Sequence record: PP813861.1
Length of the DNA: 64,000 nt
Direction: 5' to 3' (one strand)
The notes beneath the pieces were generated by a model. The model searched no databases, was not told the DNA's origin, and saw only the letters and a list, made by a program, of their open reading frames with translations. The position numbers were made by a program, and so were the translations under genes. Below are positions 1 to 64,000 of the stretch, piece by piece; positions within the stretch are counted from its first letter, which is position 1; each line of letters begins with the position of its first letter.

Positions 1-247
1 TTAACCGCTTCTCAATAACCGAATGCGATTTGAAACGAGGAACTCGCAAACGCATCCCGTTTACTTCAGCCCATTTGTCTACCCGATCATAGCTAATAAT
101 TCCATCCTTAACCATTACAAAGATAAATCCCTCAACTATGTTGGGGAGACGAACTACGTGTTTCAGAACCATAGTAAACGGAGATAACGTCAGATCAAGT
201 TCAGCTGCCATTTGCTCGTCGAGCTTTTTAGCAGTGTTCTTTGCCAT
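1..247 (-). CDS. Hypothetical protein, 3'-truncated by window edge (MAKNTAKKLDEQMAAELDL...)
   Basis: Manually translated: ATG at 247 after AGGAG RBS; open frame to position 1; not in ORF track. Confidence 0.75.
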   Translation of the reverse strand, partial: MAKNTAKKLDEQMAAELDLTLSPFTMVLKHVVRLPNIVEGFIFVMVKDGIISYDRVDKWAEVNGMRLRVPRFKSHSVIEKRL

Positions 248-286
248 CGGTTATCTCCTAATATACAGATTATTAATTATCGCTAG

Positions 287-769
287 TTATTTAATATCTG
301 CAAAATTCTGATTTACTTTACCCATAAAAATACCATCGGCTCTATCGTCATAATAAAGCTTCCCTGCTTTAGCATTACATAGAACTCCATAAATGTGACC
401 ATTGTAACCATCAAAATTAAATAAAGATGGATTATGCGGTACATGAATGAATCCCATTTTATCGCACAGAAACTTAGCTACAGCAGCCGATCGGCTAATA
501 CCTGCCTCACAGTGTACGAATAGGTGTTGACCCTTACCAAGAGCTTCACAGAAGGAAATAATACGTTGTGCATGCCGATGATCAAATAGATCATAAGAAG
601 AATCAACATAATCCTCAATGTCATCAACATTGATACGTAAATAATTAAGATGTTTTGCTGAATAAAGTGGGACTCTACCTTTCTCCAGTAGACAGATCAT
701 ATTTCTAGGGGAATAAAATGATTCAGCTACATGCAAAGGAATATAAGTAACTGTATTTACTGGTTTCAT
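287..769 (-). CDS. Dual-specificity/tyrosine phosphatase-like protein
   Basis: PTP signature HCEAGISRS (HCxxGxxRS); GAGG RBS. Confidence 0.85.
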   Translation of the reverse strand: MKPVNTVTYIPLHVAESFYSPRNMICLLEKGRVPLYSAKHLNYLRINVDDIEDYVDSSYDLFDHRHAQRIISFCEALGKGQHLFVHCEAGISRSAAVAKFLCDKMGFIHVPHNPSLFNFDGYNGHIYGVLCNAKAGKLYYDDRADGIFMGKVNQNFADIK

Positions 770-797
770 ATTACACCTCGTTACAAAAAAAATAAAA

Positions 798-815
798 GGA
801 GCCCCGAAGGGCTCC
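798..815 (-). terminator. Intrinsic terminator after phuZ
   Basis: GGAGCCC-CGAA-GGGCTCC hairpin with T-tract on minus strand. Confidence 0.8.
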
Positions 816-823
816 AGTATAAG

Positions 824-1807
824 TTAATCGAATACAAGACCACTACTAGTTGCTTGGTCATCCACATCTAGAGTAGACTGACGCTTACGCATATTAGCTT
901 TGGCTCGATTCATCATTTCACGACGTTCTTCTAATCGCTTACGAATATCTTCAATAGATAGGCCATTGATCACAAAATGCATTTGATCGAAATCATATTT
1001 TTCAGGATCAGCATAACCAGTAGTACGAGTTAGAACTGTACTAATTGATACATCGCGATCAGGATCAGTGTATAGTGAAGCAATAGAAATTGGATCCAAA
1101 ATAGCCTGAGCTTCTTGACGATCGAAACACACGTGTAATTGGACAGTCTGTACAGGTACATCATGGTGCTTATGGAAGTGTGCCCAGTTAGTGATATCCA
1201 TTAGATCAAGACTTTGGTGTTCTTGATTAAATAGAATTACTAGTGCATTTAGTACTTCAAGAATGTTTTGGTTCACCATTGATTGCGGTACACCTTCAAC
1301 ATTCTCATGATAGTTAATAATCATCGGAACTTTACTAACAGAGGAAACCCCTTCAAACGTCTTAAGGCTACCACTACTATTTCGAAGACTAATATCACTG
1401 TCGTAAGATCCAATGACCACACTTACAACTACTTCACCTTGTTGTTGTAGATGACTGACAAGGGAAGGACCAATAGTTGAACCAGAAGCACCACCCATTG
1501 AATACACTACAATGTTAGCATCCCCTGCTGGGAAATGATGGGCAATGGCAGGAATATGTGCAGAGATTAGTTCTGCGGCTGCCTTACGATCTTTACCCAT
1601 ACCGATAGCACGTTTACGTGCAGTCTGGTCAGCTAGCTTAGTATCCGCTTCAATAATGATCGTATTATCGTCAGTATTGTGTTTGTGTTTATTCTGTACA
1701 CTGGTATCAATGTAGCAAACATCCTCATGATAACCATGGAATAGTTCACCAATACGGAAACCAGCACCACCACAAAAGTAAATTCGAGTTTTTACTTTAG
1801 ACATCAT
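824..1807 (-). CDS. phuZ: Phage tubulin PhuZ (phiKZ gp39-like), spindle for the phage nucleus
   Basis: GGAGFRIG N-terminal loop, tubulin signature GGASGSTIG, C-terminal tail ...SSGLVFD; recognised as near-identical to phiKZ PhuZ/TubZ. Confidence 0.97.
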   Translation of the reverse strand: MMSKVKTRIYFCGGAGFRIGELFHGYHEDVCYIDTSVQNKHKHNTDDNTIIIEADTKLADQTARKRAIGMGKDRKAAAELISAHIPAIAHHFPAGDANIVVYSMGGASGSTIGPSLVSHLQQQGEVVVSVVIGSYDSDISLRNSSGSLKTFEGVSSVSKVPMIINYHENVEGVPQSMVNQNILEVLNALVILFNQEHQSLDLMDITNWAHFHKHHDVPVQTVQLHVCFDRQEAQAILDPISIASLYTDPDRDVSISTVLTRTTGYADPEKYDFDQMHFVINGLSIEDIRKRLEERREMMNRAKANMRKRQSTLDVDDQATSSGLVFD

Positions 1808-1857
1808 TACACCTCATTGTGATTAATATAATTTCATATACCAACTTGTAAATGGTA

Positions 1858-2370
1858 TTAGTGCTTAAAAGTAACGATCTCTTCATGAGTTCGTTCTTGA
1901 TGAACAATTAATTCATTAACCACTTTACCAATATCTGATTTAAATTCGATTACCATCTTATCTCGACACATGTATGTTTGCCAAGTACCACCAGACTTAA
2001 CACAATCAATAATCATGTTAAGTACATTCTTAACTTCAATCTTACTAACTTTATAACGATAAACGTTTAGAAGTTCAGTAAGCCATTTCGTTTTTGGGAT
2101 TTTGGCATTTTTACGTTCTTTTGAAATATCAAAAGGAATTAGTGCAATGATCTCACCATCTTTGTTGGTGAATTCAAATACCATTCCTTTTGAGTTAGCT
2201 AAAGGACGAATGTTGTAATTGCCTTTAGCACTACATACTTCTTCAGATAACTTAACTAACCTATCTAGTTGAACATCAGATGCATGAATGTTATCTTCTT
2301 TAAATGCTTTCTTTAGTTCATCATGAGTTAGTGGAGTACGTACTAGAGTGTAATCTTTCTGTTCAGACAT
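1858..2370 (-). CDS. Hypothetical protein (gp38 position)
   Basis: 170-aa ORF, co-oriented, syntenic between dip and phuZ. Confidence 0.8.
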   Translation of the reverse strand: MSEQKDYTLVRTPLTHDELKKAFKEDNIHASDVQLDRLVKLSEEVCSAKGNYNIRPLANSKGMVFEFTNKDGEIIALIPFDISKERKNAKIPKTKWLTELLNVYRYKVSKIEVKNVLNMIIDCVKSGGTWQTYMCRDKMVIEFKSDIGKVVNELIVHQERTHEEIVTFKH

Positions 2371-2617
2371 TTTTCATTTTTTCCAATTTTTCTATTTTCA
2401 AATTAAACGGTATTGGCTCTTTATAGCCAATCCCTTATTACTAAAAGTATTAGATTCTCGAACTAAGGATAGGTTATACCCCATCTCTAATAATAAGGAA
2501 TATTATATGGGACCCCCCCAAAGGGTCCCCCCCACATAATATACTATTTATATAATTTTCTTTTTAGAAGAAAAGAGATAAATAAGAGAAATACAGTCTA
2601 TTAAAGTAATGAATTTC

Positions 2618-3439
2618 TCAAAAATTAAATAGTACACCGCCCACAAATTTCGCCGGAAGGTCCTGCCGGACAACTGTCCGGATGTGCGAGAGTAGTGGGT
2701 TTTTCAAAAATACCTGCATTGCAGTTGAATTGAGTGGTTGATTGTAACGTACGATCTTAATGGTAAATAGAACTTCCTCAACATCTGGATGGCATCCTTC
2801 AAAACTAAAATATACTTCAGTCCGATCAATAAACTGATACATTTCTACAGCTGGTTCAGCTGGATCTTTAAAGGCCAACTTATTAGCGAAATAATCAGTA
2901 TAGGCTAGAATTAATTCTTTTACATTATTTGCATTCTTCTTATCAACAAGGAATTCAAACTCTTCAAGGTTATCTGTTTTGAAAATACCTTGATAGGATG
3001 ACGACTTGATTAGTTTATCACTGATATCATCAACATGAACACCTGGCATAAATTCAATGACTGGTAGAATAAGCTTGTTACCTCCTACGCCATCAGCTAT
3101 ATGAATGCCAACCACATTACCATCACTAATGTATTCGTCATTACCGCAAATAACGGCACCAGCCGCTAGATATAAATTATCAACATATTTCAGATTATCG
3201 GCAATAATGCGAGATAGTACATATTCTCGCACCATGGCATCATCTGGACTTGACTGCGGTTTAAAAGTATAGTGGGTGTTATGACTACTCATGGTCGCAC
3301 ATGTAACAAAAACTGAAATATCTACTGGATTAAATACCCAATGAACGGAGATATCCTCTAATTTATGTGGATGATGTAAACCATCTAGCTTAGATAGGGC
3401 TTGGAGTTGTTCTTCCCAGGTGATGTTAAATTGAGTCAT
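2618..3439 (-). CDS. dip: Dip, degradosome-interacting protein (RNase E inhibitor; phiKZ gp37)
   Basis: Recognised sequence MTQFNITWEEQLQALSKLDGLHHPHKL...GGVLFNF; start moved to MTQFN (273 aa) after AGG RBS. Confidence 0.92.
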   Translation of the reverse strand: MTQFNITWEEQLQALSKLDGLHHPHKLEDISVHWVFNPVDISVFVTCATMSSHNTHYTFKPQSSPDDAMVREYVLSRIIADNLKYVDNLYLAAGAVICGNDEYISDGNVVGIHIADGVGGNKLILPVIEFMPGVHVDDISDKLIKSSSYQGIFKTDNLEEFEFLVDKKNANNVKELILAYTDYFANKLAFKDPAEPAVEMYQFIDRTEVYFSFEGCHPDVEEVLFTIKIVRYNQPLNSTAMQVFLKNPLLSHIRTVVRQDLPAKFVGGVLFNF

Positions 3440-3475
3440 TTTTTCTAACCTCTTCATTTATTAAAAATAATACAC

Positions 3476-4291
3476 TTATTTTACTTTAGCAGTTGATACT
3501 TCACATACATTAACTAATTGTTCAAATAACGGTTCATTATCTGGATCATTAACTAATTTTGATGTATTAATAATAATACCAGAATACAGCATATCAGCTG
3601 CATCTCGATCACTTGTTTTAATTCTGGTTACACCTTCCCACTTCCATCCATAGTAAATTAAATCAAATGATGAACCAATGTTAAAGGTTGATTGAATAAA
3701 TTTGCATGTACCATTTTCTTTTAACCAATCAGGCCTATATGGTTCATTTTTATAAAATTCATGCATGAGTACTTTAAAATCAGTTTTAATGTTTTCATGA
3801 ATAATGCAATCAATAGAATTAAGAGCTTCATCAAGAGCTGATTTAGACTCAATAATGATTTCTGATACATTGGCAGATTTTAGTGTAATCATGCCTAGTT
3901 CATCTGAGTGTGCTCTTCCGATTTGAAATACATTGAGCTTACCAATTGGTAAGGTGGCTTTTAATGGCAGATTAGTATAGTGAGATACATCGCTTTTATA
4001 ACTGTCTTCATATGACTCAATTAAATTAAGCCATGCTCTTTCAATACGTGTATTCTCAAAATGCTGTTCTTCTTCTAGTAGTCTAGAAATTAGATGATTA
4101 ATGTATTGAACATTATGGCCAGTACCTGTAATTAAATTATATTTCGTATTACCGGTAATTCCCCATTTATTATTTTCTTTATTTATCCAACCGTAGATTA
4201 CACTGTTTTTAGGATACTTATTTTTAAAATTATCGTATATTTCTTTTAGATGTGGATTAGGGGTAAAACTAAAAGTAGTTGATTCAGTCAT
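3476..4291 (-). CDS. Hypothetical early protein (gp36 position)
   Basis: 271-aa ORF directly downstream of TATATTAC early promoter. Confidence 0.8.
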   Translation of the reverse strand: MTESTTFSFTPNPHLKEIYDNFKNKYPKNSVIYGWINKENNKWGITGNTKYNLITGTGHNVQYINHLISRLLEEEQHFENTRIERAWLNLIESYEDSYKSDVSHYTNLPLKATLPIGKLNVFQIGRAHSDELGMITLKSANVSEIIIESKSALDEALNSIDCIIHENIKTDFKVLMHEFYKNEPYRPDWLKENGTCKFIQSTFNIGSSFDLIYYGWKWEGVTRIKTSDRDAADMLYSGIIINTSKLVNDPDNEPLFEQLVNVCEVSTAKVK

Positions 4292-4331
4292 TATAGATAC
4301 CTATTTGAATATTGTTTATTATTGCAAATAT

Positions 4332-4339
4332 GTAATATA
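4332..4339 (-). promoter_or_regulatory. Early (virion RNAP) promoter TATATTAC
   Basis: Exact match to phiKZ early consensus, just past a terminator and upstream of a gene. Confidence 0.75.
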
Positions 4340-4369
4340 GATCTTAAACTTTTTTTAACTCAGTATAAA

Positions 4370-4387
4370 GCCTCCCCTAGGGGAGGC
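4370..4387 (-). terminator. Intrinsic terminator
   Basis: GCCTCCC-CTAG-GGGAGGC hairpin followed by TTTATA on minus strand. Confidence 0.8.
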
Positions 4388-4394
4388 AATATGT

Positions 4395-5210
4395 TCATTT
4401 ATCTATTTCAGCGTTTGGATCATACCAAGGTAATAAACTTAGTAATGCCGGTTGTTGTTTCTTCATATCCTCTAAGATTGTTGCTTCACTTGCACCTTCT
4501 AACATAGTGGTGAAAGTAATCATGTTCTTAGAGTTATATATCGGACGTAGACCATTACCAAAGAATTTTACCTGTTGAACCATTATTTTGAAATCAGGGT
4601 TATCGACTACATCTGGGATATAGATAGCAGGTGGCGCACTGAAATAACGTTTAATTAACTCAATAGCCCAATACGTTGGTAAATCACCAAACTGTGATTT
4701 CACTGTAGCTAGGTTTAATTGGAATGCTTTAGGTTCTTCAGGCGGTGGTTCCACCGGATCAACTGGATCAGTGGGTTCTTCAGGGTCAGTAGGTTCAGTT
4801 GGCTCTTCAGGATCCTCTGGATCGCCTTCTGTTGGCTTTTCTTCAGATGTGCCACCATCAGGGTCACTTGAACCATCATCATCTTCAATGGGCTCCTCAG
4901 GCGGTTCTATAGGATCTTTCGGATCTTCCTGATTCTCCGATAGATCGGGCTCTTCTGGTTCCCCATCTCCATTTGCTTCAGTAGAAGACGTGTCTTCTGA
5001 TTCTTCATCTGTTGTCGAGTCAGTTGTGGTTGTGTTTTCTGAATCGGCAGTGGTATTTTCATTTTCACTTGATTCAGTAGAAACAATTTCAGTAGGAGTG
5101 GTTTCAAGTTCATTGACACTATCCTCTGCATTAGTTACTTCATTAGGGATTTCACTAATTTCTGATAATGTTACCGGTGCACTTACTGCGCGAGCTTTTC
5201 GTTTAGCCAT
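4395..5210 (-). CDS. Virion protein with long acidic Pro/Glu linker (gp35-like, capsid vertex decoration)
   Basis: Basic N-terminus, T/S/E-rich then PEEP/DP repeats, folded C-terminal domain; synteny with phiKZ gp35. Confidence 0.7.
   Translation of the reverse strand: MAKRKARAVSAPVTLSEISEIPNEVTNAEDSVNELETTPTEIVSTESSENENTTADSENTTTTDSTTDEESEDTSSTEANGDGEPEEPDLSENQEDPKDPIEPPEEPIEDDDGSSDPDGGTSEEKPTEGDPEDPEEPTEPTDPEEPTDPVDPVEPPPEEPKAFQLNLATVKSQFGDLPTYWAIELIKRYFSAPPAIYIPDVVDNPDFKIMVQQVKFFGNGLRPIYNSKNMITFTTMLEGASEATILEDMKKQQPALLSLLPWYDPNAEIDK
4735..4960 (-). repeat. Imperfect coding tandem repeats (EP-T-DP-EE units)
   Basis: Protein EDPEEPTEPTDPEEPTDPVDPVEPPPEEP; recurring ggttc/ggatc units in DNA. 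Confidence 0.7.
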
Positions 5211-5219
5211 GGTTGTACC

Positions 5220-5999
<780 letters not shown>

Positions 6000-6056
6000 C
6001 TACAATTATATTTGAGTTATTGTACTACAGATGATAAAAGAGAAAATACATCATAA

Positions 6057-6078
6057 GCCCTCTCCTTATGGAGAGGGC
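6057..6078 (-). terminator. Intrinsic terminator
   Basis: GCCCTCTCC-TTAT-GGAGAGGGC hairpin. Confidence 0.75.
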
Positions 6079-6085
6079 ATTATAT

Positions 6086-6289
6086 TTACATAGTGTTAAA
6101 ACACGCATTAAATTTAGATAATGAGCAACCAGTATAAATTAATGATTGCTCTAGTTGTATGATGACATCGCCATTACTATCAAAATCAGCAGCAATAAAA
6201 GTAGATTCAGTTATCTTAAAAGTAGATGGTAGCATTTCTAAATAATTGAATATTGCTTGATTATCGATGTCATGAGGATTTAAATCCAT
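6086..6289 (-). CDS. Small hypothetical protein (67 aa)
   Basis: AGG RBS, fills gap between upstream gene and terminator. Confidence 0.7.
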   Translation of the reverse strand: MDLNPHDIDNQAIFNYLEMLPSTFKITESTFIAADFDSNGDVIIQLEQSLIYTGCSLSKFNACFNTM

Positions 6290-6296
6290 ATGTTAC

Positions 6297-7166
6297 CTAT
6301 ACATAGATAGTTATGGACCAAATATTAACAGGACTACATAAGACAATTGTGATTAAATCTCCATGAGTTCTCTGATAATGATTGGAACACATAACTTTGA
6401 TTAACTTTAATTTTTTAGTTTCTTTATTTTGAATTTCTTTGATAAGTGATTCAATAAGATCAGTAGTAATAAGTGAATGACCATCAATAAATGGTTTTAT
6501 ACTTACTAGCGAATCTTTGTTAAATAGAATTGCATCATCATATTCACATGTAGATACGGTCTTGTATATGGATGCAACTTTATTAACTTTGTCATTAGTG
6601 ACTATAGAAAAATTAAATTCATTCTTAGTTTTACTTAACGATGTTTCAAATAATTTATATTTATCAATAATAGTTTTATTATCAATAAATGATTTCATTC
6701 CAATATTTAAATCTATGTCCAGGGTATAAGAATTATGTATTAATCCAACTGCTAGTTGAGTTTCATTACCACTATTGTTAAACTTAATATTATTAACTGA
6801 ACATATCTGATTATTAATAAACGATAATAATAGTTTAGAAATAGTTTTAATAACATTAACTTCATAATCATTATTAGTACAAGCAAGTGCAGTTGTCATG
6901 TATCGACTAACTTGACCAACATCTAGTTTCTGATAGGGATTATCACTATCTATCCATGGGTCAATAGTTAAATTAATCCTTAGACTAGCTAGAATATCAG
7001 AAGATGTTTCAGAATAAATGAAAAACACATTATTGTTAAGATCATCTTTTAGCCAACCACTAGTTCTAAGATTTTCTAGATCTTTTTCATTAGATACCGA
7101 TTGACTTAATTGCTGAATTAAACTAGGGTTAGCTAGGTTTAATAAACTAATCATTTTATAAACCAT
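6297..7166 (-). CDS. Hypothetical protein (gp33 position)
   Basis: 289-aa ORF, GAGG RBS. Confidence 0.8.
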   Translation of the reverse strand: MVYKMISLLNLANPSLIQQLSQSVSNEKDLENLRTSGWLKDDLNNNVFFIYSETSSDILASLRINLTIDPWIDSDNPYQKLDVGQVSRYMTTALACTNNDYEVNVIKTISKLLLSFINNQICSVNNIKFNNSGNETQLAVGLIHNSYTLDIDLNIGMKSFIDNKTIIDKYKLFETSLSKTKNEFNFSIVTNDKVNKVASIYKTVSTCEYDDAILFNKDSLVSIKPFIDGHSLITTDLIESLIKEIQNKETKKLKLIKVMCSNHYQRTHGDLITIVLCSPVNIWSITIYV

Positions 7167-7255
7167 TTTATTATCCTCTAATTTATGTAATTACATGGAA
7201 TAAATAACATAAGTACTTTTATGACTTATGATTTGATTCTCCAGGAGGTTTACCC

Positions 7256-8494
7256 ATGGCAACTATTAAAGAAGTCCTTGATAGAAATTTTAAGGATGTT
7301 CAATTTGATCGCGATTTATGTAAAAGAATTATTGATTTCACTATTAGTTTTATGAATAGGAATGCTGACCACTCTGCTTTCTTTGGTGGTGTATTGCTAG
7401 GTGTCCAACAAGTTAAATTTTTTGATACAGATCGTGAGATTTGGTATGATGATGTTTTACGAATCGATGAAGCATTGCTAGTCCAAGATTTTAAATCAGT
7501 TGAATTCATTGACCCCAACCATCGAGTAATGTCAGATGTATTTAACCATCTACCGGCATATATTTGCTCTAGGCTTTTAAAAACAACTAATGTTCCTTTG
7601 AATATTAGACATGAAGCAATGGTTAGTTGTTTTATGGTATTGCATTTTAAATATCTAACATCTTTACTTGTACCACGCTTTAAATATCCTGCACGTAAAG
7701 AAGTAGCCGAAGCTGCATTCGCCGCGCTTAATTATCGATTTGACATTAAGACAATTGGGTCATGGGAGAAACTATTTAGGCAACGGGCCGAAGGTATTAT
7801 TGCACCTGATTCTATTTATGCACCTTTCTTAACTGGTAAAACACAAGAACTGGATTATTGGTCTGGCCGTGTGGTATCTGATACTCAAACACGTCTACGT
7901 GAATTAATCAACAAGTACTATGATGTTTATATCAGAACACTGCAATCAGGTGGTAAATTAGTTATTTCATCAGACATGGCTGTCAATTCCGATGGTGAAC
8001 AGATTCTACGTGATAAGTCTACCGGGTATCGTTCATATCTTACTTACATCCATCAAGTTGCGCAACAAGAACAAAATTTCATTAGACCTGAGCTAGTTGG
8101 TATTATTGAAAAGATAATGCCCACAATGCCACCAGAAATGTTCATGGCGACACTTAGACACCTTTCCCGTAACATCGGCCAACCTAGGGCACAAAAGCTT
8201 GAGAAACTCGTGGATGAGTGCTTACTGTATGCTTTCGATTATATGCAGTCATTACGTACAATGGTTGCTAGAAATAATGATCTACAAACATTGCTTGTAA
8301 AAATACGAGCAAAGATAATGGCATCTAAAACAGAAAATGCTCAAGTTATTTTCATGCGTGAAGAAGGTGAGAAGTTAGTTAGGAATGCGACTAATTCTAG
8401 GGTACCTGCATATATCGCGGCAACTAGGACTGGGTTGATGTTGTATTTAATTCTACGTGCTATGACTAAGAATTACTATACAAAAACAAAATAA
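7256..8494 (+). CDS. Conserved virion structural protein (gp32-like)
   Basis: 412-aa ORF, AGGAGG RBS, upstream TATG late-type motifs; synteny. Confidence 0.8.
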   Translation: MATIKEVLDRNFKDVQFDRDLCKRIIDFTISFMNRNADHSAFFGGVLLGVQQVKFFDTDREIWYDDVLRIDEALLVQDFKSVEFIDPNHRVMSDVFNHLPAYICSRLLKTTNVPLNIRHEAMVSCFMVLHFKYLTSLLVPRFKYPARKEVAEAAFAALNYRFDIKTIGSWEKLFRQRAEGIIAPDSIYAPFLTGKTQELDYWSGRVVSDTQTRLRELINKYYDVYIRTLQSGGKLVISSDMAVNSDGEQILRDKSTGYRSYLTYIHQVAQQEQNFIRPELVGIIEKIMPTMPPEMFMATLRHLSRNIGQPRAQKLEKLVDECLLYAFDYMQSLRTMVARNNDLQTLLVKIRAKIMASKTENAQVIFMREEGEKLVRNATNSRVPAYIAATRTGLMLYLILRAMTKNYYTKTK

Positions 8495-8501
8495 ACATAA
8501 T

Positions 8502-8522
8502 GCCCTCCCGTAATGGGAGGGC
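8502..8522. terminator. Bidirectional terminator between convergent genes
   Basis: GCCCTCCC-GTAAT-GGGAGGGC. Confidence 0.8.
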
Positions 8523-8540
8523 TTATGCTGTTAAGTAACA

Positions 8541-8903
8541 TCAGCTAGATTGATCATTACATAAATTTTTCAGAGCATCGTAAATAGCCACATAAGTAAA
8601 AATAGTTAAACTATCTTTAATTTCCTTACGTGGGGTGCCACTGAATCCACCCCATGATACATTTGTATTACTAACACATACAGTGCTAATAGCTGGCTCA
8701 TGATAGCCACCATCTACTTTACGCTTTGCATAAACCTTAGCCGTAATTTCTCCACGTAACTTTTTGAAGAAAACTAGAGCACCCGGAACGACTATACGTT
8801 TATTACCAATCTTCGTAATAAATTCTTTACGATTAGTAAAGTGCTCTTTTAATAAATCATTAATAATTTTAGTTAAACTATCAATTTCATTCTTCATCGA
8901 CAC
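8541..8903 (-). CDS. Hypothetical protein
   Basis: 120-aa ORF overlapping upstream stop; start may be the second Met. Confidence 0.7.
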   Translation of the reverse strand: MSMKNEIDSLTKIINDLLKEHFTNRKEFITKIGNKRIVVPGALVFFKKLRGEITAKVYAKRKVDGGYHEPAISTVCVSNTNVSWGGFSGTPRKEIKDSLTIFTYVAIYDALKNLCNDQSS

Positions 8904-10090
8904 GTTGTTAGTTCCTTACAAATAAACTTGATAACGTGATCACTTACAAATTTCAATGGACCAGAACAATTAGATTTCTCAATAGCGGTTTCAGTGTATG
9001 AAATTATTTGATTTCCACTTAAGGATAATGAATCAAATAATTCATAAGAGTTATTATTTTTATTCTTAAAGGATACTGCATATTGACTATTTTCACTATT
9101 GATGCAAAATAGGTTAATAGCTGGGATAGATACAGAGTTATCTGAAGTATGGCTATTTTCCGTAATATTCCAATTACTGTATACAGTGAAAATATTTGCA
9201 GCTAGTAAAAGGTTGGCATTAACCGTTTCTAAACTAACATACTCCACAGAAGTACCTTTATGCCAATATAGTTCAATTGGATTAACCCAAGTATACCCAA
9301 TGGTTTTATAGAAGGCATGCATTACATATTCTCGCCAACGTGTGGGTTTCTTATTATCAGTTAAAACACACGTAATATTGCCTGACGGATAAATGTGGTG
9401 GATGCTACATGCATTAATTTCATCTCTAACATTAGTTGTTTCAGTAATATTAGAATGATCCTGTTTGAATAGCCATTTTAAATGACTATTAGTTGTGTCA
9501 TCACCTTCCCCATTTGCAATGTCATTTTCTAACCACTTTTCAAATGTAGCTTGTCTATCAGGTGTTGGCATTCCCCAATAGGTAGCTAAAATGAAACGAT
9601 AATAGTATCGAATAATATCATCATCGTTAAGAATATTTTTATCCAGTTTCCAGTGATGTTGATACTCGTATACTTCGCTTGGAATATTATTTACTTGATA
9701 CCATGTATTAATTAATACTTGAATTGTTAATTGCCGAATACTCTCACTTGTTAGAGTGTAATATTCCCTGCTATGCGGCTCTTCAATTGTCACTTCTTGA
9801 TCAGTATAACCAATGTATTTAGGTTTACCATCGATGAGTGCAAAATTAACATTCCATGATGTATCATTACTAAAAGTGATATTAATAAAACCTTGTTCAA
9901 AGCTAGGCTTCACTACGAAACTGACATCATCCTTCTGATATGTCATTTGCGTTAGAATACCAAAATTAATTTTAGATGTAAATTCTTTATCGAAGTTATG
10001 TTTATAAAGTAATCCTAGTAAACAATCAATTTTATTAATAGTGTGGTTTTCTAATAATAAATCAGTATTTGTAAGTTCATTAATTTTCAT
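8894..10090 (-). CDS. Hypothetical early protein (gp31 position)
   Basis: 398-aa ORF, GAGG RBS, downstream of TATATTAC. Confidence 0.8.
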   Translation of the reverse strand: MKINELTNTDLLLENHTINKIDCLLGLLYKHNFDKEFTSKINFGILTQMTYQKDDVSFVVKPSFEQGFINITFSNDTSWNVNFALIDGKPKYIGYTDQEVTIEEPHSREYYTLTSESIRQLTIQVLINTWYQVNNIPSEVYEYQHHWKLDKNILNDDDIIRYYYRFILATYWGMPTPDRQATFEKWLENDIANGEGDDTTNSHLKWLFKQDHSNITETTNVRDEINACSIHHIYPSGNITCVLTDNKKPTRWREYVMHAFYKTIGYTWVNPIELYWHKGTSVEYVSLETVNANLLLAANIFTVYSNWNITENSHTSDNSVSIPAINLFCINSENSQYAVSFKNKNNNSYELFDSLSLSGNQIISYTETAIEKSNCSGPLKFVSDHVIKFICKELTTCR

Positions 10091-10143
10091 TTTAACCTCT
10101 CTAAAATTTACAATCTAGTTTTACTTATTGAATAAGCAAACAT

Positions 10144-10151
10144 GTAATATA
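10144..10151 (-). promoter_or_regulatory. Early promoter TATATTAC
   Basis: Exact consensus match between terminator and gene start. Confidence 0.75.
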
Positions 10152-10191
10152 TATCTTAATTATTTTTTAGCATAGTTTTTAACAACATAAA

Positions 10192-10209
10192 GCCTCCCCG
10201 AAGGGAGGC
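10192..10209 (-). terminator. Terminator of tail operon
   Basis: GCCTCCC-CGAA-GGGAGGC (UUCG loop on minus strand). Confidence 0.8.
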
Positions 10210-10217
10210 GATATGCT

Positions 10218-10399
10218 TTAGCTTTTTTGGTTAGTACCGACAGTCTGCTCATTCTTTTCAGTTTGAGCATTTCGCCGAAGTTGACTAACCAGACCATTGC
10301 CAGCCGCAACTACATCGGGAGAAAAGAATGCATTGATATCAAAGTTCTGATCTTGGTTGCGAGTCTTCCCAGGTGGGACCATCGGATATACTTTTGCCA

Positions 10400-10400
<1 letters not shown>
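10218..10400 (-). CDS. Small protein coupled to tail tube gene (60 aa)
   Basis: TAATG overlap with the tube stop codon; ends just before terminator. Confidence 0.7.
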
Positions 10401-11284
<884 letters not shown>

Positions 11285-11312
11285 ACTTTTCCTCATTCTG
11301 AAAGCCACCCAC

Positions 11313-13495
<2,183 letters not shown>

Positions 13496-13528
13496 TATTT
13501 TTTACTATCCATTTAAGGAGTAGCGGTA

Positions 13529-18859
<5,331 letters not shown>

Positions 18860-18866
18860 ATATACT

Positions 18867-18891
18867 GCCCCCTAGGAACCACCTAGGGGGC
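18867..18891 (+). terminator. Intrinsic terminator
   Basis: GCCCCCTAGG-AACCA-CCTAGGGGGC-TTTAT. Confidence 0.8.
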
Positions 18892-18998
18892 TTTATAACG
18901 TCTTTTAACACATTATCCATATGAGACTATACTTTACAATTGCCGTTCAATACGGCTTTATTATGGCACATTAAAATAAGTACCTTAAAGGGCAGTGT

Positions 18999-21152
18999 AT
19001 GGACGTTATACTTTTCAATAGTGATTGGGATAAATACTACAGCGCTAGTGTTGATCTTACTACTAAAAATAAATCTTTTATAAAGTTAGCTTTAACTTAT
19101 AAAAAGATGGGTATTAAAAATTACAAATTTATACTAGCTATATTGGACCAAGGTTTAATTGGGGTGGATCCATATGACCCTAATCTTAGCGAAGAAATGA
19201 AGTTCCGTATTAACATGGAATGCAAATATAATCCTTGGTATTTTTTTAGGGAAGTGGCAAGAATCCCCCCTAACTCGGGTAATAACCCAATTCCATTCCA
19301 AGCTAACCGTGGTAATATTGCTTTATTCTGGTGTTATTTCAATCACGTAGATTTTGGTTTATTACAGCCTCGTCAGACAGGTAAGTCCGTATCAACTGAC
19401 GTGCTCAATACAGGCATGATGTATATCTGGGGTGAGAACACTAAGATTAACCTTATTACTAAAGATAACAAACTACGCAATGCTAACATCGAGCGTCTAA
19501 AAGTAATGCGTGATTTGTTACCAGAGTATATCCACTATACTGATCCATTAGATGCGGATAACTCCGAATTGATGACATGTATTAGATTAGGTAATAGGTA
19601 TCTAACAGCTGTTGGTCGAAATGATGTTAACGCAGCTGATAAATTAGGTCGTGGTCTTACAGTACCAAATATGCACTTTGACGAACTTGCATATATTAAC
19701 TTAATTGGTGTTTCACTACCTGTTGCACTTGCATCAGGTTCAGCAGCTCGTGATGAAGCTCGCCGTGAGAACCAGCCTTATGGTAACATCTATACAACTA
19801 CAGCTGGTAACATCACTACCCGTGATGGTGAATTTGCATATCACTTCTTAACAGGTGGCTGCCCATGGTCAGAGGAATTCTTTGATCTACCAGATCAGAA
19901 AACTCTACATCGTGTTGTAGAAAAAGGCACTACTGGAAAGAAACCTCTAGTTTATGGTGCATTTAACCACCGTCAATTAGGGCGTACTGACCAATGGTTG
20001 TATAATACCCTTCGTGAATCTGGTTCATTTGGTGAAATTGCAGATAGGGACTTCTTTAATATTTGGACAGTTGGTGGTGAAGGCTCACCCTTATCGTCAG
20101 ATGAGAAAGATAAACTTAAGAACAATATGCGTGAGCCAAGTTGGACAGAAATCACTGATGATGGTTACACACTTCGTTGGTATATACCAAAAGATGAAGT
20201 AGCCTCAAGGATGATGAATGGTAGATTCGTTATGGGTACTGACCCATCTGAACTTCTTGGTGAAGATAATGACGCCACTGGTGTAGTTGTGGTTGACGTA
20301 GAAACACATGAGGTCATGTGCGTTGGTAGATACAATGAATCATCAGTGCCATCAATGGGTAATTTCTTTGCAACAATGCTATTGAGATACCCTAATATTC
20401 TTTGGATACCAGAACGTAAATCAATAGGTATATCGTTAATTGACCATGTTATCTTGATTCTACATACTAAAGGAGTCGATCCATTCCGGCGCATCTTTAA
20501 CAGAATTGTCAATGAATCTTCAGAAAGAGAAAATGATTTCAGAGACATTCAAACTCCACTGTCAGCAAGACAACCATCGTTCTATGATAGGTTTAAACGT
20601 TATTTTGGTTATGCAACGTCAGGTAATGGTGAGTATTCTCGTGACAATCTATTTAAGGTGGCGTTACCATCAGCAATGCATTATGGGGTAAGGACCATCT
20701 ATGATAAACCACTTAGCACGGAGTTATTAGCACTTACTATCCGTAATGGTAGAATTGACCACGCCAAGGGTAATCATGATGACTTAGTGGTATCATTGTT
20801 ATTAGCCCACTGGTTATTAATACAAGGTAAGAATTTATCTTATTATGGTATCAATGTCCCCATCTTAGGTAAATCAAAACTACGCGATAAAGAACCAAGT
20901 CAACTTGAAAAATATCATGAAGAGAAAGAACAGCAAGGTCGTAAAGAATTTGAAGAATTAATAGACCGACTTCGTGGTGAAAAGAACCCAATGATTGCAG
21001 CTAAACTAGAAATGCGTTTGAAACAATTGTCTAAACGTGTTAATATTGATGATGGCAATGGTGTAGGTATTGACGCCATGTTAAATCAGGCTCGTGCAGA
21101 GCGCACACGTAGAGTACGTATTAACCGATATTCTAAAAATAGCTGGTATTAA
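18999..21152 (+). CDS. terL: Terminase large subunit (gp25-like)
   Basis: Walker A PRQTGKS, Walker B MHFDE, nuclease motifs GTDPS and HDDLV. Confidence 0.93.
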   Translation: MDVILFNSDWDKYYSASVDLTTKNKSFIKLALTYKKMGIKNYKFILAILDQGLIGVDPYDPNLSEEMKFRINMECKYNPWYFFREVARIPPNSGNNPIPFQANRGNIALFWCYFNHVDFGLLQPRQTGKSVSTDVLNTGMMYIWGENTKINLITKDNKLRNANIERLKVMRDLLPEYIHYTDPLDADNSELMTCIRLGNRYLTAVGRNDVNAADKLGRGLTVPNMHFDELAYINLIGVSLPVALASGSAARDEARRENQPYGNIYTTTAGNITTRDGEFAYHFLTGGCPWSEEFFDLPDQKTLHRVVEKGTTGKKPLVYGAFNHRQLGRTDQWLYNTLRESGSFGEIADRDFFNIWTVGGEGSPLSSDEKDKLKNNMREPSWTEITDDGYTLRWYIPKDEVASRMMNGRFVMGTDPSELLGEDNDATGVVVVDVETHEVMCVGRYNESSVPSMGNFFATMLLRYPNILWIPERKSIGISLIDHVILILHTKGVDPFRRIFNRIVNESSERENDFRDIQTPLSARQPSFYDRFKRYFGYATSGNGEYSRDNLFKVALPSAMHYGVRTIYDKPLSTELLALTIRNGRIDHAKGNHDDLVVSLLLAHWLLIQGKNLSYYGINVPILGKSKLRDKEPSQLEKYHEEKEQQGRKEFEELIDRLRGEKNPMIAAKLEMRLKQLSKRVNIDDGNGVGIDAMLNQARAERTRRVRINRYSKNSWY

Positions 21153-21174
21153 ATAAAAAAAATAATAGTGCGAC

Positions 21175-21197
21175 ACCCTCTTCACAATGAAGAGGGT
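21175..21197. terminator. Bidirectional terminator between terL and early region
   Basis: ACCCTCTTCA-CAA-TGAAGAGGGT. Confidence 0.75.
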
Positions 21198-21205
21198 ATT
21201 TGAAG

Positions 21206-21472
21206 TTAAGCAACTCTAGTGAACAAAAGATTACTGGAGTTGGAATTAATATGATAGTTAGACGATCCGTCAATCCATTTAGCATCGGAAATCTTGTTTA
21301 CAAGCTGACCATTGCCAATGTAACCTAGGAAAGTTTTATTATCATATACAGCAACTTTGATTAACTCATTTCGTTCGTAAACTAGTGGTTTACCATTGAC
21401 TGCTGTTACTTCTAAACCAGCCATGTATCCATAAATTGGATCAGGTCTGGAACTTGTTTCAAAGACTTTCAT
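21206..21472 (-). CDS. Small hypothetical protein (MKVFETSS...)
   Basis: Start moved to ATG 21472 after GGAG RBS. Confidence 0.75.
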   Translation of the reverse strand: MKVFETSSRPDPIYGYMAGLEVTAVNGKPLVYERNELIKVAVYDNKTFLGYIGNGQLVNKISDAKWIDGSSNYHINSNSSNLLFTRVA

Positions 21473-21538
21473 TCGAAGTCTCCACTGCAAGAAAACCCAT
21501 TTTGGGTAAAAATGTCAAGCTTAAGCTTGACGACATAT

Positions 21539-21564
21539 AGCCCTCCTGGTGCACCAGGAGGGCT
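21539..21564. terminator. Terminator-type perfect 26-bp palindrome
   Basis: AGCCCTCCTGGTG/CACCAGGAGGGCT. Confidence 0.65.
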
Positions 21565-21688
21565 AATCTTTTTCAGAACTTACGTTATTATTATGATTTA
21601 CGATAGCTATCTCGTAAGTTCTATTTAATGATGTAAACTAGTTTAGAATCCCATTAGTTATTAAACTAATGGGAATTCCTTTATACCG

Positions 21689-21973
21689 TCATTTGGTAAT
21701 AAGTCCCTGAATCGTTAGGGTCTCGGTATCAGATGCAGGTTGAGTCAAACGAGTTACACGAATATAATCCGTGTAGTCATCCAGGCTCGAACAACAGTTG
21801 CAACCACGTACTTTGATCTTGGTTGCTTCGATTTCGAAATCATTCAGCTTGATATCGCTACCGAAGTGATCTACCATACGTTGGAATAACTTACCGAATG
21901 AGAAAGTTTCGTACTCGCAGTCGATGTGGAGGACATCAACAGTGTCCACTGGTGGATTATAACTATTACTCAT
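21689..21973 (-). CDS. Small hypothetical protein with CNCC motif
   Basis: 94 aa, AAGGAG RBS. Confidence 0.8.
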   Translation of the reverse strand: MSNSYNPPVDTVDVLHIDCEYETFSFGKLFQRMVDHFGSDIKLNDFEIEATKIKVRGCNCCSSLDDYTDYIRVTRLTQPASDTETLTIQGLITK

Positions 21974-22010
21974 TTGTCATCTCCTTGTGTTTATTTCGAT
22001 TTAACTGAGT

Positions 22011-22226
22011 TTAGGAAAAATTGAAAACGATTTCATTATCATGCCACTCCCAAGTGGCCACAACGATAGATTCGTCACTCCGCTTCAACAGCTTACCCTG
22101 ACCAAGTACATGTTGATCGATCCACGTCAGTGGTCGACCTTCTTGTTCGGCCAATGCATTTAATACGGCTCCGTAAGTGCCAGCCTCATAATTACCATAA
22201 GGGCCATTATACATTTTCGTTGTCAT
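22011..22226 (-). CDS. Small hypothetical protein (MTTKMYNGPYG...)
   Basis: Coding-like from Met40 of the track ORF; upstream part of the track ORF looks like another frame. Confidence 0.6.
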   Translation of the reverse strand: MTTKMYNGPYGNYEAGTYGAVLNALAEQEGRPLTWIDQHVLGQGKLLKRSDESIVVATWEWHDNEIVFNFS

Positions 22227-22374
22227 GGTTGATTCTTTCATTAGTAATCGGATGGTTGTTGATGATATTGTAAGTGGTTTTATGTGGATCGACTTCACGA
22301 GTATAGTCGTCTTAGGTATATTGGTATGCCAATACCATTTCAACCTGTTCTTTAGTTACATAGAACTTTTTCAC
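22207..22374 (-). pseudogene. Possible small gene broken by one in-frame TAA
   Basis: GGAGG RBS, GTG start, 20 codons, TAA at 22312-22314, then 34 more coding-like codons in frame. Confidence 0.35.
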
Positions 22375-22402
22375 TTATACATCCTCCAGTGCCATGATGA
22401 CC

Positions 22403-22738
22403 TCAGATATTCACCATGTTCGTGAAGTCGGTGTAGTTGTAGCCGGTATTCATATCGAGGTAGTCTTGTTCGACCATGTCGTTATTCAGGTACTTGACGT
22501 AAGCCTCGGCGTAAGCAGTGGCTACCGACTTGGTGAAGAAGTAACGAGCGTACTGACGGTTCTGTTCGAACTGACGCAGGTTAGTAGTGTCCTGGCCGCC
22601 GAAACCATGGACCTCCATTACCCCGTAAACAGTATGATCATCCAGAGTAGTGATCTGTGCAACCACTACACGAGAAGCATTTTCCGAATGGTCGATGAAC
22701 GCCATGCTGTAAATCTCGATGTCTTTGAAGTCTTCCAT
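22403..22738 (-). CDS. Hypothetical protein
   Basis: 111 aa, GGGG RBS, codon usage like neighbouring early genes. Confidence 0.8.
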   Translation of the reverse strand: MEDFKDIEIYSMAFIDHSENASRVVVAQITTLDDHTVYGVMEVHGFGGQDTTNLRQFEQNRQYARYFFTKSVATAYAEAYVKYLNNDMVEQDYLDMNTGYNYTDFTNMVNI

Positions 22739-22768
22739 TAGAATCCCCTGTTAAAAATTGAATAAACA

Positions 22769-22790
22769 ACCCCTACCTCAAGGTAGGGGC
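22769..22790 (-). terminator. Intrinsic terminator
   Basis: CCCCTACCT-C-AAGGTAGGGG hairpin. Confidence 0.7.
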
Positions 22791-22799
22791 TTTATGTCG

Positions 22800-22916
22800 T
22801 TACTTGCTGTGCAGGTTTTTTTCGCGCACAGCATCTGTTAACTGACGTGGTGGGTTGAGTTGATCAGGCATGAACTTCCGGAGATTCTCCAGACCGATTA
22901 CTTTCTTCTTGGATAT
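22800..22916 (-). CDS. 38-aa basic ORF with ATA in start position (ISKKKVIGLENLRKFMPDQL...)
   Basis: AAGGA RBS 8 nt upstream of ATA; fills gap exactly, ends at terminator. Confidence 0.4.
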   Translation of the reverse strand: MSKKKVIGLENLRKFMPDQLNPPRQLTDAVREKNLHSK

Positions 22917-22937
22917 TGAAATATTCCTTTTGATATA

Positions 22938-23210
22938 TTAAATAGTTTTGATTATTTCGGTGTGAATAAGAGAGTTGAAACGAACATCGAACGTGCCGTA
23001 CATATCCGATGTTAGTTCCTCGAAGACTGGACTATCCATGAATAGTTCCAGTGCGCGACGAGCCGCAAGACGCTTATCGCCTTCACCATTAGCACCGGGA
23101 TAAACCGAATTACCCTCACCTGGCTTAGCAAAGCCATCAAAGACATGTGACTCGCCTTCACGGTCAGTCACAGTTGCTTTAACGGAATAGCCTGCGTAAC
23201 GGAGTCCCAT
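22938..23210 (-). CDS. Small hypothetical protein (MGLRYAGYSV...)
   Basis: TAATG overlap with upstream gene fixes start at 23210. Confidence 0.8.
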   Translation of the reverse strand: MGLRYAGYSVKATVTDREGESHVFDGFAKPGEGNSVYPGANGEGDKRLAARRALELFMDSPVFEELTSDMYGTFDVRFNSLIHTEIIKTI

Positions 23211-23443
23211 TAGTCGTCCCATCCTTTTACTTCGTACCAGAGACAGGCACTATTGTATTCAACAATGTAACCGTCTTTACGGAGGATTTTCGCTTGACGA
23301 TTATTCATCTTCCCTTCAACTGGCGTATTCTCATTGTTGTAATCGAAGTTTACCACTGAATCACCAGCGAGCGCCCGTTGCTTAATTTTAGCATGGATTG
23401 ATTCCATTTTATAAAGAAGTTCACGCAGCTCTTGTAATGTCAT
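23210..23443 (-). CDS. Small hypothetical protein
   Basis: 77 aa, ATGA overlap with upstream gene. Confidence 0.8.
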   Translation of the reverse strand: MTLQELRELLYKMESIHAKIKQRALAGDSVVNFDYNNENTPVEGKMNNRQAKILRKDGYIVEYNSACLWYEVKGWDD

Positions 23444-23661
23444 GTAACTACACCTACAATAAAGACTCGACTGATTTCATTAAGGTATGCAAGCATTAGG
23501 AGAATACCTGCCCAAATAACAATTTTTCGAGTAGTCTGTTTTTCTATTACACCTGGGTGTGATTCATGAATACTACGGTAACAAAATACATAAAACAGAC
23601 ACAGACTCATTGTGATGAAAATAATGGTAAACCAACCTAAATAGATCATTTTCTTCACCAA
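23440..23661 (-). CDS. Small membrane protein, two predicted TM helices
   Basis: Hydrophobic segments IYLGWFTIIFITMSLCLFYVF and IVIWAGILLMLAYL. Confidence 0.7.
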   Translation of the reverse strand: MVKKMIYLGWFTIIFITMSLCLFYVFCYRSIHESHPGVIEKQTTRKIVIWAGILLMLAYLNEISRVFIVGVVT

Positions 23662-23683
23662 TTGGATTTATGTATTTAGGAGG

Positions 23684-23717
23684 GAGTTAACACAACGTGT
23701 CGAAATTGTGTTAACTC
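23684..23717. terminator. 12-bp hairpin, terminator or processing site
   Basis: GAGTTAACACAA ... TTGTGTTAACTC. Confidence 0.55.
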
Positions 23718-23732
23718 TTTAACCTATGTTAG

Positions 23733-24002
23733 TTAGCTCTGATTACCCACTGCCATGATTTCGACATGGTAGGGCTTATCAGAATTATGCCCAATGCAAG
23801 TCTCGCATTTGAAGATACGCCAGAACCCATAAGAAGGGAGTTCACGGTTTTTCACATACATGTAATCATGTGCAGCCGCGAGGTACTTTTGTTGGATAGA
23901 GAATTCACAAGTGATATAACCTTTCTCACGAATGAACTCTTGAGTCATCTGATCAAAAGTCTTTTTGAGTTCATCAGTAAGATCGACTTGGATTGCGAAC
24001 AT
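23733..24002 (-). CDS. Small hypothetical protein
   Basis: 89 aa, AAGGAA RBS. Confidence 0.8.
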   Translation of the reverse strand: MFAIQVDLTDELKKTFDQMTQEFIREKGYITCEFSIQQKYLAAAHDYMYVKNRELPSYGFWRIFKCETCIGHNSDKPYHVEIMAVGNQS

Positions 24003-24036
24003 TAAAACATTCCTTTTAGTATATTGAATAATAAAT

Positions 24037-24366
24037 CTATTGTTTTGTCAATAGAAAGATCTCTTTTAAAGCTGCATCAATCTGATGATACGGCCATGAA
24101 TCAACACGAGGTTCGTTATCAAGGTATGTCCAAAGTTGGATACCTTGAAGTTTATTGTAGAATACCTTGATTTTGATTCCTTCGTGGCCAACAAGACCTT
24201 CAATGTAAGCTACACCATGTACGTATGTAGCCCTAAGTGCGTACTCACTATCTTCACTGTCGCGCTGCATATATCTGGAATAGATGAAACTCTCATGATC
24301 AAATGGATCAGCTTGAACAATGTGGTCAAAAAATTTCTTTAGTTCAGATTTTTCAATATTGGTCAT
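24037..24366 (-). CDS. Hypothetical protein (MTNIEKSELKK...)
   Basis: Start moved to ATG 24366 after GAGG RBS. Confidence 0.75.
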   Translation of the reverse strand: MTNIEKSELKKFFDHIVQADPFDHESFIYSRYMQRDSEDSEYALRATYVHGVAYIEGLVGHEGIKIKVFYNKLQGIQLWTYLDNEPRVDSWPYHQIDAALKEIFLLTKQ

Positions 24367-24440
24367 TACATTATCCTCATGATTATTGAAATGATTTATT
24401 AAGTCCACCTCCTAGAAGATAGACTTAATACTATTCGATG

Positions 24441-24833
24441 TTATTTTAAGACGCCTGCCTTGTAACCTTTAACAACATTTCTAGCTTCTAACACACTGAT
24501 CTCGCCAATGTGTTTACGCAGTGCTGTAATAGCATTGATGGTGGGTTCATTATCTGCGATATGGCGCCAGTTTCCCTTACCCCTAATAAGTTCAACATCC
24601 TGGACATATAGACCATCTTTAACTAGATCCATTGTTTCCACCAACTTTTCGACTTCTTTAGTTAGATGCGTATGAAGACTGGCGAGGGACATGTCAGTCA
24701 TTTGATGCACGTCATAGAGAAAATCTCTATTATCAGAAGACGATAAAATCTCTTTGGCGAGTTTATTTACAGTGTCGATGTTTGCTGCAATTGAAATTAG
24801 CAGCCCGGCATATTTCTCTGCGTTATAATTCAT
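24441..24833 (-). CDS. Protein with C-terminal ribosomal L7/L12 CTD-like motif
   Basis: TINAITALRKHIGEISVLEARNVV resembles KIxAIKxxRExTGxGLKEAKxxVE. Confidence 0.55.
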   Translation of the reverse strand: MNYNAEKYAGLLISIAANIDTVNKLAKEILSSSDNRDFLYDVHQMTDMSLASLHTHLTKEVEKLVETMDLVKDGLYVQDVELIRGKGNWRHIADNEPTINAITALRKHIGEISVLEARNVVKGYKAGVLK

Positions 24834-24861
24834 TAATACATACCCCTATTTAAAATTGGAT

Positions 24862-25005
24862 TTAGTTTAGTGCAGTGATACTACGAATATCCAATTCATG
24901 TAAATCAAATTTCATTAGGAACTCATTCACCGCTTGCTGAATAGTGTACCCACTCGGAGATTCCCACTGGGTACCATTAAAAGCAATAATACGATAACCT
25001 ACCAT
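24862..25005 (-). CDS. 47-aa hypothetical protein (MVGYRIIAFNGTQWESPSG...)
   Basis: Manually found below track cutoff; GAGG RBS; fills gap. Confidence 0.7.
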   Translation of the reverse strand: MVGYRIIAFNGTQWESPSGYTIQQAVNEFLMKFDLHELDIRSITALN

Positions 25006-25033
25006 TTTTTATTCCTCTAATCACAAAATAAAA

Positions 25034-25051
25034 GCCCTCCCGAAGGAGGGT
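25034..25051 (-). terminator. Intrinsic terminator
   Basis: CCCTCC-CGAA-GGAGGG with TTTTATTTT on minus strand. Confidence 0.8.
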
Positions 25052-25061
25052 ATTTATATCG

Positions 25062-25541
25062 TTACCAACTGATTACCGTGACAAGCTCGAATACCTGACA
25101 CAATTCTTTATCACGGGGGGCATGGTGAAAAGGCTTACCTTCAATACCGCAGTACGGATAAAACAATTTTCGGTGTTCCGTGTCGCCAAACCAGAAGGTG
25201 GTGTTATTGGAATCAACCACACCATGGATAGCCACATCACGGATGTACTGAAATACATGAACTGCCTTATCAGTGATCACTCGCAGTTCTACACCGTATT
25301 CCTTCATCATAGCCAGGATATCTTCCTTGGTGTAATCCACTGGCTCAGCATTGGTCATGATCTGATGAGTCAGAGAACGCTTTTCCTTGTCACCGAAACA
25401 GATGCAGACCAATTGCACCAACTGACCTTCTACCTTGAGACCATTGGTCGGTTTTAGTAGAATAAACTCATTGTATTTGTAATCATTGGTGACAATTAGT
25501 GCCGACTTATTGCGAGTGGTGATACCTAGGTTATACGTCAT
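25062..25541 (-). CDS. Hypothetical protein
   Basis: 159 aa, GAGG RBS. Confidence 0.8.
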   Translation of the reverse strand: MTYNLGITTRNKSALIVTNDYKYNEFILLKPTNGLKVEGQLVQLVCICFGDKEKRSLTHQIMTNAEPVDYTKEDILAMMKEYGVELRVITDKAVHVFQYIRDVAIHGVVDSNNTTFWFGDTEHRKLFYPYCGIEGKPFHHAPRDKELCQVFELVTVISW

Positions 25542-25628
25542 AATTAATTTTCCTCATTTTTCATTTAATTCTTGGAACTGATTAGAAAATGTTGAACCTT
25601 GTAGATGTCTTGAAGTTATGTCATAGTT

Positions 25629-26075
25629 CTATTGGTTTACACGTTTTTGGTATCCCACCATGTAACTTTTATTGAGGTAGCCCTTGATATTACAATCGGC
25701 CACTAGTTCATCTGCTGGGAAACCACTACGGATACGTCTACGAATAGCCAGTAAGATGGATTCAGATTCTTCCGCATCGAACAAATCTACACCAAATGTA
25801 GTCCAACTATTACCTATTTTGTGCTGATATTCCAGACGTACAGTAGTACCATCCGGTGTGATAAACCAACGTTCGTACTCAGATATGACCAGATGACAAC
25901 CACACTGCCACAAAGTACCCAGTGGATCTTTAGAAGTAAGAATACGTTTAGTATCATTCTCATCTTGTGATTTTGCATCAGGGCTGGAACAGAGATGGGA
26001 TAGTAGAAACAGAAGCGATGCTTCCGTAGTTTGGGCACTCAGCATTGCGCGGGTGATGTTTGCATTGATGAGCAT
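25629..26075 (-). CDS. Hypothetical protein
   Basis: 148 aa, AAGGAAG RBS. Confidence 0.8.
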   Translation of the reverse strand: MLINANITRAMLSAQTTEASLLFLLSHLCSSPDAKSQDENDTKRILTSKDPLGTLWQCGCHLVISEYERWFITPDGTTVRLEYQHKIGNSWTTFGVDLFDAEESESILLAIRRRIRSGFPADELVADCNIKGYLNKSYMVGYQKRVNQ

Positions 26076-26147
26076 GAGATATCTTCCTTTTTACAGTTTA
26101 TGAATATATTGCTAAATAAAAAAAATAATACGATGCAGAAAATAAAA

Positions 26148-26165
26148 GGGAGTCCGAAGACTCCC
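26148..26165 (-). terminator. Intrinsic terminator after gp14-like gene
   Basis: GGGAGTC-CGAA-GACTCCC with T-tract on minus strand. Confidence 0.8.
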
Positions 26166-26180
26166 ATTATTGCGTGTAAT

Positions 26181-27293
26181 CTATTTGACAATAACCGCTT
26201 TAGAAAGAGTTTCCATACTTCCAATAACTAATTTGGATTTCTCTTCTTCAGGGTTCTCCATTGCTTCATGCAGGAGTTCACCGATAGTCTTGGGTTGAAT
26301 GTCATCACTGATTTCACGCGAGCATGCCGAGTCGTCGTACATGTCAAACATATTCAGATCATCATCGTCCAGTGGCGTGCTGTCATTCCATGAATAGCTC
26401 GATTCATCTGAGATATAATCAGACCCACTATATTGTTCACTGAGGTCATGGTCCAGTTCTTCTTCATACATCTTATCCATTTCTTTTTCCTCCATTTCTT
26501 GTGCTTTACGGCGTGAAGTTTTGTAAAACGGTAGTAGACGTTGCAAGACTTTATGGAACTTCTTCTTGCTGATCAACCAATTGGTGAAGTAATGGGTAAA
26601 CTGTACTTCAGCTGCCTTAATAGTCGGATCAGAATGCATCGCATCAATCAGTTTCTCCAGATCATACAGATGGTCTTTTACTGGATCAGCATAAGCTGGA
26701 TGTTCTTGGAGTGCGAACATTACGAACGTACGCATATCAGTAATGAAGTACTGGTTGTGATGCTTGTTGATCTCGACGTACTGGGCATCGGGACGATGAT
26801 TATAGTCGTATTTCTCTTCCCAAGTCAGGCTGCGTACTTTGGTCGGACGAGGACCATCAGTCCATCTAACAGCTGGATGCTTCTTACGAATGTTCCAACC
26901 GTGAGCACGGTAATGCTCAGTGGGTTTTTCTTCGAACCAAGTGAAGTTACCTTTACCACGTTCCAGGATCTCTTTACACCAGCTGACATTGATCGACTGG
27001 TTACTAGCTCCGGTCAGGTTGCAAGGCATGTCCAGGACTGCGACGTAGCTGTTGTGACCATTGGCGACGATGCCGAGTACGGTAGCTTCCATGGTAGCGT
27101 AGCTCTGACCCAGATACTTTCGATCAGCTTCATCCAGAAACCCCAGGGTGCAGGATTCGAAGATGGCACGGGTACCAGCCGGGAAGTGTGCACGACCGAA
27201 GGGGTTTTCGATCTTGCGTTCCTTGCGGCGCTTGATAACCAATTCCAGTTTTTCTTTGGTCAGACGGGTTACGGGTTCACGATACTGTTTCAT
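26181..27293 (-). CDS. Early ribosome-binding protein (phiKZ gp014-like, reported to bind 5S rRNA)
   Basis: 370 aa, basic N-terminus and acidic C-tail; about tenth gene after DHFR (gp4); length and position match phiKZ014 as recalled. Confidence 0.65.
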   Translation of the reverse strand: MKQYREPVTRLTKEKLELVIKRRKERKIENPFGRAHFPAGTRAIFESCTLGFLDEADRKYLGQSYATMEATVLGIVANGHNSYVAVLDMPCNLTGASNQSINVSWCKEILERGKGNFTWFEEKPTEHYRAHGWNIRKKHPAVRWTDGPRPTKVRSLTWEEKYDYNHRPDAQYVEINKHHNQYFITDMRTFVMFALQEHPAYADPVKDHLYDLEKLIDAMHSDPTIKAAEVQFTHYFTNWLISKKKFHKVLQRLLPFYKTSRRKAQEMEEKEMDKMYEEELDHDLSEQYSGSDYISDESSYSWNDSTPLDDDDLNMFDMYDDSACSREISDDIQPKTIGELLHEAMENPEEEKSKLVIGSMETLSKAVIVK

Positions 27294-27387
27294 GGTATTT
27301 TCCTTTTTACGATTGATTGGATTGAGTACATCTCAATACATCCTTTTCAAGACACATTGAGATGGGGTCTCCGAAGAGACCCATCTA

Positions 27388-27990
27388 TTATTCCTGGGTA
27401 AGTTCCCCAAGACGACCTTCAGCTTTCATACGACGGATTTCTGAAATGGACTTACCATACTTTGCCGCAAGTTCCTTGACAGTACCTTCAGGGGCAGCTT
27501 TACTCATATCGCGGAAGTTTTGCTTAGCGATTTCGTAGCGTTGTGCCTGAAGAGTCTTCAACTCAGAACGAACCAAAGCATTACCAAGGAATTGAGAGAT
27601 AATTGGCATCACGAAAGATTTCATCTTATCGCGGTACATGTTGACCCATGCACAGTATTCATCTACGTGAATGGATGCGTACTCAGCTACTTTAGTATAT
27701 TCTAAAAAGCCAACAGCATCCGGGCCTTGATCAACATAGACCATCTTGTTGAAAAGAGCTATGCCAATGATCGAGGAGCGCTCTGCTTTTATGAAGGCTA
27801 GAGTATCTTCGATGATAATCTTTTCCAGGTCCTTGTGCTTAACAGGGTCGTTATTGATCAATGCCAACATGGCATCAACCTTTACAGTCAACTTCATGTC
27901 TTCATTACGACAATAGACCAGTTTATTGGTCTGTTCTTGGGTGAACACATGGTCCACGTTTTGGAAGACTTTCGACAGACGACTATCCAT
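27388..27990 (-). CDS. Early protein with C-terminal helix-turn-helix (gp13 position)
   Basis: GTVKELAAKYGKSISEIRRMKAEGRL is an excisionase/MerR-like HTH. Confidence 0.7.
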   Translation of the reverse strand: MDSRLSKVFQNVDHVFTQEQTNKLVYCRNEDMKLTVKVDAMLALINNDPVKHKDLEKIIIEDTLAFIKAERSSIIGIALFNKMVYVDQGPDAVGFLEYTKVAEYASIHVDEYCAWVNMYRDKMKSFVMPIISQFLGNALVRSELKTLQAQRYEIAKQNFRDMSKAAPEGTVKELAAKYGKSISEIRRMKAEGRLGELTQE

Positions 27991-28167
27991 TTATTTATCC
28001 TCATTTACAGTGAATGCAAACATAGTACATTTCGGCTTAGCGGGATGCTGACACCATTTCTCTGAAACTTTACCTTCAGGCTTAGTGAGTCCGTAATAGA
28101 ACTCACCAACTGCCATCGAGAAGCCGATCAGAATTGCAAGAAAACCTACCACTATTTTGGTTTTCAC
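27991..28167 (-). CDS. 58-aa membrane-anchored protein (MKTKIVVGFLAILIGFSMAVG...)
   Basis: Manually found; GTGA overlap upstream, TAA-ATG junction downstream; N-terminal TM, two Cys. Confidence 0.75.
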   Translation of the reverse strand: MKTKIVVGFLAILIGFSMAVGEFYYGLTKPEGKVSEKWCQHPAKPKCTMFAFTVNEDK

Positions 28168-28562
28168 TTAGCGATGATCCGTTGTACGAAATGTTGGAGA
28201 TTTACAATCAGTCGATCGAACTCTTCCTTAGTCAGCTGATCACGATGAGATTCCAGAAGTACCTCTACCTCTGGAAGAACGTTGAGTGCGATATCCAATT
28301 GGATCTGCGAGATGAACTCTGCGACATCCAATCCGATATCACGCCTGAGTCGATTCACCAACTCGCGATGTTGCTCACTGTTACGGTAGGTAGAGATCTT
28401 ATCGATAAGAATATCGGAGATACTGCTTTCGATCTGTTGTACTTCGGTCGGGCCTTCTTCTTTGTAGACTGCCTTTACCGCCAGAATAGTCGCTACTGCG
28501 GTAGAGGCAACAGCAACTACAATGAGACCGAGTCCCAGTGCATTTTCTTTAATGAAGTTCAT
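28164..28562 (-). CDS. Protein with N-terminal membrane anchor
   Basis: LGLGLIVVAVASTAVATILAVKAVY followed by helical domain. Confidence 0.75.
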   Translation of the reverse strand: MNFIKENALGLGLIVVAVASTAVATILAVKAVYKEEGPTEVQQIESSISDILIDKISTYRNSEQHRELVNRLRRDIGLDVAEFISQIQLDIALNVLPEVEVLLESHRDQLTKEEFDRLIVNLQHFVQRIIAK

Positions 28563-28567
28563 GATTA

Positions 28568-28909
28568 TTACCCTTTCAGAGTAGCATCCGAATTGAAGAC
28601 ATCGGGACCAACCGAGAGACTTCCCAGAAGATCCGGAGCAAGGTAAACGGAGTTGAGGGTTTCGTATACACCTGTAACAGTATCTACGTTAACCAGACTA
28701 GAACTGCGCAGGGGTACCCATTCACCGTTAAGGAAGGTTTCGCCGACCAGTACACGAACACCATCTACGTCAGTGCGGTTCGGCCATAGAACCTTACCTT
28801 CTACTATTTCTACGTTACGAGCATGGTAGACTAGTTTACCATTCATGCGAGCAACGATATTCGGACGGCGCAAGTCGTCGACTACTTTAATTGCTACGGA
28901 CTCTTCCAT
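28568..28909 (-). CDS. Hypothetical protein
   Basis: 113 aa, AGGG RBS; C-terminal YETLNSVY motif seen in phage small proteins. Confidence 0.8.
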   Translation of the reverse strand: MEESVAIKVVDDLRRPNIVARMNGKLVYHARNVEIVEGKVLWPNRTDVDGVRVLVGETFLNGEWVPLRSSSLVNVDTVTGVYETLNSVYLAPDLLGSLSVGPDVFNSDATLKG

Positions 28910-28923
28910 TTTTATACCCTTAT

Positions 28924-29274
28924 TTACACTAAATAATTTACAACACGCAGATTATCTTCAGAAGAATAGTTCCAAAGAACTTTACCATAGGTAATTCCAT
29001 CTAACCATATTTCAATATGTTCTTTCTTAAGATCTGGAATACCCTGATTTATTTCTTCACCAATAATATCTCTATCGGCAGTAAGGTGATATAATGGTGT
29101 ACCGTCGCAATCACGTCCATACCCAAAAACATAAAGACGGGCGCCTGAATGCACATCTTCTACCAACTCACCAATAGCGATATTATGGTTTTTAGCCAAA
29201 TTATTCTCACGTACAGTTTTGCCATTCTCTTCAACAAGATCGCAGACGAGGATGACTACATTATCTTTAAGCAT
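28924..29274 (-). CDS. Conserved phage hypothetical protein (RDCDGTPLY family)
   Basis: 116 aa, GGAG RBS. Confidence 0.8.
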   Translation of the reverse strand: MLKDNVVILVCDLVEENGKTVRENNLAKNHNIAIGELVEDVHSGARLYVFGYGRDCDGTPLYHLTADRDIIGEEINQGIPDLKKEHIEIWLDGITYGKVLWNYSSEDNLRVVNYLV

Positions 29275-29300
29275 AATTATTCTCCATTTAATAGCGGTGA

Positions 29301-29456
29301 TTATTTGGTAACGAGAATTTCAACGCCATTAGGGGCGATGCGATGACCCAGTACAACTTCTTCTTGAGTAGTAGTCTTAGAACCATTGTCATAGTTGGCA
29401 TTGATGAACAGACCACCGAATACCATACCAACGACAACCAGGGCAATTGCTTTCAT
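29301..29456 (-). CDS. 51-aa membrane-anchored protein (MKAIALVVVGMVFGGLFINANY...)
   Basis: Manually found; AAGGA RBS; N-terminal TM or signal segment. Confidence 0.75.
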   Translation of the reverse strand: MKAIALVVVGMVFGGLFINANYDNGSKTTTQEEVVLGHRIAPNGVEILVTK

Positions 29457-29509
29457 GACGATATCCTTTGATTAGACTGCTTCGAGGTTATTGAGATAAG
29501 CTATCGGTA

Positions 29510-29770
29510 TTACATATCGTGCAGATAGGTCTCATCAACGATGGCACGGGCCAGCTCAATGAGGCTATCTTCATCAACAACAATGTTGCCATCTTTCCAA
29601 GTAGCACTATGGGACAACCAGTTACGGTAATCTTGACCTCGTACAGGATTGATGCATACCTGACGAGTAGCTGCATAACGGTCACCACGGAAACCCATGA
29701 TAGCACGTGCACGGCGGATTGCTTCTTTCTCCAAGTCTTCGTCAGATTTGAAAGTCAGGAAAGTTGCCAT
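29510..29770 (-). CDS. Small early protein
   Basis: 86 aa, AAGGAA RBS, first gene after TATATTAC. Confidence 0.8.
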   Translation of the reverse strand: MATFLTFKSDEDLEKEAIRRARAIMGFRGDRYAATRQVCINPVRGQDYRNWLSHSATWKDGNIVVDEDSLIELARAIVDETYLHDM

Positions 29771-29800
29771 GGTTTGATTCCTTTTTACTAATTTAATAGG

Positions 29801-29848
29801 TTTAATTACACTTTTGTAATATACTGTTTAAATAGGTTTGAATGTATT
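29801..29848 (-). promoter_or_regulatory. Early promoter module (TATATTAC core 29816-29823)
   Basis: Consensus match; ~48-nt flanks similar to the copies at 31276 and 31781. Confidence 0.8.
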
Positions 29849-29850
29849 TT

Positions 29851-30195
29851 TTATTTCCATATCCGACAATAGTCATCTACATGTCGAGTGATTTCAGCAA
29901 CAGCACGTAGTCGCCTACGGCCTGTCAATTTAGAACAATGTTTATTAATTAGTGAATCAACAGCCTTGCGCAGTTTAACACAACGTTCTTCATTGGGGAT
30001 ATCTTGTTCGATAAACGTGCTGGTTAGTTTTTGAATCTCTACATGTATTTTTTTACATGCATCTGTAGCAGCTCTTTCTTCACTTAACTTGTCATATGCC
30101 TCTACTAATTTAATTATAGCAGTGGCAACAGTGGTGGTAGTTACAAGAATTTGGATACCATTGATAAAGTTCTTATTAAACATTGTAAACTCCAA
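29851..30195 (-). CDS. Protein with N-terminal hydrophobic anchor
   Basis: GIQILVTTTTVATAIIKLVEAY then helical region. Confidence 0.75.
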   Translation of the reverse strand: MEFTMFNKNFINGIQILVTTTTVATAIIKLVEAYDKLSEERAATDACKKIHVEIQKLTSTFIEQDIPNEERCVKLRKAVDSLINKHCSKLTGRRRLRAVAEITRHVDDYCRIWK

Positions 30196-30234
30196 TTACT
30201 ATATTTAAAAAAATATATACGTATTAATAATAAA

Positions 30235-30254
30235 GCCCTCCCCGAAGGGAGGGT
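30235..30254 (-). terminator. Intrinsic terminator
   Basis: CCCTCCC-CGAA-GGGAGGG. Confidence 0.8.
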
Positions 30255-30262
30255 GTATTCCA

Positions 30263-30472
30263 TTAGGCGGAACCATACATTCTTTCAAAGTTGTTTACAT
30301 CACAACCTGAATAGTGTGTTGCTGAACCACCTGAGCTATTATCTACAATCTTAACTATCACCTCATCAGATTCGACATAAACATGCATTGTATCACGAAC
30401 GGAACAAACATGATCGCCCCGAGAACGTATAAATGCAGATACAGCTTCACTACTAATCTTTTGCTCAGTCAT
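30263..30472 (-). CDS. Small hypothetical protein
   Basis: 69 aa, GAGG RBS. Confidence 0.75.
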   Translation of the reverse strand: MTEQKISSEAVSAFIRSRGDHVCSVRDTMHVYVESDEVIVKIVDNSSGGSATHYSGCDVNNFERMYGSA

Positions 30473-30474
30473 TA

Positions 30475-30732
30475 TTATTTCCTCGATTTATTCCAGTTAA
30501 AATTATCTTTTGCATTTTTAGTGAAGAACCCGTCACCCCAACCAAACGAGTATCTAAAGTCCTTGACTACACCAGCATCTGAATCGATAACTTTATATTC
30601 GATGACTTTATCGCTATTTTCCAGAATGACTAAGATTGCGATAAGATCTTTAGGATTACCTACAGTCAGTTCATGTCTTTCAGACTCGTCTCTGTGGATA
30701 ACTATATACATGGTATTTAATTCTCCATTCAT
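30475..30732 (-). CDS. Small hypothetical protein
   Basis: 85 aa, ATGA overlap. Confidence 0.75.
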   Translation of the reverse strand: MNGELNTMYIVIHRDESERHELTVGNPKDLIAILVILENSDKVIEYKVIDSDAGVVKDFRYSFGWGDGFFTKNAKDNFNWNKSRK

Positions 30733-31244
30733 TCCCAGCTAGTTACAGGGAGTTCGAAGGTTTCACACAAGTCGAGTACCTTCCGATGTTCTAGGTTATT
30801 TTCAGGATAGAAGGTAATAGGTGTAGTAGGACTACCCCAATTAACACGACATCCAGTTTCTTTATGGATTTCACCAAGTGCAACATATGCACCTGCCCCA
30901 TCTGCATAACCCATTTGATTAGGGTTAATGCAGATTTGAGTAAAGCGCTCCATCAATACTCGATTAATAGTGACGGTCAAGAGACGAACAAACTCACGGG
31001 TCTTTTCGATGTCGTCTACCCAGAATTCCAGAAGGATCCATTTCCCATGAGGGTTATCATACCCACCTTGGAAGAATACACAGAAACCTTCTTTTGCTTT
31101 ATAAAACTCGTGATTGGTGATGTTGCATTCAACCATTTGTTTCACTGCATGCCATACACGCTCGGTAACATAATCACCATAAAGTTCGATGCAGTGACCA
31201 CGGCCAGGAAATTGTTCTTTTTCAGCAAATTTAATTTCGAACAT
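30729..31244 (-). CDS. Hypothetical early protein
   Basis: 171 aa, AAGGAA RBS, after TATATTAC. Confidence 0.8.
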   Translation of the reverse strand: MFEIKFAEKEQFPGRGHCIELYGDYVTERVWHAVKQMVECNITNHEFYKAKEGFCVFFQGGYDNPHGKWILLEFWVDDIEKTREFVRLLTVTINRVLMERFTQICINPNQMGYADGAGAYVALGEIHKETGCRVNWGSPTTPITFYPENNLEHRKVLDLCETFELPVTSWE

Positions 31245-31275
31245 GGTATAGATTCCTTTTTACATTAATTAAAGG

Positions 31276-31322
31276 TTTAATATCACGTTTGTAATATACG
31301 CTTTAAAATGGTTTAAATGTAT
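31276..31322 (-). promoter_or_regulatory. Early promoter module (TATATTAC core 31291-31298)
   Basis: Consensus match with conserved flanks. Confidence 0.8.
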
Positions 31323-31338
31323 TATCAGTAGGGAAGGG

Positions 31339-31752
31339 TTACCCTTTTAACTTTTTAATACTATTGGATAAGTACATGACACTACGGAAAATTTTGAATC
31401 TTGAAAAGTATTCACGTACTTCTTCTTTAGTCAATACAAGTCTTCCATCTTTGTTTACATTATCACCAAAGACAATTTCCTGAGTATTTTTCCATAAAGA
31501 TCTATAAAGATAACATCCGTGTGGTGCATCATACCAATCATAGATCTTAAGTTCAAATTCAACTTTGTCGACAATATCGTTATCAAATAAAATAATATTT
31601 CCTTTACTATTTAATTCCATTAACTCATTTGCACAACTTATTGCAAACTCAACCGCTGCCCAGGTCCTACTACCACTGAACATATCTTTATTTAATTTAC
31701 TTAGATCGATAGCATTATAAGTTGTTTTCTTAGGTTTCTTCATGGATTGCAC
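31339..31752 (-). CDS. Hypothetical early protein
   Basis: 137 aa, GAGGAG RBS. Confidence 0.8.
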   Translation of the reverse strand: MQSMKKPKKTTYNAIDLSKLNKDMFSGSRTWAAVEFAISCANELMELNSKGNIILFDNDIVDKVEFELKIYDWYDAPHGCYLYRSLWKNTQEIVFGDNVNKDGRLVLTKEEVREYFSRFKIFRSVMYLSNSIKKLKG

Positions 31753-31780
31753 TCCTCAATAATAAATAGAATAATCTATA

Positions 31781-31827
31781 TTTAATTCACTTTTGTAATA
31801 TACCCTTTAAATACATTTGAATACATG
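31781..31827 (-). promoter_or_regulatory. Early promoter module (TATATTAC core 31795-31802)
   Basis: Consensus match with conserved flanks. Confidence 0.8.
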
Positions 31828-31833
31828 ACATAA

Positions 31834-31855
31834 AGCCTTCCCCTGGGGGAAGGCT
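31834..31855 (-). terminator. Terminator after DHFR
   Basis: AGCCTTCCCC-TG-GGGGAAGGCT. Confidence 0.75.
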
Positions 31856-31859
31856 ATTA

Positions 31860-32381
31860 TTATGTTTTAATCCAATGGGTATATGTACATAGGTCAGTTT
31901 CTTTAATAATGGTTGATTTCCATTTATCCCATTTAATGATTTCTTTAGGGAAATAAACACAACTACTATTATCGATTTCCATCTTGACAGTAGTGATGTA
32001 CATTTCATCTAAAATATCCTTTTTAATGGCTTCTTTATAAAGTTGAGAACCACCAATGACCCATACATCCTTTTCAGTTTCTTTATTGAAATGAGTGGCA
32101 TAAACAACAGCTGCGCTCAGATCAGGGAGTACACCTAATTTATTATCACAGGATACTGGGTAATTACCGTTACGATATAAACTTGATGATACAACAATAT
32201 TATTACGATTAGGCAGTGGTTTACTACCTAAGGATAAGAAAGTATTCTTACCCATAATAACACAACAACCAGTTGTCATTTCTTTAAAGAAAGCTAAGTC
32301 TTCGGGTATATGCCAAGGTAATAGATTATTATACCCGATGACACCATTAAGATCGTGTGCGACAATTAATTTAATAGCCAT
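31860..32381 (-). CDS. folA: Dihydrofolate reductase (gp4)
   Basis: IVAHDLNGVIG-x4-LPWHIPEDLAFFK, VIMGKNTF, PLPNRNNIVVS, WVIGGSQLY. Confidence 0.97.
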   Translation of the reverse strand: MAIKLIVAHDLNGVIGYNNLLPWHIPEDLAFFKEMTTGCCVIMGKNTFLSLGSKPLPNRNNIVVSSSLYRNGNYPVSCDNKLGVLPDLSAAVVYATHFNKETEKDVWVIGGSQLYKEAIKKDILDEMYITTVKMEIDNSSCVYFPKEIIKWDKWKSTIIKETDLCTYTHWIKT

Positions 32382-32887
32382 TAATTTTCCTTAGGCCAGA
32401 ATTTACAAGTAACTTCATTATCTTTAAATTCAATAGCCCAACTACAGCAAGTGAAATTAGTTTTAAACTTAAATGTAGACGCTAATAGGTAATTAATTTG
32501 AGCCATTTGTAATAGCGTTAATTCGCCGTATACTTTCTCATCAATTAATACACCGGGTCTTTTATGTTTAATAACTAATTCATTCAGCTTAATATCTTGT
32601 TCAATATAAAGGTATTCTACTTCGCCTTTTTCTAGTATGGGTATGTCCCAAAGGATCAGACTAATCTGCTGTGTGAATTCTTCAATACTAGTTGTAATAT
32701 CTAGCCCTTCATAACCTATCAATAGATTTATAAGTACTTGTAGGCTAATCAGATTAACAGGTAAGTCTTTTAAATCGTCTTCTTTAATAGTTGTTCTAAA
32801 ATAAACAGTACCATCTAAGTTTTTAACTAATAACCTATTTAATAGATGATTGACTTCTGATTTAATCTGATAGTCCAGTTTGATCAT
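32381..32887 (-). CDS. Hypothetical protein (gp3 position)
   Basis: 168 aa, TAATG coupling to DHFR. Confidence 0.8.
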   Translation of the reverse strand: MIKLDYQIKSEVNHLLNRLLVKNLDGTVYFRTTIKEDDLKDLPVNLISLQVLINLLIGYEGLDITTSIEEFTQQISLILWDIPILEKGEVEYLYIEQDIKLNELVIKHKRPGVLIDEKVYGELTLLQMAQINYLLASTFKFKTNFTCCSWAIEFKDNEVTCKFWPKEN

Positions 32888-33446
32888 TAACTAATTCCTT
32901 AAGTCTAGTCATGCCATTACTAACTTCAATAATGTAACTGAAGTCAAAACTATATTTCATCATTTTGAATTCTTCTTTAAAGTTAGCGATATTTCCAGAC
33001 AGAGCAATTTGTTCAAATCGACTAAAATCAGTGATAGTTTCATCAAACATTAGTTCTCTTGCAGTAATATCCGGATCATAATTAGGATGATCAACTACAG
33101 TACCTTCATGATTTAAAGTACCTTGAAAATTCAAAGTCTTCTTAACATGGTCTACAGTTATTTTCCAGCTAGTCGCAATATACCGAGCTTTAACTAAATT
33201 AGGAGCATACCTGTAAATACACCATTGTAGTGGAGTGCCAACAGTTTGTGTGTCATGTGTGGCTTTTATAACTTTAATAAAATTCTCAAGTTGATCAAAT
33301 GTAACATTCCTAGTTACGCCATCACTAGTGGTTATATTAAGAGATGGTCGAAGACCAGTACCAAGATCATTGGTGATGATTATATCCTCAACTAAAGCTT
33401 CATATAACTTTAGTCCTTCTTTTCTGGATCCAACATCATTGCCCAT
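32862..33446 (-). CDS. gp2-position protein; candidate phage-nucleus shell-associated ChmB
   Basis: 194 aa, two genes upstream of DHFR; ChmB is gp2 in related phages as recalled; sequence not verified. Confidence 0.45.
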   Translation of the reverse strand: MGNDVGSRKEGLKLYEALVEDIIITNDLGTGLRPSLNITTSDGVTRNVTFDQLENFIKVIKATHDTQTVGTPLQWCIYRYAPNLVKARYIATSWKITVDHVKKTLNFQGTLNHEGTVVDHPNYDPDITARELMFDETITDFSRFEQIALSGNIANFKEEFKMMKYSFDFSYIIEVSNGMTRLKELVNDQTGLSD

Positions 33447-33799
33447 TGTTTAGCTTCCTCTTTTGTTACCAGTTGATAAAGTTTATTAAATTCATGTTGA
33501 CGCATTAATTTGTAATCTAATATACGCCCATTATTTTTACGAATTAAAATAATAAAATCACCCGGACAGACAATTTTATCTTTATCTGAACCCACACGTA
33601 AAATACCATGACTAGATTCAGTTAGATTACATAATGGACAGATAGCATTACTAAGAGTAGACTCTTTAGTAGGTATAGCATAACCAACAATAGCACCTTG
33701 GTTGATATTATTGATAACGCCATCACCAGGTATATCACCGTTCTTTTTCCATTCGATTGCTTCAATTGGATCGGTGTATTTCGGTAGATAAAAAGACAT
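33410..33799 (-). CDS. Hypothetical protein (gp1 position) with CxxC...H...C motif
   Basis: ICPLCNLTESSHG...IVCPGD suggests a metal-binding ribbon. Confidence 0.75.
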   Translation of the reverse strand: MSFYLPKYTDPIEAIEWKKNGDIPGDGVINNINQGAIVGYAIPTKESTLSNAICPLCNLTESSHGILRVGSDKDKIVCPGDFIILIRKNNGRILDYKLMRQHEFNKLYQLVTKEEAKQWAMMLDPEKKD

Positions 33800-34143
33800 T
33801 CTTAATTAACTCCGATAAATAATAGTAGTATAGTAAAAAGCACTTAGGTATATTTCTATTTTAAGCTATATTGCTGATAAAATAAAACCTAAGGGTACAT
33901 AGCGGGTTATTGTTTAAAGCTCTTAAATAGCACGGTAGAACGATATTGGACTATATAGCTGTAACCCTTATGGCACTAAGGCTACATAGGTTTTTAAGAT
34001 AAAGATATCCAATGTACCATAATATGCTTTTACAATAGATCAACTAAATTCATTTAAAATGGGTCGTAAAAATACTTAGTTGATCTAAAGATATGTTGAA
34101 TACTTTTTCACATGAACTTACGACTCACAATTGGAAATTAACA

Positions 34144-36432
34144 ATGTTAAAAACTATCATTAAACTAGACGGTACTGAAGAAGCATACTCACCTGCTAAG
34201 ATTAATGGTTGGGGTGAATGGGCAGCCCAACATCTTGGCGATAAGGTGGATTGGAGTAGTGTTGTGATGGATGCTGTTCAAGCTCTTGGTGATAAAACTT
34301 CATCACAAGAACTACAATTACAACTTATTGAAGAATGTTTAAATCGTAAGACATGGTCTTATTATCTAATGGCTGGTAGACTATATGCGATTTATCTTCG
34401 TAAGAAGTTCTATGGTCTAAATGGCATCCCAACTGTTAAAGCGCTTCAAACCAGGATGCGTAAAGATGGTATCATTGTTAAATTAGATTATAGTAGTAAA
34501 GAATACGCTCAGATTGAAAAGATCATTGATCACGATCTTGACCTACTTTGTCCGCATTTTTCACTTCATCACATTCGTGGAAAGTATGCTCTACGTAATC
34601 GTAAAACTGGTCAAGAATATGAGACTGCCCAGTTTGTATATATGCGAATGGCAATGGCTCTAGCTGAAAAAGAGCCAGCTGAAACTCGCATGACTCATGT
34701 GGAGAATTACTATAAACTACTTTCTAATAAAATTCTTAGTGCGCCAACACCTAACTACGTTAACCTAGGTACTAAGCTTCGTGGTTTTGCATCATGTTGC
34801 CTATTTGCTTCTGGTGATAATGGTGTATCACTGGCAATGGGCGATTATATTGCTAACATCATGACCCAATCATCAGCAGGCATTGGTGTTAACTTAATGA
34901 CTAGGTCAATTGGTGATCCTATCCGTAATGGCCTAATCATTCACCAAGGTAAGAAACCATACATCGATGTAATTGGTAAAGCAGTAAGGGCTAACCTACA
35001 AAATGGTCGAGGTGGTGCTGTTACGTGTTACTACAGTGCTTTCGATCCTGAAGCAGATATGATTACTCAGCTACGTAATCCACGTTCTACTGAGGATAGG
35101 AAGAACCGTGATCTTCACTATGCATTCCTAAGTAATAAGTTCTTTGCTAAGAAAGCGGCTCAGAAAGATGGCATGATCTTTGTATTCAATCCATTTACTG
35201 CACCAGATCTACATGAGGCTTTCTATAGTGGTAATATTGATAAGTTTATTAAGCTTTATGAAAAATATGAAGCAGATCCTAAATTTGAGAAAACCTATGT
35301 AAATGCTCGGGATCTTCTCAAATCAATGCTAGTTGAAGCATATGAGACTGGAACCATCTATTCAGCTCAAATTGATGAACTCAATCATCATACACCATTT
35401 AAAGAACCTATTTACAGTTCTAACCTCTGCCTTGAAATCGCAGAACCCACTAAGCCTTACTATCGAATGGAAGATCTTTATTCTAGTGAGGATCATGGTC
35501 GCGGTGAAATTGCTACTTGTTCACTGGCTGCTATTGCAGTGGATAATGTTCCTGATAAGCAAACTTATGAAATGGCAGCTTACTACGCACTTAAGATGAT
35601 TGACTATTGTATCCTTAATGCAGAGTATGCTTTCCCACACCTTGCACTAACCGCTAAGAATCGAATGAGTGCTGGTGTTGGTATCATGGGTCTAGCTACG
35701 CATATGGCACGTGCTGGCCTTAAATATAGTAGCGATGCTGGTAAAGCTGAAATCCACTTCATTGCTGAACGGCATATGTACTTCCTTATTAAGGCGTCAC
35801 TTAAGATTGCTAAAGAACGTGGTAATGCGCCTTGGATTCATAAGACTAAATGGCCAGAGGGATGGACTCCACGTAAGACTTATAATAAGTCAGTGGATAC
35901 TATCATTGAAGGTGGTTTTGAAGAACTTTATCCATGGGATGAGCTAGAGAAAGAGATTAAGGAGAATGGTGGTATTGCACACTCCGTACTAGCTGCATAC
36001 ATGCCGGGTGAGGCGTCATCTAAAGCACTAGGATCAACTAATGGTCCATATCCGGTACGTCGTCTAATTCTTAATAAGACTGATAATGGCGCACGTGTAC
36101 TATGGGCTGCTCCATATGGAGATGATGATTCTTATGTGTATGAATCAGCTTATGATATCCCCACTAAAGATCTTATTGATTGCTATGCCATTATTCAAAA
36201 GTGGACTGATCAAACAATCAGTGCGGACCTCTATCGACGCATTGTAGGTTCTGAAAAGATCTCTTCTAATGAAATGCTAAGTAATCACTTCTACATGGTG
36301 AAACGTGGAATGAAAACCCGGTATTATGTAAATCTAGAAACAGCAGCAGGACTTGATATTAAATCACTCGAACGTGCTGTTGAGGTAACTAATGCCGAAG
36401 TTGGGTGTGCAGGCGGTTCGTGCACTCTTTAA
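34144..36432 (+). CDS. nrdA: Class Ia ribonucleotide reductase alpha subunit
   Basis: ATP-cone start MLKTIIKLDG, SAPTP, FASCCLF, SSNLCLEI, TRYY, C-terminal CAGGSC; start moved from 34093. Confidence 0.96.
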   Translation: MLKTIIKLDGTEEAYSPAKINGWGEWAAQHLGDKVDWSSVVMDAVQALGDKTSSQELQLQLIEECLNRKTWSYYLMAGRLYAIYLRKKFYGLNGIPTVKALQTRMRKDGIIVKLDYSSKEYAQIEKIIDHDLDLLCPHFSLHHIRGKYALRNRKTGQEYETAQFVYMRMAMALAEKEPAETRMTHVENYYKLLSNKILSAPTPNYVNLGTKLRGFASCCLFASGDNGVSLAMGDYIANIMTQSSAGIGVNLMTRSIGDPIRNGLIIHQGKKPYIDVIGKAVRANLQNGRGGAVTCYYSAFDPEADMITQLRNPRSTEDRKNRDLHYAFLSNKFFAKKAAQKDGMIFVFNPFTAPDLHEAFYSGNIDKFIKLYEKYEADPKFEKTYVNARDLLKSMLVEAYETGTIYSAQIDELNHHTPFKEPIYSSNLCLEIAEPTKPYYRMEDLYSSEDHGRGEIATCSLAAIAVDNVPDKQTYEMAAYYALKMIDYCILNAEYAFPHLALTAKNRMSAGVGIMGLATHMARAGLKYSSDAGKAEIHFIAERHMYFLIKASLKIAKERGNAPWIHKTKWPEGWTPRKTYNKSVDTIIEGGFEELYPWDELEKEIKENGGIAHSVLAAYMPGEASSKALGSTNGPYPVRRLILNKTDNGARVLWAAPYGDDDSYVYESAYDIPTKDLIDCYAIIQKWTDQTISADLYRRIVGSEKISSNEMLSNHFYMVKRGMKTRYYVNLETAAGLDIKSLERAVEVTNAEVGCAGGSCTL

Positions 36433-36440
36433 GTGTATAC

Positions 36441-36462
36441 ACCCTCCCTTAATTGGGAGGGT
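36441..36462 (+). terminator. Terminator, identical to the 38118-38139 copy
   Basis: ACCCTCCC-TTAATT-GGGAGGGT. Confidence 0.8.
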
Positions 36463-36532
36463 GTTATTCCCAATTTATACTAACCTCTATTATTTATTGT
36501 AAGAAATATTTTTAAATTGTAAAGGAACTGAC

Positions 36533-37696
36533 ATGTCTACTAAATCACAACTACCAAAGAAAATCTTCAATGCGGCTAAGAGTGATTATCATCTACCAGA
36601 AATTATTCTTGGAGATGACCCAGGTCTACTAGATTCAATCCACACTCATTATCCTAAAATGTGGGACCTATATAAGCGTCTAAAAATGCTTGATTGGGAT
36701 GAGTTAGAATTTGACTTTTCTACTTGTCTAGTAGAATTTGAAACATGTGATAAATCAACTTATGACATGATGATTAAGACACTGGCGTGGCAATGGGAAG
36801 CTGACTCTGTAGCCAGTCGTTCCATTGTTAATATTCTATCACCTGTCATGACTGATTCACGAGTATGGGCAGGATATGTACGTATTAATGATAATGAAGA
36901 CGTACATGCTTTAACTTATTCTGAAATTGTACGTAATAGCTTTAAAGATCCTAAAGTTATTCTAGATGAAATTCTTAGGGTAGAAGAAGCACAAGAACGG
37001 ATGGTTGCAGTAGCCCGCACTATGGGTGAAGCACATGACGCAGTTCACGCGTATGCTCTTAATCAGGTACCCAATGATCAAGAACTTTACAATAAGGTAT
37101 TCATGTTCTTCATCGCTCTATATTTCCTTGAGCGTATTCAGTTCATGGCATCCTTTGCTGTGACTTTCGCTATTGGTCGCACCGGTGCATTCCAGCAAAT
37201 TGCAGCTGCTGTTAAGAAGATTGCCCAAGACGAATTCGAAATCCATGCGCAATATGGCCAAGAAGTTATTCGTGCACTACTAGCAACTGAACGTGGTAAA
37301 CTCGCTTATAGTCAATGTAAAGATAAAATCATTGAACTACTATGGGAAATTGTAAAGACTGAAGTCACCTGGGTTAATTATCTATTCTCTGAAGGTCGTG
37401 AACTAACTGGCGTTAATGCGACTAAACTTATTAACTGGGTACTTTTCAATGCTAATGCCGCAGCAACATTCCTAAGTGTTGAAAATGATATTGTAGAACA
37501 GTATCAAGTAGAGTTTAAAGAATCGGCTGGATTTGATTTTGTTTGGCCAGAGAAGAACCCACTTCTTTATATGGAAGACTACCTAGATATTTCATCAACC
37601 CAAGCATCTCCTCAAGAAGAAGAGAAACCTGATTACATGGTTAACGTTGTGAATGATGTTGGCGAAGAAGAAGAATTCGAAGTGGATTTCATGTGA
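36533..37696 (+). CDS. nrdB: Class Ia ribonucleotide reductase beta subunit
   Basis: WEADS, NEDVHALTYS (radical Tyr), LERIQFMASF, QDEFEIH diiron ligands. Confidence 0.96.
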   Translation: MSTKSQLPKKIFNAAKSDYHLPEIILGDDPGLLDSIHTHYPKMWDLYKRLKMLDWDELEFDFSTCLVEFETCDKSTYDMMIKTLAWQWEADSVASRSIVNILSPVMTDSRVWAGYVRINDNEDVHALTYSEIVRNSFKDPKVILDEILRVEEAQERMVAVARTMGEAHDAVHAYALNQVPNDQELYNKVFMFFIALYFLERIQFMASFAVTFAIGRTGAFQQIAAAVKKIAQDEFEIHAQYGQEVIRALLATERGKLAYSQCKDKIIELLWEIVKTEVTWVNYLFSEGRELTGVNATKLINWVLFNANAAATFLSVENDIVEQYQVEFKESAGFDFVWPEKNPLLYMEDYLDISSTQASPQEEEKPDYMVNVVNDVGEEEEFEVDFM

Positions 37697-38109
37697 TGAA
37701 TAAATTAATTCTTGTACTATCCTTAGTACTCGCATCTATGATTCTTGAAGCCAGTGAAATTAAAACAACCACTAATGGGATTATTAAACAAGTCGATTGC
37801 CAACTTGTAGCTAAAGATAATAGTATCGCTGGTGCAACTATTGGAGGTACCGTAGGAGCTGCTGCCGGTGCTGCGGTAGGTAAAGCACTTCTTGGTAAAT
37901 CGGGTAGTTGGATTGGAGGTCTGATTGGTGGGGCAGCTGGCGGTGCTATCGGTAATAACATGGCTGCAACAGAAACTTACCAATGTAAGATGATCATTGA
38001 AGATCATGGTAAACTGTACATGAATCAAATCGTCACAAATAAGAAGTTAGAACCAGACATGTCTGTAACTATTGTAGAAATGTCTGATGGTACCTACGAA
38101 ATAATGTAG
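37693..38109 (+). CDS. Secreted/membrane glycine-zipper protein (SlyB/Pcp-like)
   Basis: N-terminal signal peptide plus GATIGGTVGAAAGAAVG...IGGLIGGAAGGAIG zipper. Confidence 0.8.
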   Translation: MMNKLILVLSLVLASMILEASEIKTTTNGIIKQVDCQLVAKDNSIAGATIGGTVGAAAGAAVGKALLGKSGSWIGGLIGGAAGGAIGNNMAATETYQCKMIIEDHGKLYMNQIVTNKKLEPDMSVTIVEMSDGTYEIM

Positions 38110-38117
38110 CCATAATG

Positions 38118-38139
38118 ACCCTCCCTTAATTGGGAGGGT
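38118..38139 (+). terminator. Terminator
   Basis: Exact 22-nt copy of 36441-36462. Confidence 0.8.
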
Positions 38140-38194
38140 TTATGCTAACAATTCTATAGCACTCTTATTAACAGTCATCAACGAGAGAGTAGAC

Positions 38195-40087
38195 ATGAAT
38201 AAAATGCTAAACTTCCTAAACCGCACGCTATATAGCGGTACTGAAAAAGTATCTTCAAAAGCTACGCCGAGTCTAGAACACTTTAAAACAAATGTTGAGC
38301 AAGTCGATAAAAAGATTCTACAACCCTTTAGTACTAAATTTAAAATCATTCTAAAAGAATGTTACAGTAATGAAGAGTGGGTTGAAGAACAGTCATTTAT
38401 TGAAGAACCTATTGATCTTGGTTCAGCTGCACGCGGTCTTACCGAGCGCGGTATTATGCGTGGTGATTGGGGACGCTTAGCGCATTCCACTATTAAAGAA
38501 GCAGAAGGTATGATGCGTACTTATAGTGGTCGTCTAAATGAAGATATGGAGGCATCTGAAATTAATGAAGTAATTCAAGATATGCCTTATAACTTCACAG
38601 CTGGTTCAGCTAATACCAGTCGTTTAGAAGAAGATGATTCTATTTTTGTTGAGGCTGATACAACTGTAGTTGAACCTCTATCTAAGCAGACTCTGCCAAA
38701 AGTAGCAGAGCTTACTAATCAATTAGTGGAAGTCTATAATCGAATTACCGAAGAATTTACAGAAACTGGTATTGCTAAAGTTGAACAAGTTGAGCAACCA
38801 GCAGTACTTGTAGCACTTGGTGAGATCATTAGTAGTTTTAATAAACTAATTGATTTATCGTGCGGTGCTCTACCAGTGGAAGAAACTGTTATTGTAGAAG
38901 AAGATCCGTTACCTGCTATTGTTACTGGTCCAACTACTGAACCCATTGATGGTGAAATCCCACCGGTTGATGCTATCAATAATACCGCATTAGAAGAGTT
39001 TATTGAAGAAGTACTAAGTACTAATCCAGAATTTATTAAATACCAAAGTATGGGTGATAGTAATATTGATTCATATCTAACTGGGGATGACTGGATTATA
39101 CTAAAATTTAAAGATGGCTCTTATTATTTATACAATGCCCAAAGTGCTGGTGAAACGAATATAGAAATCATGAAAGATATGGCCGAAACTGGTAGTGGTC
39201 TTAATGGTTTTATAAATCGCGTTGTCCAGGGTGGCTATGTAGAGAAGACCATCGTTAATGAAATCGATAATAATCCCGGCTTTATGTATGTCTCAAATGA
39301 AGGTCTTATCGACACCATTAAGAGTATCTTCAACTCTGGCCCTGAGATCAATCTCGATAAAAAGAAGAAAGCTATTGCTACGCTGAAAAGTACCTATGGT
39401 GACGCCAAATGGGTGGCAGAAGCAAAGCTTAAAACCGGCGAAGTAAAAGTATCGAGTTACGAGACGTTCGCGTCCAATGATCCTAAGGCCGCAAAAGCCA
39501 ATATCACTAATGCTGTAGCTAAAGCTGATCGTCACAACCAGAAAGTTCTAGATGAGAACAGTAAGATGCTAGCTCCCGTGGTTAATCTGTTCAAAGGGAA
39601 TGATTGGCAAGACCCTAAGAAAGTCGCTACTCTTTTGGCCGAATGGAAACCTGATGTAAAGACAAACTTCCAAGAACCCAAATGGCCCGATAATGCTGGT
39701 ACTAAGATTAAGTTACTTGATGCTACCGGTATTGTGGAAGCAGCTAACGTTATCATTGATGTTCTGTCTAACAACACTAAGACTATTGCGGACGCTTGGT
39801 TAGCCCAGTATCCTGACCTATCTGTCAATGGAGATATCTACAAACATAAGCTATCCACTATTAAAGATAAAGACGCTCTTGAGGACGTATATCTGCTGGC
39901 TAAACGGGCCGATAATATCATTCTTAACATTCATGCAGCGTACGACGATGCTAAGGTCGAATCTACCTATCGAGTATTTGCTATCGATATGTTGAAACTA
40001 ATGCAAGCGTCTATCAGTAGCTTCCCAAGTGGTTCATCCGTAGAGAACACTAATGAACGCAATACGCTCATTGGTATTGAAGAATAA
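38195..40087 (+). CDS. Head (internal/ejection) protein, gp303-like, with prohead-protease site and KTSC-like domain
   Basis: 630 aa; VSNE|GLID matches phiKZ S/A/G-X-E cleavage motif; synteny after nrdB and gp304. Confidence 0.7.
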   Translation: MNKMLNFLNRTLYSGTEKVSSKATPSLEHFKTNVEQVDKKILQPFSTKFKIILKECYSNEEWVEEQSFIEEPIDLGSAARGLTERGIMRGDWGRLAHSTIKEAEGMMRTYSGRLNEDMEASEINEVIQDMPYNFTAGSANTSRLEEDDSIFVEADTTVVEPLSKQTLPKVAELTNQLVEVYNRITEEFTETGIAKVEQVEQPAVLVALGEIISSFNKLIDLSCGALPVEETVIVEEDPLPAIVTGPTTEPIDGEIPPVDAINNTALEEFIEEVLSTNPEFIKYQSMGDSNIDSYLTGDDWIILKFKDGSYYLYNAQSAGETNIEIMKDMAETGSGLNGFINRVVQGGYVEKTIVNEIDNNPGFMYVSNEGLIDTIKSIFNSGPEINLDKKKKAIATLKSTYGDAKWVAEAKLKTGEVKVSSYETFASNDPKAAKANITNAVAKADRHNQKVLDENSKMLAPVVNLFKGNDWQDPKKVATLLAEWKPDVKTNFQEPKWPDNAGTKIKLLDATGIVEAANVIIDVLSNNTKTIADAWLAQYPDLSVNGDIYKHKLSTIKDKDALEDVYLLAKRADNIILNIHAAYDDAKVESTYRVFAIDMLKLMQASISSFPSGSSVENTNERNTLIGIEE

Positions 40088-40107
40088 CTTACTGAGTATG
40101 TAATGAT

Positions 40108-40258
40108 ATGTAGAAATGATCCCTCCCCCTCGTTTCTACATTAGTCATAATAAATCGGAGCCAGTCCCCCTTCCAACTGGCTCCCAGAGAGTAAAACTCT
40201 TTGCTGGGCATTAATGACGATATATCGCCTCCCTTCGGGGAGGCTTTATATTTTTTTT
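40108..40258 (+). ncRNA. Candidate structured sRNA with two C-rich loops
   Basis: TATGTAGAA motif, three hairpins, UUCG terminator, no ORF. Confidence 0.55.
40227..40244 (+). terminator. Intrinsic terminator
   Basis: GCCTCCC-TTCG-GGGAGGC then TTTATATTTTTTTT. Confidence 0.85.
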
Positions 40259-40312
40259 GTTTTTTACTAGTGTACCTTAAAATATGTATAAATAAAATAG
40301 AGTAATTATAAC

Positions 40313-40765
40313 ATGATCAAAAATGAACTTTTACCAGGGCTAATCTATGCCCAAAAAGAATTTGATAAAATTGCAGCTAATGTAAAAGACTATGATAAGT
40401 ATAAAAGACGCGAAGCTGGTAGGGCAAGTGCCGTTTTAAGAAGTCTAGTGAGCAATATTGTAAATCAGAATAAACCATCCTCACTTGAACATGAAGGCAA
40501 AGTTAGTACTACTAATACTAATGAATATTTAGAAGAAGTTAATAATTACTTCTTTAACATTAATAATATTAAATTAATTTCTCCTAAACTCATAAAAGAG
40601 AAATTAACAATTGATCTAATGAATATTTATGTTAAATGGAATATGATTGGAGTGGCTGGCCGAAATGATGTTCCAATTATTGAACACAGAATTAATGATT
40701 GGTGCGAAGTGACCGATGTCTACATTAATGGTAATAAGATAACTTCTTTACAATGGCCACGTTGA
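40313..40765 (+). CDS. Hypothetical protein (gp302 position)
   Basis: 150-aa ORF. Confidence 0.75.
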   Translation: MIKNELLPGLIYAQKEFDKIAANVKDYDKYKRREAGRASAVLRSLVSNIVNQNKPSSLEHEGKVSTTNTNEYLEEVNNYFFNINNIKLISPKLIKEKLTIDLMNIYVKWNMIGVAGRNDVPIIEHRINDWCEVTDVYINGNKITSLQWPR

Positions 40766-40823
40766 ATTTAAAATAAGTTGTAATAAAATACCTAGCATTA
40801 CATGTTATGTATTGAAGCACAAT

Positions 40824-40908
40824 GCCCGAATGGTGAAATTGGTAAACACAGAAGACTTAAAATCTTCCGGCTACGGTCTTGTCGGTTCGAATCCGACTTC
40901 GGGCACCA
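40824..40908 (+). tRNA. tRNA-Leu(UAA)
   Basis: GCCCGAA/TTCGGGC acceptor, GAAGA-CT-TAA-AA-TCTTC, long variable arm, TTCGAA T-loop, encoded CCA. Confidence 0.95.
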
Positions 40909-40917
40909 ATTTAAATA

Positions 40918-40993
40918 CGGAGTGTAGCGCAGTTGGTAGCGCGCCTGCTTTGGGAGCAGGATGTCGGGAGTTCGAGTCTCCCCACTCCGACCA
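40918..40993 (+). tRNA. tRNA-Pro(UGG)
   Basis: CGGAGTG/CACTCCG acceptor, anticodon TGG at 40951-40953, CCA. Confidence 0.95.
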
Positions 40994-41014
40994 TTTTAAT
41001 AATAGGTAAATAGG

Positions 41015-41308
41015 ATGGATAATAAATGGATATCATGGGAACATCAAATTATAGGAACAGATCTTTACGCTATTCTTAGTGACCCTGAATTAACTAATAT
41101 TCAATTAGCTCAAGGCTTACACTATCTAACAGAAGCAAAGTCTTCTGTATTACATGTTTGTAATAACCATATTACATTCACTGTAACCTATCCACATGGC
41201 ACATTTAGAACCAATGTAATTAGAGAGTGCCCTGCTAGTGATACAAATACATTCAAATGGTCAGGTGTATTAGTCCGTCAAAAAGATGGAACATTCTTAC
41301 CAGAATAA
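41015..41308 (+). CDS. Small hypothetical protein between tRNAs
   Basis: 97-aa ORF. Confidence 0.7.
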   Translation: MDNKWISWEHQIIGTDLYAILSDPELTNIQLAQGLHYLTEAKSSVLHVCNNHITFTVTYPHGTFRTNVIRECPASDTNTFKWSGVLVRQKDGTFLPE

Positions 41309-41315
41309 ATAAAAA

Positions 41316-41392
41316 GGGCCTATAGCTCAGTTGGTTAGAGCAGGCGACTCATAATCGCTTGGTCGCAGGTTCAAGTCCTGCTGGGCCCACCA
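41316..41392 (+). tRNA. tRNA with CAU anticodon, most likely tRNA-Ile2 (lysidine, reads AUA) rather than Met
   Basis: Anticodon arm GGCGACTCATAATCGC as in bacterial ileX; C4:G69 and C5:G68 TilS determinants; no initiator features; CCA. Confidence 0.85.
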
Positions 41393-41399
41393 TATACTA

Positions 41400-41419
41400 G
41401 CCTCCCACTTGGGGGAGGT
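41400..41419 (+). terminator. Terminator after tRNA
   Basis: GCCTCCC-ACTTGG-GGGAGGT-TTTAT. Confidence 0.7.
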
Positions 41420-41444
41420 TTTATACTGTCTCATTGAGGAAAAC

Positions 41445-41666
41445 ATGAATACAGTAATAATGTTGGTATTATCTATCAAAGTTGGATTATTTGGTTTCAT
41501 TTCGACTAATGAAAGTAATATCCTATTTGAAAATAGGGAACAGTGTATTTCTCATCTGGATATTCTGGAACATAAATACAAGTCTCTTGAAGTTATTCGA
41601 AATGAGAATACTCTAAAGATAACCGAAAGAGATAACCATTCTATTTATATTTTTAAATGTCTCTAG
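41445..41666 (+). CDS. Small protein with N-terminal hydrophobic segment
   Basis: Start moved to ATG 41445 after GAGG RBS; MNTVIMLVLSIKVGLFGFI. Confidence 0.7.
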   Translation: MNTVIMLVLSIKVGLFGFISTNESNILFENREQCISHLDILEHKYKSLEVIRNENTLKITERDNHSIYIFKCL

Positions 41667-41962
41667 GAAAATACATGGAACATCAAGAACAAAAAGAACT
41701 ATTGAGACAACCATTACAAACACTTTATAATCTTACTTTTAGTCCCCGTTTACGTAATGGAGCGAAGGCTCCCGATTGGATTCACCTGACCGATGAAGTA
41801 ACCCTATTCCCAAACGGATTAGATATTACAATCAACGCTGTTACACGTTGCATCAAATGGGAACTTATCGGCGAGGATGTAAGTAACATTACTTATGTTG
41901 AAGCTATGTTCTTTAATAAAGGTCTTAAAGCAGTTAAAGCCTATCTCAAACATACGGAGTAA
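41657..41962 (+). CDS. Small hypothetical protein
   Basis: 101-aa ORF; start may be 41675. Confidence 0.7.
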   Translation: MSLGKYMEHQEQKELLRQPLQTLYNLTFSPRLRNGAKAPDWIHLTDEVTLFPNGLDITINAVTRCIKWELIGEDVSNITYVEAMFFNKGLKAVKAYLKHTE

Positions 41963-41964
41963 AT

Positions 41965-42312
41965 ATGGATCATCTAACCCCAACGCAGAGCGCTGTATAT
42001 TTCACATTTATTAGCCCTGAGTTTATAAAGCTAACTCTTGTTGAATCTTTTGTAGCGATCCACAAGAAACATCCAGAAGTAAAGCATTGCGTTAAGAAAA
42101 AGATTAGTGCTAATGAAACGCAGTTTATCTTTATCTTCAAAGATGGGACTGATAATTTAATCATTACACGTAAAACTGAACCTTGCCCTGAACTGGATAG
42201 CCCAGTAGGCGATAGTATTAAGTTGTCCGGCGAAGAACTTAAAAATATTCTTGCTAAGTACGATCGTCCCAAGGATGGTAACTATTTCAAGCACTGGACT
42301 GATCGCCCGTAA
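41965..42312 (+). CDS. Hypothetical protein
   Basis: 115 aa, GGAG RBS. Confidence 0.75.
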   Translation: MDHLTPTQSAVYFTFISPEFIKLTLVESFVAIHKKHPEVKHCVKKKISANETQFIFIFKDGTDNLIITRKTEPCPELDSPVGDSIKLSGEELKNILAKYDRPKDGNYFKHWTDRP

Positions 42313-42327
42313 TAAAATATTACTGGT

Positions 42328-42346
42328 TATGTAATACTATGTAGGA
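42328..42346 (+). promoter_or_regulatory. tRNA promoter-like motif TATGTAAT-nn-TATGTAGGA
   Basis: Directly upstream of tRNA-Asp; same architecture at 40097-40115. Confidence 0.6.
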
Positions 42347-42364
42347 AGTCATGTCCATACGTTT

Positions 42365-42441
42365 GCGCTCATAGTTCAGTTGGTTAGAATACCCGCCTGT
42401 CACGCGGATGGTCAGGGGTTCGAGTCCCCTTGGGCGCGCCA
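42365..42441 (+). tRNA. tRNA-Asp(GUC)
   Basis: GCGCTCA/TGGGCGC acceptor, CT-GTC-AC loop, G73, CCA. Confidence 0.93.
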
Positions 42442-42447
42442 TTTAAT

Positions 42448-42523
<76 letters not shown>

Positions 42524-42529
42524 ATTTCT

Positions 42530-42553
42530 AAAGAGTAGCTTCGGCTACTCTTT
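42530..42553 (+). terminator. Terminator after tRNA-Asn
   Basis: AAAGAGTAGC-TTCG-GCTACTCTTT. Confidence 0.85.
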
Positions 42554-42607
42554 TATGTTGCCATGGGTTATCTTATGAATTAAAATGATTTACTTGAGAG
42601 CACACTC

Positions 42608-43615
42608 ATGTTTGAATTACTATTATCGCCAGATATAGGCGAAGAGTTACCCTTGGTTGGATTTAATGAAATTATTAAATTAGGCGATCTACCTGTGGCA
42701 CTAGCTGGTACTATGTCATATGTGGATGGGAATATACTGTATGTTGGATCTGGACATCATACTGAAGGACAAACAGCCGCAACTGTGTTCAGACGTTTTA
42801 CCATATCACCATTCGCAGATGCAGGTGCAACTGCTACTGGAACATTCTTACCAGGCGTATCCTTAGGATTTGGAACATTACATAAGAATAATTTCATTGT
42901 TTATGGCGGTATTACTGGATGGAACTCGGCTGGTAATGGTGGTACGGGAACATCTAACTTTATACAACATTTTGATATAGCTACAGGCAATAGGGTTGAG
43001 CGATATAGTGGTCCCGTACCACTTTGGGGTACAGCCTCCGCATCAGATGGTAATGATCTTATTCTATGCGTTAACCCAATTGGCGTAAACGCAATGCGAT
43101 TAAAACCATCAAGTAAGTCTTGGCTTAGCGGGCAAGACTATTCAGGTGGTGCTCGTTCAGGTCAACAGTTATTCTTTTATAATGGTTACTTTTACCATTT
43201 TGGTGGTTGGGATAATACAAAGAACATACCTAATCTTGAAGTTTATCGATATAATGCAACTACCTTAATATGGGAGCAAACACCTTGGATGGTTATACCT
43301 GCTGATAAAGGAACAATCTGGCAAGGTAATGGTTATGTAGATGGGGACTATTTTAATTACCTTAACGCTGTTGATGTCGGCGGTGTAACTAAAATGTTTG
43401 CACAACGTTTTAATATTAGGCGCCGGAAATGGGCTGAACCATTTGAACTAGGTATCGGATTCCTTAATATTTCATCTATAGCTAAAGGTCCGGATAATAG
43501 CATGATCATTGTAGGTGGATCTAAAATGCCAGTTGGTGGTAGAGCATATATGTTGAAAAGCCAATTATTAACTGGTATATATCAAGTTAAAGTAGCCCCA
43601 TTAGTTCTCGATTAA
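42608..43615 (+). CDS. Kelch-like beta-propeller protein, probably virion-associated
   Basis: Repeats LYVGSG, FIVYGG, FYHFGG, IIVGG with Y/W spacing. Confidence 0.75.
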   Translation: MFELLLSPDIGEELPLVGFNEIIKLGDLPVALAGTMSYVDGNILYVGSGHHTEGQTAATVFRRFTISPFADAGATATGTFLPGVSLGFGTLHKNNFIVYGGITGWNSAGNGGTGTSNFIQHFDIATGNRVERYSGPVPLWGTASASDGNDLILCVNPIGVNAMRLKPSSKSWLSGQDYSGGARSGQQLFFYNGYFYHFGGWDNTKNIPNLEVYRYNATTLIWEQTPWMVIPADKGTIWQGNGYVDGDYFNYLNAVDVGGVTKMFAQRFNIRRRKWAEPFELGIGFLNISSIAKGPDNSMIIVGGSKMPVGGRAYMLKSQLLTGIYQVKVAPLVLD

Positions 43616-43649
43616 ACTAAAGATAAAAATACTAGTGCGATGATATTAT

Positions 43650-43760
43650 GTAGGATTACTGTATCTAGATAATCCTAAAGCTATCCACTAAATACACTCG
43701 GTGGTAGATTTAATTATAGAGTGTGTCTGAGTGCCAGGGGTTTGCCACCCCTGGCTATAT
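43650..43760 (+). ncRNA. Candidate small RNA: 5' hairpin + H-type pseudoknot + terminator
   Basis: TATGTAGGA motif; stems 43651-58/43670-77, 43681-89/43700-07, 43693-99/43719-25; terminator 43733-55. Confidence 0.5.
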
Positions 43761-43905
43761 TATGTCAATGAGTGTATCTCGTTCTTTATAACCACTATTG
43801 ATATTTAATATAGGTGAAGGGAAGGTGACGAGGCCTTTCCATAGCCGGTATATAACCTAATTTAATAAAGGTTATATACCACATTGTAATAAAGGAACTT
43901 CTATA

Positions 43906-44430
43906 ATGAATAACACAAATCAGTTTGTAAAAACTATTGTTGATTACCAGGCTATCCTGGATGCATTGATATATAAAACTAATGAGAATTGGAATAAGTA
44001 TGGGATGCATTATCATCTTAATGATGTCAGTCATATCACTATACGTGATCATAGAACAGTAGGGTTTTTTATTGGTCGTCAATCTGGTAGTACTACAGCA
44101 TTAATGGAATTTTCAAAACGCTACCCTGGTGAATGTTTGGCAGTATTCACCGACGAAAGAATTCGACGTGGTGCTCAAGATAAACTATCCAAAACACCAG
44201 ATAACATTATTCCATATTTAACTACATTTAAACTACGTAGCTATATCCATAAATCTGGACTATCAACGATCCAGAAAGACTTTAATGAAAATTTACTTTC
44301 AGATATCCGCTATATACTTGTAGATAATGCATCTTATAATCTAAATTTACGAGGTATTACTGATAAAGAATTTAATCAGTGGGTAGCTGATACTTTTGGC
44401 ACTAGTGTGATTGTAGTTCGTTTTAGTTAA
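43906..44430 (+). CDS. Degenerate P-loop protein resembling a terminase ATPase domain
   Basis: GRQSGSTT (Walker A with K to S) and YILVDN (Walker B-like). Confidence 0.55.
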   Translation: MNNTNQFVKTIVDYQAILDALIYKTNENWNKYGMHYHLNDVSHITIRDHRTVGFFIGRQSGSTTALMEFSKRYPGECLAVFTDERIRRGAQDKLSKTPDNIIPYLTTFKLRSYIHKSGLSTIQKDFNENLLSDIRYILVDNASYNLNLRGITDKEFNQWVADTFGTSVIVVRFS

Positions 44431-44450
44431 AATATAAATAGGTAAAATAA

Positions 44451-44473
44451 AAGCCCTCCGTCATGGAGGGCTT
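44451..44473 (+). terminator. Intrinsic terminator
   Basis: AAGCCCTCC-GTCAT-GGAGGGCTT. Confidence 0.8.
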
Positions 44474-44597
44474 TATGTTGTTATGATATGACATTGTTGT
44501 CTAAATAAAATATAGTACGCATATGCGAAGTCATTTTTAATGGCTTTGCATATGTCATTAACTATAAATTATAGTAATTTTTAGAAGAGGTATTTAA

Positions 44598-44756
44598 ATG
44601 TTTGAGGCGTTATTATTTACACCACTTGTTAATTTAAAACCTGTTGTGGATGCTATAGACATATACGAAGGTAGTTTACCACCTTCAGCAAGTTTCCAGG
44701 TTATCGATTTAGATAATACCGTGACTGAACCAGAGGTTATACCGGATGATAATTGA
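44598..44756 (+). CDS. 52-aa acidic protein (MFEALLFTPLVNL...)
   Basis: Manually found; GAGG RBS; overlaps start of next gene. Confidence 0.65.
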   Translation: MFEALLFTPLVNLKPVVDAIDIYEGSLPPSASFQVIDLDNTVTEPEVIPDDN

Positions 44757-45714
44757 ACTTAAATGGCTTGATCCTAATAAAACAAAATATCACTCCACTG
44801 AAATTTATCGAGCCGATTACGAATTCGATAATATTAAAGATGCTGAATTAATTACTACAGTTGGACCAGGGATAACATCTTATCAAGATACAACCGTGGA
44901 ACATAAAAAAACATATTATTATCGCTTTAGATTGATCTATGGATCACAAAAATTTGAAGCATCGGATATGTTCACATTTACAGCTATCCCATACACTGGA
45001 CCTGGTCCAGCTATTTTCCAATTTGGAGATGAACGTTTTGGTTATTTTGGAAAGTTCCCAATGGACTTACCGTCATTACCATCGTTTAATATGGTTCGTG
45101 AAGCATTTAGTTTAGGGCCAATTACAGGTAACTATCTAGAAGTAGCAGAACTTCATAAATTCGCAATAGGTGGTACTGTTAGAGGTACCTTCCCATATCC
45201 ATTGGCAATTGGGTCGGAACTACCAAGAGATAGTGAAATCATGCAAACATTAATTAATGGTGGTGCAATTCCATTAACAATAGGTTTACATGATTGGAAA
45301 ATAATAATACCCTCAGCCGAACATCATAATAATCCAAACCATAATGTGCAGCATTTCCCAGGTGAACTGCGGTCAATGATGGCAGTTATTACAGAGATGT
45401 ATGCTCGTGTTGAAGATGCTGAGACAGGTAACAAAACAGGTGGTAGACTTACATTAAACAGTGGTTTAAATATGTTCTATGACCCATTGAGTGCCAGATT
45501 TCCAGATACCGAAATAAAATATATAATTAGTTCAGATTGGACTGATAATGAATGTACAGCTATTAATTGGACAAGTAGAGATGCAGTATATCCATTAAGA
45601 GCAAAAGAACTACATACCGAAGTAGTTAATGTAGCCACAGATGACGTATGGAATAAAATGCTTATTTGGCCAATTCTAGTTTATACAGGTCTAACTAAAC
45701 CGAAGGAGGTGTAG
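44746..45714 (+). CDS. Fn3-like domain virion-protein paralog 1
   Basis: IYR...SYQDTT...YYYR followed by YTGPGP...GDERFGYFG, typical of phiKZ-like structural paralog family. Confidence 0.7.
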   Translation: MIIELKWLDPNKTKYHSTEIYRADYEFDNIKDAELITTVGPGITSYQDTTVEHKKTYYYRFRLIYGSQKFEASDMFTFTAIPYTGPGPAIFQFGDERFGYFGKFPMDLPSLPSFNMVREAFSLGPITGNYLEVAELHKFAIGGTVRGTFPYPLAIGSELPRDSEIMQTLINGGAIPLTIGLHDWKIIIPSAEHHNNPNHNVQHFPGELRSMMAVITEMYARVEDAETGNKTGGRLTLNSGLNMFYDPLSARFPDTEIKYIISSDWTDNECTAINWTSRDAVYPLRAKELHTEVVNVATDDVWNKMLIWPILVYTGLTKPKEV

Positions 45715-45716
45715 CC

Positions 45717-47663
45717 ATGAGAATTGAATTAACTGACTATAATTCAGATCCATCCACTACTATAAAGATATATCGACATTATTTCCCATTTGATGCAGAA
45801 GATTTGCCGCCCGTGTTAGTTGAATTACCTGGTAATACAAGTAGCTACACCGATGAGACTCTTATACTCAACACCATGGTTTATTACAGGATATCAGTCG
45901 TGCATAATGGCAATGAAGTAGTTGGTCCTTTATACACAACAATGAAACGTTATTATACTGGACCACAAATTGATAAGAATGTCCCAGATAGAATCTTACG
46001 TGGTGATAGTTATATTGGCCGATATGGTACATTACCTTTGAACGTCATATTGTCAATAGATGAAGCTAAAAAATTAGTACCATCATGTACTGTACTTGAA
46101 GGAATCGATCATGAAACAATAGAGGTCGAGAAGTGTAGTTATCATGGGAACGTGTTATTTATTTCTAATATACCTGTTTTCTATGGTAGTCCTGAAGATC
46201 TTTATAATGATGGTGCTCTACTATCATACGGAGACGGATTAGGTGTATTCAGCCGCACATTTTACGATTCTTTAACAACTAAAGTTGAGCAAGGGAAACC
46301 TGTAACGTATAACAATTATTCATTTAAGTTCAGACTGATGACAACAAGCGAGTATGCTGAACTATATGTTAAGTTATATCCAGATTCCCCTATGGGTCTT
46401 ACATGTGATCGAGTTATAGGTAATTGTAACACGCATTCATATAAATCACCAGTCGTAGATATCGGATCACAGGGTAATAAATTCAGAACAGTTGGATTAG
46501 ATGGAGTGTCTTCAGACACAGAGTGGACTACTAAGGGACCACTTTATATGGTGGTCGAGTTAATGAATAGAGGTGATATGGCATGGCCAAGCCCTGATGT
46601 AAATATCATTCCTGCTGATCCAACTGATCGCATGATGTTCTGTCAATCTGAAATTATTAACGGACGTGCCCATTTCTTTGGTGGTGTTTATAGCCATTTT
46701 AATTCATATGCATCTGCCACTACTAAACATATCAGTATTAATTTGGATGGATCTGATAGGCAAGTACATGCGGATATGCCAGTTGGGGTATATAACGCAT
46801 GTACTTGGGTTAACGGGAATAAAATCTACTGTATGGGCGGCGCCAAAAAGATAGGCAGTAGCGAATATACGTATGCTGAATTATACAATGACATTCAGGT
46901 ATGGGAGGATGATGGTACGCCAGAAGGTTCTTGGTCAACTATAACGAATAGTTTACAATTTTATTATGGTGCTAGTGTTACGAAGTATTATGATAAAATC
47001 ACTGATCGTCAAAGACTTTTATATATTGGCGGGTATGGTAATGTAATTCCTTCCGGACAGTATAATTTTGCAACAGCGGATCTGGATACATTTGACGGTA
47101 CATTTACAGTCTATAATCGGTCTAATTTCTACGACGGTGGCGGCGGTCCAATAGCACCACATGAAGATTATTTCTTATGGGTTGCTCCAGAAAGAAGTAC
47201 TAATGGTTTTACAAATGCGACATATAAATTAACTATACCTGAAGACACTGACTCGTATACATATAGAACCAAGATAACTCAACAAGGTACAGAATTACCA
47301 ACCACCAAAGGTGGTAAAATTCATATTTGGCGAGATACTATCTTCATGTATGGCTCGGCATCTCTTGATGAGAAACAAGGTGAGTTATACTTATATCAAT
47401 TTGTACCTAATGAAAACCGCTGGTTGAAAATAACCGTAGCGGTACCAGGATTAAGTAATAGCAGTAGAGCATCTTTAAATGGAGCGTTTTACGAAGATAA
47501 GCTCGTGCTTATGCATAATCAACCTTGGCTTAATGAATCGTTTACATCAAGTTTCTATGTTATTCGATTAATCGATCCAATCGATGCACCAATCATCCCA
47601 GTCACAGATGTACAAGTTGGCACAAGTCGGATATTTACAACTTATGCTGAGGTTTCGATATGA
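45717..47663 (+). CDS. Fn3-like + Kelch propeller virion-protein paralog 2
   Basis: N-terminal IYR...SYTDET...VYYR, YTGP...GDSYIGRYG; C-terminal HFFGG, YCMGG, LYIGG, FMYG repeats. Confidence 0.75.
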   Translation: MRIELTDYNSDPSTTIKIYRHYFPFDAEDLPPVLVELPGNTSSYTDETLILNTMVYYRISVVHNGNEVVGPLYTTMKRYYTGPQIDKNVPDRILRGDSYIGRYGTLPLNVILSIDEAKKLVPSCTVLEGIDHETIEVEKCSYHGNVLFISNIPVFYGSPEDLYNDGALLSYGDGLGVFSRTFYDSLTTKVEQGKPVTYNNYSFKFRLMTTSEYAELYVKLYPDSPMGLTCDRVIGNCNTHSYKSPVVDIGSQGNKFRTVGLDGVSSDTEWTTKGPLYMVVELMNRGDMAWPSPDVNIIPADPTDRMMFCQSEIINGRAHFFGGVYSHFNSYASATTKHISINLDGSDRQVHADMPVGVYNACTWVNGNKIYCMGGAKKIGSSEYTYAELYNDIQVWEDDGTPEGSWSTITNSLQFYYGASVTKYYDKITDRQRLLYIGGYGNVIPSGQYNFATADLDTFDGTFTVYNRSNFYDGGGGPIAPHEDYFLWVAPERSTNGFTNATYKLTIPEDTDSYTYRTKITQQGTELPTTKGGKIHIWRDTIFMYGSASLDEKQGELYLYQFVPNENRWLKITVAVPGLSNSSRASLNGAFYEDKLVLMHNQPWLNESFTSSFYVIRLIDPIDAPIIPVTDVQVGTSRIFTTYAEVSI

Positions 47664-48514
47664 TTACCTTTAAAATTAGGAATCCTAATTCTAGATCAAT
47701 TACAAGTATTGAAGTATACCGCGAGTTATCAGGTACACCTATTCCGGATACTCCTATAAACCAACCAATCCAGAAACTAGACGGATTCACGACAGCTATT
47801 ATTGATCGTGATGTGGTAATTGGTAATGTTTACGATTATCGCATTAGGACTGTAAGAGAAGGCGGCGACACAGCCATTAGTCCAGTATTTACATTTAAAG
47901 CTGTTTCGCAATATGGACCAGGTGGTTTCTTAGAACCTATGATGCAAGCAGATGGAGCTGCATTGTTAGATAGGGTAACTAGTCCGGAGCTTCCTAGTCT
48001 TCAAGATCTATTAATGATGTTTAATGGGCAATCGGAAAATGCCATAAATTGGACTGATCAATGGACAAAAATTAAACATAAATCAGATATTTACTTTCTC
48101 CCATATATGGGTTATATCGAGATACCGATAGACAAATTATCTGAGCTAATTAATAATGTAGATAATAATAGAACTATAGTTAAAGGTAATTGTAAATATT
48201 CTTTTTATGTCCCATCATTGCCAACTTCGTTCTATATGCAAGTTATGGATGGTCGGTTTGTTGGACCATATACACTACCAGCTGATTACCCTAGAAAATC
48301 AATGATCCGGTCAATTAGTGATCAGGTTAATAAAAATGCAGATGATGTCAGGGTAATTATGACTGTAGTAGGTGCGAATTCAACTAGAGCATTTAAGGAT
48401 CTGAGTAAGTATGGGTCATCAACCATTACCACTTTTAACCCAACTATTGATGCTAATGTTAGTTGGTATTGGAAACCCATATTAAATTTTATCCAAGAAT
48501 CAGGAGTAAATTAA
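47660..48514 (+). CDS. Fn3-like domain virion-protein paralog 3
   Basis: VYR...IIDRD...VYDYR, QYGPGG; ATGA overlap. Confidence 0.7.
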   Translation: MITFKIRNPNSRSITSIEVYRELSGTPIPDTPINQPIQKLDGFTTAIIDRDVVIGNVYDYRIRTVREGGDTAISPVFTFKAVSQYGPGGFLEPMMQADGAALLDRVTSPELPSLQDLLMMFNGQSENAINWTDQWTKIKHKSDIYFLPYMGYIEIPIDKLSELINNVDNNRTIVKGNCKYSFYVPSLPTSFYMQVMDGRFVGPYTLPADYPRKSMIRSISDQVNKNADDVRVIMTVVGANSTRAFKDLSKYGSSTITTFNPTIDANVSWYWKPILNFIQESGVN

Positions 48515-49374
48515 TGTACATCACTCTTAAAAATGTTAGAGGTTGGCCTGGTTCTACACCGATCGTTACATTTTGGTCGTATACCAATGCGATACCTTGG
48601 GATTACAATAACCTACCACCCCACTATTACTATGATTGGGATTTAATAGCAGGATTCTGGCCATCCAGATACCCTGAAGATACATGCGTTTGGTTGAACT
48701 TAAAATATAAGGATATATTTGGTCAATTAGCTTATACAGGACCAATGCGTACTCTTAGTGTAAGTAGTAAATGGCAAAGTGTATTGGGATATACAAAGCT
48801 TGAAGCCGGTGATGGACAATATGCCAGGTTGACAAAGTCATACAAAGGTGAAAATAGACCAACCCTTAGACCAATTGGTTCTTCGCCATATAGCATCCCA
48901 GGAATGAATCTTGATGAGGCTCCAACCCCTTATTTTATTGATAATGAGTATGTAGCTTTTCATGATACATCTAGTATTGAGAAAGCTGTCGCTGTGGCTG
49001 TTTACCATGCGGGGTACATGGGACGGTCTGGAGATATGTCCGATGTATGGCCGAGTGAATTGATAGAACATATAGGTGGTCCAACTCAACAAGGACGTAT
49101 AATAGATATGCAGGACGTTAAGTGGGAGGTATATGTTCCAACATTAAACGAATTCAAGCGTTATATGGGTACAGCTTTTCAGACAGGCATCCAAACAGAC
49201 CAGTCCCCGGTAACTAATTTATCACTGCCAGATAATGTAAAGTTCCTCACATCAACACCATCTCCAAGAAATAATACCATGTTAGTTGCTATCGATAACG
49301 ATGGTATTGAATATGATGTTGACATAGCTAATGAAGTTGATGTGATTTTTGTATTTAGACCTATACTAAAATAA
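48514..49374 (+). CDS. Divergent paralog 4 of the same family
   Basis: TAATG overlap fixes start at 48514; YTGP...AGDGQY motif; C-terminal FVFRPIL like paralogs 1 and 3. Confidence 0.65.
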   Translation: MYITLKNVRGWPGSTPIVTFWSYTNAIPWDYNNLPPHYYYDWDLIAGFWPSRYPEDTCVWLNLKYKDIFGQLAYTGPMRTLSVSSKWQSVLGYTKLEAGDGQYARLTKSYKGENRPTLRPIGSSPYSIPGMNLDEAPTPYFIDNEYVAFHDTSSIEKAVAVAVYHAGYMGRSGDMSDVWPSELIEHIGGPTQQGRIIDMQDVKWEVYVPTLNEFKRYMGTAFQTGIQTDQSPVTNLSLPDNVKFLTSTPSPRNNTMLVAIDNDGIEYDVDIANEVDVIFVFRPILK

Positions 49375-49388
49375 CTTTATACGGCATA

Positions 49389-49412
49389 AGACCCCTCTAT
49401 ATAGAGGGGTCT
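49389..49412. terminator. Perfect 24-bp palindromic terminator
   Basis: AGACCCCTCTAT/ATAGAGGGGTCT. Confidence 0.75.
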
Positions 49413-49523
49413 ATTTATAAGTAAAAATATACATAAAGTCATTATTATTTGTAGGTTAACCCTACATATAACTCAACTAGAAACCGGGCGTTAATAAAAT
49501 TTAACACTACGGAAAACATAAAG

Positions 49524-50066
49524 GTGACTCAAATGGCTTTTCATTTTAATACACTAGATCTAGACGACTTTATTAATAATTCAAATAAAGTATTAAAAAT
49601 AAATGTTGGCAAGCAAACATTAGTAGCTTATGATGTTGATAAACTAAATATTGTTAATTCAGCTATTAATAAACTAGTTTATAGCGACCCTATAAGTGAA
49701 GAACATATCGAAGCATCACTGACAGATGATTCATTAAAAGAGCTTAATAATTATCTACTTAATAATGGCATTCAGAATAGCGCCAAGATGATGATTGATG
49801 CTGCTCTAGAAATCAAAGAATATTATAAAAATTACGATTCTTTTAGGCCATGTATTTATAAATTAAAATCAATGCATACCAAAAATACAGATGATGTGTA
49901 TCTAATATTTATTCTCGGTGAATCGGACAAGTTATTTGATACTATGCAAGGTTATATTGTTAATAAGTCAGGTAATCTAATCAGAACTACTGTTCAGTCA
50001 TGGCGATTCGAGAAAATTGAATTCAATGACTTAGTTGAATATGATAAGCGTTGGTTATTTATTTAA
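49524..50066 (+). CDS. Hypothetical protein
   Basis: 180-aa ORF; start may be ATG 49533. Confidence 0.75.
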   Translation: MTQMAFHFNTLDLDDFINNSNKVLKINVGKQTLVAYDVDKLNIVNSAINKLVYSDPISEEHIEASLTDDSLKELNNYLLNNGIQNSAKMMIDAALEIKEYYKNYDSFRPCIYKLKSMHTKNTDDVYLIFILGESDKLFDTMQGYIVNKSGNLIRTTVQSWRFEKIEFNDLVEYDKRWLFI

Positions 50067-50117
50067 TATTAAATAAATAAAATAATACTTCCATATACAC
50101 TATATGTAGAAGATTTC

Positions 50118-50194
50118 GCCGCTATAGCTCAGCTAGGTAGAGCAACGCACTTGTAATGCGTAGGTCCTCCGTTCGATTCGGAGTGGCGGCACCA
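50118..50194 (+). tRNA. tRNA-Thr(UGU)
   Basis: GCCGCTA/TGGCGGC acceptor, CT-TGT-AA loop, CCA; TATGTAGAA upstream. Confidence 0.95.
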
Positions 50195-50272
50195 AATTTA
50201 CTGAGGTTTAAACTATTCTTAAATATATTAGTTAGGATGGGATTGAACGCGAAAGACTCAGTAAATCATATT

Positions 50273-50292
50273 GCCCCTCCATATGGAGGGGC
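50273..50292 (+). terminator. Intrinsic terminator
   Basis: GCCCCTCC-ATAT-GGAGGGGC. Confidence 0.8.
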
Positions 50293-50323
50293 TTATGTTT
50301 GTCATTAATCAGGAAAGTATAAA

Positions 50324-50500
50324 ATGAGTCATCTATTATTTATCATCCAAGAATATATTACTAATAAATTTGAGATAACACGAATTGATATGAAGCCATG
50401 CAATAGAATGTTACGTGTATGTTTATACGGTCAACATGAGGGAAAAGGTTTCGTCCGTGTAGATTTATGGTCAGTTGGTTATCGTATTACAAAGAAATAA
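50324..50500 (+). CDS. 58-aa hypothetical protein (MSHLLFIIQEYITNKF...)
   Basis: Manually found; AGGA RBS. Confidence 0.65.
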   Translation: MSHLLFIIQEYITNKFEITRIDMKPCNRMLRVCLYGQHEGKGFVRVDLWSVGYRITKK

Positions 50501-50542
50501 TACTCCAGATTATTTAATATGTATTAATCAAAGGAGTTTATA

Positions 50543-50953
50543 ATGAGTAATGAAACTAACTATCTAGGTTATGAATGGAAAACAGATATAACTACTTCAA
50601 ATCTTAATAGAGTAGTTGATTTATATACACTTGAATTAGCATGGTTAAAAGAAGATTTTAATGATACTCTTTTTATAAAGTCTTATAAAGTACTAGAGGG
50701 TTTATTAGAAGAACCATCTAGGGCAATCCATGATGATACAATGTCCATTCAAAATCAATTAGATGAATTAAATACTGTTTTTAAATTAGTATTTGGGAAA
50801 GATAATGATGTAGAGTTATCAATTAATAATGATTCAATTATTGTAATTGGCACCACAGACGCAACTAAAGAAAAGTTAGAAGTAGAGGTGCGTGAGTTTA
50901 CATATAGAAAATCATTAATTGATGAACGTTATCCAGACATTGTAACGGATTAA
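50543..50953 (+). CDS. Hypothetical protein
   Basis: 136 aa, AAGGAG RBS. Confidence 0.8.
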   Translation: MSNETNYLGYEWKTDITTSNLNRVVDLYTLELAWLKEDFNDTLFIKSYKVLEGLLEEPSRAIHDDTMSIQNQLDELNTVFKLVFGKDNDVELSINNDSIIVIGTTDATKEKLEVEVREFTYRKSLIDERYPDIVTD

Positions 50954-51033
50954 AATACTTACAGCTATCTAGTATGTAACTAGGCGGATTGCCATTTGTA
51001 AATTATCTATTTAATAAAACTGAGGAAATACTA

Positions 51034-51423
51034 ATGAAACAATTCTTTCAACTGCTTCTAAGCCTACTTTTCAAACTACCAGTTCTATCATATTTTGCTG
51101 AGAAGAAACGATTAGAGAAAGAGAAAAAGGAAGAAGAAAAGCGTCAGCAAGAACAACGTCAAAAAGAACTACTTGATGAACAACGTCGCGAACAAGAAGA
51201 TCATTATCGAAAGACGGCTTACGATCGCCTAGCTAAACTTATTCATACTCGGTGGTATGATGAGTTTAATGCATACGAAAAGAAACTAGTTGATCTTGCC
51301 GTGTCGACTGGTAAAGCAGTTAGTGTTAAGTATGGTAAAGTTACTAAGATGCAACACCCTCAACAATTTAAACTACTTAATGATTGGCTGGATGATATTC
51401 CAGTAGAAGATTATTCTAAGTGA
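51034..51423 (+). CDS. Protein with N-terminal hydrophobic helix and charged coiled coil
   Basis: Start moved to ATG 51034 after GAGG; MKQFFQLLLSLLFKLPVLSYF then EKEKKEEEKRQQEQRQ. Confidence 0.8.
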   Translation: MKQFFQLLLSLLFKLPVLSYFAEKKRLEKEKKEEEKRQQEQRQKELLDEQRREQEDHYRKTAYDRLAKLIHTRWYDEFNAYEKKLVDLAVSTGKAVSVKYGKVTKMQHPQQFKLLNDWLDDIPVEDYSK

Positions 51424-51450
51424 GTTTAAATAAAAGAAAATAAAGACATA

Positions 51451-51474
51451 GCCCCTCTCCATGTGGAGAGGGGT
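51451..51474. terminator. Bidirectional terminator between convergent blocks
   Basis: CCCCTCTCC-ATGT-GGAGAGGGG. Confidence 0.8.
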
Positions 51475-51485
51475 TTATGCCGTAA

Positions 51486-52166
51486 TTATACACTTACTTT
51501 GATAAGATTTTTAATATCAGTAAAATGGGTATATGTTGCCTTTTTATCTTTGTGAACCAGTAAGCAACAGGTACCTTCATTTACTGTATTGGTTTGTTTT
51601 AATGGGATATTTAAAGCATATTCAAACAGATCATCCATCCAGTTAAATACCATGAACTTATTGATAAGGACATGATCGAAATCAATTAATCCAATAAACG
51701 AATCGATCTCAGATTGATAATACTCTACAACCATTTTAGACCATTCTTTGTTTATCGCCTCAATGACATTAGGATTATTTATTTTATTAAATAACTCAAT
51801 ACGTTCCTGAGTAGGTAAACTGAGGTAATAATTAATATTACTCCTAACGATATCTGGATTAGTGATATCCATTTTTTCTGGTAAGTTATATTTACTATCT
51901 ACATAATTCTTAGTTTCTGGTGTCATTCTCCAGCAACCATAATCAGCAGTAGTACTTGATGGATCTATTTTAGTCTCCACTACTTTAGAAAATACATCTA
52001 CATATAAATTAACAGATTCGTATACATCAGGTCTGATTGGATTAAAGTTTAAACTTTTAATAAGACCCCTAACTGGCCGAGTACCAATTAGACAATGCAA
52101 TTCAAGCTTAACATTTTCCTCTTTAGCCATCTTAAATATATCAGCAAAACTGAGCTTTTCTGCCAT
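51486..52166 (-). CDS. Hypothetical protein
   Basis: 226-aa ORF. Confidence 0.8.
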   Translation of the reverse strand: MAEKLSFADIFKMAKEENVKLELHCLIGTRPVRGLIKSLNFNPIRPDVYESVNLYVDVFSKVVETKIDPSSTTADYGCWRMTPETKNYVDSKYNLPEKMDITNPDIVRSNINYYLSLPTQERIELFNKINNPNVIEAINKEWSKMVVEYYQSEIDSFIGLIDFDHVLINKFMVFNWMDDLFEYALNIPLKQTNTVNEGTCCLLVHKDKKATYTHFTDIKNLIKVSV

Positions 52167-52316
52167 TTAGAATATACCTTTTATTAATTGGACAAATAGA
52201 TTAGATACACATAGCAATAGAATAAACCATAAACCTAGTCTTTGTAATTTATCTATACGCTTAGCTTTTTGTTTCCTCTTTAATCTAACTAATAATGTAT
52301 TTTTAATATCATTCAT
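52167..52316 (-). CDS. 49-aa basic protein with C-terminal TM helix
   Basis: Manually found; TAA-ATG junction with next gene; RLKRKQKAKR then LGLWFILLLCVSNLFVQLI. Confidence 0.7.
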   Translation of the reverse strand: MNDIKNTLLVRLKRKQKAKRIDKLQRLGLWFILLLCVSNLFVQLIKGIF

Positions 52317-52334
52317 TAAATTATCTCAGATTTT

Positions 52335-52865
52335 TTAGACGGTGTATAAACCCTCAGTATTACATGTTGTTATGATATTGTAAAGACGATGCCAATAGCG
52401 ATCATACGTATTTTTACGTTTGTAGCTATTGGTGCGGATGACTAGATTGGCGACCCAGTGATTCTGATCAATGGTCTCATGTAGATGCCCGAAATAAGCC
52501 CCCAGTTCAATTTCGAATGGGATCTTACACTCACGCCCCTTACACATTGCTTCACGCAATAAACGCATTGCAGAATTCTCTGCATTGGTATCTTTAAATA
52601 AAAGACTAATGTATCCAGGGCTACCACCAGTTTCTTCATCAACATGGCCTGAACAGCAATAAATAGTTGCAACATTGATAAATTGATTAAACCATTTAAT
52701 TAATGGCCTACATGCTTCATCAATAAGATCTTCATATTCAGGTTTATACATTACTTTAACAGTATCATCTGCACGTTGTTTCACATGATGAAAATATTGC
52801 TCCCAATTTACATTAGTGTAATATAGCATATCCATATTAGAATTACTCATACAAATCAACCCCAT
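52335..52865 (-). CDS. TYW3/Taw3-like protein (possible RNA methyltransferase fold)
   Basis: IDEACRPLIKWFNQFINVATIYCCSGH resembles TYW3 motif D-x2-I-x2-L-x3-N-x6-T-x2-SCSG-R/H. Confidence 0.4.
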   Translation of the reverse strand: MGLICMSNSNMDMLYYTNVNWEQYFHHVKQRADDTVKVMYKPEYEDLIDEACRPLIKWFNQFINVATIYCCSGHVDEETGGSPGYISLLFKDTNAENSAMRLLREAMCKGRECKIPFEIELGAYFGHLHETIDQNHWVANLVIRTNSYKRKNTYDRYWHRLYNIITTCNTEGLYTV

Positions 52866-53587
52866 ATGTTATTGGCATATTCGCGGTCATTGAAAATGCG
52901 GGTAAGATCCATCCGCTTTTGAATGCGCGCTAGTATCCATTTTAGTTGTTTAGTTGATAGTTCTTGATTTTGCTTGTACTCACCTGTAGCATGGATGTAA
53001 TAATCAAATTTACGACTTACAGTAGTAGTATGTGCACATGCAATAGCAAATGCTTCAAGTGCAGTTAGTTTGGTTGATCCATTATCATTACAATTAGGGA
53101 TAAACTCAAGTACACTATTAACTGCATCTACACCACTACCCAAATGAGCCCAATCTTTCTTGGTGATGTTGATACCCATGTCTTTAAGAATAACTGTATA
53201 TATGTCACCATTCTCCATAGTGAACATCATAGAAGTATTACCATTAAACAACCTGCGTTCTATGACTGGCAAGATATTTACTTCAACTTTAAACCAATCA
53301 GCTAAATCAACACCTGCGGTAAGGGCATTCAATAGATCATAAACATTATCTATAGTTCCAGCAAAAGCCATAGTTTTAACACGTTTACCTTGCCAAGTAA
53401 CTGTCGGATGAAAAATTATCTTGTGGCAATCATTGTAATATACATCTACACCTTCAGCTTTAGCAGTTAGATCAATATAACCGTTATCTAATACTGGAAG
53501 TCGCCCAATGCTATCAGTTGCATTATTCCGCTCAATTAATAGGCAGTCTGCAATCATGACTTTACCATCATTTACGATATATGTCAT
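52856..53587 (-). CDS. HslV/proteasome-beta-like Ntn-hydrolase
   Basis: After AAGGAG RBS starts M-TYIV...MIAD (N-terminal Thr nucleophile); K in DCHK, FAGT, HLGSG motifs. Confidence 0.6.
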   Translation of the reverse strand: MTYIVNDGKVMIADCLLIERNNATDSIGRLPVLDNGYIDLTAKAEGVDVYYNDCHKIIFHPTVTWQGKRVKTMAFAGTIDNVYDLLNALTAGVDLADWFKVEVNILPVIERRLFNGNTSMMFTMENGDIYTVILKDMGINITKKDWAHLGSGVDAVNSVLEFIPNCNDNGSTKLTALEAFAIACAHTTTVSRKFDYYIHATGEYKQNQELSTKQLKWILARIQKRMDLTRIFNDREYANNIWG

Positions 53588-53621
53588 TTTCACTCCTTAT
53601 AATAAAATAAATAGGCTTAAG

Positions 53622-53745
53622 CGAAATAAAGCCCTCCCCGAAGGGAGGGCATTATCAATAGGTGGGATCTCGGCGGCACCTTCATTTGCGGACGGGAACG
53701 CTGAAGGGAGATAGTCCGGGAGATCCCGATTTGGGTATTCTTTAC
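53622..53745 (-). ncRNA. Candidate GC-rich structured small RNA with nested pseudoknot
   Basis: TATGTAAAG start motif; stems GGGATCTC/GAGATCCC, CGGAC/GTCCG, CCTTCA/TGAAGG; terminator 53631-53650. Confidence 0.5.
53631..53650 (-). terminator. Intrinsic terminator
   Basis: GCCCTCCC-CGAA-GGGAGGGC. Confidence 0.8.
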
Positions 53746-53753
53746 ATATGGTA

Positions 53754-54134
53754 TTACTGCAAGTATTTGTTCCCCGCAGTATAATCACCATTGATCCAAT
53801 TTTTGATTACAACACTGATCCCTTCATTTTCTTTAACGGTAACCCCCAACTCAAGATCGATTGATTGATAAGCTACAGCCGCCAGTGTTAACCGAAGATA
53901 AACGGATCCATCTTTTTCGATATCGTAGGATACTACGAACCCGTCTTGTAGATTTTGTAGCTGGAATGTATTAGCATGTTGTGGGTGGAGACGATCCATA
54001 TTGTACTCGACGACATCTAGTAGATATTGCCGAGCATCAGCAGCATTATCAAATCCGAGATCGCACAGACCGATCGGATAGCGAGCTTGCGTGCATGTAA
54101 CTTTCATAGATACTACACGATGTTGTTTGCACAT
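53754..54134 (-). CDS. Hypothetical protein
   Basis: 126 aa, GAGG RBS. Confidence 0.8.
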   Translation of the reverse strand: MCKQHRVVSMKVTCTQARYPIGLCDLGFDNAADARQYLLDVVEYNMDRLHPQHANTFQLQNLQDGFVVSYDIEKDGSVYLRLTLAAVAYQSIDLELGVTVKENEGISVVIKNWINGDYTAGNKYLQ

Positions 54135-54154
54135 TATATTTTCCTCTTAGATGT

Positions 54155-54246
54155 CAAAAACCCTCCCCGATCAGGGGAGGGTATCTCATTGGTACTTCTT
54201 CAGCAAAACTGAAACTAAGATAAAAGAGCAATCGTAAAGGAACTAC
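54155..54246 (-). ncRNA. Candidate ~90-nt U-rich small RNA
   Basis: TATGTAG motif, internal hairpin, terminator 54160-54182 with U-tract on minus strand; no ORF. Confidence 0.35.
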
Positions 54247-54275
54247 ATAGAATAGTGTATTTCTTTTACTATTTT

Positions 54276-54689
54276 TTACACAACCTCTTTAGATGGGGGT
54301 TCTTTATGAATCCAGTCTAAAGTTGTTGGTAAACTATTATCTGATCTGAAGGTACACACCGTCCGGAACCGAGAGTGATCAACTACAGATAATTGCCCGT
54401 TAATCGCAGCCTCATATTGCCTACACAACTTCACACACCTTTTCTCTAGATCAGTTGGTTCGTAACCTTCTTCTCTTGGTTCAGTGTATGGTCCATCCCA
54501 AAAGAATATTAATCTAAGATCAATCCCAGATTTATACTCCGCTTGGTATGAATATTGATGAACATCAAAATCATCTAATTCTTCAACTAGATGTGATGTT
54601 ATTGTTCTAGGGTGTTCATGAGTTAATTCACTGTATATATGTTTATTTCTAGGGTTTTGTAAATCAACTACGATAAGTTGACTAGTCAT
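54276..54689 (-). CDS. Hypothetical protein (MTSQLIVVDLQ...)
   Basis: Start moved to ATG 54689, adjacent to upstream stop. Confidence 0.75.
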   Translation of the reverse strand: MTSQLIVVDLQNPRNKHIYSELTHEHPRTITSHLVEELDDFDVHQYSYQAEYKSGIDLRLIFFWDGPYTEPREEGYEPTDLEKRCVKLCRQYEAAINGQLSVVDHSRFRTVCTFRSDNSLPTTLDWIHKEPPSKEVV

Positions 54690-54690
54690 T

Positions 54691-55344
54691 TTAACTTTTA
54701 TCCAGATGTCTATTACGAGTGCGTTCCACTGCTGTAGGTTCGACAGTGGCTCGCGGTAGATAAGTAATCTCCGGGAAAGTCTTATTAAGAGCATCTTCAA
54801 TTAGCTCTTTAGCAATCTCTGCATCGATGTAATGGTTTAGAATAATACCACGATGATACAGGAAGAAGCTGTATTCATCATAACCATGGCGAAGACTTAC
54901 TTTACCACGATACCCACCATAGGTTAGAGTATCTTCGTTAATTTCATTCCGATAAATATCAAGTTGGATATTATTTTGAAGATGCATTTGAATGAAGTCA
55001 TTACCATCGCCACCAAATAGGGTTGGTCGTTTCCGCCCGGTAACAACATCTTGGATGGAATCCATTAGTCGGTTAATGTCTGTTTCTAATCGTTGGATAT
55101 CACATTGAGAATTCATTGCTTCATGAAAACGAGTTACAACTGCATTAAATTCTTCTTCAGTCCAACCGCTGGTACGTTTTTCATAATCAACAATGATAAT
55201 ACCGAACCAGGCATAACCGTTAGAATGTTTTACTTTAACACATAGATGAGGTACATTATCAGCACCTGACTGATGGTTAACAGTGTAATTATTATTACGG
55301 CTGATTACTAGTTTGATAAAAGGTAGACTAATGATTGACGCCAT
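54691..55344 (-). CDS. Hypothetical protein
   Basis: 217 aa, AAGGAA RBS. Confidence 0.8.
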   Translation of the reverse strand: MASIISLPFIKLVISRNNNYTVNHQSGADNVPHLCVKVKHSNGYAWFGIIIVDYEKRTSGWTEEEFNAVVTRFHEAMNSQCDIQRLETDINRLMDSIQDVVTGRKRPTLFGGDGNDFIQMHLQNNIQLDIYRNEINEDTLTYGGYRGKVSLRHGYDEYSFFLYHRGIILNHYIDAEIAKELIEDALNKTFPEITYLPRATVEPTAVERTRNRHLDKS

Positions 55345-55379
55345 GGAAATATTCCTTTTGTATTTTTTAAATTAAAGTA

Positions 55380-55420
55380 GGAGTTATTATTGAGTTTCAA
55401 CTCAATACATCAATAACTCC
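55380..55420. other. Long bulged intergenic hairpin
   Basis: GGAGTTATT-ATTGAG-TTTCAA-CTCAAT-ACATC-AATAACTCC. Confidence 0.55.
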
Positions 55421-55435
55421 AGTATGTTTTCAAAA

Positions 55436-55834
55436 TTAAATACATGTATTTACAGTTACATTGTAACCAGTTAGTTTTGCCAACAATACAAATGAGCGAA
55501 CCTGTTCGATTTTTTCAGAAGCAATGAAGATATGTGTAATACGATCCTCATCAACATACTGATATCGAAATGAGGTATAACTAAATGACACATCCGTATC
55601 GTTTAAATAGGTGATATTAAAATCATCTACTTCCCTATCAAGCTTACTAAGCTCTGTAAGTAATACCTGATAGGGCGTAATGGTGATACGGTGGTTTTCA
55701 CAACGTTGAATAAGCTGATGTAGTTTAGAAGGCAGTTTATCAACTACCTTTTTATAACTTTCATCACATTCTAGAAAGTTATGTACCAAACCATTAGCAG
55801 CCGCAACGGTATTTAGAATGTTGAGTAGACTCAT
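55436..55834 (-). CDS. Hypothetical protein
   Basis: 132 aa, AAGGAA RBS. Confidence 0.8.
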   Translation of the reverse strand: MSLLNILNTVAAANGLVHNFLECDESYKKVVDKLPSKLHQLIQRCENHRITITPYQVLLTELSKLDREVDDFNITYLNDTDVSFSYTSFRYQYVDEDRITHIFIASEKIEQVRSFVLLAKLTGYNVTVNTCI

Positions 55835-55857
55835 TTTACAGATTCCTTTTTAGTATA

Positions 55858-57384
55858 TTAATATTTCAATAGACTATTGATAAAAGCATTAGGGTCATAA
55901 CGGTTATTTGAAAAAGCCGCCATTACATCACACCCTGGTTGATCTTTAAATCTGATATCTTCAGGAATATCGAAGTCAGGGAACATTAGTTTAATATACT
56001 CCCTAACCTCTTGATCTCGTAGATATGGAATCTCCACCATGTAATCAACGCGACCTTTCCTTAGAAGTGCTTTATCAATATTCTCAGGATGGTTTGTAGT
56101 TAGAATGGTCATAGTTTCATCTAGTGGAACAATGCCATCTAGACCATTTAATAGAGCTGACAAAGTTAATCCGCTAGCTGGTTGCTCATACGTGATTCCA
56201 TTCTTCATATACTTCTTTAATTTCCACCATCGGCGAATTGTGGTAAATAATGGATCTTTTTCATCGGCCCATTTTGAAACACCCAGTTCAGCCATAGCAT
56301 AAGCACTTATCCCAAAACCTTGATCATCGCTATTTTCATCAAAGATATAGATGGTGTCATTAAACCCAACTACAGAGTATCCTTCATAGTCATCTTTAAG
56401 ATCAACCCATGCAGACGGATATTTTTCAATTAAATCAATAAAAGAATATTTCCTCTCTAATTCCTTTATCTCTTTATCTAGTTTTACAGGATCATTTAAA
56501 ACACGATCTTTAACTGCCGGGGTATCATCGAAATCTTCAATTAGAAGAATATTACCTTTAGGTAGTGTAGTAAATGCCCGCCTAAGACTATCATTGGTCA
56601 TAGAGGCTAATGACAGTGCACTAACATTTTTATTAAAATGTGAGGCAATCGCTTTACTGATTGAGGTTTTACCAGTACCAGGAGGACCTGTTAGAACACA
56701 AGTGAATTTATAGGGTAGTCCACGATCATCGTACCATTTCCGATCAGAATAGAATTCTTCAATCTTATTAAGGAATTCTTCTTTGATCTCTTTACGCAAA
56801 ATCACCGTGTTGATATCGCGTTTAGTAACTTCGATTTCATTACCCCAGCGATTACCATCCCAATGTGAGATAGTAAGACCCATTTCATTTGGACGCCAGT
56901 GGTACGCATCAACTAAATCAATAATAAGTTTACTACTTCTAGATAATCCACGGATAGTAATGTCCATCTGGTCTCGACTGGCATTTTGGCTATCCCGGCG
57001 TGCTTTTACAAACCAGAATAACCTACCTTTAAACAGAAAGAAATGTAAGCCAAAACCAACACCAATTTTCTGTTTAGTTGCACTATAACTTTGCTCATCA
57101 ACGTTGGTTGAAAAACGGCGATTAAATCCAGCTAATGGTTGTTTAATATACCACTCCATAAATGAGTCAAAGTTTTTCTCATTTAAACCATTACCAGTAT
57201 TAGTGATATGTAAACTAACTGTAAATTGATTTAATGTGAATCTAACTATCTTACTTGGTAGACCTCGGATAGTGGTCCATAATACACCACCAATCGCCAT
57301 ACCAATCGCACCACCCATCACCATATTCTTTTGAGAGATGTCGATGAACATGGCGTAATATTGCAATAAGGTCTCTATAATCAT
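55858..57384 (-). CDS. BCS1-like membrane-anchored AAA+ ATPase
   Basis: N-terminal TM (GGAIGMAIGGVLW), BCS1_N-like domain, KWYDDRGLPY, Walker A GPPGTGKT, Walker B LLIEDFD, LSALLNGLDG, TTNHPENIDKALLRKGRVD. Confidence 0.88.
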   Translation of the reverse strand: MIIETLLQYYAMFIDISQKNMVMGGAIGMAIGGVLWTTIRGLPSKIVRFTLNQFTVSLHITNTGNGLNEKNFDSFMEWYIKQPLAGFNRRFSTNVDEQSYSATKQKIGVGFGLHFFLFKGRLFWFVKARRDSQNASRDQMDITIRGLSRSSKLIIDLVDAYHWRPNEMGLTISHWDGNRWGNEIEVTKRDINTVILRKEIKEEFLNKIEEFYSDRKWYDDRGLPYKFTCVLTGPPGTGKTSISKAIASHFNKNVSALSLASMTNDSLRRAFTTLPKGNILLIEDFDDTPAVKDRVLNDPVKLDKEIKELERKYSFIDLIEKYPSAWVDLKDDYEGYSVVGFNDTIYIFDENSDDQGFGISAYAMAELGVSKWADEKDPLFTTIRRWWKLKKYMKNGITYEQPASGLTLSALLNGLDGIVPLDETMTILTTNHPENIDKALLRKGRVDYMVEIPYLRDQEVREYIKLMFPDFDIPEDIRFKDQPGCDVMAAFSNNRYDPNAFINSLLKY

Positions 57385-58166
57385 ACTAGCATCCCTCTGG
57401 ATAGCTTAGGAAAATATTGTCCACAGATCATGTATTCACGTTCTAGAAAATCTAGAGTATGACTTTCAAATATTTCACCTACATCTTTACCATAGATTTC
57501 CGTATACCCATTTTTGAATACGGCCATTACATAAACATCAGACATAGTCATGCCGTAGTTATAAATTTGATTGTCTCTGTATTTTGGATGAAATAGGTCA
57601 TATAAAAAACGAGTCATTGAACTATTGGCAACAGTTGTCACCCCTTTCTGCTTTAAGGCATAACGTACTTGTTTAACCACATAGTTGACTTTAGAGCGCT
57701 CGCCAAATACCGTCAGTTTATCTACATTGCAATTACGATATCCCATAACTTCAGGATTAGCTATCACGGTGTGTTTTGGAACACGTACATCAAAGATAAT
57801 GCCATTAGGGGATAGAATAATCTTTTCATGGTTAAATAGAACATGAAATAAATGTCGTTCTGGTTTAGTGATTTTGATACTTAACCCAATCACCCCACTA
57901 ATCTTTCTTTCTAGATCCTCTAGTGACTGCATCACCATGTGATATTGATTGAAGAAAGCATTGTTCTTATATTGATCTAACTCAAAGTATTTCCAACTTC
58001 CACGAAAATGAATAGCATGGCTTTTGGTATAACCTTTAGTTAATTTACTTTTGAGTTTTTCAAACCAATTTTCAAGATAACCTTCGACTGTAAAACCAAG
58101 TGGGTTATTATTAATCAGTTTATTGGAATATGATAAGCTAAATCTGTACATAGTTCGACGATGCAT
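57381..58166 (-). CDS. Hypothetical protein
   Basis: 261 aa, ATGA coupling to the AAA gene. Confidence 0.8.
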   Translation of the reverse strand: MHRRTMYRFSLSYSNKLINNNPLGFTVEGYLENWFEKLKSKLTKGYTKSHAIHFRGSWKYFELDQYKNNAFFNQYHMVMQSLEDLERKISGVIGLSIKITKPERHLFHVLFNHEKIILSPNGIIFDVRVPKHTVIANPEVMGYRNCNVDKLTVFGERSKVNYVVKQVRYALKQKGVTTVANSSMTRFLYDLFHPKYRDNQIYNYGMTMSDVYVMAVFKNGYTEIYGKDVGEIFESHTLDFLEREYMICGQYFPKLSRGMLV

Positions 58167-58196
58167 TTTATATTCCTGCCAAATAAAGAAAAAAAT

Positions 58197-58218
58197 AAAG
58201 GGCTCCGAAGAGCCCTTT
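58197..58218 (-). terminator. Intrinsic terminator
   Basis: AAAGGGCTC-CGAA-GAGCCCTTT. Confidence 0.8.
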
Positions 58219-58223
58219 ATATA

Positions 58224-59096
58224 TTAGATTTTTACAGACCAGTGTTGCTCGAATTCCTGATATAGGAAATTGTCGGATGCATTATCCCAATTTTCTCGAT
58301 CGGTTACACCATAATAATGGAATTCTAGTTCAGTAGGTCCACCAACAAAACCATTCTTAGCATAGCTATAAACTTTGCCATTGGTTAGCTTAATAAGTAC
58401 ATCCACATAGAAACTATTACGGTTCCATATTTCATTGTGGATGTACTTAAATACCACACTGTGGCTGTACTTAAATTGCGCACTTGGTTTTCCGAGTACA
58501 CTATAATAGAATTTACGGATACCTATTTCGGTCTTGAAATTAAACTCACCGTTGCGAATGTTGTTAGAAACAATACGTGTTAGTTTATTAACCCGATTTT
58601 CTTCACCGAGTAGATAGATCCCGGAAACACTACATCCATCTCCTATTGATCCATTATTAACTAGTGGATCAACACCATATTCATCAGTGAAAATGGTTTT
58701 GATAACCTCTTTACCTTCTCGACGCACTAACATATTCAGGTGACCATCTTCGATATATGACATATGGCTAGGCTGAATATATTCACTTGTATCGACGATA
58801 ACATCATTCGCCATTACATTAAACTGTAGATGGTTTACCAGATCACTAATACCTTTAAAACGAATGGCTTGGTTCGCTGTATTTAGATCGACATACACCA
58901 CGACATCAATAATGCCTTGTTTTAGTGATTTGTCATCTTTGTCAGTAGTTGTATCAATTTTTACGTAATTTTGATATAGTTCACTAAAACAAGATATGAT
59001 GTCATCATGTAGTTTAATTACATCAGATCCATTTCGTTCAAGCGCTTTAAGCGATACGTTAAAACCAATACGAATTTTATTAGAACGACGTGCCAT
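58224..59096 (-). CDS. Hypothetical protein
   Basis: 290-aa ORF. Confidence 0.8.
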   Translation of the reverse strand: MARRSNKIRIGFNVSLKALERNGSDVIKLHDDIISCFSELYQNYVKIDTTTDKDDKSLKQGIIDVVVYVDLNTANQAIRFKGISDLVNHLQFNVMANDVIVDTSEYIQPSHMSYIEDGHLNMLVRREGKEVIKTIFTDEYGVDPLVNNGSIGDGCSVSGIYLLGEENRVNKLTRIVSNNIRNGEFNFKTEIGIRKFYYSVLGKPSAQFKYSHSVVFKYIHNEIWNRNSFYVDVLIKLTNGKVYSYAKNGFVGGPTELEFHYYGVTDRENWDNASDNFLYQEFEQHWSVKI

Positions 59097-59137
59097 GGTT
59101 ATATCACCTATGTTAAATTAATGAATTATTTATTCAA

Positions 59138-59500
59138 TTACCGTACTACATCTGTGATTAGAATAAGTTCACCATCACTATTGATAACACTATAGCTTTT
59201 TACAATTTCGATGCGCTTACTAATAATCTTATTCTCTAGATCTACTTTTACGATATTAACACGAATTACCTTATTCGATTGATCATGCATTTCTTTAAAA
59301 ATGCATTCGATATTTTTACCAATGACAGCTTTTAATTTTTCAATGCTGTCAATGGATGAATATTTAAAACTATATGCTTCTGCCAAGGTTTTTGCATTAT
59401 TCACAACCGTAGTTAGGGTACCCCAATAATCATAAACATACAACGCAGTATCACTATTGGGATTATCGATAATTTCAATTATAAAATCCACTTGTATCAC
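59138..59500 (-). CDS. Hypothetical early protein
   Basis: 120 aa, AGGA RBS + GTG, after TATATTAC. Confidence 0.75.
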   Translation of the reverse strand: MIQVDFIIEIIDNPNSDTALYVYDYWGTLTTVVNNAKTLAEAYSFKYSSIDSIEKLKAVIGKNIECIFKEMHDQSNKVIRVNIVKVDLENKIISKRIEIVKSYSVINSDGELILITDVVR

Positions 59501-59527
59501 TCCTATTAGTTTATTGATAGTACACTT

Positions 59528-59535
59528 GTAATATA
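59528..59535 (-). promoter_or_regulatory. Early promoter TATATTAC
   Basis: Exact consensus; flank AAGATCTATATTAC as at 4332. Confidence 0.75.
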
Positions 59536-59555
59536 GATCTTAAATAAATTATGAT

Positions 59556-60020
59556 CTAACCATTTAAAATAGATAAAGCCTCTATATGCCAATGGTGTAT
59601 TAGTTCTTCTTTACTAATAATATTATTGAAGTAGTTTAACCGATGTGATACCATTAATTTAGAATGCATATCGACTTCACTACTTACCTTAATCACCCCA
59701 GTCTCTAATAATTGCAGAGAGCCAACATACGCAAATAAAGTTGGTTTTAAATACCAGTGTTCCCTATATTGTTTTTGATCAGGTACATTTCCTATAATGT
59801 AGTCAGTAGAATTACTTCGGTATGCGTAAATAGTTGATTTAGAACCAAGTAAATTAAGATCGATATCATAACTCCCGCTTTTAGCTGCAATACATTCAAT
59901 AACTGATGGAGCCACACATATACGGTTGGTTACACTGTCTTCGCCATCAGCTCTATTACTTGGAATATATGGCCTTAATAAAACATAATCCCCAAGGTAT
60001 ATTGTCGATATGTGATACAT
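59556..60020 (-). CDS. Putative ADP-ribosyltransferase-fold protein A
   Basis: YHIS (strand 1), RICVAPS (strand 2), VPD...REHW (catalytic E-like). Confidence 0.45.
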   Translation of the reverse strand: MYHISTIYLGDYVLLRPYIPSNRADGEDSVTNRICVAPSVIECIAAKSGSYDIDLNLLGSKSTIYAYRSNSTDYIIGNVPDQKQYREHWYLKPTLFAYVGSLQLLETGVIKVSSEVDMHSKLMVSHRLNYFNNIISKEELIHHWHIEALSILNG

Positions 60021-60035
60021 AATTAACCTATTTAA

Positions 60036-60551
60036 TTAAAACAGATAACGCTCTGTTACTGAACGGTATTGTGACATGATGTTTAATGGATCAACATCCA
60101 CTGGTGCTTTAGTGACAGTTAAGCGAGCACCTTTTAAAAATTCACCAATATCTAGTTTCTTTACAGTAACATCATGGATAGTGTTTTTCGTAATCCATTC
60201 AGTGTCAATGCTATTGTGAGGATTATTATTCTTAATCCATTTGTCAGAGTCCCTAAATGGAATGGTATAAACATACACAACCATTTTTAAAATATCATTT
60301 TTATCGATATTATTTTGACAATAGATTGTAATATCCCTATCAACAGTAGCATATCTATCACTATCAAATAACTTTTCGATAGCGCTACCAATACCTAAAT
60401 AAGATGCATCTTTTTCAGATGACGTTGCATATAGGTATTGGTTAGACTCAATACCATCCCACATAACAAGTTCACCAGATCTTTTAAATCCTGGCATTAA
60501 TTCATCTTGTTTATAAAGAGAACCATGATAAAGTAATTCTGGTTTATTCAT
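60036..60551 (-). CDS. Putative ADP-ribosyltransferase-fold protein B (Arr-like)
   Basis: LYHGS...LMPGF, YLYAT, VYVYT, DTEWI. Confidence 0.45.
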   Translation of the reverse strand: MNKPELLYHGSLYKQDELMPGFKRSGELVMWDGIESNQYLYATSSEKDASYLGIGSAIEKLFDSDRYATVDRDITIYCQNNIDKNDILKMVVYVYTIPFRDSDKWIKNNNPHNSIDTEWITKNTIHDVTVKKLDIGEFLKGARLTVTKAPVDVDPLNIMSQYRSVTERYLF

Positions 60552-60651
60552 AATAAATTCCTTTTAGTGAATCTATATTGCGGACACTATAAATAATATC
60601 CACAATATAAAATCCACTGTGCTTTATAAGGGTTATGGTTATCAATTAACT

Positions 60652-61008
60652 TCAAGGTAGTAGTGTGGCAGTATTGAAGTGATTGGTTACTGCTTCGATC
60701 AGCATTTGCTCGATGTTGATTTTGTAGTATTCTGGTTCTTCGTTCAATTCCCAAATAATAGTCGCACGTAATAGTGCAGGTGCTATGAATCTAACTACCT
60801 TACCATGTGTGTCAAACTCTACATTGAACATTGCATATTGTTCAGTAGTATGATTTTTATAGAAAATGAAATTACCAGCGTAACTGCGAACCTCTATTTC
60901 ACCGTGAATACTAGAGTAGGCTTCCTGGTGGAATTCTATACCTTTAAGGTTTGTATTCTCTTCAATGATATTTACCAATTCTTTCAATTTGTCTTTATCT
61001 AGTTGCAT
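60652..61008 (-). CDS. Hypothetical protein
   Basis: 118 aa, AGGA RBS. Confidence 0.8.
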   Translation of the reverse strand: MQLDKDKLKELVNIIEENTNLKGIEFHQEAYSSIHGEIEVRSYAGNFIFYKNHTTEQYAMFNVEFDTHGKVVRFIAPALLRATIIWELNEEPEYYKINIEQMLIEAVTNHFNTATLLP

Positions 61009-61048
61009 TTGTAGGTTCCTATTAATAAATGTATACGATGGATATCTT

Positions 61049-61414
61049 TTACGATTTCCGGTGCTTATCCATATCTAGTTTTACATCAGCATATATCTTG
61101 AATCTATCAGATAGACTATCCATATCTACACGCAATGCCCGAATATGCATATGAGTATCTTTTGGTTTACCTTCAGACTCCCATACGGCCTTTACGATAT
61201 CAAATACCACATTGTTCAAATAGTATTCGACTTCATGTTCATCAAGCAAAAGAGTGTCATGGAAACCAATACGTGATAAAATGGCGTAATCACGCTGATT
61301 AACATCTCTCCAACCTTTACGTACTAAGTAACTTTTACAGATTCCATCTTTTTTACAACTTTTACTAATAATTTCTATAATGAACTTATCATGCCATTTA
61401 TAATCCATAATCAT
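61049..61414 (-). CDS. Hypothetical protein
   Basis: 121 aa, AAGGAG RBS. Confidence 0.8.
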   Translation of the reverse strand: MIMDYKWHDKFIIEIISKSCKKDGICKSYLVRKGWRDVNQRDYAILSRIGFHDTLLLDEHEVEYYLNNVVFDIVKAVWESEGKPKDTHMHIRALRVDMDSLSDRFKIYADVKLDMDKHRKS

Positions 61415-61421
61415 TACTCCT

Positions 61422-61934
61422 TCATTTAATCAGCTTCATTACTAGAGGAACAGATAGACTTATGCCATTGGCCATTTTAGCTAGGATATGATAGATATCG
61501 TTTGCTTCTTGAACATTGGTACAAGGTATAGAAATGGCATCACCATAGTAAGGACTGTAGTTAATACGGTCGCCATACACACCACTCACAAAACTATAAT
61601 CTAATCCATCCGTAGTAGTCATAATAACTACAACATGATCATCCCCAACTATACCGGATTCTAAATCCTCACATAGTTCCAGTTTTTGTTGCACACCTCG
61701 TTGACAGATCCATACCTCACGGTATTGACGATGGGGATATGGAGCACATGCTACATCATTTTCACTAACGAAGTACATAGTCCCCCAGTTGTAAGATTGG
61801 AATTGGGTTGTTTGTTTATGGGCTTCCCATACCTCCTCCATACAAAAGGTATGTTTATTAACCCATAGACCATCGTTATTAAGACTATCAACGATCCCAT
61901 CACGGACACGTACTACACGGAGTGTTTTAGTCAT
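61422..61934 (-). CDS. Hypothetical protein
   Basis: 170 aa, overlaps upstream stop. Confidence 0.8.
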   Translation of the reverse strand: MTKTLRVVRVRDGIVDSLNNDGLWVNKHTFCMEEVWEAHKQTTQFQSYNWGTMYFVSENDVACAPYPHRQYREVWICQRGVQQKLELCEDLESGIVGDDHVVVIMTTTDGLDYSFVSGVYGDRINYSPYYGDAISIPCTNVQEANDIYHILAKMANGISLSVPLVMKLIK

Positions 61935-62367
61935 CTACGTAACCCTCATCAGATACATAAGTGCGTTCAGGGCTGAACACATATTTGATGTTATTAATTA
62001 CAGCTGTGATATAAACCTGATATTCTTTTGAAATAGATTCCATCAGTTCAATAGATACGGAATTTGAACTCTGAATAAGTTTATTTACTTTCTTTAGTTC
62101 ATCAAATTCTAACCGACCGTAGATTACACCAACATCTCTGAAACTGATAACTGGATAGTGTTTCCAAATATAACAATTCAGTTTACCAAGATGAATTACT
62201 TGAATTGTTTCATCGCACCATTGTTTCTTTTTCTTATTGTAGTATTCAACACGACGTTCGATGAAGACGCGAGTACCAGAAACAGAGGTGTACGCATTCA
62301 GTTCATAACCATACTTATGGTCAACGTTATTTGGATCTTGGCGCCATTTTGGAATGAATGCTTTCAT
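61927..62367 (-). CDS. Hypothetical protein
   Basis: 146 aa, AAGGAA RBS. Confidence 0.8.
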   Translation of the reverse strand: MKAFIPKWRQDPNNVDHKYGYELNAYTSVSGTRVFIERRVEYYNKKKKQWCDETIQVIHLGKLNCYIWKHYPVISFRDVGVIYGRLEFDELKKVNKLIQSSNSVSIELMESISKEYQVYITAVINNIKYVFSPERTYVSDEGYVDD

Positions 62368-62394
62368 TTGTATTTTCCTTTTTACGAAATAGAA

Positions 62395-62412
62395 GCCCTC
62401 CCGAAGGAGGGC
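62395..62412 (-). terminator. Intrinsic terminator
   Basis: GCCCTCC-CGAA-GGAGGGC. Confidence 0.75.
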
Positions 62413-62425
62413 AATTATACCATTA

Positions 62426-62725
62426 TTAAATTACGAGTCTATATACTTCTTTTAATTTTTCACCAGGGGTAGCTAGATAATCTACATTATATTTAATAGC
62501 AATTACACCCACAAGTTCTTTTCTCAGTAGCTGTTCTACCTGATCGCATAATTTATCAATAGCTCCATCTTCTACATCCTCGTATAATGGATATTGACTA
62601 TAAATATTATCAGGTGTAAGTACAGACAGTTTCAATTCCCCATCTTTACCAATGACTGGGTGATATGTCTGTTTAAGACCTTTACAATGATAGTGATAGG
62701 TAATGCGCTGTTGTTTAGTGGTCAT
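62426..62725 (-). CDS. Small hypothetical protein
   Basis: 99-aa ORF in operon. Confidence 0.75.
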   Translation of the reverse strand: MTTKQQRITYHYHCKGLKQTYHPVIGKDGELKLSVLTPDNIYSQYPLYEDVEDGAIDKLCDQVEQLLRKELVGVIAIKYNVDYLATPGEKLKEVYRLVI

Positions 62726-62736
62726 GTAAAGATACC

Positions 62737-63258
62737 TTAAATAAACCGTTGGGTAGTTCCGTCTTTAAAGACAGTTAGTTGATTAACATCTTTCAATGAA
62801 TTATCTGCAATATTCTTAGCCAATAACAATAGATCATCGTGATATGTTTTAATGAGAACTTTAAGCCTCTCCCTTTGTTTATATCGGAAACCTTTATTAA
62901 TCACAGTAACTCCATCTGGATTATTTTTATAATTCAGTACAGTGATTGGTGTATTCGGTACAAAGACGGCTAGTTCGTCATCGAATACAATGTAAACCAT
63001 CACTTTATAATTATTAACCGATTCTTGGAATTGTTGTGTGATTACATTATAGTCTTTTGTGCGATGGCTAAGAAACAGCTCACTATTAGCTCGGCAGAAA
63101 CTATGTCGCGCTTTTTTATCAGCACTCATAACAGCGATACCACGGATAATGAATTTATTATCTAAGGTATATTTTCTTTGAGACATCGCATAGTCGACTA
63201 CATCAACATCGCCGCCAAATAGCACGGCATTTTCACCGTATCCACAAATAAGAGCCAT
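62737..63258 (-). CDS. Hypothetical protein, possibly a degenerate Ntn-hydrolase fold
   Basis: N-terminus MALICGYGENAVLFGGD resembles T-x-I-x-G...V-x-x-x-D pattern but lacks the Thr. Confidence 0.6.
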   Translation of the reverse strand: MALICGYGENAVLFGGDVDVVDYAMSQRKYTLDNKFIIRGIAVMSADKKARHSFCRANSELFLSHRTKDYNVITQQFQESVNNYKVMVYIVFDDELAVFVPNTPITVLNYKNNPDGVTVINKGFRYKQRERLKVLIKTYHDDLLLLAKNIADNSLKDVNQLTVFKDGTTQRFI

Positions 63259-63272
63259 TTATAATTACCTGT

Positions 63273-63632
63273 TTAAAAATTATATTCAATAAATTGAAGA
63301 GTGAATAGTTCACTACATTCCCATGTACGACTTGCTAATTTATATTTACCTTTAACAGGTAAGTCAAAATAACGTAATGCTTTTTCTACTGAACCAGCCT
63401 CATGATTAACCAATAGAACATTCCTAGCCTTCAGAATATTTGAACAATTTACAAGTTCATAATCATCTCGCTTAGGTGTCAACATAGCTACATTAGTGCC
63501 TGGTTTTCTAGCATACCAGAGCACCTCATGACCCTCTGGATTAATAATAGAGATATATAGCTGACGTTCAGCGGGTAACCACAAGTTACGTGGATCATAC
63601 TCTCCATTAACATCAAAGAATTTAAATATCAT
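63273..63632 (-). CDS. Hypothetical protein
   Basis: 119 aa, ATGA overlap. Confidence 0.8.
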   Translation of the reverse strand: MIFKFFDVNGEYDPRNLWLPAERQLYISIINPEGHEVLWYARKPGTNVAMLTPKRDDYELVNCSNILKARNVLLVNHEAGSVEKALRYFDLPVKGKYKLASRTWECSELFTLQFIEYNF

Positions 63633-63868
63633 AGAGTTGGAACCGGTTTTGATGGATCAGCAATTAGTGCAGATTCTTCTACATAAACCATTGCGAAGTT
63701 TTCACCTTCTTTACGAATACCAGTAGAAGGTGTTTTCGATGGATCATAAACGATAATTTGGCACTGCTGTCCAGCTGTTAAATAAGTTGGGCCAGTTAAT
63801 GCATTGGGTTTTGGATGAGGGATATCAATTTTAGTAATACAATATTGACCAGTACGAAACTCACGCAT
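63629..63868 (-). CDS. Small hypothetical protein (SH3-like beta pattern)
   Basis: 79 aa, GAGG RBS. Confidence 0.75.
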   Translation of the reverse strand: MREFRTGQYCITKIDIPHPKPNALTGPTYLTAGQQCQIIVYDPSKTPSTGIRKEGENFAMVYVEESALIADPSKPVPTL

Positions 63869-63880
63869 TATATTAACCTC

Positions 63881-64000
63881 TTAATGAATAACTGTTGCAG
63901 AAGGACGACATTTCATAGTTTTAAAAATGTCAGTAGGATAGATATTACCAGCTTGTCCGAAAGGTTTATCGGCTAGAAGAAACTGCGGGCAAACTGTTTG
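63881..64000 (-). CDS. C-terminal part of a gene starting beyond the window
   Basis: Open frame ...QTVCPQFLLADKPFGQAG...ATVIH* to TAA at 63881-63883. Confidence 0.6.
   Translation of the reverse strand, partial: QTVCPQFLLADKPFGQAGNIYPTDIFKTMKCRPSATVIH

Follow-up and report, generated by a model that had tools for sequence, protein, structure and literature searches.

Candidate short RNAs behind phiKZ-type middle promoters in the tRNA block of a nucleus-forming jumbo phage

Nucleus-forming jumbo phages are candidates for phage therapy, and to our knowledge phage non-coding RNAs are few, with almost none of known function. In phiKZ, promoter biochemistry of the non-virion RNA polymerase (nvRNAP) has established that TATG is required and that its G is the +1 nucleotide (PMC4666361; PMC12809450). 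A set of 5'UTR-derived ncRNA candidates has been published for this phage (Putzeys et al. 2024, Microlife uqae002, Table S7), including 3'UTR_PHIKZ298 (Gerovac et al. 2021). In 201phi2-1, a nucleus-forming jumbo phage in which the same principle is seen, sRNAs arise by premature termination (Microb Biotechnol 2024, e70037): short RNAs come from 5'UTR terminators, one of them directly before a tRNA, and tRNA-Leu lies under a middle promoter.

The window that we analysed is a stretch of 64,000 nt from record PP813861.1. It matches the Phikzvirus Pseudomonas phage vB_PaeM_FBPa36 at 100% identity, and the locus is the block of tRNAs and middle genes in a nucleus-forming jumbo phage of the phiKZ type. 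An earlier note on this DNA had proposed that five ORF-free units in the block, each opening with TATGTA(G) and ending in an intrinsic terminator, are dedicated small-RNA genes missed by standard annotation. The short-RNA finding is largely real, and mostly known already from phiKZ experiments; the RNAs are indeed missing from GenBank records, while in the literature the phiKZ ncRNAs have been published. Units 1, 3, 5 and 6 are orthologous to the phiKZ candidates upstream of PHIKZ302, 297, 289 and 288, respectively, sharing position, TATG start and terminator in a different phage strain, with units 1, 5 and 6 97-100% identical. Thus a reading of sequence alone recovered transcripts otherwise defined by Cappable-seq and northern blots. 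Our main reading, to which we give a probability of roughly 80%, is that the units are leaders driven largely by nvRNAP middle promoters, ended by terminators and subject to read-through. Starts, ends and read-through are observed in phiKZ itself, the source of all transcript data used here, and orthology around the starts (77-100% identity) suggests that the same transcripts would be made in an FBPa36-type phage.

The motifs, hairpins and tandems on which the proposal was built are all present. On the + strand, TATGTAGGA lies at 42338, 24 nt ahead of tRNA-Asp, and at 43647 (unit 3), and TATGTAGAA at 50103, 12 nt ahead of tRNA-Thr, and at 40107 (unit 1); on the – strand are TATGTAGGG at 49468 (unit 4), TATGTAAAG at 53748 (unit 5) and TATGTAGTT at 54249 (unit 6). 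TATG is found at all seven sites, and 40097 and 42328 both carry an exact TATGTAAT-nn-TATGTAG tandem. Window-wide, TATGTAG is not enriched (20 copies against 14.7 expected, a count reached by 13 of 100 shuffles). Its placement is biased: intergenic DNA, 9.2% of the bases, holds 7 of the 20 copies (p = 0.0015), and 13 of 20 cluster inside 39236-54249 (p = 9e-5). For TATGTA, 21 of 71 copies are intergenic (p = 1e-6), ranking it first among 60 hexamers of the same composition. The longer pattern A[AT]TACY-N13-TATG has seven matches in the window against 1.64 expected, and none of 100 shuffles reached seven.

The middle-class nvRNAP promoter of phiKZ reads AAAnTACY, 13 nt, TATG(+1)TA, and TATGTA(G) is its start-site half. 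The note's identification of TATG as the nvRNAP start motif holds, with the G as +1 (PMC4666361), and TATG with this +1 is common to the locus and the middle and late nvRNAP promoters of phiKZ (Ceyssens 2014; Yakunina 2015; Wicke 2021); alike, too, are the A-rich TACT/TTACC box ~20 nt upstream and the service of tRNAs and middle genes. TACY-N13-TATG, with its A-rich TACY/TTACY box ~20 nt before +1, is present at 40107, 42338, 43647, 50103 and 53748, and the box was not found at N13 spacing at 54249(–) or 49468(–). Orthologues of the starts at 40107, 42338, 43647, 50103, 53748 and 54249 are mapped in phiKZ to within 2 nt, about the positional precision of the ONT-cappable-seq from which they come; the orthologous phiKZ starts in the block, with their transcription units, are P129, P130, P132-P134, P136, P138, P140, P141, P143 and P144. 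The source table predicts promoter classes from motifs, and labels P144 late and P129 early.

Two observations on this promoter are new here. The phiKZ promoter papers stress that there is no conservation past TATG, whereas among 139 mapped phiKZ starts we find TA at +2/+3 in 15 of 26 box-class starts and only 9 of 42 late-like starts (p = 0.004), with 9% in background TATG sites; TA at +2/+3 thus marks the box-containing middle class. The model late promoter P119L likewise reads TATGTAG. The second is the predictive value of the bipartite motif: a mapped start coincides with 10 of the 12 TACY-N13-TATGTA sites in the phiKZ genome, compared with 10 of 50 for TATGTAG and 64 of 2630 for TATG. Such a rule could annotate middle promoters, tRNA promoters and leader RNAs in many unannotated Phikzvirus genomes.

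What had been called a tRNA-type promoter is therefore the general middle class, since it also drives the PHIKZ292 and PHIKZ293 homologues and other mRNAs. Eight middle promoters lie between 40090 and 53767, three leading to tRNAs, two to mRNAs and three to short structured leaders. All five of the tRNA and mRNA promoters are on the + strand. AATACC-N13-TATGTAT, with +1 at 40809 (P141 orthologue), precedes tRNA-Leu (40824-40908) and tRNA-Pro (40918-40993), the whole spanning 40787..40993. ATTACT-N13-TATGTAG, with TATGTAAT at 42328 and +1 at 42341 (P140 orthologue), precedes tRNA-Asp (42365-42441), tRNA-Asn (42448-42523) and a terminator (42530-42556), spanning 42319..42556. AATACT-N13-TATGTAG, with +1 at 50106 (P134 orthologue), precedes tRNA-Thr (50118-50194), spanning 50084..50194. 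Two further copies of the bipartite motif within 50499..50978, with +1 at 50521 and 50976 (P133 and P132 orthologues), drive the protein-coding PHIKZ293 and PHIKZ292 homologues.

For four of the five units, orthologous phiKZ transcripts span less than 250 nt from start to termination site; they are on record as discrete RNAs with lengths of 141, 110, 120 and 89 nt and mapped 3' ends, two of them supported by northern blots and one of these additionally by Grad-seq. The claim of intrinsic terminators holds for units 1, 3, 5 and 6 and fails for 49468(–), where the T-tail lies only on the + strand. Fold z-scores of the units range from -3.1 to -7.4. Inspected by eye, units 1, 3, 5 and 6 contain no conserved ORF with a Shine-Dalgarno sequence, unit 3 having no AUG and the short ORFs of units 5 and 6 no Shine-Dalgarno. 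ARAGORN finds six tRNAs and nothing further.

Unit 3 (43628..43761, + strand) carries AATACT-N13-TATGTAG with +1 at 43650, and its RNA of ~112 nt would end at a G+C-rich hairpin and U-tract (43733-43755). The orthologue, phiKZ ncRNA 270595-270485 (5'UTR_PHIKZ297, alias 3'UTR_PHIKZ298), is 89% identical over the 3' 92 nt; the 5' hairpin has diverged in sequence with its pairing kept through compensatory changes (four sequences). On the – strand, unit 5 (53624..53767; AATACT-N13-TATGTAA, +1 at 53745) has a predicted leader of ~121 nt without a 5' hairpin and a terminator at 53650-53631, directly followed by the PHIKZ289 homologue, and is 100% identical to phiKZ ncRNA 263172-263292. Unit 6 (54156..54249, – strand; TATGTAG, +1 at 54246) has a predicted leader of ~90 nt with its terminator at ~54181-54159, directly followed by the PHIKZ288 homologue, and is 100% identical to phiKZ ncRNA 262671-262760. 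Its promoter was classed as early in the source paper, and its TACY box is off the standard spacing. Units 5 and 6 are nearly invariant among Phikzvirus genomes, so that their structures carry no evolutionary test. Because no second promoter separates the terminator from the ORF behind it, units 5 and 6 appear to act mainly in cis as leaders, as unit 3 probably does.

We propose that nvRNAP would start at the G of TATG, the middle class being AAAnTACY-N13-TATG(+1)TA, and in units 1, 3, 5 and 6 would reach an intrinsic terminator 90-140 nt past the start. Most transcripts would stop there and accumulate as short RNAs with a 3' terminator hairpin, three of the four being closed by a 5' hairpin too, while the remaining fraction would run on past the terminator and yield the downstream mRNA or tRNA precursor. 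The terminator may thus act as a valve that sets the level of transcription of the downstream gene. Transcription in nucleus-forming jumbo phages takes place in the ribosome-free phage nucleus, which makes ribosome-coupled attenuation unlikely.

Unit 1 stands at the head of the tRNA cluster. Its promoter (40084..40113, + strand; orthologue of P144, TSS 274148) consists of TACT at 40090-40093, TATGTAAT at 40097-40104 and TATGTAG at 40107-40113, with the G at 40110 as +1. The tandem TATGTAATGnTATGTAG is kept here in Pawinskivirus, PA1C and phiPA3; phiKZ, in contrast to this phage, has lost both the TACY box and the upstream TATGTAAT. The predicted RNA (40110..40252, ~143 nt) is 97% identical to the phiKZ 141-nt ncRNA 274148-274007, which is northern-validated (Putzeys et al. 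2024, Table S7). It comprises a 5' hairpin (40110-40139), a second hairpin with an invariant CCCUUCCA loop (40157-40184), a third (40185-40203) and a terminator (40219-40252; G+C-rich hairpin 40227-40244, then a U-tract), and its fold z-score is -7.4. A second promoter, TATGTAT at 40283..40289 (+ strand; +1 at ~40286, P143 orthologue), lies just past the terminator and drives the PHIKZ302 homologue (40313-40765).

The conservation in relatives that the earlier note had looked for is borne out by unit 1, and is also new: compensatory changes and the invariant CCCUUCCA loop indicate that its structure is kept across at least three genera (Phikzvirus, Pawinskivirus and Miltoncavirus) plus PA1C. 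In the alignment of eight phages 96.8% of cells are paired, and covariation is 0.246 against 0.157 in shuffles, reached by none of 500; slid controls give 0.04-0.12. The count of doubly changed pairs alone is not significant (44 of 500 shuffles reach it). A 32-codon ORF within the unit is not conserved, the AUG at 40116 being AUA in phiKZ, T2P and 124.01. The location is constant, just 3' of the gp303 homologue and heading the tRNA cluster in Phikzvirus, Pawinskivirus, PA1C and Miltoncavirus. In 201phi2-1, a covariance model of unit 1 was run against the terminal 20 kb, tRNA-Leu included, and found no homologue.

Given its own promoter and terminator with a second promoter after, and a fold and loops that are conserved across genera though the downstream gene differs, we infer that unit 1 has a role of its own as an RNA; the set would be split into cis leaders and a trans-acting RNA. 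Tentatively, and with the odds somewhat against it, unit 1 might be the first member of a family of structured RNAs conserved among the nucleus-forming jumbo phages of Pseudomonas aeruginosa, and might use its C-rich loops to act on a partner, RNA or protein, instead of serving as a gene-specific leader. Its conservation across genera makes it the best candidate for functional study.

The original proposal went further, taking all of the units for dedicated, trans-acting sRNA genes protected by 5' hairpins and forming one TATGTAG regulon with the tRNAs. We regard this as doubtful. Unit 1 taken singly fits it, with its promoter, terminator and further promoter behind, and its conserved, C-rich loops; yet the complement of these loops, TGGAAGGG, occurs three times in phiKZ against 3.7 expected, and none of the copies is close to the start codon of a phage gene. 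Northern blots show abundant, discrete RNAs for the orthologues of units 1 and 3, and Grad-seq places the ~100-nt phiKZ orthologue of unit 3 in non-ribosomal fractions; all four units are nonetheless read through, and units 3, 5 and 6 hold the sole promoter for the downstream ORF, which does not suit dedicated genes. A middle-type motif is common to the tRNA promoters and units 1, 3 and 5, but the same promoter type drives mRNAs, TATGTA starts only 6 of the 17 published phiKZ ncRNA candidates, and dRNA-seq at 10 min detects the tRNA promoters and not the four unit promoters.

The 5' hairpins bear on the same proposal. Stem-loops at the 5' end stabilise transcripts such as the Escherichia coli ompA leader and T7 late transcripts, and, like these, units 1, 3 and 6 and the PHIKZ294-homologue mRNA open with a hairpin at +1 or +2. 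The three hairpins of the earlier note fold as described, and compensatory changes preserve pairing in those of units 1 and 3; unit 5, however, has none. Unlike a stabilised class, mapped phiKZ starts are no richer in such hairpins genome-wide than other TATG sites: hairpins beginning at +1 to +3 are seen at 13 of 59 mapped starts, compared with 109 of 499 control TATG sites (p = 0.54), and at 5 of 15 G-UAG starts, compared with 24% (p = 0.28). That the 5' hairpin is no general trait of phiKZ transcripts is a further new result.

Alternatively, the RNAs may have no function of their own and be by-products of a compact layout in which a promoter lies upstream of the previous gene's terminator. 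T126, the end of unit 3, also terminates the PHIKZ298 mRNA (TU216), Grad-seq first took the unit 3 orthologue for a 3'UTR product, published data show ~25% of phage transcription units to be without a gene, and the terminator parts of the units recur genome-wide. Against this, compensatory changes in eight phages preserve three helices in the body of unit 1, which also has an invariant loop; the separate promoter after it makes the unit 1 promoter dispensable for the downstream gene; and phages with ~10% divergence elsewhere share unit 6 at 100% identity. We therefore think this account unlikely, and retain terminator-ended leaders with read-through. Riboswitch-like leaders, in which a ligand or protein toggles termination and read-through, would suit the two strict modes (short or full-length from one start) in the published data and the large structured domains before the terminators of units 1 and 5, but are highly improbable, as we see no obvious alternative antiterminator pairing, recognise no ligand-binding fold and find no Rfam family at E <= 1 overlapping the units, the only matches being the six tRNAs.

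The remaining candidate, unit 4 (49468 down to ~49385, – strand), finds no support. No phiKZ transcript is orthologous to 49468(–), its TATGTAG reads TATGTGTAG in phiKZ, SL2 and 124.01, and its tail, UAUGCCG on its own strand, fails the intrinsic-terminator criterion. The unit is the reverse complement of the start element of the PHIKZ294 homologue together with the terminator of the gene upstream: the hairpin that follows 49468(–) terminates that gene on the + strand, and the mapped start is on the + strand, at TTTG(+1)TAGG (49448..49465, +1 at 49451; orthologue of P136), where GUAGG/CCUAC forms the 5' hairpin of the PHIKZ294-homologue mRNA.

In phiKZ, the non-virion RNA polymerase (nvRNAP) requires 5'-TATG-3' and begins transcription at the G (PMC4666361; structure in PMC12809450), and middle promoters carry an additional upstream AAanTTACc box (PMC4666361). 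The dRNA-seq version of this box is a TACT motif ~22 nt upstream with A's before it, and the same work placed two tRNA starts in its TACT-motif promoter group (PMC8244752). In the window, TACY lies exactly 13 nt ahead of TATG at five of the seven TATGTA(G) sites listed in the earlier note, and at three more sites. The pattern A[AT]TACY-N13-TATG has seven matches against 1.64 expected (seven being reached by 0/100 shuffles), all of them intergenic and ranging from 40787 to 53767.

The window's plus strand corresponds to the phiKZ minus strand at ~262-274 kb, and mapped phiKZ starts lie at the orthologous positions (ONT-cappable-seq supplement, bioRxiv 10.1101/2023.10.13.562163, preprint of Microlife uqae002). 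Numbering the ORF-free units of the earlier note 1 (from 40107, plus strand), 3 (43647, plus), 5 (53748, minus) and 6 (54249, minus), the starts that this source classes as middle are 40809 (P141, driving tRNA-Leu/Pro), 42341 (P140, tRNA-Asp/Asn), 43650 (P138, unit 3), 50106 (P134, tRNA-Thr), 50521 (P133, PHIKZ293 mRNA), 50976 (P132, PHIKZ292 mRNA) and 53745(-) (P130, unit 5). Starts 40110 (P144, unit 1) and 40286 (P143, PHIKZ302) are classed as late, and 54246(-) (P129, unit 6) as early, by motif. Given that these mostly middle-class starts drive tRNAs and mRNAs alike, our conclusion is that TATGTA(G) is the start-site half of a general middle promoter, and not the tRNA-type or small-RNA signal that had been proposed.

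All motifs in the earlier list are present, with the tandem TATGTAAT-nn-TATGTAG matching exactly at both 40097 and 42328. A GTAAT element is found at about -11 to -7 in P140, P137, P027, P130 and the unit 1 promoter (for example, window 40100-40104 and 42331-42335); because of this recurrence in several middle promoters, the upstream TATGTAAT may belong to a -10-like element and not mark a second start site. Over the whole window TATGTAG is not over-represented (20 observed, 14.7 expected). Its placement is non-random: 7/20 copies are intergenic, intergenic bases being 9.2% of the window (p = 0.0015), and 13/20 fall within the 15 kb of 39236-54249 (p = 9e-5). The shorter TATGTA is intergenic in 21/71 copies (p = 1e-6), a larger share than for any other of the 60 hexamers with that composition.

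The extended motif was assessed genome-wide in phiKZ, using a genome assembled from the phage collection and 139 mapped starts entered from the published supplement; promoter classes were re-derived from the genome sequence, because the position and sequence columns of Table S3 are one row off at about P040-P048. Among 59 non-early TATG-anchored starts, positions +2/+3 are TA in 20 (background 9%, p = 1e-7), and +2 to +4 are TAG in eight (background 1.9%, p = 1.6e-5). The +2/+3 TA is found at 15/26 box-containing starts versus 9/42 late-like starts (p = 0.004), and this preference is a property of the box-containing class, whose phiKZ consensus is AaAaattacT-N13-TATGTA; the model late promoter P119L reads cTATGTAGaca. 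Mapped starts account for 64 of 2630 TATG sites, 10 of 50 TATGTAG sites and 10 of 12 TACY-N13-TATGTA sites. Thus the extension of TATG to TATGTA(G) is real, but it is predictive only with the upstream box.

The inference that real promoters and discrete RNAs lie behind these motifs is borne out by published phiKZ data for four units. Table S7 of the ONT-cappable-seq study lists 17 phiKZ "5'UTR-derived ncRNA candidates", four of which are orthologues. Unit 1 (40111-40252) corresponds at 97% identity to the 141-nt RNA at phiKZ 274148-274007(-), upstream of PHIKZ302 and validated by northern blot; unit 3 (43650-43761), at 89% over the 3' 92 nt, to the 110-nt RNA at 270595-270485(-), upstream of PHIKZ297 and validated by northern blot and Grad-seq. 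Unit 5 (53744-53624) and unit 6 (54245-54156) are each 100% identical to their counterparts, of 120 nt at 263172-263292(+) upstream of PHIKZ289 and of 89 nt at 262671-262760(+) upstream of PHIKZ288, for which no validation is listed. The abundant 141-nt RNA is a product of premature termination, and full-length read-through transcripts have been seen as well (Microlife uqae002); the ~100-nt PHIKZ298/297 intergenic RNA had already been found by Grad-seq at 10 min, sedimenting apart from ribosomes (PMC8545117). Read-through occurs from all four phiKZ unit starts, that from P144 reaching PHIKZ302 and the whole tRNA operon, from P129 PHIKZ288 and from P130 PHIKZ289 (transcription-unit table, bioRxiv 10.1101/2023.10.13.562163). 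Thus the earlier observation was largely correct, and its objects are already described in the literature: the RNAs are missing from the GenBank record, which annotates this region as hypothetical proteins and six tRNAs only (ARAGORN gives the same six), but not from Table S7. An Rfam scan of 39500-55000 (E <= 1) returned tRNAs only, with no family matching any unit, and we found no paper assigning these RNAs a function.

Only 6/17 phiKZ candidates begin at TATGTA, and therefore the motif does not mark out the ncRNAs of the phage as a set. Six of the 17 have an orthologue in the window; these include the PHIKZ029 and PHIKZ034 5'UTR candidates, at 13703-13842 (-) and 6053-6183 (-) with 100% and 97.7% identity, neither of which begins at TATGTA. 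Window 54135-54290, comprising unit 6 and its promoter, is 100% identical to T2P, the two genomes being ~90% identical across the tRNA region, which points to strong constraint or else to recent exchange at unit 6.

All five ORF-free units had been described as ending in intrinsic terminators. A G+C-rich hairpin and U-tract does end units 1, 3, 5 and 6, but the hairpin after the remaining unit, at 49468(-), has its T-tail on the plus strand and is the terminator of the upstream plus-strand gene. No mapped phiKZ start lies at the orthologue of 49465(-), an absence that is not proof, because the published pipeline can miss RNAs shorter than ~80 nt (Microlife uqae002). The middle-class start P136 instead precedes the PHIKZ294 homologue, mapping to plus-strand position 49451 (TTTG-TAGG). 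The hairpin GUAGG/CCUAC reads the same on both strands; in phiKZ, SL2 and 124.01 it carries a G-C to A-U double change, and the minus-strand TATGTAG becomes TATGTGTAG. The evidence therefore favours a plus-strand reading of this element over a minus-strand unit. The terminator hairpins at 44450-44474, 49390-49413 and 50273-50292 are near-palindromic, two scoring as terminators on both strands, so that a reader of sequence alone can place them on either strand.

The three 5' hairpins that had been described are present within minimum-energy folds. That of unit 1 changes G-C to A-U in phiKZ, T2P and 124.01, and that of unit 3 differs in stem sequence between two phage groups while retaining pairing; judged from these comparisons, the predicted hairpins of units 1 and 3 exist and are maintained. 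As a feature of the class, 5' protection fails. We scanned for hairpins by offset at the 139 mapped phiKZ starts, with 499 non-start TATG and 618 non-start TGTAG sites as controls, accepting hairpins of -4 kcal/mol or better beginning at +1 to +3. There was no enrichment (13/59 starts versus 109/499 non-start TATG, p = 0.54), nor at starts beginning G-UAG (5/15 versus 24% of controls, p = 0.28), and unit 5 has no 5' hairpin. We thus reject the view that a 5' hairpin is common to nvRNAP transcripts in general, or that it serves as a downstream promoter determinant.

Structural conservation in relatives, raised in the earlier note, is found for unit 1. Homologues occur in PS119XW (L008 1523-1702) and HPP-Temi (L016 529-710), both Pawinskivirus, PA1C (L014 529-708) and phiPA3 (Miltoncavirus), in every case with the gp303 homologue directly before them and with PHIKZ302, tRNA-Leu or phiPA3 gene 374 as the next gene downstream. 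All but phiKZ retain the promoter box and tandem TATGTAATGnTATGTAG. An alignment of eight sequences comprises three helices and the terminator, with 96.8% of cells paired, an invariant loop CCCUUCCA, and a covariation score of 0.246 versus 0.157 in shuffles (reached by 0/500; slid partners 0.04-0.12). Five pairs have both partners changed, a count not significant alone (44/500 shuffles reach it). In Pawinskivirus and PA1C the homologue has an extra ~47-nt insert and is immediately followed by tRNA-Leu, no PHIKZ302 homologue separating the two. The covariance model found no homologue in the terminal 20 kb of 201phi2-1 and no paralogue in the window, partial matches being terminators only. Scanning IMG/VR with the hairpin 2 pattern recovered phiPA3 and PA7 only, a single metagenome match failing the covariance model and being dismissed as chance; these collection scans gave known isolates only. 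In phiKZ, sequences complementary to the unit 1 loops are no more frequent than expected, and none lies at a ribosome-binding site.

A 32-codon ORF (40116-40214, plus strand) opens 6 nt past the unit 1 start, without a Shine-Dalgarno sequence. Its AUG is AUA in phiKZ, T2P and 124.01, the same change restoring 5' hairpin pairing, and on this loss of the start codon we reject the reading that unit 1 encodes a small protein. In some GenBank records the unit 1 spacer is annotated with hypothetical proteins. What is new here is modest: the rule of TA at +2/+3, the bipartite pattern as a predictor of starts, and a structure of the 141-nt RNA that is conserved across genera.

Initiation at TATG (PMC4666361), and 3' ends at hairpins, two lengths per start and two abundant RNAs (Microlife uqae002), have been shown by experiment in phiKZ, and FBPa36 would be expected to make the same transcripts. 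Units 5 and 6, and probably 3, would be terminator leaders setting read-through into the next ORF, since no other promoter intervenes, while unit 1 may have a function of its own. Phages of the chimallivirus type transcribe inside a ribosome-free nucleus, which makes ribosome-coupled attenuation at the leaders unlikely. The homologues of the neighbouring genes lie at 40313-40765 (PHIKZ302), 42608-43615 (PHIKZ298), 52856-53593 (-) (PHIKZ289) and 53754-54134 (-) (PHIKZ288).

Window 40000-44700 is 100% identical to vB_PaeM_FBPa36 (PP813861, whose coordinates equal the window position + 62000), and it matches many Phikzvirus genomes at 97-98% identity. Beyond unit 3, 44598-49374 is a plus-strand gene block common to T2P and SL2, encoding virion structural proteins according to the SL2 annotation; in its place phiKZ and 124.01 carry PHIKZ296 (HNH endonuclease), a second tRNA-Asn and small ORFs. 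This replacement is a mosaic junction within the tRNA region.

Follow-up and report, generated by a model that had tools for sequence, protein, structure and literature searches.

The window analysed here, a 64,000-nt (64 kb) stretch of sequence record PP813861.1, contains a structured small RNA whose fold appears to be kept by compensatory changes in three phage genera. The RNA (positions 40110–40250) is the SL2/KTN4-type orthologue of a 141-nt small RNA of Pseudomonas phage phiKZ. The transcript itself has already been published and is not new; what is new is its three-genus family, a fold backed by covariation, and an apical loop (loop 3) that is invariant in the family. That the RNA is real, structured, and conserved we regard as almost certain. 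Our best guess at its mode of action, held tentatively and with somewhat less than even confidence, is that it would pair in trans, through loop 3 and a second apical loop (loop 1), with purine-rich Shine-Dalgarno or GGA-type sites, possibly including those of RsmY/RsmZ.

An orthologue of a published phiKZ transcript

Over positions 39900–40500, the window is 100% identical to Pseudomonas phages KTN4, SL2, FBPa36, and AttikonH10. Judged by sequence identity, it comes from an SL2/FBPa36-type phiKZ-like jumbo phage, since the neighbouring gp304-like gene is 99% identical to that of SL2/FBPa36 but only 56% identical to that of KTN4 and phiKZ. The small RNA sits in the spacer between the gp303-like and PHIKZ302-like genes, both on the plus strand, and five tRNA genes (Leu, Pro, Met, Asp, and Asn) lie downstream of it (Table 1). 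Alignment to phiKZ placed window positions 40096–40330 at NC_004629 273934–274163 (minus strand, 91% identity). There, the locus also lies between the PHIKZ303 and PHIKZ302 homologues, on the strand of the tRNA cluster, and the two RNAs are orthologous by position. Before position 40096, the C-terminus of the upstream gene is unrelated in the two phages. A transposon insertion in phiKZ orf302 has been reported to fail on strain Env201 (PMC12676376).

Table 1. Positions of the small RNA, its structural elements, and its neighbours in the window.
Feature	Position	Strand	Description
gp303-like virion structural gene	38195..40087	+	Left flank of the RNA, kept in all three genera
Promoter region	40086..40110	+	TATG at 40107-40110 with G40110 as probable +1; AAcTTAC word at 40086-40092
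Stem 1 as first described	40108-19/40130-41	+	12 bp, one U-G; loop UCCCUCCCCC at 40120-29
Small RNA, 141 nt	40110..40250	+	phiKZ orthologue: ncRNA candidate TU237, upstream of PHIKZ302
P1, 5'-terminal hairpin	40110..40139	+	10 bp (40110-19/40130-39); loop 1 UCCCUCCCCC at 40120-29
Three-way-junction domain	40144..40218	+	Closed by P2 (40144-48/40214-18)
P3 hairpin (stem 2)	40157..40184	+	9 perfect bp (40157-65/40176-84); loop 3 CCCCCUUCCA at 40166-75
P4 hairpin (third)	40185..40203	+	8 bp (40185-92/40196-203); loop AAA
Intrinsic terminator	40227..40258	+	7-bp GC stem with UUCG loop (40227-44), then TTTAT...T-run
PHIKZ302-like ORF	40313..40765	+	Downstream neighbour, reached by read-through
tRNA-Leu, tRNA-Pro, tRNA-Met genes	40824..41392	+	Downstream

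In phiKZ, the orthologue was detected by ONT-cappable-seq as an abundant 141-nt primary transcript upstream of PHIKZ302, with its own mapped start site and a 3' end at terminator T131, and a northern blot confirmed both its abundance and its length (Putzeys 2024, PMC10914365). The terminator is leaky, as longer read-through forms of the phiKZ RNA were also detected (PMC10914365). The authors described two strict forms, short and read-through, and proposed a regulatory role via conditional termination; they did not describe a structure, a seed, a mechanism, or conservation outside the genus (PMC10914365). Earlier phiKZ RNA papers, including Gerovac 2021 (PMC8545117), name different ncRNA candidates, and our literature search found no paper on the structure, family, or function of the 141-nt RNA. 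The start site and the northern species of the phiKZ orthologue (PMC10914365) bear out the initial annotation, which had proposed an independent sRNA here as opposed to a 3' tail of the gp303-like mRNA.

The non-virion RNA polymerase (nvRNAP) of phiKZ initiates at the G of TATG, and the middle-promoter motif of this phage, AAanTTACc, is located near –24 (PMC4666361). In the window, an AAcTTAC word similar to this motif lies approximately 20 nt upstream of the TATG that ends in G40110. The sequence at the start site, TATGTAGA, is kept in 10 of the 10 variants that we compared from three genera, and a second TATG (40097–40100) is missing from phiKZ itself. The terminator hairpin ends at 40244, 135 nt counted from G40110, and six further nucleotides bring the RNA to exactly 141 nt, a length that was measured in phiKZ and is predicted from sequence in the window. 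Because the phiKZ enzyme starts at the G of TATG and the length then matches, G40110 is most likely the +1 and the RNA is most likely made by the phage's own nvRNAP; the promoter class and the exact ends of the window RNA rest on the published text and the sequence. A terminator scan assigned the terminator to the terminator family of the phage, whose motif has been published (PMC10914365), and a query that includes the terminator matches 9–11 places per phiKZ-like genome.

None of the genome records inspected annotates the RNA; two of them place a small, probably spurious CDS within it. We ruled out the small CDSs annotated within the RNA in HHBS36_1 and HPP-Temi, which have no ribosome-binding site and cross the terminator. 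The sole ORF in the window RNA, 32 codons from ATG 40116, was likewise ruled out as a gene: its start is lost in phiKZ, and its frame is changed by a frameshift in Pawinskivirus. A minus-strand ORF of 40 amino acids (40089–40211) was dismissed since it starts in a junction segment that the other genera lack. We also rejected an RsmZ-like RNA with GGA loops on the minus strand, given that the T-run next to the GC terminator hairpin lies on the plus side only and that published reads are on the gene strand. Consensus scans of the minus strand returned nothing beyond one weak sigma-70-type promoter-like match (9/12) within the RNA and a terminator-like match corresponding to the P3 hairpin itself. 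The RNA thus has an independent promoter, an intrinsic terminator, and no coding capacity, the three features expected of the class of trans-acting base-pairing sRNAs.

A structured RNA family in three phage genera

A 175-nt stretch containing the RNA has a minimum free energy (MFE) of –60 kcal/mol, compared with –35.5 ± 3.9 kcal/mol for 200 dinucleotide shuffles (z = –6.2), none of which (0/200) folded as well. The hairpins, loops, and UUCG terminator that had been described in the initial annotation are present where it placed them and fold beyond shuffles, with three refinements. First, the stems were right, but a long-range helix, P2, had been overlooked; this helix encloses P3 and P4 in a three-way junction, on which the MFE and centroid structures agree. 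Second, the third hairpin exists, with a stem of 8 bp rather than the 5 bp of AGAGU/ACUCU. Third, only 10 bp of stem 1 lie within the RNA because the probable start is G40110.

By BLAST and synteny, we recovered the RNA in Phikzvirus (five distinct variants), in Pawinskivirus (four variants, from BRkr, HHBS36_1, PA1C, phiHQ, PS119XW, phiLBG22, and HPP-Temi), and in Miltoncavirus PhiPA3. The same architecture, P1, P2 closing a P3/P4 junction, a linker, and the terminator, was predicted separately in each of the 10 variants; the P2 closing helix has an equivalent of other sequence in Pawinskivirus (9–10 bp) and in PhiPA3. The gp303-like gene lies immediately upstream of the RNA in every case, and in each of the three genera the first RNA gene further downstream is that for tRNA-Leu. 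What lies immediately downstream varies: PHIKZ302 in Phikzvirus, two unrelated ORFs in its place in PhiPA3, and no ORF in Pawinskivirus, where tRNA-Leu begins ~46 nt past the terminator. Because this downstream cargo differs between genera, the RNA is not a leader for one gene.

A covariance model, R1, was built from eight Phikzvirus and Pawinskivirus sequences, with PhiPA3 left out. R1 found the PhiPA3 RNA at 56.6 bits (E = 7e-11), and it scored the window RNA at 130.8 bits and the HPP-Temi RNA at 84.5 bits. No second copy or paralogue was found by R1 in the 64-kb window, nor did R1 match the syntenic spacer of 201phi2-1 (from Pseudomonas chlororaphis) or of Phabio (from P. fluorescens). Wider searches for homologues, by pattern scans across IMG/VR, JGI metagenomes, and GTDB genomes, returned just PA7, PhiPA3, or chance hairpins; we rejected the chance hairpins as homologues since they fit the P3 positions of the model only.

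Compensatory changes support the fold. The set comprises ten distinct sequences in three clades, and the counts that follow are supportive rather than a formal significance test. In a MAFFT alignment of eight sequences, 98.1% of the cells that should pair do so, compared with 38–49% when the partners are slid by 1–3 columns, and four pairs change on both sides. RNAalifold, applied to ten full-length sequences, independently recovered P1, P3, P4, and the terminator; five of the pairs that it returned change on both sides. An alignment of ten sequences fitted to the model (A4), which is biased towards structure by construction, contains eight pairs with changes on both sides, a number reached by 2 of 500 shuffles, and has a covariation score of 0.318 against 0.183 in shuffles. 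Helix by helix on A4, P1 has changes on both sides at 5 of its 10 pairs (97.9% of cells pair); P3 has two such pairs (100% of cells pair), and its loop-closing pair switches between U-A, C-G, and U-G; P4 has one pair with both-side changes, in five sequences (92.5% of cells pair). P2 was misaligned by MAFFT and was therefore judged by hand: its core reads GUCAU/AUGAC, AUCAC/GUGAU, ACCAC/GUGGU, and ACCGC/GCGGU across variants, with compensatory change at three of five positions. Taken at the level of the sequences, covariation thus supports P1, the three-way junction, and the terminator, and with them a fold that is probably maintained by compensatory changes in all three genera.

Conservation of primary sequence is distributed unevenly over this fold. 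Across the ten variants, no other unpaired segment is as conserved as loop 3, with 8 of its 10 columns invariant, and the loop 3 core, CCCUUCCA, is unchanged in all ten and hence in three genera. The P3 stem that carries it is invariant at 13 of 18 columns, followed by P4 (9/16) and P1 (8/20); loop 1 (2/11) and the junction strands (1/17 and 2/15) are far more variable. Loop 1 reads UCCCUCCCCC in the window and UCCUUCCCCC in phiKZ, UCACUCCU in Pawinskivirus, and CCUACUCCU in PhiPA3; what these have in common is a UCC core (as CUCC, UUCC, or ACUCCU) and pyrimidine richness. One pattern had been named beforehand as speaking against a regulatory RNA, namely stems that are kept while loops drift. 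Loop 3, being invariant, departs from this pattern, whereas loop 1 has kept its UCC core only.

Folding predicts that loop 1 of the window is always unpaired (P(unpaired) = 1.00) and that the loop motifs are so in all genera (probability ~1). Loop 3, invariant in its core and predicted to be unpaired, would therefore provide the conserved and accessible seed that is characteristic of trans-acting sRNAs. The remark that the C-runs are anomalous for this DNA also held up: loop 1 is one of just two segments of the 64 kb with eight or more C in 10 nt, and two of the ten runs of at least five C in the window are inside the small RNA. Elsewhere in the window, C-rich segments mostly form the 5' arm of a terminator hairpin, opposite a G-rich arm with which they pair. 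The initial annotation had singled out C-rich loops as the feature of interest. As sequences that are unpaired and complementary to Shine-Dalgarno words, the loops stand; the long C-run of loop 1, on present alignments, is specific to Phikzvirus, and C-richness as such is not the conserved feature. The other two genera carry ACUCCU and AACCCUUCCA where Phikzvirus has the long C-runs, and Pawinskivirus and PhiPA3 have extra CUCCUU-type tracts, absent from Phikzvirus, in a largely unpaired linker.

Comparison with known small RNAs

The closest relative is phiKZ TU237 (PMC10914365), which shares with the window RNA its flanking genes, its length from the TATG (+1) to the terminator, and its fold. 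In P1, a G-C pair of the window is replaced by A-U in phiKZ, a compensatory change; loop 1 differs by a single C-to-U substitution and the junction by a single base. A second ncRNA from the same region of the phage, that of the PHIKZ298/297 spacer (window 43650–43760; Gerovac 2021, PMC8545117; Putzeys 2024), also has a start of the form ...ATTATGTAG, a 5' hairpin from +1, and an intrinsic terminator. It differs from the 141-nt RNA in having no pyrimidine-rich loops and no sequence similarity, and R1 finds no match there.

Among Rfam families, all matches to the window RNA were sub-threshold. The best, and the only family that aligned to both loops, was RF02344 (alpha-r14 or ar14/cuckoo, with NfeR1 and CcsR), at 19.9 bits against a gathering score of 58.8; a search of the Pawinskivirus and PhiPA3 homologues with RF02344 gave no match. 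Cuckoo RNAs resemble the window RNA in presenting a pyrimidine-rich, anti-Shine-Dalgarno-like word in hairpin loops, and in combining variable stems with conserved loops. However, they carry CCUCCUCCC in the loop of every hairpin, whereas the loops of the window RNA are UCCCUCCCCC, CCCCCUUCCA, and AAA. Unlike them, the window RNA has a three-way junction and one hairpin without the motif; moreover, cuckoo RNAs are alphaproteobacterial, while the window RNA is from a phage of a gammaproteobacterium. The window RNA is therefore a design analogue of the cuckoo RNAs and not a member of the family. In NfeR1, three redundant anti-Shine-Dalgarno loop motifs block ribosome-binding sites (PMC10746234; cuckoo family, PMC4615179), which provides a precedent for the pairing mechanism that we favour. 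Other sRNAs with C-rich loops include sX13 of Xanthomonas and RepG of Helicobacter (PMC4615179). The likeness to sX13, RepG, RsaE/RoxS, and RNAIII is in principle only: these RNAs use C/U-rich apical loops to pair with G-rich sequence at or near ribosome-binding sites, but none of their Rfam models matched at E ≤ 10, and there is no common sequence or synteny.

We found no tRNA-like cloverleaf in the RNA with ARAGORN or the Rfam tRNA model, which returned only the five downstream tRNAs. The tRNA cluster of phage T4 encodes stable small RNAs, species 1 and 2, beside the phage tRNA genes, and these are processed from a tRNA precursor. The window RNA is unlike them in having its own start site and terminator.

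Proposed pairing and its alternatives

Ribosome-binding-site words were derived from positions –18 to –4 of 80 ORFs that had been called within the window itself. Enrichment ahead of phage start codons was seen for AGGAG (36-fold), AAGGA (32-fold), AGGAA (27-fold), and GAGGA (21-fold), and the CUCCU, UUCC, and CUCCUU of the small RNA are complements of these phage Shine-Dalgarno words. It is because of this complementarity that pairing to purine-rich ribosome-binding sites is our best guess. We infer that the RNA would act in trans through base pairing. Two apical loops, predicted to be always unpaired, would supply the pyrimidine motifs, CCCUUCCA from loop 3 and CUCC, UUCC, or ACUCCU from loop 1, and these would pair with Shine-Dalgarno-type GGAG, GGAA, or AAGGAG. 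Such pairing would keep ribosomes off a subset of mRNAs, or cover GGA motifs in them, starting in mid infection, and the several motifs may work redundantly, as in cuckoo/NfeR1-type sRNAs. The initial annotation had proposed selective repression of host mRNAs with GGAGG ribosome-binding sites. This selectivity found no support, since phage sites carry the same complementary words, and the sequence predicts no preference for host mRNAs.

Duplex energies did not single out a target. Over the 80 phage initiation regions, the mean was –5.8 kcal/mol for loop 1 and –6.2 kcal/mol for shuffled loops of equal composition; the corresponding values for loop 3 were –5.3 and –6.0 kcal/mol. Neither loop was thus better than its shuffled controls, and loop 1 alone beat intragenic controls (p = 0.001). 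The number of ungapped loop 3 complements (8 bp or longer) in the window is similar to that in shuffled sequence. Loop 1 has more of them than shuffled sequence, solely through terminator arms, and many of the sites overall fall in the G-rich 3' arms of terminator hairpins. Within the window, no specific phage target gave a signal above controls.

We counted three further observations against pairing. The RNA is made inside the phage nucleus, while ribosomes are in the cytoplasm. Loop 1 is poorly conserved. The P3 stem is conserved beyond what pairing needs, which would also fit recognition by a protein. The RNA might instead be a protein-binding RNA in which P3 with its invariant loop, and perhaps P1, would be recognized by a phage or host protein, with the RNA serving as a decoy, scaffold, or sponge. 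Ribosomal protein S1 and Rho, both of which prefer pyrimidine-rich RNA, are leads here. The 13 of 18 invariant columns in the P3 stem, together with the 8 of 10 in loop 3, exceed the needs of target base pairing, and the failure of a preferred RNA target to emerge in the phage window points the same way. The recurrence of CUCC/UUCC in two loops and in single-stranded linkers, however, fits redundant pairing seeds better, and we consider protein binding an unlikely explanation.

A cis-acting role is the other alternative of some weight. The RNA and its terminator could be an attenuator that sets read-through to PHIKZ302 and the tRNA genes, with the 141-nt species as a by-product. The short and read-through forms, and the conditional termination proposed by their discoverers (PMC10914365), are consistent with this, as is the position of the element upstream of tRNA-Leu in three genera, at ~46 nt from the terminator in Pawinskivirus. 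Several results weaken a riboswitch or attenuator reading. Neither terminator arm finds an antiterminator partner in the MFE or centroid structures, and the terminator thus faces no competing fold there. A pocket for a ligand or factor would lie in the junction strands, which are not conserved (1/17 and 2/15 columns invariant), and no Rfam riboswitch, leader, or cis-regulatory family reached threshold. The invariant part of the RNA is instead an apical loop distant from the terminator, the downstream cargo varies between genera, and in Pawinskivirus a TATG right after the terminator could itself start the tRNA transcript. An attenuator is therefore doubtful as the function of this RNA.

Two particular forms of the favoured pairing mechanism were also considered. 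In one, an abundant RNA would copy the pairing face of the 16S anti-Shine-Dalgarno sequence and, with two to four exposed CUCC/UUCC words, compete broadly for ribosome-binding and GGA sites. We think this quite unlikely; if true, it would amount to an RNA-based layer of translational takeover or to rewiring of the Rsm network, not to the control of one gene. In the other, a special case of the pairing model, the RNA would be a sponge of the GGA-rich host RNAs RsmY/RsmZ or of RsmA-bound GGA sites. The conserved words UUCC and CUCC could pair without mismatch with GGAA and GGAG, and the family is confined to phages of P. aeruginosa, being missing at the locus in the relatives that infect P. chlororaphis and P. 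fluorescens. This host restriction is, however, also explained by the phylogenetic closeness of the three genera, and we give the Rsm sponge little credence.

The RNA could also pair, in cis or in trans, with terminators of the phage's own family at their G-rich 3' arms and so modulate termination or 3'-end stability; pairing with these terminators had been put forward earlier as a secondary possibility. The complementarity is real: over 8 nt, loop 1 (CCCUCCCCC) is complementary without a mismatch to arms of the GGGGAGGG type. Among the window sites with 8 bp or more of complementarity, terminator arms make up five of the seven for loop 1, a sixth being the antisense strand of the RNA itself, and two of the eight for loop 3. 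The mechanism is weak, however, because the arms are locked in GC hairpins of 7–9 bp whose 5' partner is made first and lies only ~3–7 nt away. Furthermore, in Pawinskivirus and PhiPA3 loop 1 carries ACUCCU and keeps only ~5 bp with the terminator arms of these phages, so that this complementarity is not conserved while the RNA is. We consider such pairing very improbable. It is just as hard to credit that the RNA has no function, as a stable fragment from a promoter placed ahead of a terminator: the surrounding region is dispensable in the laboratory, but four helices are maintained by compensatory changes in three genera, and one loop stays invariant while junctions and flanking genes diverge or are replaced.

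The phage phiKZ is the model nucleus-forming jumbo phage and a candidate for therapy, and none of its ~17 reported ncRNA candidates has a function. One of them now has defined ends, covariation in support of its fold, a family that spans three genera, an invariant 8-nt loop word, and a recurrent UCC-type motif. The mode of action that we propose is familiar in kind; the family, the fold, and the invariant loop are new. What is gained is a seed hypothesis concrete enough to test, together with a covariance model that can be used in annotation. If pairing is true, the RNA would be, within the literature that we searched, the first riboregulator of a virulent jumbo phage described as acting by base pairing, and it would raise the question of how an RNA made in the phage nucleus meets its partners.

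Exchange and reading frames around the 141-nt RNA

The region to the left of the 141-nt RNA is mosaic. The gp304-like protein shares 99% identity with that of SL2/FBPa36 and 56% with those of KTN4 and phiKZ. Because nucleotide homology between phiKZ proper and the window starts only at 40096, the sequence comparison indicates that the C-terminus of gp303 is exchanged as far as the promoter of the RNA.

In the Pawinskivirus phages HHBS36_1 and HPP-Temi, small CDSs have been annotated inside the linker of the homologous RNA, extending across its terminator. They lack a ribosome-binding site and have no conserved counterpart in PhiPA3, and so probably represent artefacts of annotation. Downstream, the PHIKZ302 homologue had no match in Pfam. 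A transposon-mutagenesis preprint reported that insertion into phiKZ orf302 resulted in no plaques on strain Env201, and suggested an anti-defence role (PMC12676376); insertion at this place could in addition have a polar effect on the downstream tRNA genes. A weak Rfam match to YrlA (Y RNA-like; 22.5 bits versus 69, E = 0.17) covers tRNA-Leu and tRNA-Pro, and is most likely a product of the tRNA-like module of the YrlA model.

Features of the window and of related phage sequence pieces (own coordinates)
Feature	Sequence	Coordinates	Strand	Remark
Mosaic region	window	37693-38109 and 38195-40095		gp304-like and gp303-like genes
PHIKZ302 homologue	window	40313-40765		
YrlA match	window	40852-40970	+	
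PHIKZ298/297-spacer ncRNA	window	43646-43760	+	counterpart of published phiKZ ncRNA, present
C7 hairpin	window	2500-2540		between two minus-strand ORFs
Segment with TATGTAGAGAACAG	PhiPA3 (L030)	3486-3631		TATGTAGAGAACAG ~140 nt upstream of tRNA-Leu
Segment with terminator tail GGCTTTATG	BRkr (L005)	1686-1750		same in L002, L016, L034 (Pawinskivirus)
Small CDS	HHBS36_1 (L003)	1624-1716		inside RNA homologue
Small CDS	HPP-Temi (L034)	510-617		inside RNA homologue

A second ncRNA and a C7 hairpin

The PHIKZ298/297-spacer ncRNA starts at a GATATTATGTAG motif, forms a hairpin from +1 (GUAGGAUUA...UAAUCCUA) and ends in a GCCAGGGG...CCCCUGGC terminator. The TATGTAG start context is therefore common to this ncRNA and the 141-nt RNA; unlike those of the latter, however, its loops are not C-rich.

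Besides loop 1 of the 141-nt RNA, the window has one other segment in which 8 or more of 10 nt are C. It is an unusual hairpin that carries two C7 runs (GGACCCCCCC-AAA-GGGTCCCCCCC), and an inverted AT-rich repeat flanks it. This hairpin may be the terminator of the minus-strand gene 2618-3457.

Upstream of tRNA-Leu in other genera

In PhiPA3, TATGTAGAGAACAG is complementary to CUGUUCUCUAU, which immediately adjoins tRNA-Leu. This complementarity suggests a structured leader with paired ends before the tRNA, which may be the counterpart of the sRNA reported in 201phi2-1 as "immediately upstream of a tRNA". In Pawinskivirus, a TATG start motif lies immediately 3' of the terminator of the RNA homologue, ~40 nt ahead of tRNA-Leu, because the terminator tail is itself GGCTTTATG. 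The TTAT(G) tail of this phage terminator family may have a second role as a restart signal.

Follow-up and report, generated by a model that had tools for sequence, protein, structure and literature searches.

An ortholog of the phiKZ gp298-gp297 small RNA in a Pseudomonas jumbo phage has a conserved core that may fold as an H-type pseudoknot

The spacer between the gp298 and gp297 homologs of a phiKZ-like phage encodes a predicted 112-nt RNA, which we read as the ortholog of the phiKZ gp298-gp297 sRNA. The released product is probably functional, with a core that would serve as the recognition surface for a partner; we put the probability of this reading at about 0.6. The RNA, its ends and its abundance have already been published for phiKZ and are not a new discovery. 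What is new here is only the plausible hypothesis that the core forms a pseudoknot, together with a possible contact between the loop of the 5' hairpin (HP1) and the L3 loop of that pseudoknot. The DNA analyzed, called the window throughout, is a stretch of 64,000 nucleotides from sequence record PP813861.1 (one strand, 5' to 3'), and all positions are those of the whole window unless another genome or contig is named.

Results

The window RNA and its published phiKZ counterpart

Judged by blastn, the window is that of a phiKZ-like Pseudomonas jumbo phage: positions 43400-44100 are 100% identical to Pseudomonas phage vB_PaeM_FBPa36, 99% identical to KTN4 and 75.7% identical to phiKZ. The RNA site is a 290-nt spacer between the homolog of PHIKZ298 (42608-43615) and the homolog of PHIKZ297 (43906-44430), both on the + strand. 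This spacer sits within a phage tRNA cluster, and six adjacent tRNAs were found using ARAGORN and Rfam. The features of the locus are listed below.

42608..43615, + strand: gp298 homolog, a Kelch-like virion/tail protein (phrog_19623, E 2e-216; weak Kelch/NanM Pfam matches)
43625..43633, + strand: AAAAATACT, ~21 nt 5' of the start, a putative counterpart of the phiKZ middle-promoter element AAanTTACc
43647..43650, + strand: TATG start motif of the phiKZ non-virion RNA polymerase (nvRNAP), a consensus match in an invariant context, with G43650 as the predicted +1
43650..43761, + strand: small RNA of 112 nt, ortholog of the phiKZ '3'UTR_PHIKZ298' ncRNA by CM and by the published mapping in phiKZ
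43733..43761, + strand: intrinsic terminator with a 9-bp stem (43733-41/43747-55) and a U-rich tail, -18.6 kcal/mol; 3' end of the RNA
43762..43905, + strand: structured spacer and gp297 5' UTR, with hairpins at 43813-46, 43847-58/43869-80 and 43882-88/43902-08
43906..44430, + strand: gp297 homolog of 174 aa (phrog_2586; 62.6% aa identity to PHIKZ297)

In phiKZ, Grad-seq detected an abundant RNA of ~100 nt from the PHIKZ298-PHIKZ297 spacer, which was confirmed by northern analysis (Gerovac et al. 2021 mBio, PMC8545117). The RNA sediments in gradient fractions 3-4, whereas tRNAs remain at the top of the gradient, and it does not co-sediment with ribosomes (PMC8545117). In the same study its Mfold fold consisted of two stem-loops and it was taken for a product of 3' UTR processing. 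Putzeys et al. (2024 microLife, PMC10914365) re-annotated the RNA as 270595-270485(-) with an associated transcription start and proposed a second origin, the PHIKZ297 5' UTR via premature termination. The literature searched contained no paper giving the phiKZ RNA a function.

The window RNA is flanked by the gp298 and gp297 homologs and shares their strand, is homologous to phiKZ 270595-270485(-), and has a TATG at its 5' end and an intrinsic terminator at its 3' end. Identity to phiKZ over 43621-43761 is 83.7-85.9% (blastn) and ~84% over the RNA, with synteny kept. By alignment the phiKZ ends 270595 and 270485 fall at window positions 43651 and 43761, which is nearly the interval 43647-43760 given by a sequence-only reading of this DNA made before our analysis. 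Scores from a covariance model (CM) derived from the homologs were 139.7 bits for the window and 138.2 bits for phiKZ 270485-270596, both sequences being part of the training set and matching by construction. The two RNAs share locus, strand, TATG start, terminator and length (111-112 nt). They differ by 18-19 substitutions, HP1 having been rebuilt by compensation and the L3 sequence being different. The published two-stem-loop fold of the phiKZ RNA contains no pseudoknot, and expression of the window RNA is deduced from its sequence. The sequence-only reading had called the RNA a non-coding sRNA, a call that the + strand start and terminator and the northern-confirmed phiKZ homolog bear out. 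Its view that no named family applied holds for Rfam but not for the literature, where the RNA appears as '3'UTR_PHIKZ298'.

Start site, 3' end and transcription data

The consensus start of the phiKZ nvRNAP is TATG, with G as +1 (PMC4666361). In the window CGATGATATTATGTA around this motif is invariant in 7 lineages. The middle-promoter element AAanTTACc has been described with a position near -24 (PMC4666361), and the ATACT of the upstream window element is invariant across all homologs. The window promoter may be of the middle or the late class.

At the other end of the RNA the terminator stem has nine pairs, seven of which are G-C, and is followed by the tail UAUAUUAU. The strong terminator of the sequence-only reading was confirmed both by the stability of this stem and by the phiKZ 3' end 270485, which maps to 43761. 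A second TATG is found at 43760-43763, directly 3' of the terminator tail. It is present in the window/KTN4 lineage only and is absent from T2P, from phiKZ and from the contig L019 described below.

Four public phiKZ-infection RNA runs were compared, as contigs, with 43400-44100. All four cover the RNA with phiKZ-type letters and not those of the window lineage. The first base of a phiKZ-type ONT (nanopore) contig of 90 nt is the G of TATG, and a phiKZ-type Illumina contig begins 2 nt 5' of that G and crosses the terminator into gp297; note that contigs cannot prove ends. In these phiKZ-type runs contigs carrying gp298 extend into HP1 and the core.

Helices of the RNA and its possible pseudoknot

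The helices and loops within the RNA are as follows.

43651..43677, + strand: HP1, the 5' hairpin of 8 bp with an 11-nt loop (43651-58/43670-77, eight perfect pairs)
43681..43707, + strand: S1, 43681-89 with 43700-07, eight pairs with U43684 bulged and a U-G last pair
43692..43726, + strand: S2, which crosses S1; 43693-99/43719-25, seven pairs, or eight with A43692-U43726
43708..43718, + strand: L3, 11 nt of A and U only, with an invariant 3' half UUAUA that can pair with the invariant CUNUA in the HP1 loop

All of the pairings that the sequence-only reading had assigned to these helices and loops were present, as seen both by reading the sequence and by script. L1 is AAA (or AA) and L2 is zero. 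The S1 loop is 10 nt long and contains the 5' arm of S2; as a simple hairpin S1 has an energy of -6.6 kcal/mol. The two helices cross and have compatible loop lengths, which are sterically feasible by general pseudoknot geometry. The earlier statement that this DNA holds no ORF was also upheld, in that none of at least 20 aa was found on the + strand inside 43650-43722.

Folding of a 131-nt stretch compared with shuffles gave z = -4.3. For the crossing helices we used a small program that enumerates compact H-type pseudoknots and takes the summed stacking energy of S1 and S2 as the score. Of 1000 dinucleotide shuffles of 43678-43732, two reached the value of -24.9 kcal/mol, as did three of the 582 natural 55-nt tiles of the window. 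This is uncommon, but about a dozen such pairings should be expected in 64 kb on two strands and the pairing alone should not convince; it has weight because it is located within a mapped RNA.

In the nested consensus fold given by RNAalifold, HP1 is followed by an S2 hairpin, whose inner stem is weak and rich in G-U pairs, and then by the terminator. The pseudoknot and this nested three-hairpin fold are, as a rough estimate, effectively level in energy. In the window HP1 plus the pseudoknot came to -22.1 versus a nested MFE of -20.5, and in phiKZ to -21.6 versus -23.8, where the pseudoknot energy is stacking plus a flat penalty of 9 kcal/mol and is approximate only. Co-transcriptional folding would favor the pseudoknot, as S1 can close while the 3' arm of S2 is still to be transcribed. 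On this kinetic argument S2 could form without opening S1, whereas the nested alternative would require the 3' arm of S1. The H-type pseudoknot proposed by the sequence-only reading can form on paper and is energetically plausible, but S1 lacks covariation (see below) and the nested fold is about equally stable. We regard an H-type pseudoknot of S1 and S2 in the core as a tentative assignment, with somewhat less than an even chance of being correct.

Covariation among the homologs

Nine distinct versions of the RNA were compared: those of the window, KTN4, T2P, PA7-Y12, SL2 and phiKZ (GenBank) plus L018, L019 and L020, three contigs reached via gp297 protein clusters. Pairs were counted in an ungapped alignment of 112 columns.

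Two pairs of HP1 changed on both sides, one from G-C to A-U (with a G-U intermediate in T2P) and the other from U-A to G-U. HP1 retains its pairing at 64% identity to phiKZ and is broken in L019 (3/8 pairs). S1 is invariant in eight of the nine homologs, with 8/8 pairs and zero covariation, and has four of its eight pairs broken in L019. In S2, which also belongs to the RNAalifold nested consensus, three pairs have one-sided C/U changes opposite G and one pair changed from C-G to U-A; 2/8 pairs are broken in L019. The terminator has a G-C to G-U change in phiKZ and L018 and one counted change on both sides. The L019 terminator is shifted by one base, which makes several of its pairs count as broken in the ungapped alignment; when paired by eye in its own register it keeps a complete stem, two pairs of which have changed in both partners. 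Wherever S2 or the terminator varies on one side only, the change is C/U opposite G, which is compatible only with a + strand RNA. The sequence-only reading had named covariation in related phages as a check. HP1 and the terminator are backed by compensatory changes and S2 weakly so, by wobble-compatible changes plus one double change, but S1 gave none.

L019 is the sole divergent homolog (53.6 bits), and its gp297 is 78% identical to that of the window. The L019 RNA is predicted to fold into one long hairpin of -38 kcal/mol (z -5.45). As L019 breaks HP1, S1 and part of S2, the fold would seem to be either non-essential or replaceable.

The HP1 loop (43659-43670) and L3 (43708-43719) match at 10 of 12 pairs in the window and at nine contiguous pairs in phiKZ. 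The equivalent segments of L019 (1253-1264 and 1302-1313) form 12 of 12 pairs plus six more, and this is the dominant fold there. The complementarity is present in all the other homologs too, though weaker than in L019, and 84% of cells pair versus 21-53% in slid controls. No covariation of the HP1 loop with L3 above that of shuffles was detected in the nine-homolog alignment, and except in L019 the helix is 8-15 kcal/mol worse than the folds that contain HP1. The match may reflect a kissing contact or an alternative conformer, or may be a coincidence between A/U-rich segments. A more elaborate proposal, which we consider rather unlikely, is that the 75-nt 5' domain is a tertiary module, a specific aptamer built of a coaxial S1/S2 pseudoknot with L3 touching the HP1 loop (CUNUA with UAUAG). 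If true, the aptamer module might serve the phage, for example, as a decoy of a host defence or RNA-binding protein, or it might be a sensor controlling gp297 read-through, and L019 would have exchanged the tertiary module for an extended hairpin.

A conserved core linked to gp297

Identity to phiKZ varies along the locus as listed.

HP1: 64%, pairing kept
Core, 43678-43732 (55 nt): 87%
Terminator: 90%
Spacer, 43762-43905: 53.5%
gp297 homolog: 69%

By these values the core and terminator are an island of conservation within a block that otherwise diverges fast. The S1 and S2 arms comprise 30 nucleotides, among which there is one change relative to phiKZ. The core is therefore constrained in sequence beyond pairing, a pattern that favors a specific partner or a tertiary fold. 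The diverged block that contains the sRNA begins near 43530, identity to phiKZ being 94-100% through gp298. At ~43530, the 3' end of the gp298 homolog, identity falls from 100% to 50-70%, a drop that resembles a mosaic or recombination boundary.

Searched with the CM, the phiKZ genome yielded no paralog, and the genomes of PhiPA3, Psa21, 201phi2-1 and Phabio yielded no homolog. Pattern scans for further homologs returned only PA7 from IMG/VR and none from JGI metagenomes or GTDB genomes. On these searches the RNA is single-copy and confined to Phikzvirus. A 22-bit CM match in phiKZ was generic and was discounted.

Three related phages have neither the RNA nor an intact gp297. In PA1C (L007, 2540-2720) a single deletion that starts immediately 3' of HP1 and ends near codon 131 of gp297 leaves a 43-codon gp297 remnant. 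phiHQ (L009) and BRkr (L010), in both cases at 2508-2650, proceed directly into tRNA-Asn without the RNA and gp297. As both are absent from PA1C, phiHQ and BRkr, the RNA would be dispensable for this phage type. In PhiPA3 the gp297 homolog (gene 367) is found at another genome position, away from the gp298 homolog (L012, 495-794). Its leader carries the decamer UAUCCACUAA at L012 677-686, together with a homologous TATG promoter (GCGATGATATGTAG), a hairpin at the 5' end and UTR hairpins that are likewise homologous, whereas its middle, ~190 nt, differs from the window RNA. The joint absence from PA1C, phiHQ and BRkr together with the PhiPA3 leader argues that the RNA is part of the gp297 transcription unit. 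PhiPA3 gene 368, annotated as a minus-strand CDS overlapping the gp297 leader, may be spurious.

Neighboring genes, spacer and small ORFs

The gp298 homolog has 96.7% aa identity to PHIKZ298, a gene product reported in a Tn-seq paper to be required for adsorption to some wild strains. The gp297 homolog is 63% identical to phiKZ gp297, yet the flanking gp298 is at 97%. Pfam, NCBIfam and PADLOC gave no match to the gp297 homolog, and neither a PDB sequence search nor the ESM Atlas was informative. An AlphaFold (AF2) model made from six gp297 sequences had a pLDDT of 61, and Foldseek returned weak RecA/helicase-like matches (E ~2e-3). The protein has a Walker-A-like GRQSGST lacking the lysine and an hhhhD motif (ILVDN). 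The P-loop gene that the sequence-only reading placed here is in keeping with a weak RecA/helicase-like fold, but neither the lysine-less Walker-A-like loop nor the missing Pfam match supports it.

The spacer is itself structured: folding of 43762-43910 gave an MFE of -41.9 (z -4.3), and the 43882-88/43902-08 stem covers the start codon of the gp297 homolog. The spacer hairpins occur in the same places with different sequences in phiKZ, T2P, L019 and PhiPA3.

A 'hypothetical protein' running from the S2 3' arm across the terminator is annotated in PhiPizzaParty (L006, 701-811), ANB1, 6B and KEN49. This CDS has 16 codons in the window and is probably no gene. The small ORFs of the region (GTG ORFs of 22-25 aa and the CDS annotated in some records) were rejected, as they cross the terminator and their length is not conserved.

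Comparison with known RNA classes

Searches of Rfam 15, at the gathering threshold and at E<=10, found nothing at the RNA and returned only tRNAs and an unrelated weak downstream match. The cmscan check suggested by the sequence-only reading thus named no family. Its riboswitch, ribozyme and nuclease-resistant element gained no support from the same search at E<=10, and no antiterminator was found against the 5' arm of the terminator. Three other classes were rejected. ARAGORN and Rfam gave no tRNA or tRNA-like RNA at 43650-43761. A ToxIN-like type III system would have tandem repeats, of which there are none, and gp297 has no ToxN/CptN/AbiF-type match (Pfam, PADLOC, NCBIfam) and a RecA/P-loop-like fold. 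As for a recoding pseudoknot, the structure begins 66 nt past the gp298 stop codon (43613-15), and the start of the RNA is also 3' of that stop.

The layout of the locus is that of the jumbo-phage 5'UTR short RNAs (17 in phiKZ and 8 in 201phi2-1), in which a phage-polymerase promoter is followed by a structured RNA, a terminator and a gene reached by partial read-through; these RNAs are a class by origin and not a homologous family. The putative pseudoknot has the topology of classical H-type pseudoknots such as frameshift stimulators, preQ1-II, SAM-II and ToxI (S1-L1-S2-S1'-L3-S2', with L2 = 0), including a short L1 facing S2 and a long A/U-rich L3 facing S1. Unlike those RNAs, the window RNA is outside an ORF, has no sequence or CM match and no repeats, and its S1 is without covariation.

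Discussion

For the start, termination and read-through of the RNA we rely on the phiKZ data, which are extended to the window through the sequence identity of the signals. The nvRNAP would initiate at TATG with G43650 as +1 and transcribe the 5' hairpin and then the conserved 55-nt core, which would fold as an H-type pseudoknot or as the nested S2 hairpin. Most polymerases would stop at the terminator near 43761 to give an abundant and stable 112-nt RNA with a hairpin at each end. Termination would be leaky, with some polymerases continuing, such that one promoter also feeds the gp297 homolog. Given read-through into gp297, the RNA would be both a leader and a released product. The released RNA would be the functional product and its sequence-constrained core the recognition surface for a partner. 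A protein is a more likely partner than an mRNA, since in gradients the phiKZ RNA runs further down than free tRNA, behavior that we infer to favor a small ribonucleoprotein.

The simplest alternative is that the RNA acts only in cis, as a leader or by-product: a promoter-proximal terminator would throttle gp297, there would be no action in trans, and the short RNA would accumulate because it is well folded. Premature termination is known to give 17 5'UTR-derived short RNAs in phiKZ, and the ortholog of the window RNA was itself read as partly derived from the PHIKZ297 5'UTR (PMC10914365). The read-through contigs, the constant linkage of the RNA to gp297 and the non-essential nature of the region also fit a purely cis role. 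However, such a role does not account for a core at 87% identity next to a spacer at 53.5% and gp297 at 69%, the single change in 30 arm nucleotides exceeds the constraint expected of a terminator leader, and the phiKZ RNA is in fractions 3-4 rather than with free tRNA. We consider this alternative unlikely but not negligible. The origin first proposed by Gerovac 2021, in which the RNA is solely a fragment processed from the gp298 mRNA 3' UTR and has no promoter of its own, agrees with the early dRNA-seq, which found no TSS there (PMC8545117), and with the gp298-carrying contigs that continue into HP1 and the core. It became very unlikely when ONT-cappable-seq later gave an associated TSS (PMC10914365); moreover, the invariant TATG is exactly at the 5' end, and PhiPA3 retains the promoter before a gp297 homolog that is away from the gp298 homolog.

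Two further proposals would have the core act through pairing. If the RNA were a base-pairing sRNA, the invariant CUAUCCACUAAA (43681-92), which is single-stranded in the nested fold, would be the seed against a host or phage mRNA. RNAalifold leaves 43681-92 unpaired, CCACUAAA is invariant in 9/9 homologs, L019 included, and UAUCCACUAA recurs in the PhiPA3 leader (L012, 677-686). We nonetheless find this distinctly unlikely, given that seed complements are not enriched within the 64-kb window (8 versus 8.5 expected) and that the 3' tail is a poor Hfq-type U-tract. In a riboswitch-like attenuator the pseudoknot would permit the terminator to form, and in its unfolded state the S1 3' arm (43700-08) would pair with 43741-49 to allow gp297 read-through. 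The order of aptamer-like core, terminator and gene is suggestive, as is the 9-pair complementarity of 43700-08 with 43741-49 (terminator loop plus 3' arm), which tolerates the L018 change. This scheme is nevertheless highly improbable: Rfam gives no family at E<=10, the terminator 5' arm (43733-40), which is the usual antiterminator target, has no complement upstream, the local terminator hairpin (-18.6 kcal/mol) should win kinetically, and the alternative pairing is without covariation. Barely credible are a self-cleaving ribozyme, a nuclease-resistant element, a frameshift/readthrough stimulator or a type III antitoxin-like RNA for gp297, for which the one argument is the overall appearance of a compact pseudoknot with a terminator and a ~170-aa gene behind it. 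A ribozyme has no family match in Rfam, recoding conflicts with an RNA that starts 35 nt past the gp298 stop codon and with the lack of an in-frame slippery site, and an antitoxin conflicts with the lack of tandem repeats and of any toxin or defence family match for gp297.

The preferred reading thus remains that of a released, probably functional RNA whose conserved core recognizes a partner. The pseudoknot hypothesis for that core is plausible and testable, although it is not backed by covariation. In jumbo phages of the phiKZ group transcription takes place inside a protein 'nucleus', and mapping in these phages has revealed several small RNAs. For one of these RNAs, the conserved core island, the compensating 5' hairpin and the linkage to gp297 provide concrete mutants and a structural hypothesis for later study.

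Follow-up and report, generated by a model that had tools for sequence, protein, structure and literature searches.

The stretch of DNA analysed here (the window, 64,000 nucleotides of sequence record PP813861.1) belongs to Pseudomonas phage phiKZ. A GC-rich island lies between the genes PHIKZ288 and PHIKZ289, on their coding strand (window minus). The 1.4-kb stretch around this island is 100% identical to phage PA7, and a 241-bp stretch over it shows 100% identity to both PA7 and phiKZ (NC_004629 263116-263356). Coordinates in phiKZ are obtained by subtracting the window coordinate from 316916, with the window minus strand corresponding to the phiKZ plus strand. An earlier note, made from the letters of the sequence, had drawn attention to the high GC content of the island, which is borne out by values of 0.48-0.50 compared to ~0.35 in the surroundings (100-nt windows). 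It had also placed the island upstream of an HslV-like gene, a description that suits PHIKZ289, a proteasome/HslV-like candidate. The locus falls within orf184-304, a largely non-essential accessory arm of the phiKZ genome (PMC12676376), and its features are as follows.

53754..54134, minus strand: PHIKZ288, the upstream gene (126 aa), whose stop codon lies 5 nt ahead of the TATG box
53745..53748, minus strand: TATG promoter box, phiKZ promoter P130 (sequence and published TSS)
53728..53744, minus strand: unpaired 5' leader of 17 nt (sequence and fold)
53664..53727, minus strand: structured core of 64 nt, a single extended hairpin (MFE fold, RNAalifold consensus and pair counts)
53657..53663, minus strand: single-stranded tail ACCUAUU straight after helix P1 (alignments)
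53656-53651, minus strand: AU-rich linker (sequence)
53650-53631, minus strand: terminator hairpin GCCCUCCC-UUCG-GGGAGGGC (sequence and terminator scan)
53630-53624, minus strand: U-tract UUUAUUU, with the mapped 3' end T119 at 53624
52856..53587, minus strand: PHIKZ289, the downstream gene (243 aa counted from ATG), encoding a proteasome/HslV-like N-terminal-nucleophile hydrolase candidate
53597..53791, minus strand: 64-aa ORF annotated in some phiKZ-like records, overlapping the end of PHIKZ288, the RNA and the terminator

In homologous loci, a TATG or TATA box occupies the equivalent place, and the leader in other genera is shorter (~11 nt, consensus ACGAAY). The terminator, a perfect 8-bp hairpin with a UUCG loop, had already been noticed in the earlier reading and was recovered independently by the terminator scan, with the U-tract directly after it.

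The transcript of this locus has been mapped by ONT-cappable-seq (Putzeys et al. 2024, microLife 5:uqae002). In that study, the start site of P130, a 'middle promoter', was located at phiKZ 263172 (window 53744, the base after TATG) and the 3' end T119 at phiKZ 263292 (window 53624), defining TU198, a 120-nt transcription unit without a gene (supplementary tables S5 and S7). Table S7 lists TU198 among 17 phiKZ '5'UTR-derived ncRNA candidates' and assigns it to PHIKZ289. These published ends nearly match the coordinates at which the earlier note had proposed a discrete non-coding RNA ending at the UUCG terminator, and the RNA described here is identical to TU198 in locus, strand, both ends and its 120-nt sequence. 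The transcript itself is therefore already catalogued; in Putzeys et al. (2024), however, it is a bare candidate entry with no northern blot, no structure and no comparison beyond the genus. What is new here is a covarying fold, invariant unpaired motifs, a wider family spread and long forms, for none of which a description was found in the literature searched or in Rfam. The phiKZ Grad-seq, dRNA-seq and transposon papers do not mention the RNA, and phage reads were absent from one public raw RIP-seq run.

According to the same mapping (Putzeys et al. 2024), phiKZ terminators are frequent and leaky, transcripts from the promoters P128 and P129 terminate at T119, and P130 reads extend to phiKZ 264292, the longest one covering PHIKZ289; the authors place the size limit of their ONT pipeline at ~80 nt. 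Since no other start site precedes PHIKZ289, this gene depends on read-through of T119. Across phiKZ 261514-264292 (window about 52624-55402), P128 and P129 transcripts end at T119 while P130 reads go beyond it, and this difference in read ends could reflect promoter-specific read-through or mere length bias of the method.

A folding energy of -49.3 kcal/mol was obtained for the 160-nt intergenic strand, a value that beats 200 of 200 shuffles (z = -3.1). In phiKZ, the minimum-free-energy fold is a nested series of four helices, P1-P4, composed of the following elements.

53727-53720 with 53671-53664, minus strand: P1, GGGAUCUC/GAGAUCCC, the closing stem
53718-53716 with 53676-53674, minus strand: P2, CGG/CCG
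53715-53708, minus strand: bulge ACUAUCUC (8 nt), with AUCUC invariant
53707-53702 with 53684-53679, minus strand: P3, CCUUCA/UGAAGG
53701-53699 with 53690-53688, minus strand: P4, GCG/CGC
53698-53691, minus strand: apical loop UUCCCGUC, with CCCGUC invariant
53680-53676, minus strand: GGUGC strand, invariant

A consensus of nine sequences obtained with RNAalifold likewise consists of one extended hairpin plus the terminator. In the MAFFT-based alignment of nine sequences, 98.8% of cells are paired and compensatory changes occur in 11 of 18 pairs; none of 500 shuffles matched the observed pairing percentage or covariation score, and only 34-46% of cells were paired when the partners were slid by 1-3 columns. 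Twelve sequences aligned to R1, a covariance model built on the P1-P4 fold, gave 95.1% paired cells and compensatory changes in 17 of 21 pairs (36-45% paired in slid controls). This second alignment was fitted to R1 and therefore leans towards the model, whereas the MAFFT-based nine-sequence count is free of that bias. The changes affect several helices: P2 is CGG/CCG in phiKZ and UAG/CUA or UGG/CCA in other members, P3 alternates among CCUUCA/UGAAGG, CCAGCU/AGCUGG and CCAAC/GUUGG, and P4 among GCG/CGC, CAAG/CUUG and UACC/GGUA. G-U pairs appear only when the window minus strand is read, their complement giving A-C mismatches, so that the element is an RNA of that strand.

This fold retains much of what the earlier note had drawn and rearranges the remainder. 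Its closing stem is present at the positions of P1 and covaries, and its proposed pairing of CCUUCA with a downstream UGAAGG is equally present and covaries as P3. The CGGAC/GUCCG hairpin that it placed inside the closing stem does exist as sequence in phiKZ, but across nine homologues it is only 66.7% paired, has zero compensatory pairs and performs no better than shuffles. The nested pseudoknot built on this inner hairpin is thus abandoned, with its helix giving way to P2 and P4 and the supposed pseudoknot helix being P3 of an ordinary nested fold. The note had made the RNA conditional on conservation of its structure, and P1-P4 proved to be both conserved and covarying across genera.

Beyond the helices, the family shares a set of fixed elements. 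In most members, P1 (7 bp) continues straight into P2 (5 bp) to form a helix of ~12 bp, and a G-C pair opens P1 in 12 of 12 sequences. The bulge between P2 and P3 has the family form (A)ACAUCUC and is faced only by UG. Equally invariant are the apical loop YNCCCGUC, the GGUGC strand and the two C-G pairs with which P3 begins. AUCUC and CCCGUC remain unpaired and unchanged across 12-16 sequences, and both are among the C/U-rich motifs to which the earlier note had pointed. The tail follows the consensus R-C-Y-U, with ACCUAUU in most members; it reads R-C-C-U in most and A-C-U-U in KEN49 and PhiPA3, A76 being missing.

Relatives were sought upstream of PHIKZ289 homologues (synteny), by pattern scans and with R1. 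Clear relatives were found upstream of PHIKZ289 homologues in RVTF4, D6 and Psa21, and four more distinct contigs, from uncultured jumbo phages, came out of a motif scan of IMG/VR. The carriers now comprise Phikzvirus, Pawinskivirus, PhiPA3, Psa21, D6, RVTF4, Phabio, Viktualia and uncultured jumbo-phage contigs, which together represent at least five named genera as well as phages that are unclassified. R1 scores are 89-104 bits in Psa21, D6 and RVTF4, 72.9 bits in phiKZ, 53.5 bits in the Pawinskivirus phages HPP-Temi and PA1C, 36.5 bits in PhiPA3, 28.3 bits in Viktualia and 27.7 bits in Phabio, with 29.4 and 27.0 bits in the uncultured contigs L066 and L064, respectively. The RNA is single-copy, R1 finding exactly one per genome in members. 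A weak second match in the window (9116-9177, minus strand; 17.3 bits, E 0.02) has a GC content of 0.34, lacks the central helices and is probably due to chance.

No R1 match was obtained in 201phi2-1, Noxifer, kmuB, EL, OBP or Salmonella phage SPN3US. A motif scan of 185,579 bacterial and archaeal genomes returned ten matches, all of which failed R1 and represent chance; in metagenomes, 11 of 13 matches failed R1 and were likewise chance, the genuine ones being jumbo-phage contigs. With Rfam 15, only tRNAs reached the gathering score in the whole window, and the island region gave only terminator-driven chance matches of 14-20 bits even at E up to 10. The Rfam scan that the earlier note had suggested as a check therefore assigns the RNA to no Rfam family. 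It is highly probable that the locus encodes a real, conserved, structured non-coding RNA.

The genes after the RNA follow a conserved order, in which a small hydrophobic protein (62-84 aa) precedes the PHIKZ289 homologue and a PHIKZ290.1-like protein of 41-49 aa. The hydrophobic gene lies between the terminator and the PHIKZ289 homologue (L006:1271-1504, L007:1286-1504 and L008:1334-1504, all plus strand), and its product shows two membrane-helix-like stretches by eye. It is present in all members except Phikzvirus, PhiPA3/Pawinskivirus, Phabio and Viktualia, phiKZ itself being without it. The flanking proteins are merely 24-39% identical across genera. In the contig L015, the PHIKZ289 homologue is missing and the RNA is kept, and in Phabio and Viktualia different genes directly follow the RNA.

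As for PHIKZ289 itself, a weak match with E 5e-5 links it to the PHROG 'peptidase HslV family', and the named Atlas clusters closest to it, which are language-model look-alikes, carry Pfam Proteasome (score 0.93); no sequence match was found in Pfam or PDB. The Thr or Ser directly after the start Met is kept in homologues (MTYIV; MSIVV in PhiPA3), and the N-terminal M-T-Y-I-V is HslV-like. Judged from its sequence, PHIKZ289 is plausibly a proteasome/HslV-type N-terminal-nucleophile hydrolase candidate.

A comparison of phiKZ with T2P indicates how the parts of the locus evolve. Identity of the RNA, counted from its start site through the tail, is 96.6%, compared with 83.7% for the PHIKZ288 gene (71% at third codon positions), 78.7% for the PHIKZ289 gene (62% at third codon positions; 79% identity of the protein) and 60.6% for linker plus terminator, figures to be read in the light of mosaic genomes in which the next upstream intergenic region is 100% identical. 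The RNA differs at three sites, all unpaired, and the substitutions in the terminator stem are compensatory. The upstream intergenic region in question (window 54135-54275, minus strand) is flanked by genes of 84-93% identity and contains another published candidate, the 89-nt PHIKZ288 leader (phiKZ 262671-262760, window 54245-54156); it represents a patch of recombination or, alternatively, another conserved leader RNA.

Sequence conservation halts directly after the tail, and what follows differs among lineages. In KEN49, an otherwise near-identical phiKZ-type phage, 281 non-coding bases separate the tail from the terminator, while PhiPA3 and Pawinskivirus carry a GC-rich extension of 260-270 nt in the same place, where the small membrane-protein gene otherwise sits. 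The extensions of these long forms are located as follows.

L004:1595-1875, minus strand: long-form extension, KEN49
L025:1582-1840, plus strand: long-form extension, PhiPA3
L061:1262-1505, minus strand: long-form extension, HPP-Temi
L062:690-945, plus strand: long-form extension, PA1C

The KEN49 insert and the PhiPA3 extension are significantly similar, aligning with a local score of 32, compared to 17 ± 2.2 for 300 shuffles (global z ~7). In both PhiPA3 and KEN49, the complete long form, from core through extension to terminator, outperforms its shuffles in folding. The KEN49 insert has no BLAST relative among 50,697 phage records, and an Rfam scan of the KEN49 insert and the PhiPA3 extension returned nothing relevant. 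An origin as degraded genes was considered and rejected: on the RNA strand, each of the three frames of the KEN49 insert is interrupted by stops, and both the KEN49 insert and the PhiPA3 extension are unlike the neighbouring proteins. The coexistence of long and short forms implies that the core is a module trailed by either a terminator or a second RNA domain, and the long-form extension may be such a domain.

With regard to function, the RNA is tentatively read as a stand-alone, trans-acting riboregulator, the likeliest of the readings considered. This reading is favoured because the boundaries of the core are sharp and conserved, the RNA survives changes of the downstream genes, and the layout is sRNA-like. 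Bacterial base-pairing sRNAs usually begin with a structured 5' domain, continue as an AU-rich single strand and end in a terminator hairpin followed by a U tail. The present RNA has its own promoter, a Rho-independent terminator and a conserved single-stranded seed (AUCUC, CCCGUC). Phage RNA polymerase starts at 53744 after TATG and stops at 53624, yielding the 120-nt RNA, and the functional product would be this terminated RNA, possibly trimmed to a core of ~68 nt. The hairpin is a scaffold on which the bulge with AUCUC, the apical loop with CCCGUC, the GGUGC strand and the R-C-Y-U tail are displayed, and its C/U-rich unpaired motifs would bind a partner that is conserved either in these phages or in the Pseudomonas they infect. 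The putative partner may be a protein or a G-rich site on another RNA, for instance where ribosomes bind, and read-through of T119 would merely supply the downstream proteasome-like operon.

In having its own promoter, a structured body with C/U-rich unpaired motifs, an AU-rich linker and a terminator with a U tail, the RNA resembles C-rich-loop sRNAs such as those of the RsaE/RoxS type as well as the 141-nt phiKZ sRNA upstream of PHIKZ302. It has no sequence or Rfam kinship with these RNAs, and in place of CCCC runs its invariant motifs are AUCUC and CCCGUC. When five phage genomes were searched for an 11-mer that would pair with the bulge, it occurred no more often than its reversed control. 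The idea that the RNA mimics or complements 16S rRNA was also considered, as all members share several 7-9-mers with 16S in both orientations (E. coli rrsH as proxy), and was dropped because such shared 7-9-mers are at noise level. Several observations weigh against a stand-alone role: the 11-mer search pointed to no phage target, the RNA does not feature in the phiKZ Grad-seq study, the invariant pairs beside the bulge resemble a pocket for a protein or ligand more than they do a simple seed, and the arrangement of box, RNA and operon in most members fits a cis role equally well.

To our knowledge, lytic phages have so far yielded hardly any structured non-coding RNAs, and none with an assigned function in nucleus-forming jumbo phages. 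The RNA described here has sharp boundaries, strong covariation and invariant loops. Its home, the phiKZ accessory arm, is where counter-defence functions cluster, and the RNA offers a concrete candidate, simple to mutate, through which a phage that serves both as a model and in therapy might regulate by RNA or manipulate its host. The alignment of the family can be converted into an Rfam-style model as it stands.

The cis role just mentioned would involve termination control without an RNA switch and is the main alternative, possible if rather unlikely. The polymerase, or a phage or host protein bound to the nascent hairpin, would set the passage through T119 into the PHIKZ289 operon, and the 120-nt RNA would be a by-product of termination, with lambda nut, HK022 put and protein-dependent attenuators as models. 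Attenuators, riboswitches and put/nut RNAs all share with the present locus a promoter-proximal structured leader followed by an intrinsic terminator before an operon, and in most members the succession of promoter, structured leader, terminator and promoterless operon agrees with this scheme (the start site being mapped only in phiKZ). P130 reads that get to 264292, past PHIKZ289, are in line with such control, the invariant pairs round the bulge suit recognition by a protein, and processive antitermination acts at a distance, so that inserts of 270 nt would be tolerable. Several points speak against it. The discrete terminated species is prominent enough to have its own transcription unit, and the RNA persists where the following genes differ. 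P128 and P129 transcripts carry the core too and hence should respond, and the difference in read ends is perhaps length bias. The promoter-proximal position matches HK022 put, but put RNAs fold into two adjacent stem-loops, whereas the conserved fold here is a single hairpin. In addition, we know of no antiterminator factor for the phiKZ non-virion polymerase.

A further proposal, regarded as unlikely, concerns the maturation of the RNA: by analogy, the core could be a tRNA-acceptor-like minihelix cut from a precursor, giving a mature RNA of ~68 nt. The leader would be cut off by RNase P, and the terminator or the 270-nt extension would be lost through 3' processing; the product would have escaped long-read mapping because it is below the ~80-nt pipeline limit. 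The invariant G-C first pair, the ~12-bp stack of P1 and P2, the R-C-C tail and the AU-rich trailer are consistent with this proposal. All six phiKZ tRNA genes (window 40824-50194, plus strand) encode the full RCCA and then AU-rich trailers. Bacterial RNase P pairs with the RCC motif, and its non-tRNA substrates include pre-4.5S RNA and phage C4 RNA (PMC4919922); RNase E cleaves just after CCA (PMC2190699). The RNA shares with the C4 RNA of P1/P7 and the CI RNA of P4 a hairpin-type structure derived from a phage operon leader, and it resembles the RNase P substrates C4, CI and pre-4.5S in a closing stem opened by G-C and, in most members, an R-C-C after the stem. Unlike C4, it does not match the Rfam C4 model and its tail is RCYU rather than RCCA, and unlike both C4 and CI RNAs, its loops are not complementary to the downstream ribosome-binding site. 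A tRNA proper was rejected, as the six tRNAs that ARAGORN reports in the window all lie outside the island, the Rfam tRNA model does not match, and the fold is a single hairpin rather than a cloverleaf. If the proposal is true, the RNA would be a jumbo-phage riboregulator of modular build, processed from precursors that come in a short and a long form.

It is improbable that the element is passive, acting as a 3' end or insulator for PHIKZ288 transcripts or as a stabilising leader with no specific partner. The termination of P128 and P129 transcripts at T119 would fit such a role, as would the frequency and leakiness of phiKZ terminators (Putzeys et al. 2024), but the element would need no promoter of its own, and the invariance of loop and bulge across genera whose flanking proteins share 24-39% identity would be unexpected.

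The earlier note had also suggested a riboswitch or attenuator controlling the downstream protease gene, an idea weakened by the lack of any competing pairing, by a freely evolving linker and terminator, and by inserts of ~270 nt in three lineages. As a metabolite riboswitch, the core would be the aptamer and the UUCG hairpin the expression platform, which would account for the 5'UTR position, the conserved pocket-like internal loop and, in the short forms only, the terminator directly downstream. Core and terminator, however, fold separately in 10 of 10 members folded, with no conserved antiterminator; P1 cannot pair through its 3' strand with the 5' arm of the terminator, since both are pyrimidine-rich. 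Divergence is unconstrained in linker and terminator (60.6% identity to T2P), and in three lineages 260-280 nt lie between core and terminator. No Rfam family was matched even at E up to 10, the downstream genes hint at no metabolite, and the RNA differs from attenuators and riboswitches in having neither an alternative antiterminator pairing nor a known ligand or factor. Given the independent folding, the free linker and the long forms that part the core from its terminator, a classical riboswitch is very unlikely.

That the conservation is due to an encoded 64-aa protein (53597-53791), whose translation the earlier note had named as grounds for refutation, is scarcely credible: the reading frame is uninterrupted in phiKZ and carries an annotation in several records, among them ANB1, but it runs out of frame over PHIKZ288 and crosses the mapped terminator, has no Pfam or PHROG match, finds an equivalent only in the near-identical T2P, where it ends differently, and has no conserved counterpart across the RNA in RVTF4, D6, Psa21, PhiPA3, Phabio or the uncultured contigs, while the substitutions over it take the form of paired-base covariation and are not codon-like.

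A minor observation concerns the sequence after the terminator in the group of RVTF4, D6 and Psa21, where the terminator is always followed by UUUAUGCCG (L006:1240-1255, L007:1262-1275, L008:1312-1322 and the uncultured contigs). The associated 9-mer shows no enrichment in the phiKZ window. In read-through transcripts of this group, (A)GACG of the 5' leader can pair with CGUCU after UUUAUGCCG.
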